DNA of 55,467 nt, filler included, from Dimargaris cristalligena (GCA_003614675.1; 2 parts of 2 records of this genome joined end to end with filler, not necessarily neighbours in it), one strand, 5' to 3'. Counted from the first letter of the whole stretch, positions 1 to 55,467 are shown. The notes: generated by a model from the sequence alone, not told the origin. A program made the numbers and translations.

Positions 1-839
1 TAGGGGGGTAAGAATAAGCTGCTGTTTAACCAGTCCCAATGGGGGCCAGTTATATATATGTGGGGGACTACTCCAAAGGGAGGTCCCTTTGGAAGGTACT
101 ATTAAGACTACTAATGGGTAAACTAGCTAACTGGATGGTGTAGGGTATGGAAGACTTAGCTGGGAACTGGAAGTGTTGTTAGATCAGCCTAGGAGTAAAT
201 GGTGGGTTTTGGAGTTAAGAAGGAAAAGGGTTATATAATATGGAGGGATCCCATAGTACCAGGGGCAATTATGGGGAGATAATATAGCAATATAAGGCCT
301 AAGAGGGATGGCAATTATTAAGTCTGGATTTAGGTTAGATTAGCAGGGCTGATACTTTAAAAACCCACTTAATTATCTGACTAATAAACTCTACTCATTT
401 ACATTTGCTTATACAATACTATCATTAAGTTATAGCCAAAATCATTTTCTATGGCTAATATATTCCTCTTTGACTTAGTTGATAATAATTGCTATTACTG
501 AGGTTAATATTTCTATTGAATCACCAATTGCTTACTATAGGACCAGTCCACCTCTTGGAGGTTCTACAGTCATTCATAAAGGGGGTATTTTGCTGCTATT
601 CATCAAGTTACCAAATGCAGGCAGTAAGTCCAAATTAGGGTAGGTGGACCCACCTCTAATAAGAAGAGTAAATAACTAGATGGCTGATGGTTTTGCTAAT
701 CTCAAAACCAAGAACTACTTGGGAAGAAGGGGGGTTCCATTCATGTATATATTGTCTGCCTTTCCCATATTTTTTACCACAATCAGGCCAGCTTTTTTTA
801 TACAGAGGTACACTCAGTCTTCAGGTATGTGGCACCCAA
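1..839. other. CpG-free block, probable hypermutated repeat or transposon relic
   Basis: No CG dinucleotide from 1 to 839 (first CG at 840-841) although C and G are both common. No credible ORF. CpG is frequent in the rest of the window. The relic interpretation is inference. Confidence 0.55.
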
Positions 840-3092
840 CGGCATACCAAGCCTTTGTGTATTCATTACTAATGAAGTGCTCATACATTCACGCACATCC
901 CTATATATATACATATATATATATGGCTTACTGATGGTCTTGGCTTCCATACTTGGCTGTTGTACAGTGGCGTTGCTACAGCTTCCGCCATTTGTAATAC
1001 AGCGTTCCAAATTCATTCATTAGCCACCATGCTAATATATTTCCAACCACGTGAACTCCTAGCTACTCTTTTTGCCTAATTACATACCATTGACAATACA
1101 GGAAATACCGACTGGCATGGGTGAAAGAGGGGGTCATGGGTATATTTTATGAGTGTGTTTAGTTATAAGTACGAATTGCGGGAGGGTTAGCCCAAAAAAT
1201 ATAGCAGCTAACCGACAATAACAATAGAAAAAGCTGGGTCTCCATAAATATATATATATTTTGAACGCGCGATTTCGCCGGTTTAATTCTAGCAACGGCA
1301 GTCACAGGGTATCACTAATGAACAAGTGGAGATCACACCAATGACTGTAGTAGGGATAAAACCAGACCATTGCTTACAACTTAATGATGCGCCGATAACT
1401 AGGGGGATGAACCAGGGTTTGGCATGTGTTGGAAGTATTGGGCATCTGGAGGCCGCCACGCCCTGATCCAGACGGTTAAAAACGCTGTGTAAATCAGCCG
1501 CATTTTGTGCTTCCCCCCTTTTTTTGTTTCCAACAGGACACTCACTCCGTTGGGGTTTCTCCATTTTCAAACACACTAGAAGCTCCTTTCAATACTTCTA
1601 ATTATCCCCTCATCCAAAGGCCTGGCTGATTGTATTGGACGCCTCTAAAATAAAACGAAAACCTCCTCTCCTATGTACCGTTACTCCCAACAAATGCCCT
1701 TGGCTTAGTCAATCTCTTCCTTGCCAGAAAAGGCGAAAAGAAAGGAATAGGTAAATTAAAAAATGTGTGATACATGATCGTCAGCTGTTTTTCAGTACTC
1801 CTACTGGTCGTGGACAAGTCGCACAGTGGAAAGCCACACCTGCACTTTCGTTAGCTGTTATGCGTATCATCGTAAAATATACCTCAATCCATTGGAAAAA
1901 ACTGGCGGGTGAAAAGGGGGGTCATTCAGAATCGCCTCCTGTCATCAATTTCACTCTTTGGGTGTTTATGAGCGAAAGACATCGCCACGATGTAGGATTG
2001 GTAATATAATATACCTGATAAAATTTAGCGCATAGTGTAGCTTTAACCAATGGCCTTTGCTATACCAAGCGGATGTTACAAAGCTGAACTGCATATTTTC
2101 CATATACACTATAATGTATAAAAAAATAAAACTTAGCCATTACCTTTCTGATGACCCCTTCGGCCAATAATTACATGTACTACCGTTGCGAGGCCCGGCG
2201 ACACGTCAATCGTAGCCCACAAGAGTATCTTAATGGCTCTCTTGAGGGTTATCAGCCGCCCCTCGTTATTCCAACATCTGCAAACTAAGTTGACTTTGTA
2301 GGTTTGAGCCCCCTGCGGAATATCCAATCGTAAAATTACGTGAACGCATTAAATATGGGTGAGGAGTCTCCCGTTCCATTCCAATCACAATCACAATCAC
2401 AATATTCATGCCAAGTTTGCCACCTAGGACCAAAAAGAGTCTCACTAATAAAGACTTTGGTATTTATTATGGCCATTTCGACCATTATGGAGGAAGGGAC
2501 ACTTGGGTGTACATTGTATCACCATATCTGCTCAACCCCATTTGCCGAAGAATAATGCCGGTGTCCTTTTTTTCGCCCTCTATTAATGTATCGACTGGTA
2601 TTTTGCTTTCTCGCTCCCCTTCTCCCCCTCTCGTTCGGCCCTTTTCATAGTGGCTTGGGAGTGTGTAACACGCTAGGACAAATTGTGTTTCCCTCCCGGT
2701 TGGCTGTTAACAGGGCCTCGTCATGTGCCATGGAGCCTTGAAACTGATAACCCATTCGTCATGTCTGGACCTTATTATATAATCAACCGCCACCCACCTC
2801 ACCATATGCTCACTGATATTGTCCATACTACAGGCTCTTACCTTGGATACACGCCATATCAGCCTTTTGTATTTACATATCAGTGTTGAAGCGTGGGCTT
2901 ACTACTAGATTATATTTTCTCTACATTTACGAAGAATTTTTTCGCTGTATTATTCTGACGATTTGTTTAATTAGTCTTTCCCGAATCTCGGGTCGCATCT
3001 TTGCCCTTTGTTTATATATATATATATATACGGTTTGACGATATTTTCGCAACCTGCCACTTGAACTTATTTCGGCTCCGCTAACCCTCGCA

Positions 3093-3653
3093 ATGAAATT
3101 ATCCGCTTGTCGAGTCAGTCTAATGGGTCTTTCGGTGGCCCTCTGGTTCATGGCGTTTACCAGTGGAAACCCCATTTTGCCTGAGACCCTCCAGAAAATT
3201 ATCGATCGTGCCGGCCGGAAGCCCTCCTCTCGAGCCTTATCGTCGGAGCCTACTAATTCATCCCAGCCATTTCCCAAAAAAATCACGAATCTCTTGCGAA
3301 AGTTGACCGGTCCCCAGAAACCCAAGAAGAATTGGGTGGACAATCATGCCCCAATGACTATAAGTGCCGAACTAATGGGACTAGGGGTCGGCATGCTCGC
3401 TTCGGTCTCGTCTTCGGCTAATGGACCGCTTTGGTATAAATTCAAATATCTGGGGGGGACATATGAAACCCTGGTAGGTGCCTCAATGGTTGGATTTATT
3501 CTCACTAGGCTTGGCTATACTCCGCGAGTCGACTGGAACATTGTGGATTTCTTTTATGATCGCCTCCGTCCCATATATCCATACCCACACACATATATAG
3601 AACTGCCTATATCAAATAGTGAATCCAATTATTATCATATTGAAACACTCTAG
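3093..3653 (+). CDS. Small orphan protein with predicted signal peptide (secreted or membrane)
   Basis: MKLSACRVSLMGLSVALWFMAFTSG-NPI resembles a signal peptide and two hydrophobic stretches follow. The 3' end may be spliced via a GC-AG intron 3524-3653, giving ...LGYTPSALREQASSRHNNHH* ending at 3702. Confidence 0.55.
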   Translation: MKLSACRVSLMGLSVALWFMAFTSGNPILPETLQKIIDRAGRKPSSRALSSEPTNSSQPFPKKITNLLRKLTGPQKPKKNWVDNHAPMTISAELMGLGVGMLASVSSSANGPLWYKFKYLGGTYETLVGASMVGFILTRLGYTPRVDWNIVDFFYDRLRPIYPYPHTYIELPISNSESNYYHIETL

Positions 3654-3851
3654 GAGTGCCTTACGAGAGCAGGCTAGTTCTCGACATAATAACCACCACT
3701 AACCACCCCATTTGTTTTATTATTGGCACAATGAACTCCGGGCGAATTTGATAATGTCTTCCCACTTGCCTTTAATTAGATTGCCCGAGGCACCATCAGA
3801 GCCGCCCAATGGTCCGCCCACGAGACCGATAATCAAGCTACTACTCTGCAA

Positions 3852-6167
3852 ATGTTCACCCTATTTCTACGAACCCCGTTTCACACGACCATGGCCCAGA
3901 TGCTGGACGAATCCGCGGCCAATCCCGTTAAAGCGCGGGAGCACGGTCTCCTAACGGACGGCACTGAGCAGCCCGAAGAAGTCAAGGGGGATTTGGTCTG
4001 GGTGGAATATAACCCATCTGAGGTCAATTTTATCGAAGCCTATCCGTTGGCCTATGGCCTTTCCAAATTGAATCCCTACGTGTGGGGCCAAGCCATGGGG
4101 TACGCCTTTGCGGAGCACCGGCTGGTGGATATGTATGCGTTGACTTCGGTCCTCGGGGTCGGTACCCCAGCGCGTACCCAGTGGCTTAAAGAACACCAAG
4201 TCCTGCTCCCCTCGGAACAAACCGCGGCGACCCGGAGTTTCGGGGTCCTCACCCACGCCATGGCGTTGGCTCTGGGTCAGGCCTGGCGGGATGGCCACTA
4301 TACGGCCGTCAAGACGGCCATCCAGGGATTCCGGGCCGTCAGTCCGTCGCCCAAAGTGCTGATCGATGGCACCTTCGGCCGGTTTTCCCTGGCGAATGGG
4401 GATGGCACCAGTCCCGAAGCGGCCGATATGAAACTACACCAGTTGCTCGTATATCTAGCGGCCCAGGCCAACGAAGAAGAAGAGATGGTGGCTTTCGCCG
4501 GGGAACTGGACGATCTGACCCGGTCCTTTACGGAAAAAAATATTCGGTTGATCCGCGGTATGCTAAAGGGCTGTATCAGGGCCGAAAAATGGGAAAAGGC
4601 ATTCCGGAGACTGGATATCCTCTGGTCGGACAGCCCGGCTATGAAAATGAAACCGGTGTATTGTCACGAAAGTCTGTATTTAGCCGACAACCTCGACTTC
4701 ACTAATCGGAACCAGATTAAAATTCGGGTGGATCGCAAAGCCTGGGAACACGCCCAATTGGGACCGCTCCAGCAGGCCTCCTCCGAACAAGGATCATCAG
4801 GGATACGACCGGCCGTGGCCCCTCTGGCTCGCCAAGCGACAGATGAATCGCTGAGGGCCATCCAGGATAATTACGCCCGCATGTTTGATCAATCACCCAT
4901 CTCCCCGGCTAATATGTACCCCGCCGATAGTGATCCGGAAGAATTGACGGATGAGACCCATGACCTGGGCAGACGGTTGACCTCCATGTCGCTACATCCT
5001 CTTCGACGGGTGCCCCCTGTCGACCAGCAATGGAGGCCAACGCATGGACCTAGCCAGCATAACCACCAGTGTGAAGGCGGTATATGTACGTACATGCCGA
5101 TTCGCTCGATGGCACCGTTTACTCCATTACCGGCGATCCCGGTGCCCCAAAGGGTGCCCCATCTTGACTCGGGATATATCAGATCCAGGCCGCCGGGTAG
5201 CAACGATGCCGAGTCGGAAGTACTGCCGGCTAGCTACCAATCCCAAGGAGCGTCGGATATGGTTTGGGGCTGGCTGGAAAATTTACATGACAGTAATTTT
5301 GACGAGAATGCGCCCGTTGACCAGCAGTATCGTAGGGAGGAGAACCATCTGCCCAGTACTTCGGCGCGGGCCCGTGAAGCTGTCACTAACAGTGAGTACA
5401 CCATGGCCACTGAAAATAGCCTCACCGACCCGGCCAACTCCAGCTTTTCGTCCAGTCCCGGAGTTGCGTCTGAGCCAAGGGGCCAGCGGCTAACCCACAA
5501 TGAACCCCGGCAGGAGCCGAGTGTGTCCCCGAACTCCTGGCTCAGTCGAACCCCCTACCAAGCGGGGGCAGTGGGACTAAACTCCAACAAGAACCATTAC
5601 GACCACCACCAACCCGGTGGCAAATCATCGTCCAATGAAGTTACCTCTCAGTTTGATGGCACGCCGCAGGCCAACCACCCTAACCACCGCGATAACGAGG
5701 CCCATAGTATCGCCGGGACTAACTTTTGGGATCGTTCACTGGATCAGGACCGCACTCATGGCATGGCTTACGAGGGCTCAGACGTCATATTTCCCTCGGC
5801 AGCTCGGCCCTCAATTACCGATGTCCACTCTAACCCATTCGATTGGTTTCGGTTAACCGGCGATTTAGCTCAAGACCCCTTGCAACAACTGCCGCCATGG
5901 ACGCTCGGCGGCGTTAACGAGTGGGAGGGATGGCCCAGTTATACCAACAGATATGCTGATCTCCAGTCGGAATTGGAGAGCGAGGTGGAGCGGTACGGAG
6001 TCAATAATAATGATCAGTCGACCCCCGAGAGCGGGACTAACCAGGAGGCCTCGGGGGACTCAGATACTCCGGCTAACCAGCTATCACCATCTCACTTATG
6101 GCCGCCGGCCTGGAATCGTCGTCAGGAGCCATCCATTCAGTCGGAGACGCTCTCCTCAGTTGCTTAA
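3852..6167 (+). CDS. Uncharacterised 771-aa protein: helical N-terminal domain plus long S/P/Q/N-rich tail
   Basis: 2.3-kb uninterrupted ORF with GC-rich, gene-like codon usage. No family motif recognised. The start may be the second ATG at 3891. Confidence 0.8.
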   Translation: MFTLFLRTPFHTTMAQMLDESAANPVKAREHGLLTDGTEQPEEVKGDLVWVEYNPSEVNFIEAYPLAYGLSKLNPYVWGQAMGYAFAEHRLVDMYALTSVLGVGTPARTQWLKEHQVLLPSEQTAATRSFGVLTHAMALALGQAWRDGHYTAVKTAIQGFRAVSPSPKVLIDGTFGRFSLANGDGTSPEAADMKLHQLLVYLAAQANEEEEMVAFAGELDDLTRSFTEKNIRLIRGMLKGCIRAEKWEKAFRRLDILWSDSPAMKMKPVYCHESLYLADNLDFTNRNQIKIRVDRKAWEHAQLGPLQQASSEQGSSGIRPAVAPLARQATDESLRAIQDNYARMFDQSPISPANMYPADSDPEELTDETHDLGRRLTSMSLHPLRRVPPVDQQWRPTHGPSQHNHQCEGGICTYMPIRSMAPFTPLPAIPVPQRVPHLDSGYIRSRPPGSNDAESEVLPASYQSQGASDMVWGWLENLHDSNFDENAPVDQQYRREENHLPSTSARAREAVTNSEYTMATENSLTDPANSSFSSSPGVASEPRGQRLTHNEPRQEPSVSPNSWLSRTPYQAGAVGLNSNKNHYDHHQPGGKSSSNEVTSQFDGTPQANHPNHRDNEAHSIAGTNFWDRSLDQDRTHGMAYEGSDVIFPSAARPSITDVHSNPFDWFRLTGDLAQDPLQQLPPWTLGGVNEWEGWPSYTNRYADLQSELESEVERYGVNNNDQSTPESGTNQEASGDSDTPANQLSPSHLWPPAWNRRQEPSIQSETLSSVA

Positions 6168-7116
6168 AATTTTCCCCTACCCTTCTGGCCAGTGGAACCG
6201 GGAGAGTAAGGACGCCCTTGGCAAATAACAACAATGGCCCACATTTAACACAGGATATCATATTTTAAAAAAAGCGGCACTGGTCTTGAATTACTGGGTG
6301 ATCTCATACCGGTGCTTTAAAATTACTTACATACTATTTATCTACCGGTTTACTCGGCTTCTTTACAAATCCAATACTTTCAGCTTATAGCTTGCACTAT
6401 CGTGGCCCTTTCCTAAGAGTCACGTTTGCTGGGCAACCCATATATCAATCAAGGCATGTTTTTATAAAAGAAAACCACCATTGATTTGGCTATGGGCTAT
6501 AGATTTCAACTGGGGAGGGTAGAGAGAGTTCCAGCGGAAAATAAATGGTATGCTACATAATATTAAAATTGTGAATAGCATGAGTTTCCACGGGAAATCC
6601 CCACTCCCATTTACAGGTGGGTAGAGTGGCTTACCGAATGACAGGGCGCCTGGGCTTAGTAAGTTAAGGTCCTCTCCCCAGCTGCCGTTCCCAGGGTTAG
6701 GCTTTGGGAGAGAAGCTGAGTCCCCCCCGCATCCTGAAACCTTCGTTCAGCTCCTCCTTCACCTTCACCCCTTCGTCACTTGAACTTCCAGTTCGGGATT
6801 CTTTAGACTCTCCATTACGCTGCCCACCACTTACTTACTAGCCTGCTCGCCTGCCTGTAGATTACTTACTGTTCAACTTCTTGTATATTCAACATTCCAA
6901 AGTATACTATTTACCTCGCATTATCCCATTTCGACCTTCTAATTGTCACACCTACCCGGGTTTTCCTTTCCCCCATATTAATTAGGCGTGTCTTCCATCG
7001 CTACTTGTTCGATTCCCTGCGAAGTATACAGTTCTTTTGATACCACCCTCCCATATATTTCTTATTCCCCGCATCTTGCCATTCAACTGCTTACCCACCG
7101 ACAAAAATCCTCTGCC

Positions 7117-8564
7117 ATGGACTTTAGCGATTTCGACGGAACCGGGAACAACGGTAGAGCCGCATCCGGCGGGTTCGGCGGTTTCCACAGCTGGCTGGGC
7201 GGCCCCGGCATGCTATCCAACCAAACCTTCGAGGAGCATTTCCGGTGCTACCCCGTCATCATGATGGATTCCCCCCAGGCCCGGGACAACGCCAGCTACG
7301 GCGGTAAACTGATCCTGCCCCCCTCCGCCCTCGATAAACTCACCCGGCTTAACATCATGTACCCCATGCTGTTCGAACTGGAGGCGGAGCTTCCGCCGAC
7401 CGCCGCTTCCGCTCCTGGGGACCAGTCGGGACCCCCCCTGCCTACCGTGCGCCGTACCAATGCGGGGGTCCTCGAATTCACGGCGGAAGAAGGTCGGGCG
7501 TATTTGCCCCAGTGGATGATGCAGTCCTTGGGGATTGAACCGGGCGCCATTGTCAAAATCACCAACACCAGTTTACCCCTGGGCCGGTTCGTCAAAATCC
7601 AACCCCAATCGGTCGATTTCCTGGATATCAGCGATCCCCGCGCGGTCCTCGAGAATGCCCTGCGTCACTTCGCGACTCTGACGGAGGGCGATACCATCAC
7701 CATCAGTTACAACGCTAAACTGTACGATATTAAGGTGTTGGAGACCAAACCAGCGGGTAAGGGGATTTGTATCGTGGAGACGGATCTGGAGGTGGATTTC
7801 GCAGCCCCCGTGGGGTACGTGGAACCGACGCCCCTGGCGAAACAGGGCAAGGCTCCGGGAAATACCGGAGGCCGCTTCGGTCAAGTGGCTTCCATGGCCG
7901 AAGAAGTGCTGGGTGCCCATCCGCGGGGAGCGGCGGCGGCCATGACGGGTGAGGGATCCGGGGGGGACCAGAGCGGCGAAGGGGGATGGGCGGCGTTCCA
8001 GGGAGGTGGTAACAAACTCAATAGCCGGACCAGTGCGAAAGCGGCGGGCAAACGGCCCGAGACGGCATCCGACCCGGTGGTACCTACGACGCCGGCCCCA
8101 ACTTCGTCTATACAGACCCAATCAGGGGCCGATTCTGCCCCAGCTCCGCTCATCTTACCCTTTGGGCAATTGTTTTTCGGACTCCAAGTCGGTGAGAAGA
8201 AACCCACAAAGGATCAGGTAAGTTATGACCATCTAACTATATATCTCTACATCTATGACCCCATGCTAGGGAGATGGGAATGGGCTCGTTTGCCAGGTTT
8301 ATCTTGTATATATTTCTGGGCGGGATTGTACTAACTTTTCTGGTATGGACAACTATATATTATTATTATTATTTTTAAATAATAACATCAATAATGGTTC
8401 GGGTTATTATCTAGACCGAGCATATTGAAGTATTTTCGGGAACGGGCAACACATTGAAGGGCAAACGGCCCAAGGCACCCGCTACCTCTAACACGCCGGA
8501 GCCTGAACCACCCAAGCCCCAGCCGAAAGCAACAGGCAGCACAGGGCGGCGACTTTGTGATTAA
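7117..8564 (+). CDS. UFD1: Ubiquitin fusion degradation protein 1 (Cdc48/p97 cofactor), 2 exons, ~416 aa
   Basis: Exons 7117-8217 and 8415-8564 (CAG|GTAAGT...CTAG). Motifs GGKLILPPSALDKL, GVLEFTAEEG, FLDISDPRAVLENALR and DLEVDFAAPVGYVEP. SHP-like boxes FQGGGNKL and FSGTGNTL, the second only after splicing. Confidence 0.95.
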
Positions 8565-9230
8565 ACGGCGTTGAAAGTGTAGAACAACTAGGCCACCAGT
8601 GGAGTTATTGATTCTACATTCCCTTTTTTTTTCCATCGAGTTGGAGGGTTTTAGATTCTACCATTGCCATGCCTATCATTTGTACGATATCTCCACATTT
8701 GCCTCGGGCTGTGGTGAACCCTCCCAATAAAGACAAGTATGTCCTTACTGCCATACCCGCTGTGCTTCTTGAAAATGAGCGAGGCCATCGTCTTGTTTAT
8801 AAGAGTGGATGTAATATTGGTGATCACCATGGTAATATTTTCAGCCATTCCTTTGCACCTTATAATTGGAATGCACAGCAGCCCACTGGCCCTTGCACAT
8901 ATAAAAAAGTTATCAGGGGGACTCACTACATCGCTCAGTTATGAGCCCAGTAAGTGGGTTGGGAAGTTAACGGATATCTAGTTTATTACATCAACAGGAA
9001 GAGGTGGTCGATGGATTACGGAGCCCCTGTGGCGAGATGGGCCACTCTACAAGTAGTGAAGCGAAGCTACCGATTATAAGGGTAATCAAAACCGTACTAA
9101 AAATAACGATACCCCCCTCCAAAAAGGAGGATGAGTAAGAAGTGGTATTATATATTGCCCCAAAACAGGCAAGAAATTGAAAAAAAAAAATCAAACGCGA
9201 TGGCCAAAGATAGTATTTTCTATCACAACT

Positions 9231-10973
9231 TTATGAGCGACGGGGACAGTTGATCATGGCGGTACGGCTAACGCCCACACCAATGTAATCGATGGGCACA
9301 CCAAGATAGTTCTCGGTGAAACGGACGTATTCCTGGGCCTGGACGGGAAGTTCCTCGAAAGTACGACAGTTTGAAATGTCGGACTGCCAGCCAGGCAGAG
9401 TTTCGTAGACCACTTCAACTTCGGCCAGGGTAGATAGGCTAGCCGGGAACGAATCCAGCAGCTCACCAGGCTGACCGTTTTGGGCAGGCAGGCGGTAACC
9501 AGTGGCCACCTTAATTTCGGCAAACCCATCGAGGACGTCCAATTTGGTCAGGTTGAGAGAGGTGTAGCCGTTGACCATGTGGGAGTACTTGAGGAGGACC
9601 AGGTCCAACCAACCACAGCGGCGTTTACGGCCAGTGGTGGTACCGTACTCATGGCCGACGTCTTGGAGGGTTTCGCCGACAGAGTTGAGCTGCTCGGTGG
9701 GGAATGGACCTTCACCAACTCGGGTGGTGTAAGCCTTGACGACTCCGATCACGTCACCGATCCGGTTAGGCGGGACACCCAGGCCGGTACAGACACCCGC
9801 CACACCGGTGTTGGAACTGGTGACGAAAGGGTACGTACCGAAATCAATGTCAAGCATGATGGCGTTGGCACCCTCGACCAGGATGTTCTTACCCTGCTGG
9901 AGAGACGCATGCATGTAGGTGACGGAGTCCACAACCATGGGCTTCAATTTGGCAGCCAGTTGGCGGTAGCGTTTAAGTTCGGCCTCGACGTCGTAGTCAA
10001 ACTGGCCGTAACGCTTGAAGCGGTTCGCCACAATACTACGCAGGCGACTTTCAAAGACGTCGTCTTCGTACAAGTGGTGTACACGGATACCGGAGCGACT
10101 GGCCTTGGAAGAGTAAGCCGGTCCAATACCCTTCTTGGTGGTACCAATACTGCCGCGGCCCAGTTCGACTTCCTTGATGCCATCCACAATTTGATGGAAA
10201 TCAAATACCAAATGGGCCCGGTCGGATACAAAAATGCGACCCTCGCAGTTGAGACCCTTGGCTTCAAGATTGGCGATTTCCTCGAAGAACGAGGGTAGGT
10301 GAATGACCAGACCATTGCCCAATAGGGTGGTGCACGTGGGACTGATCAGACCCGATGGGATCAGGTGAAAATCGTACTTGACTCCATCCACCACGATGGT
10401 ATGGCCTGCATTGTTGCCACCCTATCAATTTACCAGTATATTAAGGGAGAAAGGAGGGGTAGTGTATGAAAGAAAGGTGAGTATGTGTGTGCATGGGGGG
10501 GGGAGAGGAGAGAGGATGGGAGAACTAAGGCGGGAATTGGTGGGAGGAAAATGGGTGAAATTGGGTGGTAGCGAATGGGGAGGAAATAATAAGGGCCAGT
10601 GGTTGTCCTGCTTATAGGCCCCTCTCATTAAACGACCAGGCCACCCAATAGGTCCAGCTGAAACCTAAGTAAGTACACTCGGTCAGACTAGGAACCAGGG
10701 TGGCCAAGGGAAAAAAGGTCAGCAATGACCTCTATAGATCCGGAGCAGGGGGTATAGTTGAGTGCAGCCAAGTAACCCCCCATTTCCAAACAACGACACT
10801 ATTGCCAAAAATAGACCACTAGGAGTGGCTGGGAACTGGACACTTACCTGGCAACGCGCACAAATGTCAGCCTTCTGGGCGAGCATGTCGACCAGTTTGC
10901 CTTTGCCTTCGTCACCCCACTGGGCTCCGACAACAACGGATAACTTATCGACCTTGCTGGTAGATACAGTCAT
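9231..10973 (-). CDS. ADE12: Adenylosuccinate synthetase, 2 exons, ~438 aa
   Basis: Exons 10973-10848 and 10421-9231. The 426-nt intron joins ...[12 protein letters not shown]. Motifs [48 protein letters not shown] and LTKLDVL. Confidence 0.98.
10607..10749 (-). other. Long imperfect hairpin inside the ADE12 intron
   Basis: Nested complementary blocks in + coordinates: CCTGCT 10607/AGCAGG 10744, TATAG/CTATA, TCATT/AATGA, GACC/GGTC, GGCCACCC 10639/GGGTGGCC 10698, CTGA/TCAG and an apical stem. Folded by eye only. Confidence 0.6.
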
Positions 10974-12767
10974 GACTGAGCGATACACAAGTACGGTAGA
11001 ATAATAAAGAAAAACTATAAAGACCCGAGCGAGACAAGAAGGGAAAGGGCAATGGGGGGACGGGGCAATCAGCAGCAGAATCAGTCAGTGGGTTAGTTTG
11101 TGAAACGTTCTAAAAGACCCTTAGAATGGACGAGTGGGGAGGGTTGGTTGGCGTGGCATTCCGAAAATCGACGCTGATAAGACGAACCCCTCTTACCCTG
11201 CTTACTGATACATAAAAGCGGGCTTGAGATGGGCAAGACAGGTCCAAGCGATTGATGATTTAGGCACCGGGATAGTTAATGAAGAGCGCCGCGATAGCTC
11301 AATAATAAAACTCACCTTAAAAAACGACTAAACCAAAAGGAATTGTATAATATATATATATATATATATAAAATAACAGGTGAAAAGCGACAGCTGGTGA
11401 GTCGTAGAAACAGCAGCGGAAACCTTTGAAAACAGACTGGGGTGGGCAGCCCGGTGATATTTATAGCCCTGATCATTTGTGGGGTGACCAAAAATGGCCA
11501 TGACCAGCAGCAGCATATATCTATTCCCCCCATCATATATGCGCATATATTTAGGACCTCTTGCCAAACGGGGCAAATTAGGCAGCGAGTGAGAGAGAGA
11601 GGCGCGCACCCTTTCATGGGTTCCAGAGAGATACCATTCCAGACATGGATCTACTGTTAACGGGCCGGATTGGAGGGGTTCGTTTACCATTCCCCCTTTC
11701 TCCCACTACTACCTATTTGGTTCATCGATGCACACACCCCTTTCTAACCAGGCCCCGAGTAACTGGATTTGGTAGGTCCATTGGTCTTTGTTGGGGCAAC
11801 GCTTTCCTCCCCCACCACCACCAACAACAAGGCCAAGAAAAAAACCAACGGTCTAAGGCAATTCCAATGATTGGTGGGCAGACTAATGCCCATTCGCCTG
11901 GTTAGTCACCATTTCCCCTTTGCCACTGAAAATGCGTCGTCGATATATTAACTTTACATTGGGGGGGGGGGCAGTATACTGCTGCTGTATATAGTAGGGA
12001 GTATACTATCTTGGGCACAGGCGCACCAATCCAGTTGCAGAATGGGTAAAGCGGGCCACGTTGAAAAAAGCAAGCCCCAGTAAAAAGGGGAGAGTGGGGG
12101 TGAGGTGGTTATACGGCGATGATACTGGCCTGTCGGCATCTACTAATATGCGGCCCCTCTACTTCCTCCACCCTTCTTCCGATCGGCGGAATCTCAAATA
12201 GGCGTTGAGGGCATTAATGGCCACGGATAGCGGGCCGAAGCATGGGCGAATACGCCTGTTCCCCACACTGCGATCCACCGTTAAGGTTATAGGGTGCCAC
12301 TATATGGGGGAACGGTTAATCTGTTGCTGCACTGGATTTTTCCAGGGTATTTGGGATGATCCTCTTTGGTGCTGCTCCACTTTCCGCTTCTCAGCCAAAA
12401 CCCCCAATGCTTGGTTGGGTAGGTACCACCATGGAATATATCCACTTGGGTTGGACTGGACCTGGACCCGACTGGTAGCCCACACGCGCATAGACGCAAC
12501 TTGGTCATGGAGTTACCTCAGCGTCGAGCAGAACCTTCGTCTACAGGAAAGCCTATATGCGCTTTGTCAGTTGGAAACCATTTATCATACATCAATACCC
12601 CCCGCTAACCGCCCAAGCTCCTTTACCTTCTCTCTTTCTCTCTCTTCTACATTCGACGCGTTTTCTATTTTCTTAATAAAAAATTACTTGAAAGTCGCAT
12701 TACTCTCCCAGTTCCTACTTATCCTCGGTCAGTCCATCCCGTCTCCCCTTATCACTACTATCCCACC

Positions 12768-13175
12768 ATGACCAGCTCTTCTATTTTGACCACCGTCTTC
12801 CCCACGTTTGACTCCCGCTTGCCCAACGAAATTCCACTTCCCCTTTCGTCTGAGTCCGAGTCTGAGTCCGACGAAGTTGTCGCCGCCCCTAGAGCTGACG
12901 CCGAAAACGAAGAAGAGGAGGACGTGTCACCTCCCGTGGTCATTCCCACCGATGTCGTCGTCAAACTGGTCTTGACCACTCTATGCATGATCTTCCTGCC
13001 CATCACCGGCTTCGTCCTGTCCCGCGACCACCTTTTCCAAGGCAATACTATATACAGTTCCATCCTGGCAGTCGTTTTGGCAAATTTGGTCCTGGTTGTA
13101 TTTATCGTAATGGCCGTTATGGACGATAAAAAGGGCCGAGCTGAACTGGCAGCCACTCATAAGAAGCGGGATTAA
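12768..13175 (+). CDS. VMA21: V-ATPase assembly integral membrane protein Vma21
   Basis: Two TM segments (KLVLTTLCMIFLPITGF; SSILAVVLANLVLVVFIVMA) and a C-terminal KKxx ER-retrieval signal (KKRD). Acidic N-terminal extension. Confidence 0.85.
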   Translation: MTSSSILTTVFPTFDSRLPNEIPLPLSSESESESDEVVAAPRADAENEEEEDVSPPVVIPTDVVVKLVLTTLCMIFLPITGFVLSRDHLFQGNTIYSSILAVVLANLVLVVFIVMAVMDDKKGRAELAATHKKRD

Positions 13176-13619
13176 TGAAATACCTACGTGAGAGCGCCCC
13201 TTGGCCTACACATCCACCTCCTTCCCACCCTTTGTACATTAATGCCCCTACTGCACCCGAACCACCGGCGATTTATATATTCCAGCGCTCCCCCTCCCCC
13301 CGGCCCCTTCCTATATTCGATACAAATGAATGTCCGCACCTCACCCTCCCCTCAAAAATATACTAAACTAGCATTTATATAGCCCACGTATTCCTTAAAC
13401 CCTCCCAAACTTGACAATGGCTAGTCAGTCGATCCAATATATATATATAAAAATATATTATTTGTCTAGTGTTCTCACTGGCATTTTCAGAGTCGTTCGC
13501 CCTTCTACCTCTATAACATCTGTCGATTTACAAGAATACTCCTTTTCAATCAACGCAAATCAAATTAAATAAATGTATTCAACAGGAAACATGCGCCAGG
13601 TGTAGCCTATACCAAAGGG

Positions 13620-15274
13620 TTAGAGATCAATGAATGCGGATGGCCAGTTCTCCAAGCAGTACTTGTAGGTCAACTGTTCGAGTTTCCCCGACTCCACTGG
13701 CGTGAATTTCGACAGCACAAATCGGGCCACTAAGTCATTTGATCGGTTGTCGTCGGGCGGCCGACCAATACCAATCCGCAGGCGCCGGAAGTTCTGTTTT
13801 ATATCCCGAATATAGGTAGACACGAGGGCGGTGGAGAGATGTAAGGGATTGATAGACGGGTTTAGTCCACATGCAATTGGTGAATGATAATAGACTGATG
13901 TGTGTTATTACTATTACTAAGGGTCAATTTTTAACATCGGGAACCTCATATTTGGTCAGCCTGTGCACTTACGCTTGTCCCCAAATGATCGATAGCGGAT
14001 TTGATCCCATTGTGGCCACTAGAAGGGTGGGCGAAATACGAAAAAAAGGAAATAGATTCGTGGCCATGGCAAATCGAGCAGGTAACATATCGCGCATTGT
14101 TAATATATATTATAGTTATCACTGTATAAGGTATACTATGTCCTAGATTCTAGTTCTTCGTAAATACGAGGAATATGGCTATATTTCCCCCCACAGTATG
14201 TCACTATTAACCGATTATATAGTAAACAGGTACTTACTTGGCACTGCCCCCTTCTTTCAGGGCTACTTTACCGATATCCCGTTGCATGTCATCGTGAACA
14301 ATCAGTATATTATCAATGCTAACGCCGTATTCCTTGGCTAGACCAGTATAGATGTCCAATGGTCAAATATTTTTCGAAGTTACATCTATTGGCTTTAGTG
14401 GTGCTTTGATCTAATCGGGATATGTCTGAATAATGCCTAGAGGGGTAGTATTGAGTATTACTTACCTGCCCGAGCGACAGACTTGCCGCTGATATTCATG
14501 AGCAGCTTGGGTTTAAGCAGGGTAATTTCCCATCTAACCAACTCAAGTGGATCCGGTGCATTAGTTGCGGTGGATGGTACTAGCGGGGCTGTTTCTTGTG
14601 GTGCCTTCACCAGGGAAGCACTAGTATTAGGTTTGGCTGGTTCCTCCCAGGGCAGTTGTGTAGCAATCGCCGATGCAGTACTAGCGATCTTGGCTCCAAT
14701 CGGCTCTGGAGGAATAGTAGCAGTTGTCGGCTGATCTTTTAGGACCGTGGTGACCGGCTGCGAAGGGGTCGTGGCCAATCCGTCCCGAGCCAACTGGGCC
14801 CGTAGTTCGGCCAACACGCGTTGTTCCCGCACCTGTTTGGTCTCTTTTTTCCTCAGGTGAGGCTTGATCTGACTTTGCAACCGGATGGCTTTGGGGGCTA
14901 ACAATTCGGTAAGTTTGGCTACCGAGCCTTTAATCTTAGGGACATCCTGCCACTGCACGCGGCGCTTTTGGGCAATGCGGTCGAGTACCATCATTCCTAC
15001 ATTGTGGCGAGTGCCAGGCATAGAGTAGTTGCCCAGCCCTACAATCTGCGGTGGTTAAGATGATATTAGGTTGTGGTATATCAGGGCAAGGAAAGGTGGC
15101 AATGGGTGTTAGGGGTGATGAGAATTGCTTCTCTAGTTTTCTAGATAGGGGATATAACAGAAAGGGAACTTCGAGTCCAGTATCGACTTGCTGGTGATAT
15201 ATAATATGTGAGGGATGGGAGTCTAAGTATCCTACCAGGGCTCGTTTGACTTGGGGTACGGCGGTTGCTGACAT
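13620..15274 (-). CDS. PTH1: Peptidyl-tRNA hydrolase (bacterial/mitochondrial Pth1 type), 5 exons, ~312 aa
   Basis: Exons 15274-15236, 15045-14466, 14337-14238, 14018-13973 and 13793-13620, all GT-AG and in phase. They rebuild LIVGLGN..TRHNVG, LLKP..MNISG, IVHDD, GGSANGHNGIKS and RLRIGIGRP. Confidence 0.92.
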
Positions 15275-15828
15275 TAGGCCGGGTTCGGATATATGGCGTG
15301 GTCTTCGGTAGGAATGTGGGAAAGGCCGTACTAGCAATCTAGGAAATGGGTAGGTGTGCCCATTGGTGGTACGAAATATACTGGATTCGACCCACTTTTT
15401 TGTAGAACGGGTAATGATTGTGCTGTCAGCTCGAATGGATCCGAATGAGTTTAAGTCGGCTGCTTACTGAGGGTAATTCACTTGGGAAAACGCGGGAACG
15501 AAGGGATCCGTGGGTTAGATTTCTATTAATCTTAGATATACGCAGCAGTAGGTAGAACTCCCCGCCCGGTAGGAGCTGGAATCTGCCGAGTTTCGAGTTA
15601 GCCCCAAGAAGACCTTAAAACGAGACCACCCTTCGGAAAGCCCATATGGGGGGTAGCCCTGCACCATTCGACTTCCGCCACCTTACCTCTGCCCTAGCCT
15701 TCTTTACATCCAAAAATATAGTTGTGTCCTTTACTCAGCTATACTCAACTTATCCCATCTCGTACCCTGTTACGCTCATTCCTTCTACTCCCATCGTCCT
15801 TTCCTTTATTCCAGTCTTTATCGGCAAC

Positions 15829-16423
15829 ATGGTCAAAACTAGTGCCCAACGCCTCGGTCAAGTGGTGGGTCTCGCTGGACTGGTCCTGTTACTCCATGCC
15901 GGCTACTCGACGTACGAACACCTGGCCTACCTCAAAGCGATTGGTCATAAAGTCGCCGATTCGTCTATCCCCATTGACATTGTAGTCGAATGCCTCGTGG
16001 CTTCGTTCTTGGCGATTGTCGGGGCCATTTATGTGACTCCTGAACTCAAACCCATTGCCTTGGAACATGAAATGAAGAAACTGTAAGTTACTGCTGTCGA
16101 TTTCTATGGGTATATATATATATATACCCTCCCTAGGCTAGGCGGTATAGTCACAGTTACGAGTGGGGGGGGGTAGAGAACCTAGAGAGCGAAATGTAAT
16201 ATATTTCTAAGAACTATGATCAAACACGGCTACCCCCTCGTCGTTTTACCCGTTATTGGCCATCGGACTCTTATTTACCTATTCATGTTTATATCTGTTT
16301 GCTTTTCTGCTCAACCAAACCCCTGGTTTATATAGAACCATTGATGGCGTTGATGGTCGGTCATCGTTCCGCGTATTCAATCACCGGGGGCTGCCACCGC
16401 ACCCGCATGGCACGACACTTTAA
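15829..16423 (+). CDS. EMC5: ER membrane complex subunit 5 / MMgT family, 2 exons, ~113 aa
   Basis: Exons 15829-16082 and 16336-16423. Motifs LLLHAGYSTYEH and IPIDIVVECLV; splicing restores R.SF..FNHRG. Divergent from PTH1. Confidence 0.9.
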
Positions 16424-17230
16424 TGTGGGTCTCGTGTGGGATGTATTCTTTTCAAAATGACAACTTCAGTTAACTTCTTCATTATTACGGGAAAATATTA
16501 AACGCAAATGTATATTTGGAGATATTTGCTGTGCTTTCTTCGTTCCGATACAACCAGGTATTGGGGATATGGCTGTAATCCGTATTAGGAGGGGGTTGAT
16601 GGATAGTTTGGAGAAGAGTAGGTTGTTCCAGCAGATCATTTAATCAATGCTATAAATATACGCCGGTAGTTAGTGTTATGCGCAGACTGGTAGTTATCCG
16701 GTGGGTTCTAGTTCAAAATCAAGTAGCGAGGACTGCAGAGTTGAAATTAATGGCCAGTTCCCTTATACTATGAACAAACTGTCACCCACTTTGCATTAAT
16801 AGATAGCTTCCCAAATATTACAACATCGCTTTACTATATTTGACCTGTCTAAATGTCTAAGGAATAAGCGGGCCCACCTTTTGTATAAATTCAATAGCTT
16901 CATGGTCAATGGTTGGTAGCTTTGCTTCAAATGTACTGTCTACCACCCCTATGTACCTACATCATAATGTGAGGCGTTACTTGCGAACATTAATTATATA
17001 GCCCTAGGGGCGCTTGATTCTCCTGACATCATTTCCCAATCAGGGAGAAGGTTTAAGCCGCGCTTGCGTATGCAGAGAGGATTCTTCACACTCTTCCTCT
17101 GTTATTGACCGCTTCGGTGCCTCAATGTCTTCCTCTGTGCTCCCTGGAAGAAACGGCAAGGCGTGTAGAACGCATATCTGCCATTATCCATTGCTAATAC
17201 CATCAACTAATTATTCCGCCTATCTAATAG

Positions 17231-18412
<1,182 letters not shown>

Positions 18413-18923
18413 TTGATATATATATATACTTAAAGGGATCAGAGGGACTTATCTTTTCAATTGATAACGCTCGTTTATGTTCGATCCAGCTATTGCTCAT
18501 TTGCGCATTCGTGTATGAGTCGCAATATTGTTCTTTTTTTTTTTTTTGAAAATTAATATTACCAACAAAAATCTCTCGGATTACAAAAAATATGCTAACT
18601 TGCAAACTGTACCACTCGCGATAAATAAACGCACTTAATTATACTTTTCATCGGACTGGTTTTCAGAACCATTGGTTAGCGGCCAGCAGGGGCTATCCGC
18701 CACAGGTGCTAAATGGTTTAATGTGCCACATGGGCATGGTTTTAGTGGGGTATTGCCCTATCGCATTATTCATGAAAGGTAGTGTCTATTTATTAGGAAT
18801 ACAAATGATTTTGACTACAAATCGACGGTTGTAGAAGTTGTTCCTCTTTTCTTCTTCGTGGTTTCCCATCCATAGAGGGGTGGGGCTGCCGCAAATGAGA
18901 GAATGAGGAGGTGGGGGGGTAGC

Positions 18924-19890
18924 TTAGAACAGCTCAGGGTCAACCGTATCCAATGGTTCCTGGAGATGTTTCTGAAGGGACTTCAGTTTTAGCCGGAGAT
19001 TGCCGGTGGGGGTATCCATCGATGCCATAAGGCCGATCACACCCCGGCCCGCCAAGGCAATGCCCACTTTGCCTTCCTATTAGCGACATATAATAGTAAC
19101 AATATATGATTAATTCAAGTGTATAGTCACAGTTAGTTGGCGGGATGGGCGGAACACGAGTATGATGGTGGCGGTAATGGCTATTAAAAAGTGGTCTCGT
19201 CCCAATTGTTACTATACCACGAAAGTAATGGGCAGTGTTCAAATAGCCTACACCTATAAATAAATATAAATAGATATTTACAGGCGAGTAGGACATGATA
19301 CTGGTGATTCCTTCAAATGAATTCGGCCCAATCTACCCAGGCTCTCCAATAGATAAGGAGAGGATCACTTACCTCGAATATTAATATGGAGTACTGAAGG
19401 TTTTCCTTGAGGGCATTCTGGTGGAATTCATCCACGAGAATATTACAACTTTGGCTTAGAATAGTGGACACAATCGCGCCATGTTGTATGCTATCGGGGT
19501 GGTTCGATACGCTCGTGTGAACCTCGCCCTTGCGGTTGAAGAGGCTGAAGCGGAGTAGGTTGTGAAGAGAGGGAGAGAGAGAGGTGTCAATGGGCGTAGA
19601 GTTTGGCCCGGGGGTTCAGGTGCGGCCGATTTCGGAGCGGGAAAAGGTGGATGGAGGCAGATGGATGACATGAGAGGCATAGTACTAAGTGAAGTTAGCC
19701 CCAGTGGGCCCCCTTTGCTCCAAGTTACATGGCGAGGTAGCGGGAGGTAATGATAAACCTCGAATGGGAGGAATGGGCATGTAGGGGAGGGATTTGAACC
19801 CTGGGAGTAAACCACCACTTACACTACCGTATCGACACCGCCCGATAGGGCTTGGTTAAGTACTTTGACAAGGGTGTTCTGCTGAAGCAT
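18924..19890 (-). CDS. LAMTOR2: Ragulator subunit LAMTOR2/p14-like roadblock protein, 3 exons, 130 aa (not in ORF track)
   Basis: Exons 19890-19823, 19544-19373 and 19076-18924 with GTAAGT donors. Protein MLQQNTLVKVLNQALSGGVDTVVLFNRKGE...LQYSILIFEEGKVGIA...GNLRLKLKSLQKHLQEPL parallels the LAMTOR2 pattern as I recall it (ML.p..L..VL.QA..GGV...lL.n..G; EG.V.I; G.L..K...L..yL.EPL). Confidence 0.85.
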
Positions 19891-20988
19891 GTCGCGACCG
19901 GGAATCGGGGTTAGAAATAACGGAATGGTCGACTGGAATTGAAATAGTAACAGGGGAAAGAGAACTGTGTGAATTGAAATGGAATGGGGGCACCGTTTCA
20001 GAAGTCCTGCGGGGAAAAGAGCCCAGCCAAATACCTCCCCTTATCAAGACAAGTGCTGCTTAGACACATGGATCAGGTCTGGGCTGTCCTTCCCTCATAG
20101 TCTATCTAAGGGTAATTAAGGCGTTGAGGGGATGGTAATTATCCTCCCTGCCAGTAAATGATATAGCCCTCGTTATATCAATGTTTGTCTCTTTACTCCC
20201 AGAATCAATACGGGCGGGTCATGTTGCCTTCATATATTCATTGATAAAGATTAAAATAAACATCATATACATTTATTAATATACGGTGAAACACCAGTGG
20301 CTGCATAAACCCCCAGCGCTTAAAAATCGATAGAGAGAGGCATTTAAAATTCCGAAGTGTACTTATGTGGGAGACTAATGAATGATAACAGCATACAGCG
20401 CTAATATAACTGACCCTAATGGCGAGGCTCTAAGTGGGAGAAGCCAATGCGTAGGACCGAGACACACCCCTGCTCTCGGGGTATATATCAATAAACATAT
20501 ATCAGGTGGATTGTGTGTTAGGATAGAATATGAAAACACACGGAAACCAGGCAACTCGGATAGTTACTATTTACTAGCGATACGGATAACTATGGGTATA
20601 TTATATACCTAAACAGGCAAGTAAGCGGCCAGGATCTCTTCACAGAAACGTCAGGGTCGATTTGATAAACCGCGGGCTCTGTGGTAATGAACGTATCTCT
20701 CCGCTCCCTAAAATCGGGGTTGGATAAATGGATCCAAGGAGTGTCAAGAAATATGGTTCAGTAAAGATAAGCAATGCATAATGACGCATTGGCAGTATTA
20801 ATCGGCAGCGATTCCTACGTCGCACCTATAGGCGCGACATTGGTAATAGTTAGATGTGTAGGTATTTGGTGGGCCAGACAAGCAGGTTTGCAGTAGCAAG
20901 AACCAGATTGGGACGTGGGAATGTATGGGTCATAATAGCAACGGTTCGTCATAGGGTTCCAAAGGCCTTCCAAGTGTTCTCCCAACTA

Positions 20989-22413
20989 CTATCTCTGGGA
21001 CATGTCCCAAATATGGGGGTACTCCCGGTGCAAGTTTAGCAACCCACTCTCCTTAGCAAAGATCAGCTCCATGCCCCGCAGGTTAGGCAACCGGGCCAGA
21101 ACATACACCACATCTTTCCTGAGTAAACAATTGCCAGCCGAGAAATAGCCCACGGATTCGCTATAGAAATCGGTGTTCCAAAAGTCGCTAAATTCTTCCA
21201 GGGTAGCGAACTCTACCGTGAAAAACGATAGGTTACGGCAGTGCGATAGTAACGTGGTGCAAGTGTAATGTGGATTAGGGCAGTATATAATGTCAATTTT
21301 ACGTAGCTGGGGTAGGTTCCGGGCAATAAGTGGGCCCAGTTCATCTCGGAGGAAGCAGCCGTTCAGGCGGAGGGATTTCAGTTTGGGCCAGGGCTGTTCA
21401 AATAGGGACATCAGAGCCTCGCCCTCATCGAAAGTCATGGAGTGGCAGGCCACCCCCAGCCCCCTTAAGCAGGGATAATCTTTGGCATTCAAGGACCGCA
21501 GCGTGGCCAACGTAGTCTCGTCGAGTGCAGCGAATACATCGAGGTTAACCAGATGGTGAAACGCGGGTCGGCGAGGGTGAAAGAGCAAACCAGTGTCCCA
21601 GGCCAGTTCGTGGAGCCGCAGCTGTTTGATTTGGGGGAAACGATGCACCAGTTCTCGACCGTGTAGATAGTCCTCGGTGTAGGCCGCCAGATTCAAGGCC
21701 TCCAGGCCGGTGAAAGGGGCCAATAAGTCCATAATTTCCGCGCTGTTCAGGCCGGAATGGCCAGCATCGATGTCGAGCCTCCGAATCCGAGCGAGCCAAT
21801 GCTTCACCACCGGGTGGTTGAAATAGGGTTCCATGATGGACCGAACGGTTTGCCTGGGCCGAAACCAAGCGGCCTCGAAATGCAGGGTAAGTTGTTGGGG
21901 GGCTCGGTGCTTTGGCATAAGGTGGGCCAACCGATGGGTCATCTGAGGCCAGCGGTCGAGGTTGGTTAAACTAATGGACAACCATTCCAGCTGAGAGCAC
22001 TGCTGGATGATCCGGTGCCCACGACGGGACCCGAGCACCTTGGCGGGCCGTCGGGCGGCGGTCCGGGTCGACGCTTCCCGTTCATTGATATCGAGGCGCC
22101 GAATAATCCCCCCGCCGTGCTGGCGAAGGATACGGGCTAAACCGGGGTAGCGGCGACTGTCCATTGCGGCATGGAGGGGCATATCCACCTGGTAGACGGG
22201 TTCGACGAAGGAGCGCAGCGAGTGGCTGGCAGCGGCTAAGCGGATTTGGTCCCGCGTGGACAGGTAAGTAATGAACTGGCGGCCTATAAACGGGTGGGCG
22301 GGGTGTAATATCCAGCAGAGAAGGTCGTGGCCGACCGAGGCTCGGCCGGGAGCTGTTGGAGGTGCCTTCGGTGAGTCGTGCGACTGGTCGGGTAGAATGG
22401 TTTGGGCAGGCAT
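20989..22413 (-). CDS. F-box-like / RNI-type leucine-rich-repeat protein, ~474 aa
   Basis: Probable ATG at 22413 (accATG). N-terminal F-box-like segment FITYLSTRDQIRLAAASHSLR, then repeated LxxLxL units (LEALNL, IKQLRL, LKSLRL, LRKIDI, LPNLRGMEL). Confidence 0.75.
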   Translation of the reverse strand: MPAQTILPDQSHDSPKAPPTAPGRASVGHDLLCWILHPAHPFIGRQFITYLSTRDQIRLAAASHSLRSFVEPVYQVDMPLHAAMDSRRYPGLARILRQHGGGIIRRLDINEREASTRTAARRPAKVLGSRRGHRIIQQCSQLEWLSISLTNLDRWPQMTHRLAHLMPKHRAPQQLTLHFEAAWFRPRQTVRSIMEPYFNHPVVKHWLARIRRLDIDAGHSGLNSAEIMDLLAPFTGLEALNLAAYTEDYLHGRELVHRFPQIKQLRLHELAWDTGLLFHPRRPAFHHLVNLDVFAALDETTLATLRSLNAKDYPCLRGLGVACHSMTFDEGEALMSLFEQPWPKLKSLRLNGCFLRDELGPLIARNLPQLRKIDIIYCPNPHYTCTTLLSHCRNLSFFTVEFATLEEFSDFWNTDFYSESVGYFSAGNCLLRKDVVYVLARLPNLRGMELIFAKESGLLNLHREYPHIWDMSQR

Positions 22414-25400
22414 GGTGGTAATTTCAAGGCGAATGGTAGGAGTGTTTTTGTGTGTGTGGAGGGGAGGGGGAATGAATAACAAGGGTGGTGGTACTGGTAT
22501 TGGTATTGGTGCTGAAAAGGCGAACTTATATACGTATGAGAGTTGGGTACAAGGCTCTGCCAGTTGGCACGTCATAAAAAAATTCGCTGAGTTGGGTGGG
22601 AATAAATAATCAAACCAAGTGAGAAGGCAGCCGATAAGCCAGTTAGTCACCCGATGTACTTGTACTTGCCAAACCGTGTTGTCAGGTGATAAGGGAAAGA
22701 AGGGTATTGTATATTTTACGACCCTTTCCCCCCTTTTCAGAGCTTTTCCCAAATAAGAATAATCCGACGTAATAGCAGAAAAGAAGATGGATTAAGTAAA
22801 GGTATTAAGTAGAAGATTGCTAGTGGTGTGTTGTGGGTGGGAGGATACACTTGCAAGGTTGAGGGGGGAAATCCCGCTGGGAACGGCGCTGCCTTCCGCG
22901 TGGTCTCAATGGTAGTCGGAGAATGGTCAACAGTCCGCTATAATAACACTGGGGGATTGGCAGTAGGTAAAGGTGGCCAGGACAGACCAATTGGTCAGAA
23001 TAAAAAGCTGCAAAGACAATTGCGTATTAGTGACTACAACCTTGGCGACTATTTATATTCACTGGAAAGTACCTAAGCGGGTGGTCGTATTTAGAGATTA
23101 TGGTGTATCCTCGTCATCAGTAAATATGGATGCGCGAAAGGCTCATTCTGGCTACTAAACGAAGGGCCCGGTTGACCATTATGGCATTACTAGTTTAAAC
23201 TAGAATGCCCTCTTATATTCACATTCATAATCGATTAAAATATTCGGAAATTGATGAAATTTAAAATCAGTTGTAGCCTCACGCCATCTCGCCATCGGGG
23301 AGGGCTTTAGAGCGATCACAGCACTAATAAGCCGACGAGGAATAGTAAAATGTGAGCGGGCGATGCCAACCGAAATACCGAAAAGACCATGACGGCAGCC
23401 TCTCCACCAGTTTGGGAATGAAATAACACATGTGTTGTAAAGAACCCGGGTCACCAGAGTGTATGAGAAATGTAGGCGACCAACTTGGGACGGATCTTTG
23501 TTAATATATTATAACCTCCAGTGTGTTTCACCCACCCTTCAGTCGTCAACCCAAGACTGGGCTACTTCAATGGGCTTACCATTTAGCTATTTCATTTCTC
23601 CAGTATATGGGTTCTATCCAGATCTGCATTGTCCTCTCCAGTGATTTATTTTTCAATTACAGTTCTCGGTTTGCAGCCCAGATCTAAATGGCAAGCCATT
23701 CAACGTGGTTTGTTAAGTCGCATGCAAGATAACATAGTCAAGTCAGTTCAGTAGCGAATCACGCCAATGGTTACTATCAAAGCATTTCCCATTTTTCAGT
23801 CCAATCATATAGTCGATATTGGCACCAAAAAGCCTTTTGTGGACTATATATACAAATTGCAGCAGGTCTAATATGAAAAATCAGAATTCCAAGATAGTGG
23901 TATTTTGTTATTAGTGTTTGATAAAGAAAAATAGTAGCATAGGACTGTACACTAGTGTCAATTAGCCCCGCATATTTATGCTTAGTCTTTACGTATTCAT
24001 TATTCAAATTGATGGCACACATTATGATACAGTATTGGATTTGATTTTTTCAGACTCCAATTAAGTCCATCCTTCTCCCGCTCTTCAATTATATGACGAA
24101 ATCTAGTGGTTCTGGCTGCATTCCCACTGATCAAAATGCACTGTGTATTATGAGATACACATAGCCCATTTTCCCCGACATTAAATTACATCCCAGAGAT
24201 AGAGTCTCTTGCACCAACAAGTTAGGGCACTTAGCGGTGACTGTATATTCCCCCATTGTAGTCAGTAGCAATACGCATGAAACAATAGGGCGAAAAGTAA
24301 ACCATTATAATGGGATCCTGCTAGTCAGCAGAGGCCATCAGCGATGAAAGATATTCGTGAGTAGTCGTGTGGAAGCCTTTATATTACTTCAGCCCCAGTT
24401 AGCGATTAGGTACATGTAAAACCGCGGATGACGACAGGAATATAGTCCAGAGCTCAAGTATGAGCACATTTCTCTAAATAGTACTTACTTATTAGCCCCG
24501 AGTAAATTCGAGTCTTTATTTTAAAATAGATTTAGAAATTATCTAAACGGGTCAATAATTTAAATTTACAGAGATGAAATCAACGACGGTGAAGGCGACA
24601 GCGCCGCTTTTTCTTAAACGATAATAATATTATTGATTCTACGTGTACTGATCCGAGTGGTTATGAAAATACTATTACACATCGTCGTTCGATTGTCGGT
24701 ATATCGTATATCCTGTATCCCATTAACGACTCATCTTGCCAATAGTTACGTCGTCCCGTTCGCGACTCCTATGGTCCGCCTGTTTGGGTCCAACTCACAA
24801 ACTGCGCCCGGCACTTCTTCACCCGACGGGACCAAGCTGAATTCTCCCGGCCTCTCGGACCTTGGGGCTATATTTCTGCACATATAGTCAAAGTTAAATA
24901 TTTATCACTCGGGGCTGGTCCAGTCAGTCTCCCTCATTCGAGCGAGGGGTGTTGTGGAGGGGGGGGCGACCTCTTGTCTGTGAGGGGTGAAAGTCTCCCC
25001 CAGTTGCATTAGTACCCGTCCGTCTGAGTGCAGCACCCTTATTTCTTTCGCCGGGGGATTAAGTTCGGTTGTGCTGGGCCCTTGATTATCAATTCTTCGG
25101 TACATGGGGTATATAGGATCTTCCATGCTTCGTCTTTTGGGGCCGCCTCCTTCTGCCGCCGGAATTACCATGGAGCGACGCCACTCTAATAGTAGACTAA
25201 TGCACAATCCCATTAGGCCGCCCTATTTTTTTTTTGGCACTGTAACAATGATCCTTTGCGTATCATCACCTACAAATGATAACCATAGACTCTGAAAAAT
25301 GAACGTAAAATACTGTAGGGTAGGATATATAGACACCAGCAAAAGCGCGAATCGCGAGTATAGTCCTTGTTGAGCGTACAAGGAATGCCTCATGAAAACA

Positions 25401-26617
25401 TCATGTAAATCGCTATCGTCTTTTTGTGTCTAGGCTGTTGTGTACCCCTTAATCCCCCCCTATTCCCTCTATTCCCTCTATGCAACCTCTTTGCGGATTT
25501 CTCTTATTTCGTCTTTTCTCATTTAGCGAATATATTCGCTGTCTCAGTCTTCCCTCCCATCCCGCATCGCTATATCGTTGATTACCGATACTAATTAAAC
25601 AAACGCAATAGTACTTCCCCTCTCTTGTATTTCGATGGCTACCCCTTCTTTCTGGGCATCAATAATATTTCTTTGTGGGGTTAAAAATACACACCTACAT
25701 ACTATGGCTGGTGTCTAGAGTGGGTCTATCATAAAGCGACTTGAGAAAACTTGCCTATTTAAAATTCGACCTAAGCTGCCACACCTAGACCGGATAATAT
25801 GGAAAATAGAGCATACCGCCCTTGTAATTTGCGAACTACACAATAGGACATCCTTGTGCTAAATGGCGGTGGGCGTCATCGGCTATAATAGCGGTGGACA
25901 AGCGCAGATTCACTTGCTTGGCTGGTCGCTCCCCCTGCTATTGCGCGGGTCGAGGGGTCGGCTACAGGATAAAAAGCCCATATCGTAAGTGGGCTAATTT
26001 ATACGAAGATCGCAGTAGCGGCACTGTGGACGATCCATAGAATCAGACGACATCCATGAATGCAAGTGAGAATCCGTTTCTTTGTGGTCTGCACCTTCTC
26101 ACTAAGCCTGCCTAGTCTCCTCTATCTATGCCATATAGCCTGTCCCCCTACATTATACCATTACCTATTTTTTTACACCCTCGCACCTAGCACCCTACAT
26201 CGAATATTTTGTAGCTATACTACCTGCACGATGGATGAATTGCCCAGTTCAAATTATTTCTTATAAATATCAAATTCGCCGGCCTGTCCAAGAGAGCTTA
26301 TCGTCACATTCTACATTGACCTATTCATCATTAACCCCATAGCCATCCGGTACTATTGCCTGCACATCCCACCACTCCCCATAAGTTTGACCCCAATGAT
26401 ATATTGTTTACGGCCCTTGTAGGTCAATGCACCCCAATGTCCGGATTAGAGAAATTGTCACGATTTCCTAAACGCACTTTCCTAACTATGTATGCCTTAC
26501 CATCGTCTTCAACTGATTCTGAACGCGTTAACTATCTGTAGACAATTATTGACCAAACTAGCGTTCCCAAGCCCCATATTGTCCACTGATTCCATGGAAG
26601 CCATCCAATCCACCACC

Positions 26618-26875
26618 ATGCCCCGCCGAGTAATGCGCGCCACTCTCTGCTGCCTAGCCCTCCTAGTTCTGACTTCACACCTGGCTTCTACTGCTCCACA
26701 ACACGAAGATAGCCTCACCAACTCCCACCCCATGTCCCTATACCGACGGGCCATCCCCAAGGTGCATAAGGTTAAGCAGAAACCTGTGAAGTTTAGGAAG
26801 ACGCCGGTGCATGAGGTACCGATGGCGAAAGTGGATAATGCTGCACATCGAGGCAAACCGATCGAAGAAGACTAG
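26618..26875 (+). CDS. Small secreted prepro-peptide, 85 aa, with Kex2-type RR site
   Basis: Hydrophobic signal (MRATLCCLALLVLTSHLAST-AP), a propeptide ending LYRR, then a Lys-rich 41-aa peptide. Alternative ATGs at 26594 and 26633. Confidence 0.65.
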   Translation: MPRRVMRATLCCLALLVLTSHLASTAPQHEDSLTNSHPMSLYRRAIPKVHKVKQKPVKFRKTPVHEVPMAKVDNAAHRGKPIEED

Positions 26876-27701
26876 TTCCGCACCACCTATGCCCTCTTTG
26901 AAGAATCGATAGAGGTGCTCATTAGGCACCAGTCACCTATTATTCAGTTATTGCGTAGCAGTCCATTTCGATTGGCTTAAAATTAGCATCATGATGAAAC
27001 TCAGTGATAGACGGGACCTCATTCATTCAATAAACGGTGTTTTCAGATGACCATTTTTAATCGGATTATAATATTTGTTGTTCCCATAGAATTGTGCCTC
27101 TATAAATCACACTATACTGGGTGGTTCAGCTGGAATACATATGGGAGAAGTTCATTCAGGCTGTATAACGAAAAATCCATTGGATGAGGCCAATATTACT
27201 GGTTAAAAGATATTCTCACATGTATTCGTCCATACACGTATTATGTAAAACCTTATACAGCTGGCTTGAATTTCACCCATATGAAGCCATGATGTGCTTC
27301 ATCATGTACATGTATTCACACGAATACTGGTGGACGGACTTGCCTTTGCAATTTCCAGCACCGCTCGGGCTTACAGGGATATTCACGTGCGGAGGGTGGT
27401 CAAATCCTTCATGTGCGTATGAGCTCCCAAACGTATAATGTACTACGGCATACCGTGCACCATTTAAGTGTATCTACTAATAATCAAAGGAGCACGTCAT
27501 TTTGACGACCTTATTATTAGTGGTTGACTTATCCAATGTCTTTTAGAATTATATGCGGCGACAATACTGCAACAAAAGACTGCCATGTCACAGATTGGCT
27601 GTTCTTTGCCCCTGTTGGTTAAAATTAATATACAACAGAATATCGACAATGTTCCATAAATCTACTGACTACCTATCGCACACAATGGCCTAGGGTGCCT
27701 T

Positions 27702-27801
27702 NNNNNNNNNNNNNNNNNNNNNNNNNNNNNNNNNNNNNNNNNNNNTTAATTAATTAANNNNNNNNNNNNNNNNNNNNNNNNNNNNNNNNNNNNNNNNNNN
27801 N
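27702..27801. other. Artificial contig spacer (44 N + TTAATTAATTAA + 44 N)
   Basis: Symmetric N runs around a 12-mer (27746-27757) that gives stop codons in all six frames. Exactly 100 nt long. Confidence 0.97.
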
Positions 27802-27823
27802 AGAAGGAGAAAGATAGAGAAAC

Positions 27824-27889
27824 AAATTTTCACTAGAAAATTTTTCCTTTCTACTTCGGGGAAAGTAATATTTTTACGGAAAAATTTTT
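27824..27889. promoter_or_regulatory. Cluster of RRPE-like (GAAAA[A]TTTT) motifs, two forming an inverted repeat
   Basis: AAATTTTCA at 27824, GAAAATTTTT at 27836 and GAAAAATTTTT at 27879. 27837-27847 is the reverse complement of 27878-27888. Confidence 0.3.
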
Positions 27890-27947
27890 CTTTCCCCTCT
27901 ATTAACATAATGAGTTTGTATAAACGAATTACACCACTTTACTTCCC

Positions 27948-28762
27948 ATGTCGAAACCACACCCCTCCTCAGCTGCCATTCAGCAGGCGGCGGAAGCCTT
28001 TGTAACCCACTGCCTCAAGAAGTCGTCAGGAATGACCACCACCGCGGGTGCCCCCTCCTCGTCACTGGCATCCACCTACGAATTTCTTCCGGTGGTGGGC
28101 TGGCCGACCACTACTCCGTTGCCACCTTCCCGGGCTGACCGCAGCAACACCCCATCACTACGCCGCCCGTCACGAATTGCTATACTGGACGCTTCGTTCA
28201 ACCCACCGACCCTGGCGCACGCGGGCCTGCTCGACCAAACCCTACGCTTATTTAGGCCCTCGGCTACCCCCAACTCCCCGTCTAACAAGCCGCGCGTTCG
28301 CACTTTGCAGGACTGGGTGGCCGCCAACATAGTGCCCCAGTCCTCGAGTGGCCGGTCAACAGGCACGGAAGAAGATGAAAAAACTACGACAACCGGTTCA
28401 CTCCACCCGTCTATCTACTCGGAACATCCTCAGTCCATCGACCATTATTCAGAAAGGGAGGAGGGGGCCTTCGACGCTGCTCTTCTGCTATTATCGTCCG
28501 TCAACGCGGATAAAAAACTAGTGGGGGCTAACCTAGCCCAGCGACTCGAAATGATGAACCTAATTCGATCGGAGATAACGGCGGTCCCTTTCGCTTGTAA
28601 CCACCCTCCTCCGCTGACCATTGACCGAATTGGCGTGGGTCTCACCAACGGCGCCCGTTTTGTCGATAAAATCAGGGCCCTCCGCGCTTATTTTACCCAG
28701 AGCACCTCTTCAGCGAACCAACAGCACCGCAGCGGTAATGGTAATGGTAGTAGTAGTAGTAA

Positions 28763-28793
<31 letters not shown>

Positions 28794-29663
28794 TCGGGGG
28801 ACCGCCGTGATCATCTATCGCAAGATAACCCGGAACCACTGCCCCAGTTTTACTTCATCATGGGTATGGACACCCTCGAGCGCTTCTTCGACCCCAAGTA
28901 TTATCCGGGATCCCCAGTGCCAACCGACTCCCCCCTGCCAACATCATCCCATCAAGCCTCAGCCCCACGAAATTATGCGAACGATGCCTACTATGCCCAT
29001 ATGAACGCCTTCTTTTTCGGCGAATCCAACTCCCCGACACCGAGTGGGAATGAATCGGGGCCCCGTCCCATCAACTATGCCAACGACGACCCCTTCTTCA
29101 AGGCGGAAGAAGGAGCAGGAAAAGGAGGAGGAGGAGGCGGCCGACTGATTGTGGCCCCCCGCTGCCCCCCGCCAAACCCCATACCTCCAACGGATCGGGA
29201 ACCGGCCCTACCCTCCCGCACGACAGGGGCAGAGCTCCAGGGGGAAGAAGCCGACCATGGCGATGATGATGAAGAAGACGGAGAGAAAGAGAAAGAGGCA
29301 CGCCGCATGACCCAGCTCGCTAATGACCAACTTCGGGCCCTGGTCCATCGGTTCCCGGCCAGTCGTCCCTATTGGCTCTACGTGTACCTTCTACCGGTTC
29401 TGTCGGACCCAGCCGAACGCCACCTAATGACGATCTCGTCCACTCAGGCGCGGCGCTATTTCCAACGGGAGGGCGAAAAGGCCGGCCCTATCGTCTACCA
29501 TGACGACGACAACGACACCATCAATCTCGATTCTCCTCCTCCTCCTCCTCCCTCTGACCCTATTCAACGGCTAGTTGCCCAACCCATCGACCAGTTTATC
29601 CGGGACCATCATCTGTACCAATCCCAACCCACCCTTCGCTTGTGTCCTCTTCGGAGGAAATAA
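27948..29663 (+). CDS. POF1: Pof1-type nicotinamide mononucleotide adenylyltransferase with low-complexity insertions
   Basis: Motifs ILDASFNPPTLAH, LLLSSVNADK, RLEMM, FVDK, FIMGMDTLERFFDPKYY and ISSTQAR appear in the order expected for fungal Pof1-like nucleotidyltransferases. Confidence 0.85.
28749..28793 (+). repeat. (AGT)n microsatellite encoding poly-Ser inside POF1
   Basis: AGT tandem array with one AAT interruption, in frame. Confidence 0.9.
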
Positions 29664-31136
29664 TAGGTTAAATGATATATACATATTGGCAATACCCGAG
29701 AAATTTTAATTATAGGCCCCCTGCACCAATATAACCGCCATCGCCATCATAAAATCATCACCAATCTATTTTATCTTACAATTTTGGGGTTTGCATATTA
29801 TTACTATTATTATATTATTATTTGGGGGGGGGGGTGCTTTTGCAATCACCGAAACCCTTACATTAGAACGACCCTCCCTTTAAATAAATGGGAATACCAT
29901 CGGTGGTCTATTATATAACCCAACCCGAACTTGACCTAGATTGTTTGCATCATGTTGGACCCAACTGACGAATAACAATGAAATCATCGATTTCCGACCA
30001 TGGCCCAAGAAGTATTTTTATCGGTCGAGCTCCAAAACATTACAAGCGATTGATATATTATGCCATACACGCGGAGGATACATTTACAACCATATATATT
30101 CTATACCCGGTATCTACCCATGGGACATCCCGTACGATGTGCGGTGCCCCCCCCCTCCCATCTTCGAAGTATGGCATCCCATCGACGGGCTTACTAATAT
30201 CTTTCAATAATGCCATATATATATATATGTGGGTAAAATTCAAACCAGCTGTATAAGGTTTTACATAATACGTGTATGGGCGAATATATGTGAGAATAGC
30301 TTTTAACCAGTAATATTGGCCTCATCCAATGGATTTTTCATTATACAGCCTGAATGAACTTCTCCCGTGTTTAACTGGTTTGAATAGATAACGATGGTGG
30401 TACACGGCTATACCAATGTCACTTACATGTATGAACACAGGTCACTTACCGATGTGCGTCACAAGCACAGGTCTCTAGCCCAGTTACCACAGTGGCGTTA
30501 TGAAACTACGTCATGGATGGGGGGGCAGTCGGAAAATTGGGATCAGACAACTTCAAAAAGCCGACTTCGTTGGTCCACGCCATCTATTTGCAGGGTGCGT
30601 AAATCCAACACGACTGGTAACTAATAATGGACACTGGGATTCATCTACCATTGCCAGAGAGTAAACCCATTTATTACATCCATAATGCAGAATTGTACTT
30701 GCCAGGTTATTCTTAAACATGTCAGAGGCCACTCACTCGTTCCCATATACGTCTCTCTTCTTAGAATGAGCTTGCCGTTCAGGTCAGAGTCAGATAAAAC
30801 TAGAATTCACCGAATTCCAACTACTGATGTATTTTATTTTCTATTACTGGATCAAAAAAGGCTCTATACGTAATGCCATATTTATGATTGTAAATAAATA
30901 TAAAATATTTTTAAGGGATGAAGAGTGGGATAATGAATGGGAGGAGGTACACAATACGAGGGGGGGAATGCCGGAGATAGGAGCGTCGGTATACTTAAAC
31001 TGAAAAGGGGAGTGAGAGAGGGAATCACTGCCATTTAGTCAAATGGAAGATACGGGAAGTGGGAATAGTAGAAAGGAGAAGGGGGCAGGGCGGGCAAAAT
31101 AGGGGGTGATTGCGATGTGCGGGTATTATTTTTTAG

Positions 31137-33572
31137 TTAGCACAACTCATTAGATAGGTGATGTACATGTTGGGTGCTGAGACAGTTGGGTTTACAGTAG
31201 TCGATGGACTTGAACCAGGGGTCGTTCAAAATATCCTCCATCGTGGCCCGCTTCTTGACGTCGGGGTGCAGCATCGCTGCCAAGAGGGGCTGGCCCTCGA
31301 CAATCGGGAACGCGGTGATTGCTTTGGAAGTACGGCGGTTGTGGTTATTGGCATACGAAGAATAGTCAGCGTTGTCACGCCGGGCTACTTTCCAGGGGAA
31401 TTTGGAAAGGACCAAGGAGAATAGGACAATACCCAGCGACCAAATATCGGAGGCCCGGGGATCGTAAGGTCGCTTAACGTGAAGTTCGGGGGCGATATAG
31501 GGGTCGGACCCGGTATAACCGGTCACTTCGTGGGCCTCCGATTCGAACGGGGTCTTGAACACGATGGCACAGCCAAAATCGATGAGTTTGACAATGCCAT
31601 CGAAGTTAAGCATGCAGTTCTCCAGTTTCAAATCCCGGTGGGCGATACCCAGACTGTGCAGGTAGTTGACACCGTGAACGATCTGGACGAAACAGCAGAT
31701 GCACTCGTCAGGGGTCATTTTACCGGTGGCAACGACGTTAAATAAATCGTAAGGGCAGTACTCCATGATTTCGTAAACATGGCCCTCTTCAAAGATAATG
31801 TCCAGGGTTTCGACGATGTTCTCGTGGTGAATGGATGATCCGATGCAGTATTCGCTGGTAATCTTCTTGTAGTACTCACGCTCCGACTCCCGGGGGTCGC
31901 GGGCCCGGAATTCTTTAACCGCGTATACCTTGGGCCGGCCTCCGTTGGCGGGCTGAGTGAGACAAGGGGTGACCTGGCTCGTATCAGCGGCTCGCTGCAG
32001 AGCGTTGGTGGAGGGTTTCTTACCAAGCATTGTCACCGGGTTCTGGTTGTGGGCCGGGACACTTTGGTGGGCGTATTCCTCAAGCAGGCGCACAGTACCG
32101 CCGGTGCCTTGGCCAATAACTTTGACCGCTTTACCGTATTCCGCAAGTGAGGCTTCGTGAGCATGATAGCGTCGCCGGACGGCGCTGTGTTCGGAAGAGC
32201 CGGAAGACGAGTAGCCACCCTGGCCAGCGGCGTCGTCGTCCGCACCTTTAGCTACCGGACCGGAAGGGACGGGTCGCGGGGCGGTGGCGTTATTCGCCAC
32301 AAAGGCGCCAGGCTGAGCGGTGGGTGGGTGATGACCCGGGCTTGCTTCCACAGCGGCCTGCTGGTTGCCGGAGCGAGGTTGTTGACGGCCCTTGAGGAAC
32401 TTTTTGATGGGGACAAAGATATGGGCAATGGGACGATGGGGCTTGGGTGGTTTACTACCAGTTAGGCCAGGGACCGGCGAGGGTGACTGGGCGTGCTGGT
32501 GGTGAATGTCCTTAATCCCATGGACGGCTTTCGTCAAGGGGTTGTTTTCGACAAAATGGGAGAGCATCCGGCCAGCGGTGGGGGACGGCTGTTGTTGGCT
32601 CGAGCCGGACTTGGAGTAGCGGTGCTTGGGTGGGCCCCCAGTATGACCCCCCCGGCTACGGCGCTCTTCCGAAACAATCCGATCCACCGTGGCGGGGGAG
32701 ATGTAGTGCACATTGTTGCGCACGGCAGCCTCCTCGGTATAGCGGGATGTATCCACGGAGGGCCGCGGTGGTGGCTGCCGAACAGGTGGGGGTTCAGTCG
32801 AAATAACTTGACTAGAACTAGTGGATACGGGGGTATGGGGGTGGGAGACGCTGCGGCGACGGTCAGCTACTTCGGTGGGTGACAAGTTGGCTACGGGTAC
32901 GGGCTCCCCCATGGTAGAGGAGCGATGACGTAGGGGTGGCGAGCGTTGTCGCTGGCCGGAGGACCGAGCCGAGCCGTTAGAATCGCTAGACCGGGTCGAG
33001 CCGGCCTCACTCTGGTTGGAGCTCGACAGGCGGAAGGAGGCCTTGCGGGCGATAACAGCACCGGGGGTGGCCGTGGGGGAATGCACGGAGCCAGGAGGGA
33101 AGAGTGGGGCGGGCATGGGGTCGTCGGTCAAAGTGGACTGGCGCTTCCAGTCCAGGCCAGCAGTGGACTCAGGGGAGTGCAGGAGCAGCGCACTGGGGCT
33201 GGGTTGAAGGGTAGCGGTCGAGGATTGACGAGTGGAGGGGGTGGTTCGCCGGGGGCTGGTGGAATGGGATGGGGAGGCAGAGTCGCAATGTCTTGGGGAA
33301 GGGGGGGAAGCTGAGGGAGAAGGGGGAAGATAAGCCGGGGTGGTGAAGGAGGAAGAGGAGACGGGCGAAGGGACACTCTCACCCGAGGAGGAACCCTGGG
33401 CGTTGGAAGGTCGCTTACGTGATAGTAGAGAGCGCACTGAGAGGCCCGAGGCAGCCGTCGTCAGTTTAGCCAAGCGAGAAGACTTAGAGTTAGAAGAGCG
33501 CTGAGAAGGGGAAGGGCTAAGGCCAGTGGAGTCGGGACTGTGGGTAGACATGGTGCTGACCGGCGGGCTCAT
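31137..33572 (-). CDS. Ser/Thr protein kinase of the fungal HAL/NPR1/HRK1 family, 811 aa
   Basis: GQGTGGTV, YAVKEFR, KKITSEYCIGSSIHHENIVETLD, HRDLKLEN, DFG and GSDPYIAPE. Long S/P-rich N-terminus. In-frame TAA two codons upstream of the ATG. Confidence 0.93.
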   Translation of the reverse strand: MSPPVSTMSTHSPDSTGLSPSPSQRSSNSKSSRLAKLTTAASGLSVRSLLSRKRPSNAQGSSSGESVPSPVSSSSFTTPAYLPPSPSASPPSPRHCDSASPSHSTSPRRTTPSTRQSSTATLQPSPSALLLHSPESTAGLDWKRQSTLTDDPMPAPLFPPGSVHSPTATPGAVIARKASFRLSSSNQSEAGSTRSSDSNGSARSSGQRQRSPPLRHRSSTMGEPVPVANLSPTEVADRRRSVSHPHTPVSTSSSQVISTEPPPVRQPPPRPSVDTSRYTEEAAVRNNVHYISPATVDRIVSEERRSRGGHTGGPPKHRYSKSGSSQQQPSPTAGRMLSHFVENNPLTKAVHGIKDIHHQHAQSPSPVPGLTGSKPPKPHRPIAHIFVPIKKFLKGRQQPRSGNQQAAVEASPGHHPPTAQPGAFVANNATAPRPVPSGPVAKGADDDAAGQGGYSSSGSSEHSAVRRRYHAHEASLAEYGKAVKVIGQGTGGTVRLLEEYAHQSVPAHNQNPVTMLGKKPSTNALQRAADTSQVTPCLTQPANGGRPKVYAVKEFRARDPRESEREYYKKITSEYCIGSSIHHENIVETLDIIFEEGHVYEIMEYCPYDLFNVVATGKMTPDECICCFVQIVHGVNYLHSLGIAHRDLKLENCMLNFDGIVKLIDFGCAIVFKTPFESEAHEVTGYTGSDPYIAPELHVKRPYDPRASDIWSLGIVLFSLVLSKFPWKVARRDNADYSSYANNHNRRTSKAITAFPIVEGQPLLAAMLHPDVKKRATMEDILNDPWFKSIDYCKPNCLSTQHVHHLSNELC

Positions 33573-34715
33573 GGCTTATATAGGGGGAGAAGGGGGATGA
33601 TGGGAATTATAAGCGAAAATAAATATGGGGGTGGGTGGGTGATGGGGAGTTTTACAATACAGTGGAGGGGGGAGGGAAAGTGCCCAAGAGAAAGTTGGAG
33701 GGCAGAAGAATATACACAGTTGAGGTGCACGCAAAAAGGGGGCACCGGGAAGAGGCGGGAAGAAGGTCAGAATGGAAAAGAGGGACGGGGTTGACGTATG
33801 TCACGCACCCTATTAATCACGCAAGGAAATAATAGAAATGGGGTGTGGTGGAGATTGGATTATCCACGAGAGAATACGCCAGACCAGCCTAAAATAGAGC
33901 CGAGGAAGACGAAAAAGAGAAGGGAGAGAGAGGCTCAAACGGATTGATGAATGCAGTAGTGACCAGAATATATAAATAAGAGACTGTTCTTATCACGGCT
34001 TCAAACACAATGCGTGAGGGCGTCTATCTAGAAACAGCTGCTAAAATATTGCCTGGGAAGGGATTATTCAAACAAAATCAATTACGACAAGAGTAGCGCT
34101 AACGGTGAAAGGGGGTTTCTGAGCGGCTAAAGAAAGCGAGAAAGGCACCGAGTGATTACAAAAAAAATAGGCGGAAACAGGTATGGTGAATAAGGAGGAG
34201 GAGCCACGGTGGAAACCCAGAAACTTAGACGAAGGATATCAATTTAGCTAAGCCTCAAATGGGGAAATGTAGGGAAGCACACTAAGGGTGGTGGAAAATG
34301 TGAGGATGCACCTGATTTGAGGAGCACTTGAAAGAGGGACGCTGCAGAGTGGGCGATAAGCCAAATGCAGATGAACGCCCCCCGTGAAGCGCCAACAGCT
34401 AAAACAATCGGGGAAAAGGGGGCCGTGCAGATGACGGCGGTAATGGCGGGCCGGGATTCCGGTTTAAAGTGGTTATCGTCGCTGGGACTGGGTTGACGTA
34501 TACCCAGAGCCTTAATGGAAACCAGGGGGATACTATGGAGGACTATAGCAATGGATGGTAGTGGGGTATGGGCCAAGTCGACTCAGTCAAGATTGGAGAA
34601 CCGGAGGGGTAAGATTCAGTCAGTTTGGTTAAGCAGAGTAACTATAAAAAAAAATAACAGAGAGGAATAAGTCCAGAAATAATCAACTGGCTGGACTCGG
34701 AGGCGTGTGTTACAC
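33573..34715 (-). other. Putative common 5'-UTR exon of the kinase (AUG-free, ~1.14 kb)
   Basis: No minus-strand ATG from 33573 to 34790. Bounded by an ACTAAC branch point (34740-34735), a pyrimidine tract and TTTAG ending at 34716. Confidence 0.6.
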
Positions 34716-35699
34716 CTAAAGGAACGGGGAAAGGGTTAGTAGGAGTGGGGGGACAGTCTCTTTAGCCGAAAAAATAATAAGTGCAGGTGCCATACGTACT
34801 AACGCAGCACACCACCATAAAGGGACAGACTAGGTAGATAAGTAATAACAATGAGGAGAGGGGTTGGGCGTTTTTAGGGTATTTAGGGAGTAGCGCTTAA
34901 TGTTAGGGCCTGAGAGGAAAGCGAGGTTAGCTGGGATGAAGAAAGGGGGGCAGTGGATGCGATGTGGTATATATAAACAACAAAAGAAGGCGGAGGAGAG
35001 AGAGAGGGAAGAGGAACACTTTGATGATAGTGGTGATAAGTACAACAAAGGGGAAATAATGGAGCCGGACGAAACACTAATGGCGGGAAGAGGAGAAGGC
35101 TGGGCGGAGGGAAAGCGGGATGGCCTAGGGCTGGGTGCTTGGTTCAGTCAACCAATGAAAACACTTGACTGGGGAAGGACCACGCAAGGGGGATCAGGCT
35201 GATGAGGATAGATAGGAGGCACAATAAGGGGAGGATGATGGACCGACCACTGGTAGACTGGTAAATGAATACGGCACAAATCGCTCCGAGTGGCTATAAT
35301 TAATATACGGCAGAGTCCCATTATTATTATCAACCCAGGCAATTTTTGGACCCAAGAGTGGGAGAAAACGAGGGGCAAAAGTGTGTGAGGAGGTAGGTAG
35401 ATGGATGAAGGGCGGTTAGTGGTGGAAATGGGGGAGGATGGGCACAGCACGTAATAAATAATACTGCTATTGTGTGTGTTTTGGGCGGGTAGGGAAATAA
35501 ACCAGGCCCGCCCACGCCTTTTTCCCTGTCTTGCGCAATATCCCCTCCCTTATTCACTAGTGTGGCACTAATATGGCCCGCCCATTTACAGTTGGTCCGA
35601 CTACCCCATCCATCAGTGTGGACAAGCCGGCCGTATTGACGAAATAGGCAATGTAATTAATTAACCTTAAAGAATAGAGAGAAAGATATATGGACTTAC

Positions 35700-36003
35700 C
35701 TGTAACGGCTATTCGCTAATTTAGGTTCTGTAGTAACGAGAAGGATGACTAAGTTCAGTGCTTTTAACCAGGTGTGAGGGGTGCGCAGATACACTAATGG
35801 AGGAATGGGAGGTTTACATTCAATACGGTGGGTGGTTGTTAGCAGGAAGAACAACACAGGAGCAACCGGGAAAAAGGTAGAAAAGGAAGGAGTGGCAGTG
35901 AATAGCCGCGACAGTAGGAATAATCAAACTGGGTAGTAGTGGCTAAAGGACTAGAGAGAAAGAGCTAGGCTAGCTGGGGGGGATGGGCCTCTCCTTATAT
36001 ATA
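35700..36003 (-). promoter_or_regulatory. Putative proximal promoter (TATATATAAG 36003-35994) and non-coding first exon ending at CAG|GTAAGT
   Basis: TATA-like element, CT-rich leader and a consensus donor at 35699. The only AUG in the exon is a start-stop ATGTAA at 35819-35814. Confidence 0.5.
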
Positions 36004-36975
36004 CATGCATATAAAGGTCGCGTGGCAGTGTATGCATATATGCCTGAAAAAAAATAGGCCGGAGTTTGAGCCACCCGGAGGGCAATGCAGTCAGAGAAGA
36101 GACCTCTCTCTCTATACGCGATGATGAGCTGATAGGCGCGTGTTGGCTGAAGATGGCCCAGCAGCCCTTTAATCAGTTGAAAAGGTGTCTTAAGGTAGGG
36201 GAAATCCGGCGAAGGGACCGTAGGTTAAGCCCTCGATAACTAACGAAGGGCCATCGCAGGGTGCCACAGTGCGTAACTAGGGATTATTTCAGCACCAGCC
36301 AACGCCCGCCAGTGCTCCCTAGGTGCTACTACCAGGCCGCGACGATGGTTGCACCCATTCAACAGTCCCAAGTACAGGCCATGCTAATAATCAACCCCCC
36401 CTTCGTCACTGCCACACGCAAGAAGGCCAGTAGAATGGGTCCTTCGAATAGGACAGTATAGACCACAGAGACTACCTACCACCCCTCAGATTAATAGTGG
36501 AGTGGCCAGTCACAGCCGATAAGGGGAGGGGGATTACTACTAGCAGCAGCAACAGCAGTAGACACTGGGGGAGGGGTTTTTCTAAACAGAAGCTAACGTG
36601 CAGAAAAGAAGAGCCTCTCTCCCCTTGTCCTTCGCTATCCCAGCCGTCAAAACGCATCTCGGACCTTCCCCTGTGCAGAATTGCACTTTGGACCCCCCAA
36701 AGGATTCCGGCCCCTCCCTTGGGTTTCTAGTTCAAAACCCGTCCGGGGAAGCGCCAGCAATCAGCATTGATGACATTCAGGGGAGACGGATCAAGTAATA
36801 GGGATGAATAGTAACAGTAGTTGACCATATCGCCTACGCTTTCCACTCTCCCCTCCTCTACACGGATCACCGGTGCGGTGCTACTAACCGCCCCATCACA
36901 CTGTATTTGGCCAATCCCCCAGCTACCAAAACTCCTCACCCAACGCCAAAATATCCGATAAATAAAAGGACTTAC

Positions 36976-37902
36976 CGAGTGTAAAATGTAAAGTAATATT
37001 CGAAAATAGGCAGTAGTGGTTGGACCGGGCTGTTTCGAAAGATGGTGGTGACTCTCGGATATAGATAGGGTGGTGTTCCAGTAGGTGGACAAACCGCCGA
37101 ACTTAGAGGCTACGAAGGAATTAGTTCTCGGTAAGTGGGTGGTGGGATTCTTCTACTCTACGTTGGTAAGGTTGTGGTGGGCCTCCGGAGAAGATCCAAT
37201 GGTAGCTTACACAGATCAAGCACGAGTGAAATAATAGGTGAAGAAAGGGCCACGTTTCCACGTGAGTGTGGGGTTCGACAGGCTACTACTAGTAAGTGAT
37301 TCAAAGGCTGCTTAGGCTAAAAATAAACGGGTGTGCAGACTATTTCTTAAAGAACTAAAAAAGCAACAATGAAACGGGCGCTGAGAATAGTAAATTTTCG
37401 GATGTGGGTATGACTAGGTCACCTACGTAGCCCTCGTTAATCGTATACGGCGGAGTTCCCAGTATTAAGATGAAAAAGAAGCAGTAGACGACTGTCGGAG
37501 GAACTGTGTAAGTGAATGGAACCCGGGGCTAAGGGGTACTTAGGGGACCGGCAATCCGAAACGAAGGACTGATCCGGTAGATAATATATATATATAAAAC
37601 TGATTACGGCGCAGTATTAAGGGGATAGCGGAAAATAGGGGCTACCAGGTGGAACAGAAATGCTAAAAACACAATATTATCCCGGTAAGTGTAGACGAAC
37701 AGAGAACCTGAACTTCACGAACAATATCTCGAACACAAATGAAGGATTTAAACCGAAATGACAATGACAATGATAACGATTTTTGGTAATAGTAGTAATA
37801 CTAAGATGCGGGCAGTCAGAGCAATTACGATGTAATTATACAATTAAGTTGGAGTATAGGAGTTGGTTTTAAATCCAGAGAACACCCACCCACCTTTATA
37901 TA
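36976..37902 (-). promoter_or_regulatory. Putative distal promoter (TATATAAAG 37902-37894) and ~0.9-kb AUG-free first exon ending at G|GTAAGT
   Basis: No minus-strand ATG from 36897 to 37981. Donor at 36975, with ATGs reappearing shortly inside the putative intron (36896, 36828). Confidence 0.5.
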
Positions 37903-38730
37903 CAAACTGGGTAACGTGTTGGATATCCTGCCTCAGGCACGGTGGCCGCAGTTTTAAAACCCTGCCCGTTTTTCCCTGCACCATTATCACACTTTCCCTG
38001 AGCATCCTGTTTAGCTTATTCCCTTTAGATTTTCGGGGTTATTACTGTGGCATGTTTTTTTTACAAACAGCTCGTTGTCGTCATTGTTTAGGATGTTTCA
38101 TGGCCACAGTGGGCAGATTCATCCACCACCAGTTGACCTTAATATTAGTTCATATTTCCTGGATTAACCGTTATATGTAGGCCCCTCCCGATAATAACGC
38201 TGGGATGGGTGGTGTGGATGCAAGCACCGCTAGTTGGAGGGGCGGAAAGATAGGCGGGTATTTTGAACTCAGCATACTCTTGCCCGGTTGGTAATTAATT
38301 CACTGGATTTCCACGTAGCGTTGGCCACTTAACCGCCACCTCTGCTTCTGTCGAAGAAAAAGAAGGAAGGGTTTACTGGTGAGAAGTTAACCGATCCACC
38401 TAGGCATTATCACTTGAACAGCAATAACCTCATACACTTATTCCACCGCAGTAGTTGGTCGAGTGTCCCCTCAATATATGGCAGACCCTCACGCACGTCC
38501 TACCACTTCCTACTGTTCCCAATTGTAGTCGCTAGTTAGAGAGATAGATAGAGTGAGAGAAGGGCAGGTGAAATCCGCCAACGAGAGACCTCCACGCACC
38601 ACTAGAGGAACCCTCACATTCAATGGTATTCAAATATGTTTATTATTTAGACATGGGTATTATATCCCTTTAGGAAGCGACGGGAAGGCACCATGGGCAT
38701 GTGACCTATGCTGTGGAACCGGCCTCTTCT

Positions 38731-38845
38731 ATTGAGGACTGTGGCCCTCTCCATTGGAACCGTTAAAACAACCACGGTGGCGGTTACTGTCGCACCAACT
38801 GTGATTGGCCTACAAACGATTGTAATGGAGAGGCCTTTATTCAAT
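38731..38845. repeat. Intergenic imperfect inverted repeat / long hairpin
   Basis: GGCCcTCTCCATT 38743-38755 pairs with AATGGAGAGGCC 38824-38835, with an outer ATTGA/TCAAT pair and an inner CAACCACGGT/ACTGTGATTG pair. Confidence 0.5.
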
Positions 38846-41800
38846 CTCAGTTTTCATTCCCCTGTGCCAGTCTTTTACTCTGCCCTCGCCTCTTCTACAG
38901 TAAAACCAATTGAATTAATTTCCCAATAGAGGCCGTTTTGGTGTATTGTTTAAACTAACCATCCTCACCTGATTTGGAGGTCTAATCCCTGAACCTTCAT
39001 TGACGTACTCTGGAATGCCGTTTACCAATAATCCATACTCTCTCCTCGAGCGAGTCCGCCAATTATTATAGGGCAAGATTCGTCACAGAGACTTGGCTTG
39101 GCCTGTCTCCTCTTTTACTCCGGCTTGCCGCTCAGCTGAGACACTTAGGAATTCACATCGATGCCGAAAAAGATACAGGGAAATGGGCGATCCGTGCCAA
39201 CTATGCTACGAGCCAGGTCTGGCATAGGAGAGGGGTATTGCGAAGGGACACGCGTGATCGGGAACCTTTATTCGGGCAATTGGACTGACTTTCCGTTGGG
39301 TCGGGTTGATATTTCGGCCTTGGTGCTTTCTGGACTATCTATTGTCCCTAGGTAGGATATATGCCTGGGAATCGGACCGGCCAGAGATTTCGCTGCTGTT
39401 TTTAGCGGCCATCTGCCCGTCCACCATGAGAATGTATTCCTGCGCCCATTATACAACTGGTTGTCAATGCGCGGTGGGAAGCAACGCACGGCTGGTTGGT
39501 TAGTGCAAAAACTTCATCACCGACTCCTCCGTAGGATGCGAAATTGGCCATTTCTTTTTCGGCCACCAAAAATATAATCCCAATCTCATTGATACCGGGG
39601 TAGGCTGGCATTGTTGGATGGTCTGGTTAACATGATTTTCCGAGTAAGCGGGATCAGCCAACACTGTCCACTGTGAGTGATTTAATACCGGGTTGGAGAC
39701 GCAGGGTGAAGCCACTCCTAGTTTGGGCAGGATAATTTTCCGCAGAACACATCTATGGAACATTGGCCTTTTTTGATACTTTTTTTCTTGAATAATAAAT
39801 AATAAAATACGGAGGACTGGAGAGTCGAGGAGCACTGGTCATTACAGAGATGGACGTCGGGTTTATTGGTGGGCGGCGGGGTCTTTCGGAGGTCCTCTAA
39901 AGTCCGAGATACACGAGAGGATAGTAATGGCACCATTGGTAAGCCACGCGCGTGTGTATATTCTGGTGGAGAGTACCAGAGGCTCATAAAACCACCTTTA
40001 ACGATACGAGGTGATAGTCGAGTTCTATTCTGCCCAGAGCAAGTAAAGCGGGCCGATGATGGCTATTCCCACCGGATCCACTTAAAACAACAGCAGCCCT
40101 TACTAAAACGGTGACCACTCACCGGTCGCCATGGGATAACGTGCCTCCCTTCTTTGGCCTAAATCACCCGTTAAGCTAAAAGGATTGCGATGATGGGGCA
40201 CATCAATAGGTGGAAAAGAGACCTATCCATATTCCTCTGGGGCCACCTGATTGGTACAGTCGGGCCTATCCCAAACTTATCTACGTTGCTTACTTCATCT
40301 GCCTGTTTTGGGTGGTCGTCCCTAATATTACTTCTGGGTTTTCTGGGTGCCTACTGGTAAAGGAAAGGGCGGGAATGCGGGTTACATAACGGAGCCTCAA
40401 TCCAAACAAGAAAATGCCAGCTTAATAAGCCCTGCCCAATAGAGCGAGCACTTCAACCGGTTCCTCTTCCTATACAGGCGCCACCCTTTCGCTCTCTCAT
40501 CCTCATATTTTCAACGGACCAAAGGGCCAATGATAGTGGGGGGGGGCAGGATTCATTATTATCTAAGCATCGCGGACATCTATTGGACCAGCATTATTAT
40601 CCTATACGGGACGCATGTCCCTTTATTACCTCCGAGTTTCAGCCGCCTACTTCCCTCCGTTAAGAAGTCGCGGTACAGAGGGCAGATGTCCATCCGGCCC
40701 GATTTACTATGTGTTTGTCCATATACCACAACCAAGCCCGCCGGGTCTAGCCGGATCAGGCCTAAAGCCACCATGCGGTGTTTCTGGCCCACCCAAGCCC
40801 AGGGAAACCCCGAGGCCCCAAACCACCTGCGAATTCAAGGCATAGAATATGCTGTCTGAGGTGGTGTTGCCGTGTGCCCTAATATTTGGCCGTTCTGGAA
40901 CGCCCGGGGGGGGGGGTTTAAAAAAATAAAATCTATACTAAACCAAAGGACCAATATCCGTATAAAGTAGTGTATTGCTTTACGAGTTCTCGCCAACCTC
41001 TCACTGTGTAAGCCAAATGTTGATTCTACTAACCCCACAACCCCCATTTGGGCAATGGCCTCATCTAAATAAGTCACATGCACCTCACTGGTTTGCCGTT
41101 TGGGCTACCTCATCAAAACAATACCCACATTATCTACTCTTACAGATTTGGGTATCCCCCCCATATGATCTTTCGAAAATATTCCACCATTAAACAGGGC
41201 AACAGGGTAGCACAGTGTGTGCCGAAATGGCAATACTAACGCATGGCCAGGTCCGTTGACTTTACTATCCATATCATCTGATCAGTGATGTCTACACACT
41301 GTTTTGGTCTACCTACGATTCCCAAGATTCATAGCCAACCGTCCCTTTCGACTTGGGCCAAAGCGATTTTCTCCGAATATATGGCTGGTATTGATTAGCA
41401 ATGTCAGTCGCTAATGAGGTCCATGCACTTGCCTTTTTTTTTCAATGGTCTTCCATCAAAACAGCGTAAAAAACTGATCAATGCCCAGTAGCTGCTTTGT
41501 GATTGTTGGTAGCCGTCATTACCCTACTGTCATTGAGTACACATACCGCTATGCTGCAATCGCCAAGGCTGCACTATGCGTACCCAGGCGGAAATGGCGT
41601 ATAAGGAATATTAGGCAACCTCCTTTAGTGGCCTCAGTATAACATCCTTGTTAAACTATTAGGCGGTAGGTGCAACATACGTCATTGAGTGGGTGTAATG
41701 GCTGCTGAATTTCGAATAGTCAGCGCCAGCGCCTTACCTACCCGGTGCCACCCTCGAAGGTTGGGGCTATTGGCTGTATCATAGTGGTTGTAAATTGAGC

Positions 41801-42125
41801 TTCACCGATACAGAGCGATAAAGTATAGCGAATAAAACGGCGGCAAAATTCCGAGAGCACGAATCCAAATGACTCAATACGATACGTGGCGATTTTTTTA
41901 TATCTTCTTTTTAAACCACATCACACGTATAGGTTGATGGGGAGAGTATCTGATGAAACAACCAGTGGGGTTCATGTAGAGTGAAGGAGAAGTAAAAAGT
42001 TAATGGCATTAAGTGCAGGACCAGTAGAGGTAAAGGGTGTTTCATGGTACCGGCGCCGCAAGGATCTTCCTACTTTTACCGAGCCAATGGTTCGGCCCAT
42101 GGAAGACGTAATTTCGACGGTGTTT

Positions 42126-43787
42126 TTATTTCGCGGACACGGCTTTTTCAGCTTCATTGTAGGCACCAATCAACTTAGCCAGAGATTCCCCAATGATACT
42201 GGGCTATTGGGAAATATAGGACTGTGTGGTACAATCGTCTCATCGTCATTGTTTTCCTTTTGCAGTGAGGACTCGGTTGCAGTGGCCAGGCTAAACATAC
42301 TAATTTAATCAAATAGACGCCCTTGAGATCGTAGTGGTCTATAATCGCTTTAGCTTTATAAAACGTGTCGTTTTCGTTGAATTTAAGGCCTGTGATGAAG
42401 CATCTTTAGAGGGCGGTGAAACACGTGGACTGTGCGTTGAAGGCGTGTGGCCCATTCGGTACATTGGTTGTCAGATGTTTGGGAAATTTCACTGGCATGA
42501 GGTTCCCAATGGGCTCGTGGTTGTGCCACTTGGGAATTTAAATAACAATTCCCACTAATGTGAGCTATATTTGAAGACCGAACCACCTGTTAGAGTGAGC
42601 CTGATATTATTCCATACTCATGAACATAGCGACCAGTCGGAATCCGTATACTTACTGGTTGAATTCTACTGATATGTTACAGGTAAATAGGACATGCCAC
42701 ATGGTCCAACATTTCCAACAATGAAACCAAAATAGCAGCACATACCTATGCTAGTTCAAGATGCGAAATTCCGTTTCTTACTGCCTACCCCAGCTGGATC
42801 ACAGGGACCGAATATTCTTGCATAGATTTCATCATAATGGAAGAAGAACCCGGTAATTACTGCCACCCGCCCATCTCGTCGATTGTAGCCCCCTACCTGG
42901 CGCTACTATACTGGAGGTTGGTAAACCAAGGTGGATGATAGTCAGTGCTCAGTTGAAGCCCATGTCTACGGTCAAAGTTGTGGCGTTTAATGTGGAACGC
43001 CAACATAAAAAAACAGCTGCTAATGTATATACGTATCGATGGGTCAGTTGTATTTGTATATTTCAATTCCAACTCCAGTTGTCCCGAATTTGATTGCTGG
43101 GAATACATTTGCGGCTCATATACCAAGGCATCACTATGATGCTTCCAACTACACTTCACAGTGACTCATGCGATTTTAAATGTTTAGCCAAAGTTACACA
43201 GATATATACCTCCAAGGGAGTTATCGGACCCAATTTGGCAACATCGGTATTTTTTTGTAGGCACATGATCCCACGAACCAGCGGAACTACGGATAAGATT
43301 TCCGTTGACTTTACTCTTTCCGGGGAGAACATAGCGATTAAATCCGGATTCTTTGAGTATATTTCTGTCCACCTGTACTTGGTAATTCGGCTCTTTAGGT
43401 CCGCGGAACTCCTCTTGCGGCCACGGGCGAGTCGGAGTCGGTTAATCCTTCTCAGTATCTGAAACATCGATAAAATAGAAACACTACTTAAATTCAATCA
43501 CCGAACAGGTGGTTTGGATCATTTTGGGAATGGAGGCAGGAGGGGTGTAATGTGGAGTGGGCTAGCATGTAGTGCATTAGGAGTACCCAATGGGTTTTAA
43601 CTGGTGGGTCTACTTCTGACAGCACGTAATTTAGTGGGCAGCTTACCTCCCTAATGCAGTCTGGACGTGGATAAAGTTTGACGTTAGTTAATCGATTTAA
43701 GAATAGCCGCAGGAGAGACCGAATTTGGAAAATTTCCACGCAAGGGCGGTTGGAAGAAACCTTAAACGGTTCCTCTGATAACCGCAT
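42126..43787 (-). pseudogene. Possible cryptic or decaying multi-exon gene
   Basis: Two phase-compatible exon chains: 43787-43647/43458-43210/43096-43033 and 42586-42463/42389-42301/42203-42126. I could not join them without stops near 42905. No firm homology. Confidence 0.25.
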
Positions 43788-46700
43788 TCTTCTATCCTGG
43801 CTCTAAGATGATTCTGGTAAGTTCGGCGAAGTCCTGGAGAAAAAGTGGAAAATGACTCAGCGCGTCGATTACTTAATGGTATTTTGGTGTTTGATGGCAT
43901 GTTTCTAACAACCTTTTGTTTAATTGATAGTTTTTGGCAGATTTCGCCTTTTGCCAAGAAAATTTGACAAACAGGTATTATTGAATACAACTGACCTAAC
44001 CACTACTACTCTATAATTTTGTAACTTGCTCTAATAATATGATATTGTCGGATATTCATTGCTAGGCTATATAGCAGGATCTTAGTAGTCAGGTTGCAAT
44101 ACTTATACAGGGCTTATTACTATCGGCATTATCGCTGATAGGGAAACCTCTTCCGTTTACGGTCGTTAAGTCATGGGGGTATAAGATGTAATGATTGTTA
44201 TCCGGGAACCACATTAGGCCAGGGATAATAGGGTGACAGTCACCCTTCTTTTGAGGCTGATCCCTTCGCTCCTCTCCTTTTGGATATATACCTCTCAGGT
44301 GCTCTCCAGTAGGATGCCTACCCTCCACCAATAGCACTCTGATCCCTGACCTTAGAGGTTGTAAATTTGAGAAGCCTCTAACGGCATAACCTATTAGCAC
44401 CGCTATAATTTAGGGTACTTATTTACTTAAATGGGGAGGCGGGGGGTACGTCTAAATTAACAGCAACTCCACCCCACCCTCTTTTACCTTCGCCAACCCC
44501 ACTGTCGTTAATAACCCCGAAATCCAGCTGAGCTTGTCGCGCAGACTGCCTATATCCCTCCTGGTCTAATCAAGTGTGGGGTGGGTAAGCGGACGGGGCT
44601 TATCATTGTAGTATAGACTTGCTCCCGCCTCTTTGTTGAACCACAACTTCAAGTCAATGTTTTGGTAAATGTTTAGGCGGTTCCACACACACACATGGAG
44701 ATTCCGTCATTAGCATAATACACGTAATGCTAATTGGGTGAGCGAGTAACCCCACCACCAACCATCCTTGTTTCTCCTTCCCCCTCACCCAGTCACAGAA
44801 GACCACCCTCGTCTGGAATAAGTTTGAGCCGTCGCCATGAGACCCCGAGGTCAAACCAAAGGAAGTGTATGTTGAAAGTATGAGGGAAAAAGTATACTTG
44901 TTTCCGTTTCCCCCTGAGTGGCGGAGCCTGTGAAGGTCATGGCTGTTCTACCATATACGCCAATTATTAGTTTCAAGGTATATCCCCCCGTCTCACTATT
45001 GATCGTTTGATCACTTTCTAAGTCCATTAAAGTCGACTGGAGTACTACTAATATCCATCGCTAAAAAAATGGAATTATAGAAATATGGTTTAATGTAAAA
45101 GGCAACGTGATTACGGGTGCCAAGAAATGGGTGCTGCAACTTAAAGCAGCCCCCTTCTATTTGTCGCTAAAGCCGCGTCGGTCGCTTAATCCGTTTAGCC
45201 GATCACATGGATATTCGAATGGGGTTCGAATAGGGAGAGATGGGGGTTTCTTGCAATATGTATCGTATAACAGGGTTAACCGTCCCGTCCCGTGCCCTCC
45301 CTTCCCCACCTCACATTTCCCCCAACTATTTTTTTTTAGGTCCGTAATTGATGTAGCCATCCTCGCGCGTGAAGATCGTGATAACCCACATGTTATCGTT
45401 CATAAGCAAATATTTCAGTTCACACTTTGGAATTATATTACCTTAAAGATTGAGCTGATTACAACCCCCTCACCTCTTACGGACCTAAGTTCCACGCCTC
45501 AATTGTTGTCGGAACCTGGCTGGTCAAATGTCTACTTACTTGTATTTCACTTTACTTGCCAGCACCCTCCGACTGCGTTGTGCTATTGATGGGGGGTGAT
45601 GTGAAGGGGGAATGGATAAATACTATGCATATTACACGCCTTTAGCCTCCATCCCAAATACATTTCTGTTGATATACAATAGTTGATATATCAAGCTGTT
45701 AAACGTTTTCCCAGCCATTGCAAAGTGATGACCGGACCTTGGCTTGACAAATAGGGTAATTATTTATATGGCGTATAGGTTCATTCATGTTAGCCATGCA
45801 TATTTGACCCAACAACGATAGCAAATCCGCAATTGGTATTTCGTCGGGCTGGTGAAGGGAACATTAGGAGAGGAGTAGGCATTATATTCGATTCTTGATC
45901 GGCGATGTAAAGCAGTACGTCTGAAAGATTAGGGTTCTCATTTGTGGTGATCGTGGCCACCTGGTGTCCAGGTGTTTGCAGCCCATTGTTAGTGATACAA
46001 TTCCGGGGTAGGAGGGGCAGGGGGTATAGTAATGGTGATACTTCTCCACCCTCCCCTATATCCCTCCCTTCCCTAGCTCACCATCCCATTACCTAAAATG
46101 AATTTCAGAGTGAAACCAGTCGGCATTAATGGCTCAAGAAGTAGAAAGGTATGGTAGTCATCCATCACGTTGACTTTGGCCCCTGATAACCCCCCAAAGC
46201 TTTATTTTGAGCTACGCGTACTTTCCCTATACGAGCCCATACAGTCGACGCGGTCTTGAGTAAATGAGGTTTTTTGGGTATCTAAACATCGAATACCTAT
46301 TATATCCAATGGTGAACTCGCTAATCTATTATCCACATCCATTTCATCCGAATAGATTAGGCGTCGGCATTCCGGTCCTTAAAGAATCTTTCTTAAATGG
46401 GTCCAGCCTCTCAACCTCAAACCACTGTACGAGGTATAAGCCCCTGTGGATACACGATAAAACATAGTGTTGATGTATATTGGCATTTACTACGTTTTAA
46501 GCCTGCAGGTGGTTTTTTGGGGGGCTTTATAGATCGGTTGAACTTGCCGATACGTTTGACGACCTAAATCAGCCGTCCGTATCAACCTGAAGGGCCCCTG
46601 ACATACTAATTATTATCCAAAGGGAAATACGCATGGTTTAGGTAGATGTGGGGGACAGCCGTACCACACTACTACTATGCCTGTTGGCCATTGTTCTCTC

Positions 46701-47527
46701 CCAACATGCCTATACCTCAGACGTGGTAATTTTCCCATTCATATCGTATCACAGCTATGTTGTTTTGGCTACATCTTCTCCCGTGTCTAAGTGGCAGGTG
46801 ATAGGTGATAGGTTGAAGAGGAGGAAGTGGGCGGAGATGTGGGCTGGGGGTCCACTAAGCCATTCGTCCACTCAATTGGGAAGTCGATAGCGCCGGTTTT
46901 GGATATCGCCAATGAACGTGTACAAATTATACCCCTAACCCCGCCCTTTTTTCACGTTGATGAGAGAGATAAACCAATCGAGACCCGTACGATGGGGCGG
47001 GTAGTACATTCCCGAATTAAATATTGTCATTAGGATTGCCGTTGCCAACGAATTTAGTGTGCTGTGATGGCGGTTTACCCTAGCTATAGCCAACGTCGGT
47101 CAATTATATCTATTAGATTAGGAGGAGAGGCATCTCTTGTAGCTCACAAAGCACATTGTCCCTTCCTTCCATCTCGCCCGAACGAGGAGTCTCTACGCAA
47201 TTCCCAAGCCGTGTCTGCTCTACGTCAGCGTGATAGACGAAAAAAGCAGGTTGGCAAAAAGAACGCCAAGGAGGAGGAGGATAGTGGCTGTCATCCACGT
47301 ATGTAACCAGCCCTACAGCCCGCCCTCCCTGTGTATATATATTGGGTTTCACTTCGGACTTGTCGTTTTTGTTTTTTGTTCCAACATTTATCCCTATTTT
47401 TCGGGTTATTATTCGTCTAAGTGACCAGCATCCGTTGCTTTTCCAGACTTTGCCTTGCTCTCCCCCCCCCCTCCTATCGCCATTTCCCGTGTACCCAAAC
47501 GTACCCCCGTTCTACACTAAACACACC

Positions 47528-48259
47528 ATGCCGTCCAAAAAGTCGCCCCCCAACACCCCAAGCGGTAGCGCCCGCACCAATTCCCAGTCGCTGCCCGTAC
47601 CCACCATGGCCCTAATCTTCGGGCTAGGCCCGATGCTTGCCATCAGTCTGGGTATCAACGCCCTTATCCAGAATTTCAACCTAATGGCCCCCCTCATCGG
47701 CCTGTTCGGACTCATTGCCGAACCCGAACGTATTTCCCTGGCCGCTCTGGTATTCACCGCCTTTTGGAGCTACAAGATCACATCCGTGCTCGCCAGCGTC
47801 ACCATTGGGTTGAACAGCGATAATAATGCCGTCGAAATGGCCCAGCCCCGCGTCCAGCGCGCTTCCCTGACCGGTATCGCCGGCCGGGCCTACGCCGCCC
47901 ATTTGAATAATTTGGAAACCATCCCCATTTACGCCGCCGCCGTGCTCGCCGCTTACATTACCGACGTGCCCCTGCAACTGCGCAACACTATGGCCGTGAC
48001 TTACTTGGTCGCCCGGGTCATCCATACCGTCGTGTACCTGGCTAACATGACCCAGGCCCGCACCCTGTCCTACCTCGTCTCAACGTCCGCCTGCCTCATC
48101 CTGCTGTCGTTCGCCGCCTTCCGCAACTTCGGCTCGTTCTACGATTCGGTCCTTAGTATCTTGGGCGGGGCCCGTTACCCTACGGCCCAAAACCACATCA
48201 CTGATGCCGCTCACAAAGCAGCGGCCAGCATTATCGCGGCCGTCAAAAACGAGCTCTAA
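47528..48259 (+). CDS. MAPEG-family membrane protein, 243 aa
   Basis: QPR...GIAGRAYAAHLNNLETIPIYAAAVLAA and YLVARVIHTVVYL...RTLSY match the MAPEG pattern. Several TM segments; ends in KNEL. Confidence 0.85.
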   Translation: MPSKKSPPNTPSGSARTNSQSLPVPTMALIFGLGPMLAISLGINALIQNFNLMAPLIGLFGLIAEPERISLAALVFTAFWSYKITSVLASVTIGLNSDNNAVEMAQPRVQRASLTGIAGRAYAAHLNNLETIPIYAAAVLAAYITDVPLQLRNTMAVTYLVARVIHTVVYLANMTQARTLSYLVSTSACLILLSFAAFRNFGSFYDSVLSILGGARYPTAQNHITDAAHKAAASIIAAVKNEL

Positions 48260-48924
48260 GGCTGTGCGAGATTGTAGTGTGTCTCTCCTTCCTTACTGTC
48301 CATTTTTTTTACACCCGTAGTTCACAAGTGTGTCGTTATAATTAATCATATCGGTGTTCATTCTATAGCCCCATAGTTGTTTATACTCACTGGATTTTCA
48401 ATATTGAAAAAACATAAATATTACTCGAAATCATTATACCACGGATACCTTGGCGTTTAAGATACCGTAACTTATTGTCGGTGAATGGTTCGTTGAATAC
48501 ATCAATCGACAACGGAACGAAACCCGTCGCTGAAAACTATAATTGACAAGAGGAATTGAATAATATAATTATAGAATCATACGACCCTGTTATGCTGTCC
48601 AATGTGGAGGGCTGGCATCAATTTAACATTTGGCGGTGGCTCTGTATGGTCTTTTTGGGGATAAAAATATTCTGGAGTTCTGGAAGTATTTGGCGAACAC
48701 AGGCTATGGCTACGGGGTGTACTTTACTAGTGGGGTTATAAATAGTCTGGAATCAAGGAAGCTATGGAGTCTTAGCCATGTCCAGGTCGAATAAAGTAAA
48801 TAGTGGACTTTTTATCGAAAGCCAGACAGGCCGAAAAAGGGATGCGTAACCTAAATGGGGAGGGGGGTAGAGTACTGTTATAGAAATGGTCGAACGAGCC
48901 CTCGCCACTCGCTGAATAGGACTA

Positions 48925-50580
48925 CTAATCCTTAAGAAGCGAATGTCTAATCCGCAGTACACCGTCGCGCTCGCGGCCGATGGCGGATGTAGTATCCAGA
49001 CCTCGGTCGTCCTTCTTATCCTTCTTCTTAAGATTGAATTGCCGCTCGAGATTCCGCTTAACGGTGTTGGAGTAGTAGCCTTCATCGCGAGCCTGAGGCG
49101 GGTGAGAGGGTACAGGGAAAGTGAACAAAATTTGGAAAAGAATACACGGAATCCGGTTTAGAAACGACCAGTAGTAATGCACCTTGTCAGTAGATAATAC
49201 GTCTGACTCACATGCCTGGTAAAGAACTAGCACTTGTAGTCTTAATCCGGAGTTCACCATAACCCATAGTAGGTGTATTCCCTTCGTCGCCAACTTAAAG
49301 AATGGGCAATACCATGAGGAAGCCAATATAATAGGAACTATGTATTACCTTAGTGACGGCCTCCTGCATCTTGGTCTCGTTTTTGGCATTAAGTTCTTTC
49401 CGCAACTTCTGACTTGGAATACCCCCGACCTTGAACTAATAGGATCAGACAACCATAGATAAATAAAAGTTGGCAATATTAGATCACCCATTAAACCAAC
49501 CTCAGTTTGGAGAAATAGTTATTTTAACAGGTAGAGGCGGGTGACCGCTGCTGTTAAAATTACCGAGAATATAAAGCTTGGTACTCAATTACGATGTGTA
49601 TGTGCATTATTGCCGAATTAACTTACCTTAGCACCCAGGGCAATTGCCTTTGTCCGAATAGCGGCCAACCTATCAGTACCTGTAGCCGATTCGCGTACTA
49701 TCAATATACACCGATAACCGAGAAAATGGGACGGATTAGTACATAATTGTTACAAATAGCGTAGAGGTTGGTGACCGTACAAGGTGGAAGTGTCATTTAG
49801 AGGAATATCATTGCTGTCGGGAAGCCTTCATAGTGGTGCGATTTAAGAGCGATAGGTAGGCCAAAATCGATTTACTTACCGCATAACTCCATAGGGTTAT
49901 TGGATTTGAGAATCTTATGAATAACGGGACTTTCGATTGCCGACCACCTAATTATACGTTGGTATACAAATGTATTTAGCAAGTCGCATATATACGAGCG
50001 GGCTAGTTAGCCGTCGGTGAGAAGAGGGGGGGGGTTACATGTAAATTCGGTGCTCCTTGAACTGTGTAAGTGCTACCTAGGCGACGTGTCCCGTGAATTG
50101 TTTAGAGGGGCCTGTTCGCATTTAAAAGCATGACTACTTACCAACCGGTCTTCTTGGATTTCGAGGAAGAGTTCTTGGGCTTGGAGGGTTTTTTAACACC
50201 TGACTTCGGCTTCAATGACTGTTGGAGATGGTGATGTAAAGTGCCAAGATACGCGAATATTCGTGGAAGTTAGTGGGCCAATTCGAGAGGATATAGTTGC
50301 ATGGCCGGGAGGAGGATAGTGTGCCCTTGGTAAAAAATAGGTGAGTTCAGTCCAGCAGTGGGTTGCGCCGGTGGGGGAACTATCGACCCACCCCATTATT
50401 GAAACTAAACAGCATTGGAATTGGTTGGCATGTAGTGGGTTTTCACGAATGTAAATAACTTACGCCAGTGGTGGATTCAGAGCTGGTTTTTGGTTTAATG
50501 ACCTTCGACCGGGGAACCCCCTTCGCCCGGATATATTTAATGACTTCGGCTGGCTTGCTTTCGCTCTTGCGGAATTCCAT
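48925..50580 (-). CDS. Faf1/C1orf131 (DUF4602)-like small-subunit processome factor, 6 exons, ~195 aa (not assembled in ORF track)
   Basis: Exons 50580-50464, 50218-50142, 49947-49880, 49697-49627, 49435-49349 and 49092-48925, all GT-AG and in phase (588 nt). Basic protein with DRLAAIRTKAIALGAK and DRGLDTTSAIGRERDGVLRI, resembling the family motifs AIxLGAK and (V/I)GxxxxGxLxl as I recall them. Confidence 0.78.
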
Positions 50581-52226
50581 GGTTGCTGTGAGTTGGGTTA
50601 AATGCTCGCTAATTATGTGTGATAAATGTGAATAGAGAATAAGCAACTATGGCAAGTCGTTGGAAATTGGTATACAATGGAGGCAAGGGAATCGTTGAAT
50701 TAAAATCTAGGCCGTACAAATAAGTCAATCAACTAGTCTTTTTTTTCTCGGTGCCTGTTTAGCTCAATTCACCATGTTAGTGGGTGGAAAGAGCTGTCGG
50801 TGGGATATACTGATTGGTGAAATCCAAGGCTCCCACCCAACCAAAATAATGGACCATAATTACGGAAGACCGATGTTTTAACTAGCGGAATTTTTCTAGT
50901 TTAGTTAACCCCATGGCCCAGCGTACTCTTCTATCCAGTGGCGTTATGGGACTTGGGTACCAATGGTTGCAGACAGGAAGAATAAACAGAGGTATTGACC
51001 AGTCTACGCTTGGACTTTTGGGCCGCTAGGGCACTAAGGTAATCCTTGAGTTGGGTGGAGACGATTGGTGCCCATGTGGGCCAGACCATCCCAATTGTAT
51101 CCATAACCAGTATCTCTAGGATCGTTGAATTGGGGAAGGTTATGCGGGACCCCAAGTAGACATGATTACATGGGACATTGGCTATGGGAGGAGATGTACC
51201 CCGCTGTATTAGACATACGTCAACATAGACGTGGCATCTAGAAGACATTCTGTGTCTAACCGCACTTTCAAGTAGACGAATACAGCAAAGTTGTAGGTAT
51301 CAATACAGGTCTACCTCAACATGCCGGTAGCGCAAACGGTGCTTTTGTTCTTGATGGACGATTGAGTAGCTTCAAGCAGAAAACCGCCGACTGTAAATTC
51401 ATTACTATACCTAGGATGTATTTGCCATTATTCACTCAATCCACATGCACAGGTAATCCCTATAGCGGCAACATAACTGCGGCCGGCCAATCCCCGCAAG
51501 GTGACTGGCTGGTCCGGTGGAAATATTGGTAAAGGGTTGGAATTGGTTGGATAAATCATTTACCCGTGGTCGGAAATGGCCGACTTGGACTGCATGCCTA
51601 CCAAGTTAGTCGGGCGGAAATGCAATTGCCGGTTTGAGCTTGTTTGGACTGATACGGATGGCCTTTTGGCAAGTACGGCTTACGAGAACACTTGGAACCG
51701 AACCACGGCCGTTAACAGACTGGAGTTCGGAAACCGAAGGCCGCAATAGCTCTATACGCTAGGGCCCAGCAAAAATGCCTCAGATTCCACTAAACCGGTG
51801 CGTCATAAAGATCCCCGCTGGGAGTATATCTTAGCCGAGGCCGAATACGTAGCTGTATCCGGAGAGGCTTTATCTGCCACTGGACAAGTCCACCTTTTCA
51901 TTTAAGCGGACTTGATTTATCAGGGGGGACTTAGCCATAACGTGAGTAACGTTTTCCAGGAGAATAGTGCAGTGAATTGTCTAATTTAGGACTCCGTATA
52001 ACAATAGCATTTCCTCCGTATATCTGGACTGCAATTAGGGTGCCACCGTCCAGTAAGTAATGCAAATTCTAATCATAGCCTCACATTGGGGCTTTGTCTG
52101 ACCCGGGCAAAGCGGTACCTGACTTAAACCGGTGCAGCTAAAATTAGACACGCTACTTTGGCCGTCATTTTCATTCAGCCGCAATGGGGTTGGCGTCCAG
52201 GCCAAGCGCTGACTCTCCGCCCCCCC

Positions 52227-52248
52227 CTCTCTCTCTCTCTCTCTCTCT
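52227..52248 (+). repeat. (CT)11 microsatellite
   Basis: Read directly from the sequence. Confidence 0.9.
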
Positions 52249-53718
52249 TCCAATTCAGTTGGGGAGGAGGGGGTGGGAGTAGAATTGTGGAGAAATGGAG
52301 GCACTGAGCAAAGACTGGACTGGGCGCTCTATTAAACAGTGGTACATGCATCTGTGACGGTCCTCTATCGAATCGACCGGGGGTTAATAGATGGCCTTCC
52401 ACACCACTGCCTTTCTCCAGCCATTGGTTATTGCCTATGCACTGGGCAAGGAATAGAGTGTAAGTCCAACCAGGATAAGTCAGGCTGGATTGGGAGAGAG
52501 GGAAGAGGGGAGGTTAATGCGGAAGGCCCAGGGGGAATACTACTCCGCATGCATACCCGGACTATATGGAGGCCAAGCGGGCTCAGTGGGGTTCTATAAA
52601 AATATCCACCACTTGGTGAAGGGGGATGTACCAATGTTCCCCTCCCCCGCCGCCTGTGGGGCGATTTACGACCTGACCGCCACTCGTTTCTGCATGGCGG
52701 AAAGGATGGTAGTACGTCGGACTAGGGTAGAGTTCTCTCTATAAAAAAATACATATATAAATAATCAAAAAAGAAGGATAGGAATATAGGGGGGAGCATC
52801 TGGAACAATGATTCATACTGGGCGAGACAGGCGGGTTTGAGTTGGCTCCTGCCAGTCTTAGTGCACTGCCAAAATGGATCTTGTCCCTGTGCGGGTGTTT
52901 GACTGACAGTGGGGATAGGGGAGGATTCTCCTTGTCATCAAATCATTGAAGCAGCGGAAGAACAACGAAAGTTGCGGAGTGCATTCCGAGACAGTAACCA
53001 GGCACCCTGAGGAACTGGCGGCCGGGTGGGGACCTAAAGCCCAAGAAGGATTATTATGACCGGTTTGGTACGGAGAGAGAGACCTCCTCTCCTGAAGTCT
53101 CGATTGCCCACACTAGCAATTGGCGTGATGGATAATTGGATCGCGTCAATATAAATGAACGCACTCCCGGCGGTCACGGAATTGGCTTCTACAAGGCAGG
53201 ACGCATCTTTACATCCTTTTAGTTTTGATCCGTCAATATATTCCCGTATTTCCTATGGTCTAGAGGCTCGACATCTCTCTATCTCTCTCTCTCCCTCCCT
53301 CCCTTCCCCGAATTCCCTCTTTTAGATCATTCTCCGCTCTTCGTGTTATGCTTGCTCAATCAAACATTCTACACTCTCTTACGTCTAACTCTTTCCCCTC
53401 GGTCGACCCCGTTTTTGATCCCCAACAGTGACGCAACATTCCCTATATTCTATTCCTGAATATATCTTATTGTCACCTTGGTCGCCGCATGATTTTATAG
53501 TTGTATTTTTCTCAAGCCGTTCTGCACTTCCTCCAATCCAGCTACGTAAATAACCCCCTTTTTATTTTTAAAGTCAATTATTTCGAAGTCCATTTTCGAT
53601 TCAGCGTCTCTGCCCAACAAACCGTCCGTACCGCCTCCTCTCCAAAAAAAAACCACATCAACCCAGCCCCCAAATTTCAAACTCCGCCCACCCTTTCGCG
53701 TCCCAACTGTAATTTACG

Positions 53719-55152
53719 ATGAAGGCCCTTTTGATCGCCCTTGCTGTCGGTGTGTCTGCCCTTATTACCGTGCCCCATGTTTCGGCCCAAGGTTGTGGCC
53801 GTCTGCGCGAGCGCAAAGAATGGCGCCAGCTGAGTGGTCGTGAGCGCACCGCTTACATCAGTGCCGTACGGAGCATTCACTCCGGCCCTAAGCCTACCAT
53901 TTATGATTCCATTGTCAAAATTCACCTGGATCAGGCCCCGACCACCCACACCTGGCCTCTGTTCTTCCCTTTCCATCGCGAGTACATTCGCAATTTCGAG
54001 CGTGAATTACAAAAAGTCGATCCTTCGGTGATTCTGGCTTACTGGGACTGGAGTATCGATTCCCAAACTCCGTCCAACAGCCCCGTCTGGAACGACTACG
54101 GTCACAGTGGCGGTGAGGGCCAGTGCGTCCTGGATGGTTCCTTCAGTGGCTGGCAGGCGCAGTATAATCTGAACGGTACCGACCTGCATTGTCTCCGCCG
54201 GGCGTGGAACCAAGGCACCTCGATGGGGTCGGTCTTCCCTCCGGAATACCTGGAGCAAAATGCCCGGGACAACGACGACTACGTCACGTTCTGGAACACT
54301 TTGGAGCGGGGCCCCCACGGTATCGTCCACGCGTTCATTGGCGGTGACATGTTCGATATGGCCAGCCCCAACGATCCCATTTTCTGGCTCCACCACACCT
54401 TCCTCGACAAGCTGTGGGCCGAGTGGCAGCAAAAGAATGCCAACACCCGTCTGGCCTACGGGGGTAATAACGCTGATGGCTCGGCGGTCAGTCTCGATGA
54501 TGCCATTCCCGGATTCAATGTTAGCGTTCGCGACGTCATGGACACGCGCAACTCCGGCTATTGCTACATCTACTCGGACAGCTCCAATGTCCAGGGAACC
54601 GGAATTGCCGGCAGCTCGCCCGCCCGCGCGGACGACACTACTACGACCACGACCACGACCACGACCACGGACACTTCCACTGCCGTCCCTGTCACCAGTG
54701 ACGACGCGAGTGGGGCTGACACCAGTGACGTGGCCAGCCGCCGCCGTCGCCGTATTCACCTCCCCCGCGGCTACGTAGTGGAACTGCCCGAAGCCGCCCA
54801 GCAGCAGCCCGATGCCGTCCAACAACCCGATGCCACCAACCATTATGTGCTCAACATCGGTGGCCAGAACTACCGGGAAACCTGGGGAGTCATTAACCTG
54901 AATCGAACCAAGCGTACGGAAATGCCGGACAACCTGCACCACCGCCAGCTGACTGTACCGACGCCCATCCCGCTCAGCTTCATCCAGTGCATGAAGTACG
55001 ATGAAAAGGCCGTGCGTAAACAGGAAGCCGATCTGGCCGTCATGATCAACAGCTGTAACGCATTGTTCAATTCGGTGACGGACAACTACAACTGTACCAC
55101 CAAACCCCAGAAGTCGTACGTGCCCATCCGGCCCATCAAATCGTCTTACTAA
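53719..55152 (+). CDS. Secreted tyrosinase-like (type-3 dicopper) protein, 477 aa
   Basis: Signal peptide and RKEWRQLS. CuA site HLDQAPTTHTWPLFFPFHR, then YWDWS, CuB site HGIVH...SPNDPIFWLHH and CYIY. Followed by a Thr-rich linker, RRRRR and a C-terminal domain. Confidence 0.93.
   Translation: MKALLIALAVGVSALITVPHVSAQGCGRLRERKEWRQLSGRERTAYISAVRSIHSGPKPTIYDSIVKIHLDQAPTTHTWPLFFPFHREYIRNFERELQKVDPSVILAYWDWSIDSQTPSNSPVWNDYGHSGGEGQCVLDGSFSGWQAQYNLNGTDLHCLRRAWNQGTSMGSVFPPEYLEQNARDNDDYVTFWNTLERGPHGIVHAFIGGDMFDMASPNDPIFWLHHTFLDKLWAEWQQKNANTRLAYGGNNADGSAVSLDDAIPGFNVSVRDVMDTRNSGYCYIYSDSSNVQGTGIAGSSPARADDTTTTTTTTTTTDTSTAVPVTSDDASGADTSDVASRRRRRIHLPRGYVVELPEAAQQQPDAVQQPDATNHYVLNIGGQNYRETWGVINLNRTKRTEMPDNLHHRQLTVPTPIPLSFIQCMKYDEKAVRKQEADLAVMINSCNALFNSVTDNYNCTTKPQKSYVPIRPIKSSY
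54637..54669 (+). repeat. Poly-Thr tract built from (ACGACC)n in the tyrosinase linker
   Basis: ACTACT(ACGACC)4ACG encodes 11 Thr. Confidence 0.9.
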
Positions 55153-55467
55153 TTTGGGACTGACTAATTACATTTTTGTTTTTTGGGTTATTTTTTATTT
55201 GACAACGCTGCCGTCCAATATCAGCCGCCAGATTGGAAGTGCCTTTTCTATTTGTGCAAACTACTCCTATTACAATTATCTACTCATAAATTATTTTATT
55301 GACTATTACTACTCCCCCTCTGCCTGCCCACGTCGAGTTTCATGAAACTTGGACCATTTTAAAACTGGGTGCCCCTTGGCTTAACTCGTGACCATTGTCA
55401 TTGCATTTAATTCCATTTTATCGATTACTTTTACTTTGAGCAATAAATTTACTCTTGTCTTTTTATT

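Follow-up and report, generated by a model that had tools for sequence, protein, structure and literature searches.

Gene content of the kinase locus

The region studied here lies upstream of an intronless protein kinase gene on the minus strand of the window, by which we mean the whole stretch of DNA analysed (55,467 nt). The Pfam Pkinase domain covers residues 547-787 of the 811-residue product (E 7e-47), and the long N-terminal region ahead of it is of low complexity and rich in S, P and T. Its nearest homologues are Dimargaritales kinases, and the proteins from that order include P0001 of Tieghemiomyces parasiticus, P0081 of Dispira parvispora and P0082. Matches to the kinase region at 41-51% identity carry the source names 'HAL protein kinase' (Podila, Mucor) or 'Serine/threonine-protein kinase oca2' (Smittium, Choanephora), names that are source annotations and not tests. 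The protein shows the C-terminal Ser/Thr kinase domain architecture of the NPR/HAL (Oca2) family, and its closest named relatives are members of that family. A first-pass annotation of this DNA had called it a HAL/HRK1-family kinase; the family assignment agrees with these features, but the HRK1 label finds no support beyond family level.

We regard the ATG at 33572 as the right start codon because the Dispira orthologue, with whose Met1 the kinase N-terminus aligns (protein P0081), begins at the aligned Met, and because an in-frame TAA (33578-33576) lies two codons upstream. The features that we recognize at and upstream of the gene are collected in Table 1.

Table 1. Observed and proposed features of the kinase locus, ordered from the coding region to the distal promoter candidate
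Feature	Coordinates	Strand	Description and basis
Kinase CDS	31137..33572	minus	811 aa + stop, intronless, NPR/HAL (Oca2-like) family; ORF
Proposed leader exon 2	33573..34715	minus	1143 nt; starts after first AG
3' splice site	34716..34741	minus	TACTAAC 34741-34735, pyrimidine tract, first AG 34717-34716
ATGs nearest the acceptor (34818, 34793) and GTACGT 34799	34791..34820	minus	sequence, ATG list, splice-site scan
Proposed 5'UTR intron	34716..36975	minus	2260 nt; donor, branch point and acceptor signals
Candidate alternative unit 1b	35699..36003	minus	TATATATAAGG (36003), G-poor tract, CAG/GTAAGT donor (35699)
Donor G/GTAAGT closing proposed exon 1a	36970..36975	minus	motif scan; first ATG 79 nt on, 36896
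Proposed leader exon 1a	36976..37880	minus	~900 nt; 5' end placed from the TATA box
Candidate distal promoter, TATATAAAG (TATA)	37894..37902	minus	motif scan

Selective absence of ATG from two upstream tracts

The kinase strand contains no ATG over two long tracts, 33573-34792 (1220 nt) and 36897-37981/3. Beyond the kinase start, the ATGs of this strand are found at 34793, 34818, 35321, 35585, 35609, 35613, 35819, 36006, 36010, 36037, 36254, 36358, 36382, 36657, 36767, 36776, 36828 and 36896, and then at 37984. The first-pass annotation had reported both tracts, ending the first at 34790, together with many ATGs on the opposite strand. Our recount bears this out and extends the first tract to 34792; the opposite strand carries 76 ATGs in 33573-38000, with 24 and 15 inside the two tracts. 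The corresponding ATG gaps (1221 and 1088 nt) are the two largest on either strand of the whole window, the third being 542 nt.

A dinucleotide-preserving shuffle test, which had been suggested as a check, gave about 11 expected ATGs per tract and reached zero in 0 of 2000 shuffles of each (mean 11.7 and minimum 3 for 33573-34792; mean 11.0 and minimum 2 for 36897-37981). First-order Markov expectations are 11.8 and 11.1, with zero-count probabilities (P0) of ~8e-6 and ~1.5e-5, and ATG alone among the trinucleotides is absent from each tract. The depletion affects a single strand and a single trinucleotide, and these results support the conclusion that composition does not explain it. Because the loss is confined to one strand, it points to selection on RNA rather than on DNA.

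Significance at the scale of the window was assessed by shuffling 500-nt blocks and scoring both strands in 400 trials. The largest gap reached at least 1088 nt in 4 of the 400, and a single run is therefore only about a 1-in-100 event at this scale. A second gap of at least 1088 nt occurred in 0/400 trials, the biggest second gap being 728 nt. Chance does not account for two such runs on the same strand, of which one abuts a start codon. A third run, 34819-35318, had been raised as a caveat; it is indeed free of ATG, but the observation is weak, given that zero was reached in 12 of 2000 shuffles.

Signals bounding the tracts and the putative intron

The distal ATG-free run and the purine/pyrimidine strand skew both end at TATATAAAG. 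This sense-strand pyrimidine skew extends from ~30.8 kb, past the kinase stop, to ~37.85 kb and is about zero above ~37850. The distal tract had been described as running from a TATA box (37902) to a G/GTAAGT donor (36975), and both signals were found as placed. The proposed exon 1a that they delimit contains no ATG where 7.6 are expected (0/1000 shuffles), has a G content of 0.155 and is predicted to fold weakly (MFE -13 per 100 nt). It also carries four copies of CACTTAC, one of them at 37137-37131, against 0.16 expected (0/3000 shuffles).

At the proximal tract, the previously described boundary by a branch point and acceptor (34740-34716) was recovered, with TACTAAC beginning at 34741 and the putative exon beginning at 34715. 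This TACTAAC is the sole minus-strand copy in the 55-kb window, and with its AG it scores best among eight candidate branch/acceptor sites (pyrimidine fraction 0.84). Proposed exon 2 has 0 ATGs versus 11.5 expected (0/1000 shuffles), a G content of 0.15 and 67% pyrimidine, and its mean predicted folding energy is -15 kcal per 100 nt versus -24 in the CDS. Across the leader blocks the predicted values are -10 to -15 kcal/mol per 100 nt, and across the flanks, the 5' part of the proposed intron and the CDS they are -20 to -27 kcal/mol per 100 nt.

A consensus donor, branch point and acceptor, as looked for in a 5'UTR intron, occur in the correct order on the kinase strand, and all 18 upstream ATGs fall within the proposed 36975-34716 intron, the outermost at distances of 79 nt from the donor and 77 nt from the acceptor. 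The count of 18, set against 28.9 expected (10/1000 shuffles), amounts to a mild depletion. The interval is also heterogeneous: 35991-36975 is G-rich and structured, and the 3' third (34716-35450) is G-poor and weakly folding, with 3 ATGs versus 7.4 expected (27/1000 shuffles). Since 34716-35450 resembles the proposed exons, either the signature is not specific to exons or further start sites exist. TATATAA, GTAAGT and TACTAAC each lie within ~100 nt of the three block limits; the joint chance of this is near 5e-6, a rough, post hoc estimate made from motif densities that assumes independence.

Other pairings of signals are possible. GTACGT at 34799 could define an 84-nt intron with the same TACTAAC branch point and AG, and further possible acceptors lie at 34909 and 35168. 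At 2260 nt, the proposed intron is more than five times as long as the window's one homology-supported intron (426 nt, donor CAG/GTAAGT), which belongs to the adenylosuccinate synthetase gene; leader introns are often the longest. The UFD1 gene is predicted from its signals to contain an intron with GTAAGT, TACTAAC and the first AG in the same succession, and the comparison supports the view that the splice signals proposed for the kinase leader match the organism's own. Counting against a two-exon leader are the length of the intron, its exon-like 3' third, the rival acceptors and the 4/400 frequency of a single run.

Searches for other genes and RNAs

ATG-free tracts are a recurrent feature of this window. 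Three of its five longest ATG-free runs abut start codons (those of the kinase, ORF600 and UFD1), and the remaining two lie upstream of the kinase on the same strand. Eight of 14 other ORFs with an ATG are preceded by an ATG-free run of 200-541 nt directly before the first ATG, with G contents of 0.10-0.17. Such G-poor tracts before the starts of other genes make it reasonable to read the kinase tracts as leader sequence.

Among the 47 ORFs of at least 70 aa in 33.4-47.5 kb, none matched Pfam, and no ORF of at least 60 aa in this interval scored above +1.9 bits against the window's own codon usage; Pfam-positive ORFs outside the training set score 20.7-31. A hidden gene in the interval was rejected on these two grounds, and a plus-strand gene using four GTAAGTG motifs as donors was rejected because coding potential is lacking there. 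The results support the conclusion that no other gene could own the distal ATG-free block.

Known structured RNAs were also sought. No RNA family reached its gathering score anywhere in the window, and the one sub-threshold match in 33400-38300 was rejected as a chance hit, its 19.7 bits (E = 0.22) falling short of the gathering score of 45; a tRNA search found none. A duplication relating the two blocks was likewise rejected, the comparison yielding only three short matches (20-23 nt, two copies each) and not a single inverted repeat. Only one of 43 200-nt windows had a folding z-score below -2.5 (-2.72, in the proposed intron), which is not significant as conserved-looking RNA structure after multiple testing. 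Metagenomic relatives of the kinase were present at 10 loci (26-43% identity), and in the nine examined the stretch without ATG ahead of the first in-frame ATG measures 17-212 nt; L007 (26% identity, 1.4 kb) was left out of this comparison. These relatives say little either way because they are too distant (at most 43% identity) and their gene models are unverified.

A proposed long leader and its alternatives

We propose, with moderate confidence, that the 4.3 kb upstream of the gene represent the ~2 kb AUG-free leader of a single kinase mRNA, carried on two non-coding exons separated by a 2.26 kb intron. A minimal version, in which the proximal 1.1-1.2 kb is the kinase 5'UTR, is probable from the sequence features described above. 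Transcription would most likely begin a little way past the TATA box at 37902, and the 2260-nt intron (donor 36975, TACTAAC 34741, acceptor 34716) would be removed from the 5'UTR. The resulting mature leader of ~2.0 kb would combine exon 1a (~0.9 kb) with exon 2 (1.14 kb). If the exon limits are as proposed, no AUG occurs over at least 1 kb before the main start, which is what characterizes a long leader of this kind. Such a leader would be devoid of AUG, G-poor and pyrimidine-rich, with little predicted secondary structure. A 40S subunit scanning from the cap could reach the AUG at 33572 uncaptured by upstream starts because the leader is AUG-free and has little predicted structure. The observed pattern would follow from purifying selection that removes upstream AUGs from the exons and acts only weakly on those of the intron.

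The most serious competitor, possible but rather doubtful, is that several promoters feed one leader exon, with both 1a and a further first exon, 1b (TATA 36003, donor 35699), spliced to 34715; a third start may lie near 35.3-35.45 kb. The isoforms would then differ in their load of upstream AUGs, with none in 1a, one AUG-UAA in 1b and two in an unspliced form that starts upstream of 34818. After TATATATAAGG at 36003 there is indeed a weakly folding tract, poor in G (0.14), with the organism's consensus CAG/GTAAGT at its end, each of the three G-poor blocks follows a block of ordinary composition, and the mild ATG depletion of the intron (18 versus 28.9) is expected if it is partly exonic in some isoforms. 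However, exon 1b contains an ATG at 35819 with a TAA directly after it (35819-35814); its single ATG, against 1.7 expected in 272 nt, is uninformative as a count because the exon is so short, and an acceptor closer to its donor is possible at 35601, which would give a 99-nt intron. The first-pass annotation had taken the second TATA and donor to define a shorter unit and had let two promoters splice onto one AUG-free leader. Both signals of the unit exist, but the unit is not free of ATG, and although the distal signals and the depletion fit that model, the second promoter and exon are weaker than it required, given the ATG at 35819 and the acceptor at 35601.

We consider it unlikely that the proximal block alone is an unspliced kinase leader, starting at 34.7-34.8 kb or closer, and that the distal block is an independent non-coding transcript or promoter. 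The blocks do lie 2.1 kb apart, an intron of 2.26 kb is unusually long here, and TATA-like elements occur nearer the gene on the minus strand (e.g. near 34975 and 33980). Yet an unscanned non-coding RNA has no known reason to lose all of the 7.6-11 ATGs expected, the distal block has a consensus donor at its end, no other coding gene lies downstream on the kinase strand, and the proximal block opens at the unique TACTAAC/AG acceptor, a signal superfluous for a simple transcription start. There is a very small chance that the distal block is instead the leader of an unannotated small-peptide gene starting at 36896 (9 codons) or 36828 (33 codons). The former ATG would be the first met on unspliced RNA and has G at both -3 and +4, but these ORFs are tiny, the frame 36730-37152 has a codon-usage score of -22.3 and no Pfam match, and there is a consensus donor 79 nt before ATG 36896. 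The least credible account, which we regard as largely refuted, makes the tracts a functionless chance by-product of G-poor, pyrimidine-rich composition. The strand is G-poor (0.15-0.18) and one gap of at least 1088 nt can arise in block-shuffled windows, but neither the zero per block nor a second such gap was ever reproduced, ATG is the sole missing trinucleotide, and splice and TATA signals fall at the limits of the blocks.

The two-exon leader might also be extended to a splicing-gated translational switch, although we think this quite improbable. Because the exons are purged of AUGs and the 2.26 kb intron keeps 18, the spliced mRNA would be fully translatable, whereas intron retention or an internal promoter would yield an mRNA blocked by uORFs. 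Exon 1a contains four CACUUAC copies that are complementary to the 5' splice site and may resemble the 5' end of U1 snRNA; for the copy closest to the donor, pairing with that donor is predicted. By masking the donor, this pairing could place splicing, and with it synthesis of the kinase, under the control of nutrient or stress signals.

Relationship to known fungal leaders

The kind of feature described here is already known from yeast regulator genes, and the kinase leader opens no new kind of mechanism. In the cited passages on Candida albicans, leaders are given as 1662/2071 nt for CZF1, 1139 nt for EFG1 and 3041 nt for UME6 (PMC4552353, PMC6034079), and the sources disagree on WOR1 (1997/1978 nt in PMC4552353 versus 2,978 nt in PMC6034079). 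The same passages describe the ~2 kb WOR1 leader as having no AUG uORFs (PMC4552353) and the EFG1 leader of strain SC5314 as lacking an AUG uORF that is present in another strain (PMC4552353, PMC6034079). The kinase locus would resemble these genes in having a kilobase leader on a regulatory gene, typical C. albicans leaders being <100 nt according to the same material. The C. albicans leaders have been mapped with RNA-seq and are shown to alter translation, whereas the kinase leader is proposed here from the sequence. They also belong to transcription factors of an ascomycete yeast, with no leader intron described in the passages cited; the gene considered here encodes a kinase, comes from a Dimargaritales-like zygomycete and has a proposed leader intron of 2.26 kb.

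Typical leaders given in PMC7049704 are far shorter: the Cryptococcus median is 105 nt, the S. cerevisiae mean is 84 nt, and medians or means overall span 84-177 nt. The first-pass description of the kinase leader as 'very long for a fungus' is justified against such medians (105 nt; mean 84 nt) but overstates its novelty, since C. albicans leaders of 1.1-3 kb are known from the passages cited above. PMC7049704 calls S. cerevisiae leaders 'unusually AUG-poor' and states that upstream AUGs in Cryptococcus lower translation and trigger NMD, with 43% of leaders still carrying them. The kinase leader would follow the same principle of general fungal uAUG depletion on a different scale, remaining AUG-free over ~2 kb. 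Introns in leaders are also described: the same source counts 887 C. neoformans genes that have them, notes that they exceed CDS introns in length, and gives a mean of 118 nt for Cryptococcus (PMC7049704). The proposed kinase intron is like these in being confined to the leader and having canonical signals, but unlike them in its 2260 nt and 18 ATGs.

Distal promoters far upstream also produce the 5'-extended mRNAs of budding yeast known as long undecoded transcript isoforms (LUTIs), as outlined in PMC7049704. LUTIs are repressive because their extension carries upstream AUGs, whereas the extension of the kinase mRNA would be purged of them. Exon 1a, being without ATG, does not provide the uAUG- or uORF-bearing extension that marks a LUTI, and only 1b or intron-retaining forms would carry upstream AUGs and look like a LUTI.

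If confirmed, the kinase leader would rank among the longest AUG-free leaders on record for fungi. The lineage it comes from is barely studied, its closest proteins being those of Dimargaritales mycoparasites. Kilobase tracks for scanning that are free of start codons would, on that condition, not be peculiar to Candida transcription factors but would also occur on a kinase of nutrient and ion signalling. For the annotation of this genome, a working rule emerges: a sense-strand tract that is poor in G and free of ATG marks a 5' leader, and an orphan tract of this kind may mark a non-coding first exon.

The kinase gene and its start codon

The kinase gene is an ORF of 811 codons without an intron, whose C-terminal portion (residues 547-787) matches the Pfam Pkinase model (E = 7e-47). 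Its closest homologues derive from Tieghemiomyces, Dispira and Dimargaris xerosporica (Dimargaritales) and share 65-70% identity across the kinase region, and farther homologues at 41-51% identity carry the source names ‘HAL protein kinase’ or ‘oca2’. Judged by these similarities, assignment to the NPR/HAL kinases is reasonable at the family level. A review (PMC9596735) describes this family as fungal-specific and as regulating nutrient transporters and ion homeostasis. Two observations back the start codon at 33572: Met1 of the Dispira protein aligns with it, and an in-frame TAA resides two codons 5ʹ of it. An occurrence of TATATAAG at 33582-33575 (minus strand) is probably incidental, since it lies only ~10 nt upstream of the start codon and is thus too close to serve as a promoter for this ORF.

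ATG-free runs upstream of the kinase gene

Upstream of 33572, minus-strand ATGs are confined to 34793-36896 (n = 18) and resume from 37984, leaving the two ATG-free runs reported by the first-pass annotation. At 1220 nt (proximal) and ~1087 nt (distal), these exceed every other ATG-free run on either strand of the 55 kb window, of which the next in length measures 542 nt. ATG is the sole trinucleotide of the 64 that is absent from each run, and the opposite strand carries 24 (proximal) and 15 (distal) ATGs in the same stretches. Despite the G-poor character of the minus strand across both runs (G 0.15-0.18), composition is ruled out as the cause by dinucleotide-preserving shuffles, the check that the same annotation had proposed: zero ATGs were reached in 0 of 2000 shuffles for either run (means of 11.7 and 11.0, minima of 3 and 2 for the proximal and distal run, respectively). 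Under a stricter null, in which the whole window was shuffled by 500-nt blocks and both strands were scored, a gap of at least 1088 nt arose in 4 of 400 trials and two such gaps in none, with a largest second gap of 728 nt. A single run is an event of ~1% at window scale; the pair is not due to chance. A third run at 34819-35318 is weak, as 12 of 2000 shuffles reach zero ATGs.

The kinase gene is separated by 13.7 kb (33573-47527), the largest non-coding gap of the window, from the next recognisable gene, a divergently oriented MAPEG-family gene on the plus strand (first ATG at 47528, Pfam E = 7e-19). Within this gap, strand skew and ATG depletion are limited to the kinase-proximal 4.3 kb. None of the 47 ORFs of at least 70 aa between the two genes matches Pfam, and when a codon-usage model was built from nine of the window's genes, no ORF of at least 60 aa in the interval exceeded +1.9 bits, against 20.7-31 bits for Pfam-positive ORFs left out of training. 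At the gathering score, Rfam gave no match over the whole window, with one sub-threshold chance match in the kinase-upstream region. A tRNA search found none, a repeat search found none joining the proximal and distal blocks, and an excess of RNA structure is not convincing (z < -2.5 in 1 of 43 windows). The region upstream of the kinase gene is therefore both unique and non-coding.

This region is best read as a leader, because the depletion is specific to strand and to ATG, as selection against upstream AUGs would produce. Selection of this kind on scanned leaders is well documented in fungi (PMC7049704). Pyrimidine skew on the sense strand forms one domain that begins at ~30.8 kb, past the stop codon, and extends to ~37.85 kb, where it stops at the 37902 TATA box; its sole interruptions are at 35.45-35.75 kb and at 36.2-36.95 kb. 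A long AUG-free leader, as claimed in the first-pass annotation, is thus likely.

Coordinates and properties of the kinase locus and of tracts before other gene starts
Feature	Position	Strand	Properties
Kinase ORF	31137-33572	-	
Proximal ATG-free run	33573-34792	-	
Distal ATG-free run	36897-37981	-	
Exon 1a (proposed distal leader exon)	36976-37880	-	G 0.155; predicted folding -13 kcal/mol per 100 nt
CACTTAC copies in exon 1a	37691-37685, 37514-37508, 37298-37292, 37137-37131	-	four copies
Proposed leader intron	34716-36975	-	
985 nt after donor 36975	35991-36975	-	G 0.28; predicted folding -27 kcal/mol per 100 nt
Exon 2 (proposed leader exon)	33573-34715	-	G 0.152; predicted folding -15 kcal/mol per 100 nt
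ATG-free, G-poor tract before gene start	2809-3092	+	G 0.14-0.17 across set
ATG-free, G-poor tract before gene start	6641-7116	+	G 0.14-0.17 across set
ATG-free, G-poor tract before gene start	17128-17422	+	G 0.14-0.17 across set
ATG-free, G-poor tract before gene start	22576-23114	-	G 0.14-0.17 across set
ATG-free, G-poor tract before gene start	15022-15271	-	G 0.14-0.17 across set

A candidate spliced leader and its alternatives

The TATA, donor, branch-point and acceptor signals listed in the first-pass annotation were all located at their given positions, and those of the proposed two-exon leader fall close to the limits of the runs. TATATAAAG (37902) lies 82 nt downstream of the start of the distal run, which stops 79 nt past the donor G|GTAAGT (36975), and the proximal run starts 52 nt upstream of TACTAAC (34741). 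The latter is the sole minus-strand copy in 55 kb, is followed by an 84% pyrimidine tract and then the first AG at 34717-34716, and, with that AG, outranks the other seven candidate branch/acceptor sites. Composition and predicted folding shift at the donor, all 18 upstream ATGs fall between donor 36975 and acceptor 34716, and splicing of exon 2 to either exon 1a or exon 1b (a candidate alternative first exon) would create no ATG at the junction. Motif densities put the chance of finding all three signals no more than 100 nt from the block limits at roughly 5e-6, a post hoc estimate that assumes independence.

Judged from motifs, the splice consensus at the kinase leader is the organism's own. 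The window's homology-supported intron, in the adenylosuccinate synthetase gene (minus strand), runs 426 nt from CAG|GTAAGT at 10847 to AG 10423-10422, and an intron predicted in UFD1 has the signals GTAAGT...TACTAAC...first AG. The organism does not adhere strictly to the branch-point consensus, because the adenylosuccinate synthetase acceptor lacks a clear CTAAC-type site. That intron (10422-10847) directly follows a 42-codon first exon encoding the P-loop.

Against the two-exon splice stands the length of the proposed intron, 2260 nt; the window's single supported intron measures 426 nt, and leader introns of Cryptococcus average 118 nt (PMC7049704). Its 3ʹ third (34716-35450) is exon-like (G 0.136; predicted folding of -11 kcal per 100 nt; 3 ATGs versus 7.4 expected, 27 of 1000 shuffles), and the whole intron is mildly ATG-depleted (18 versus 28.9 expected, 10 of 1000 shuffles), which suggests further starts or isoforms. 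An 84-nt intron from GTACGT at 34799 could share the branch point and AG of 34741/34716, and would keep ATG 34818 in the leader. On balance, the two-exon splice is plausible, with the prospects for and against it about even. The shorter unit at 36003-35699 (minus strand), proposed in the first-pass annotation as a second promoter and first exon, fares less well. In this exon 1b unit, a good TATA box and a G-poor tract accompany a consensus CAG|GTAAGT, but the unit is not AUG-free: ATG 35819 is immediately followed by TAA to form a minimal start-stop uORF (35819-35814). Moreover, its ATG count is uninformative (1 versus 1.7 expected) and its donor has a possible nearer acceptor at 35601, and use of exon 1b as a second first exon is accordingly doubtful.

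Possible function of the proposed leader

A leader of ~2 kb with no AUG and little structure would allow cap-bound 40S subunits to scan through to the kinase AUG, escaping capture by uORFs and stable hairpins. With 18 AUGs in the proposed intron and none in the exons, translatability of the kinase mRNA could depend on whether the intron is spliced out or retained, or on which promoter is used. Exon 1a also carries four copies of CACTTAC, the reverse complement of the donor consensus GTAAGTG; shuffles average 0.16 copies and none of 3000 yielded four, for a motif noticed post hoc. For exon 1a plus a further 50 nt, the predicted ensemble pairs donor 36975 with the nearest copy (summed pair probability of 4.6 over 6 bases, donor bases 1-12% unpaired). 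This putative pairing is a lead only, as it derives from thermodynamic prediction and a motif picked after the fact.

Comparison with other leaders

Fungal leaders tend to be short: the median is 105 nt in C. neoformans, and those of S. cerevisiae average 84 nt (PMC7049704). However, kilobase leaders like that proposed for the kinase locus are already established for Candida albicans regulators. The WOR1 leader is given as 1997/1978 nt (PMC4552353) or 2,978 nt (PMC6034079), and others are 1662/2071 nt (CZF1), 1139 nt (EFG1) and 3041 nt (UME6). These papers further state that the WOR1 leader has no AUG-initiated uORF (PMC4552353) and that the EFG1 uORF is missing in strain SC5314 (PMC6034079). 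With leaders of this kind already known in C. albicans, the novelty of the proposed kinase leader is modest. The locus is unusual in its leader length, proposed 2.26 kb leader intron, host lineage and gene class; by a single text search, in which the term ‘UTR’ did not occur in the NPR/HAL kinase review (PMC9596735), no such leader is on record for the family.

Tracts that are ATG-free, G-poor and rich in pyrimidines generally precede start codons in this genome, which adds to the case for a leader at the kinase locus. Of the 14 other ORFs bearing an ATG, eight have an ATG-free run of 200-541 nt (G 0.10-0.17) before the first ATG, and such tracts at other genes extend 250-540 nt directly 5ʹ of start codons. 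Three of the five longest ATG-free runs of the window adjoin coding-strand start codons (kinase, ORF600 and UFD1); the remaining two are orphan runs upstream of the kinase gene. A G-poor, ATG-free tract before a start codon may thus serve as an annotation rule for this genome.

At ORF204 (2776, plus strand) and ORF600 (23057, minus strand), a TATA element sits close to the upstream end of the tract. Upstream of UFD1 (start at 7117, plus strand), ATG 6638 is followed 21 nt on by GTAAGT at 6659 and by a CTAAT...TAG acceptor at 6985, so that 6638-6985 might hold a leader intron or a short first coding exon; counted by hand, the frame of this ATG does not connect to the main ORF. Two N runs of 44 nt each (27702-27745 and 27758-27801), just 5ʹ of an ORF starting at 27948, are an assembly gap or masked stretch, and coincide with the filler that joins the two records.
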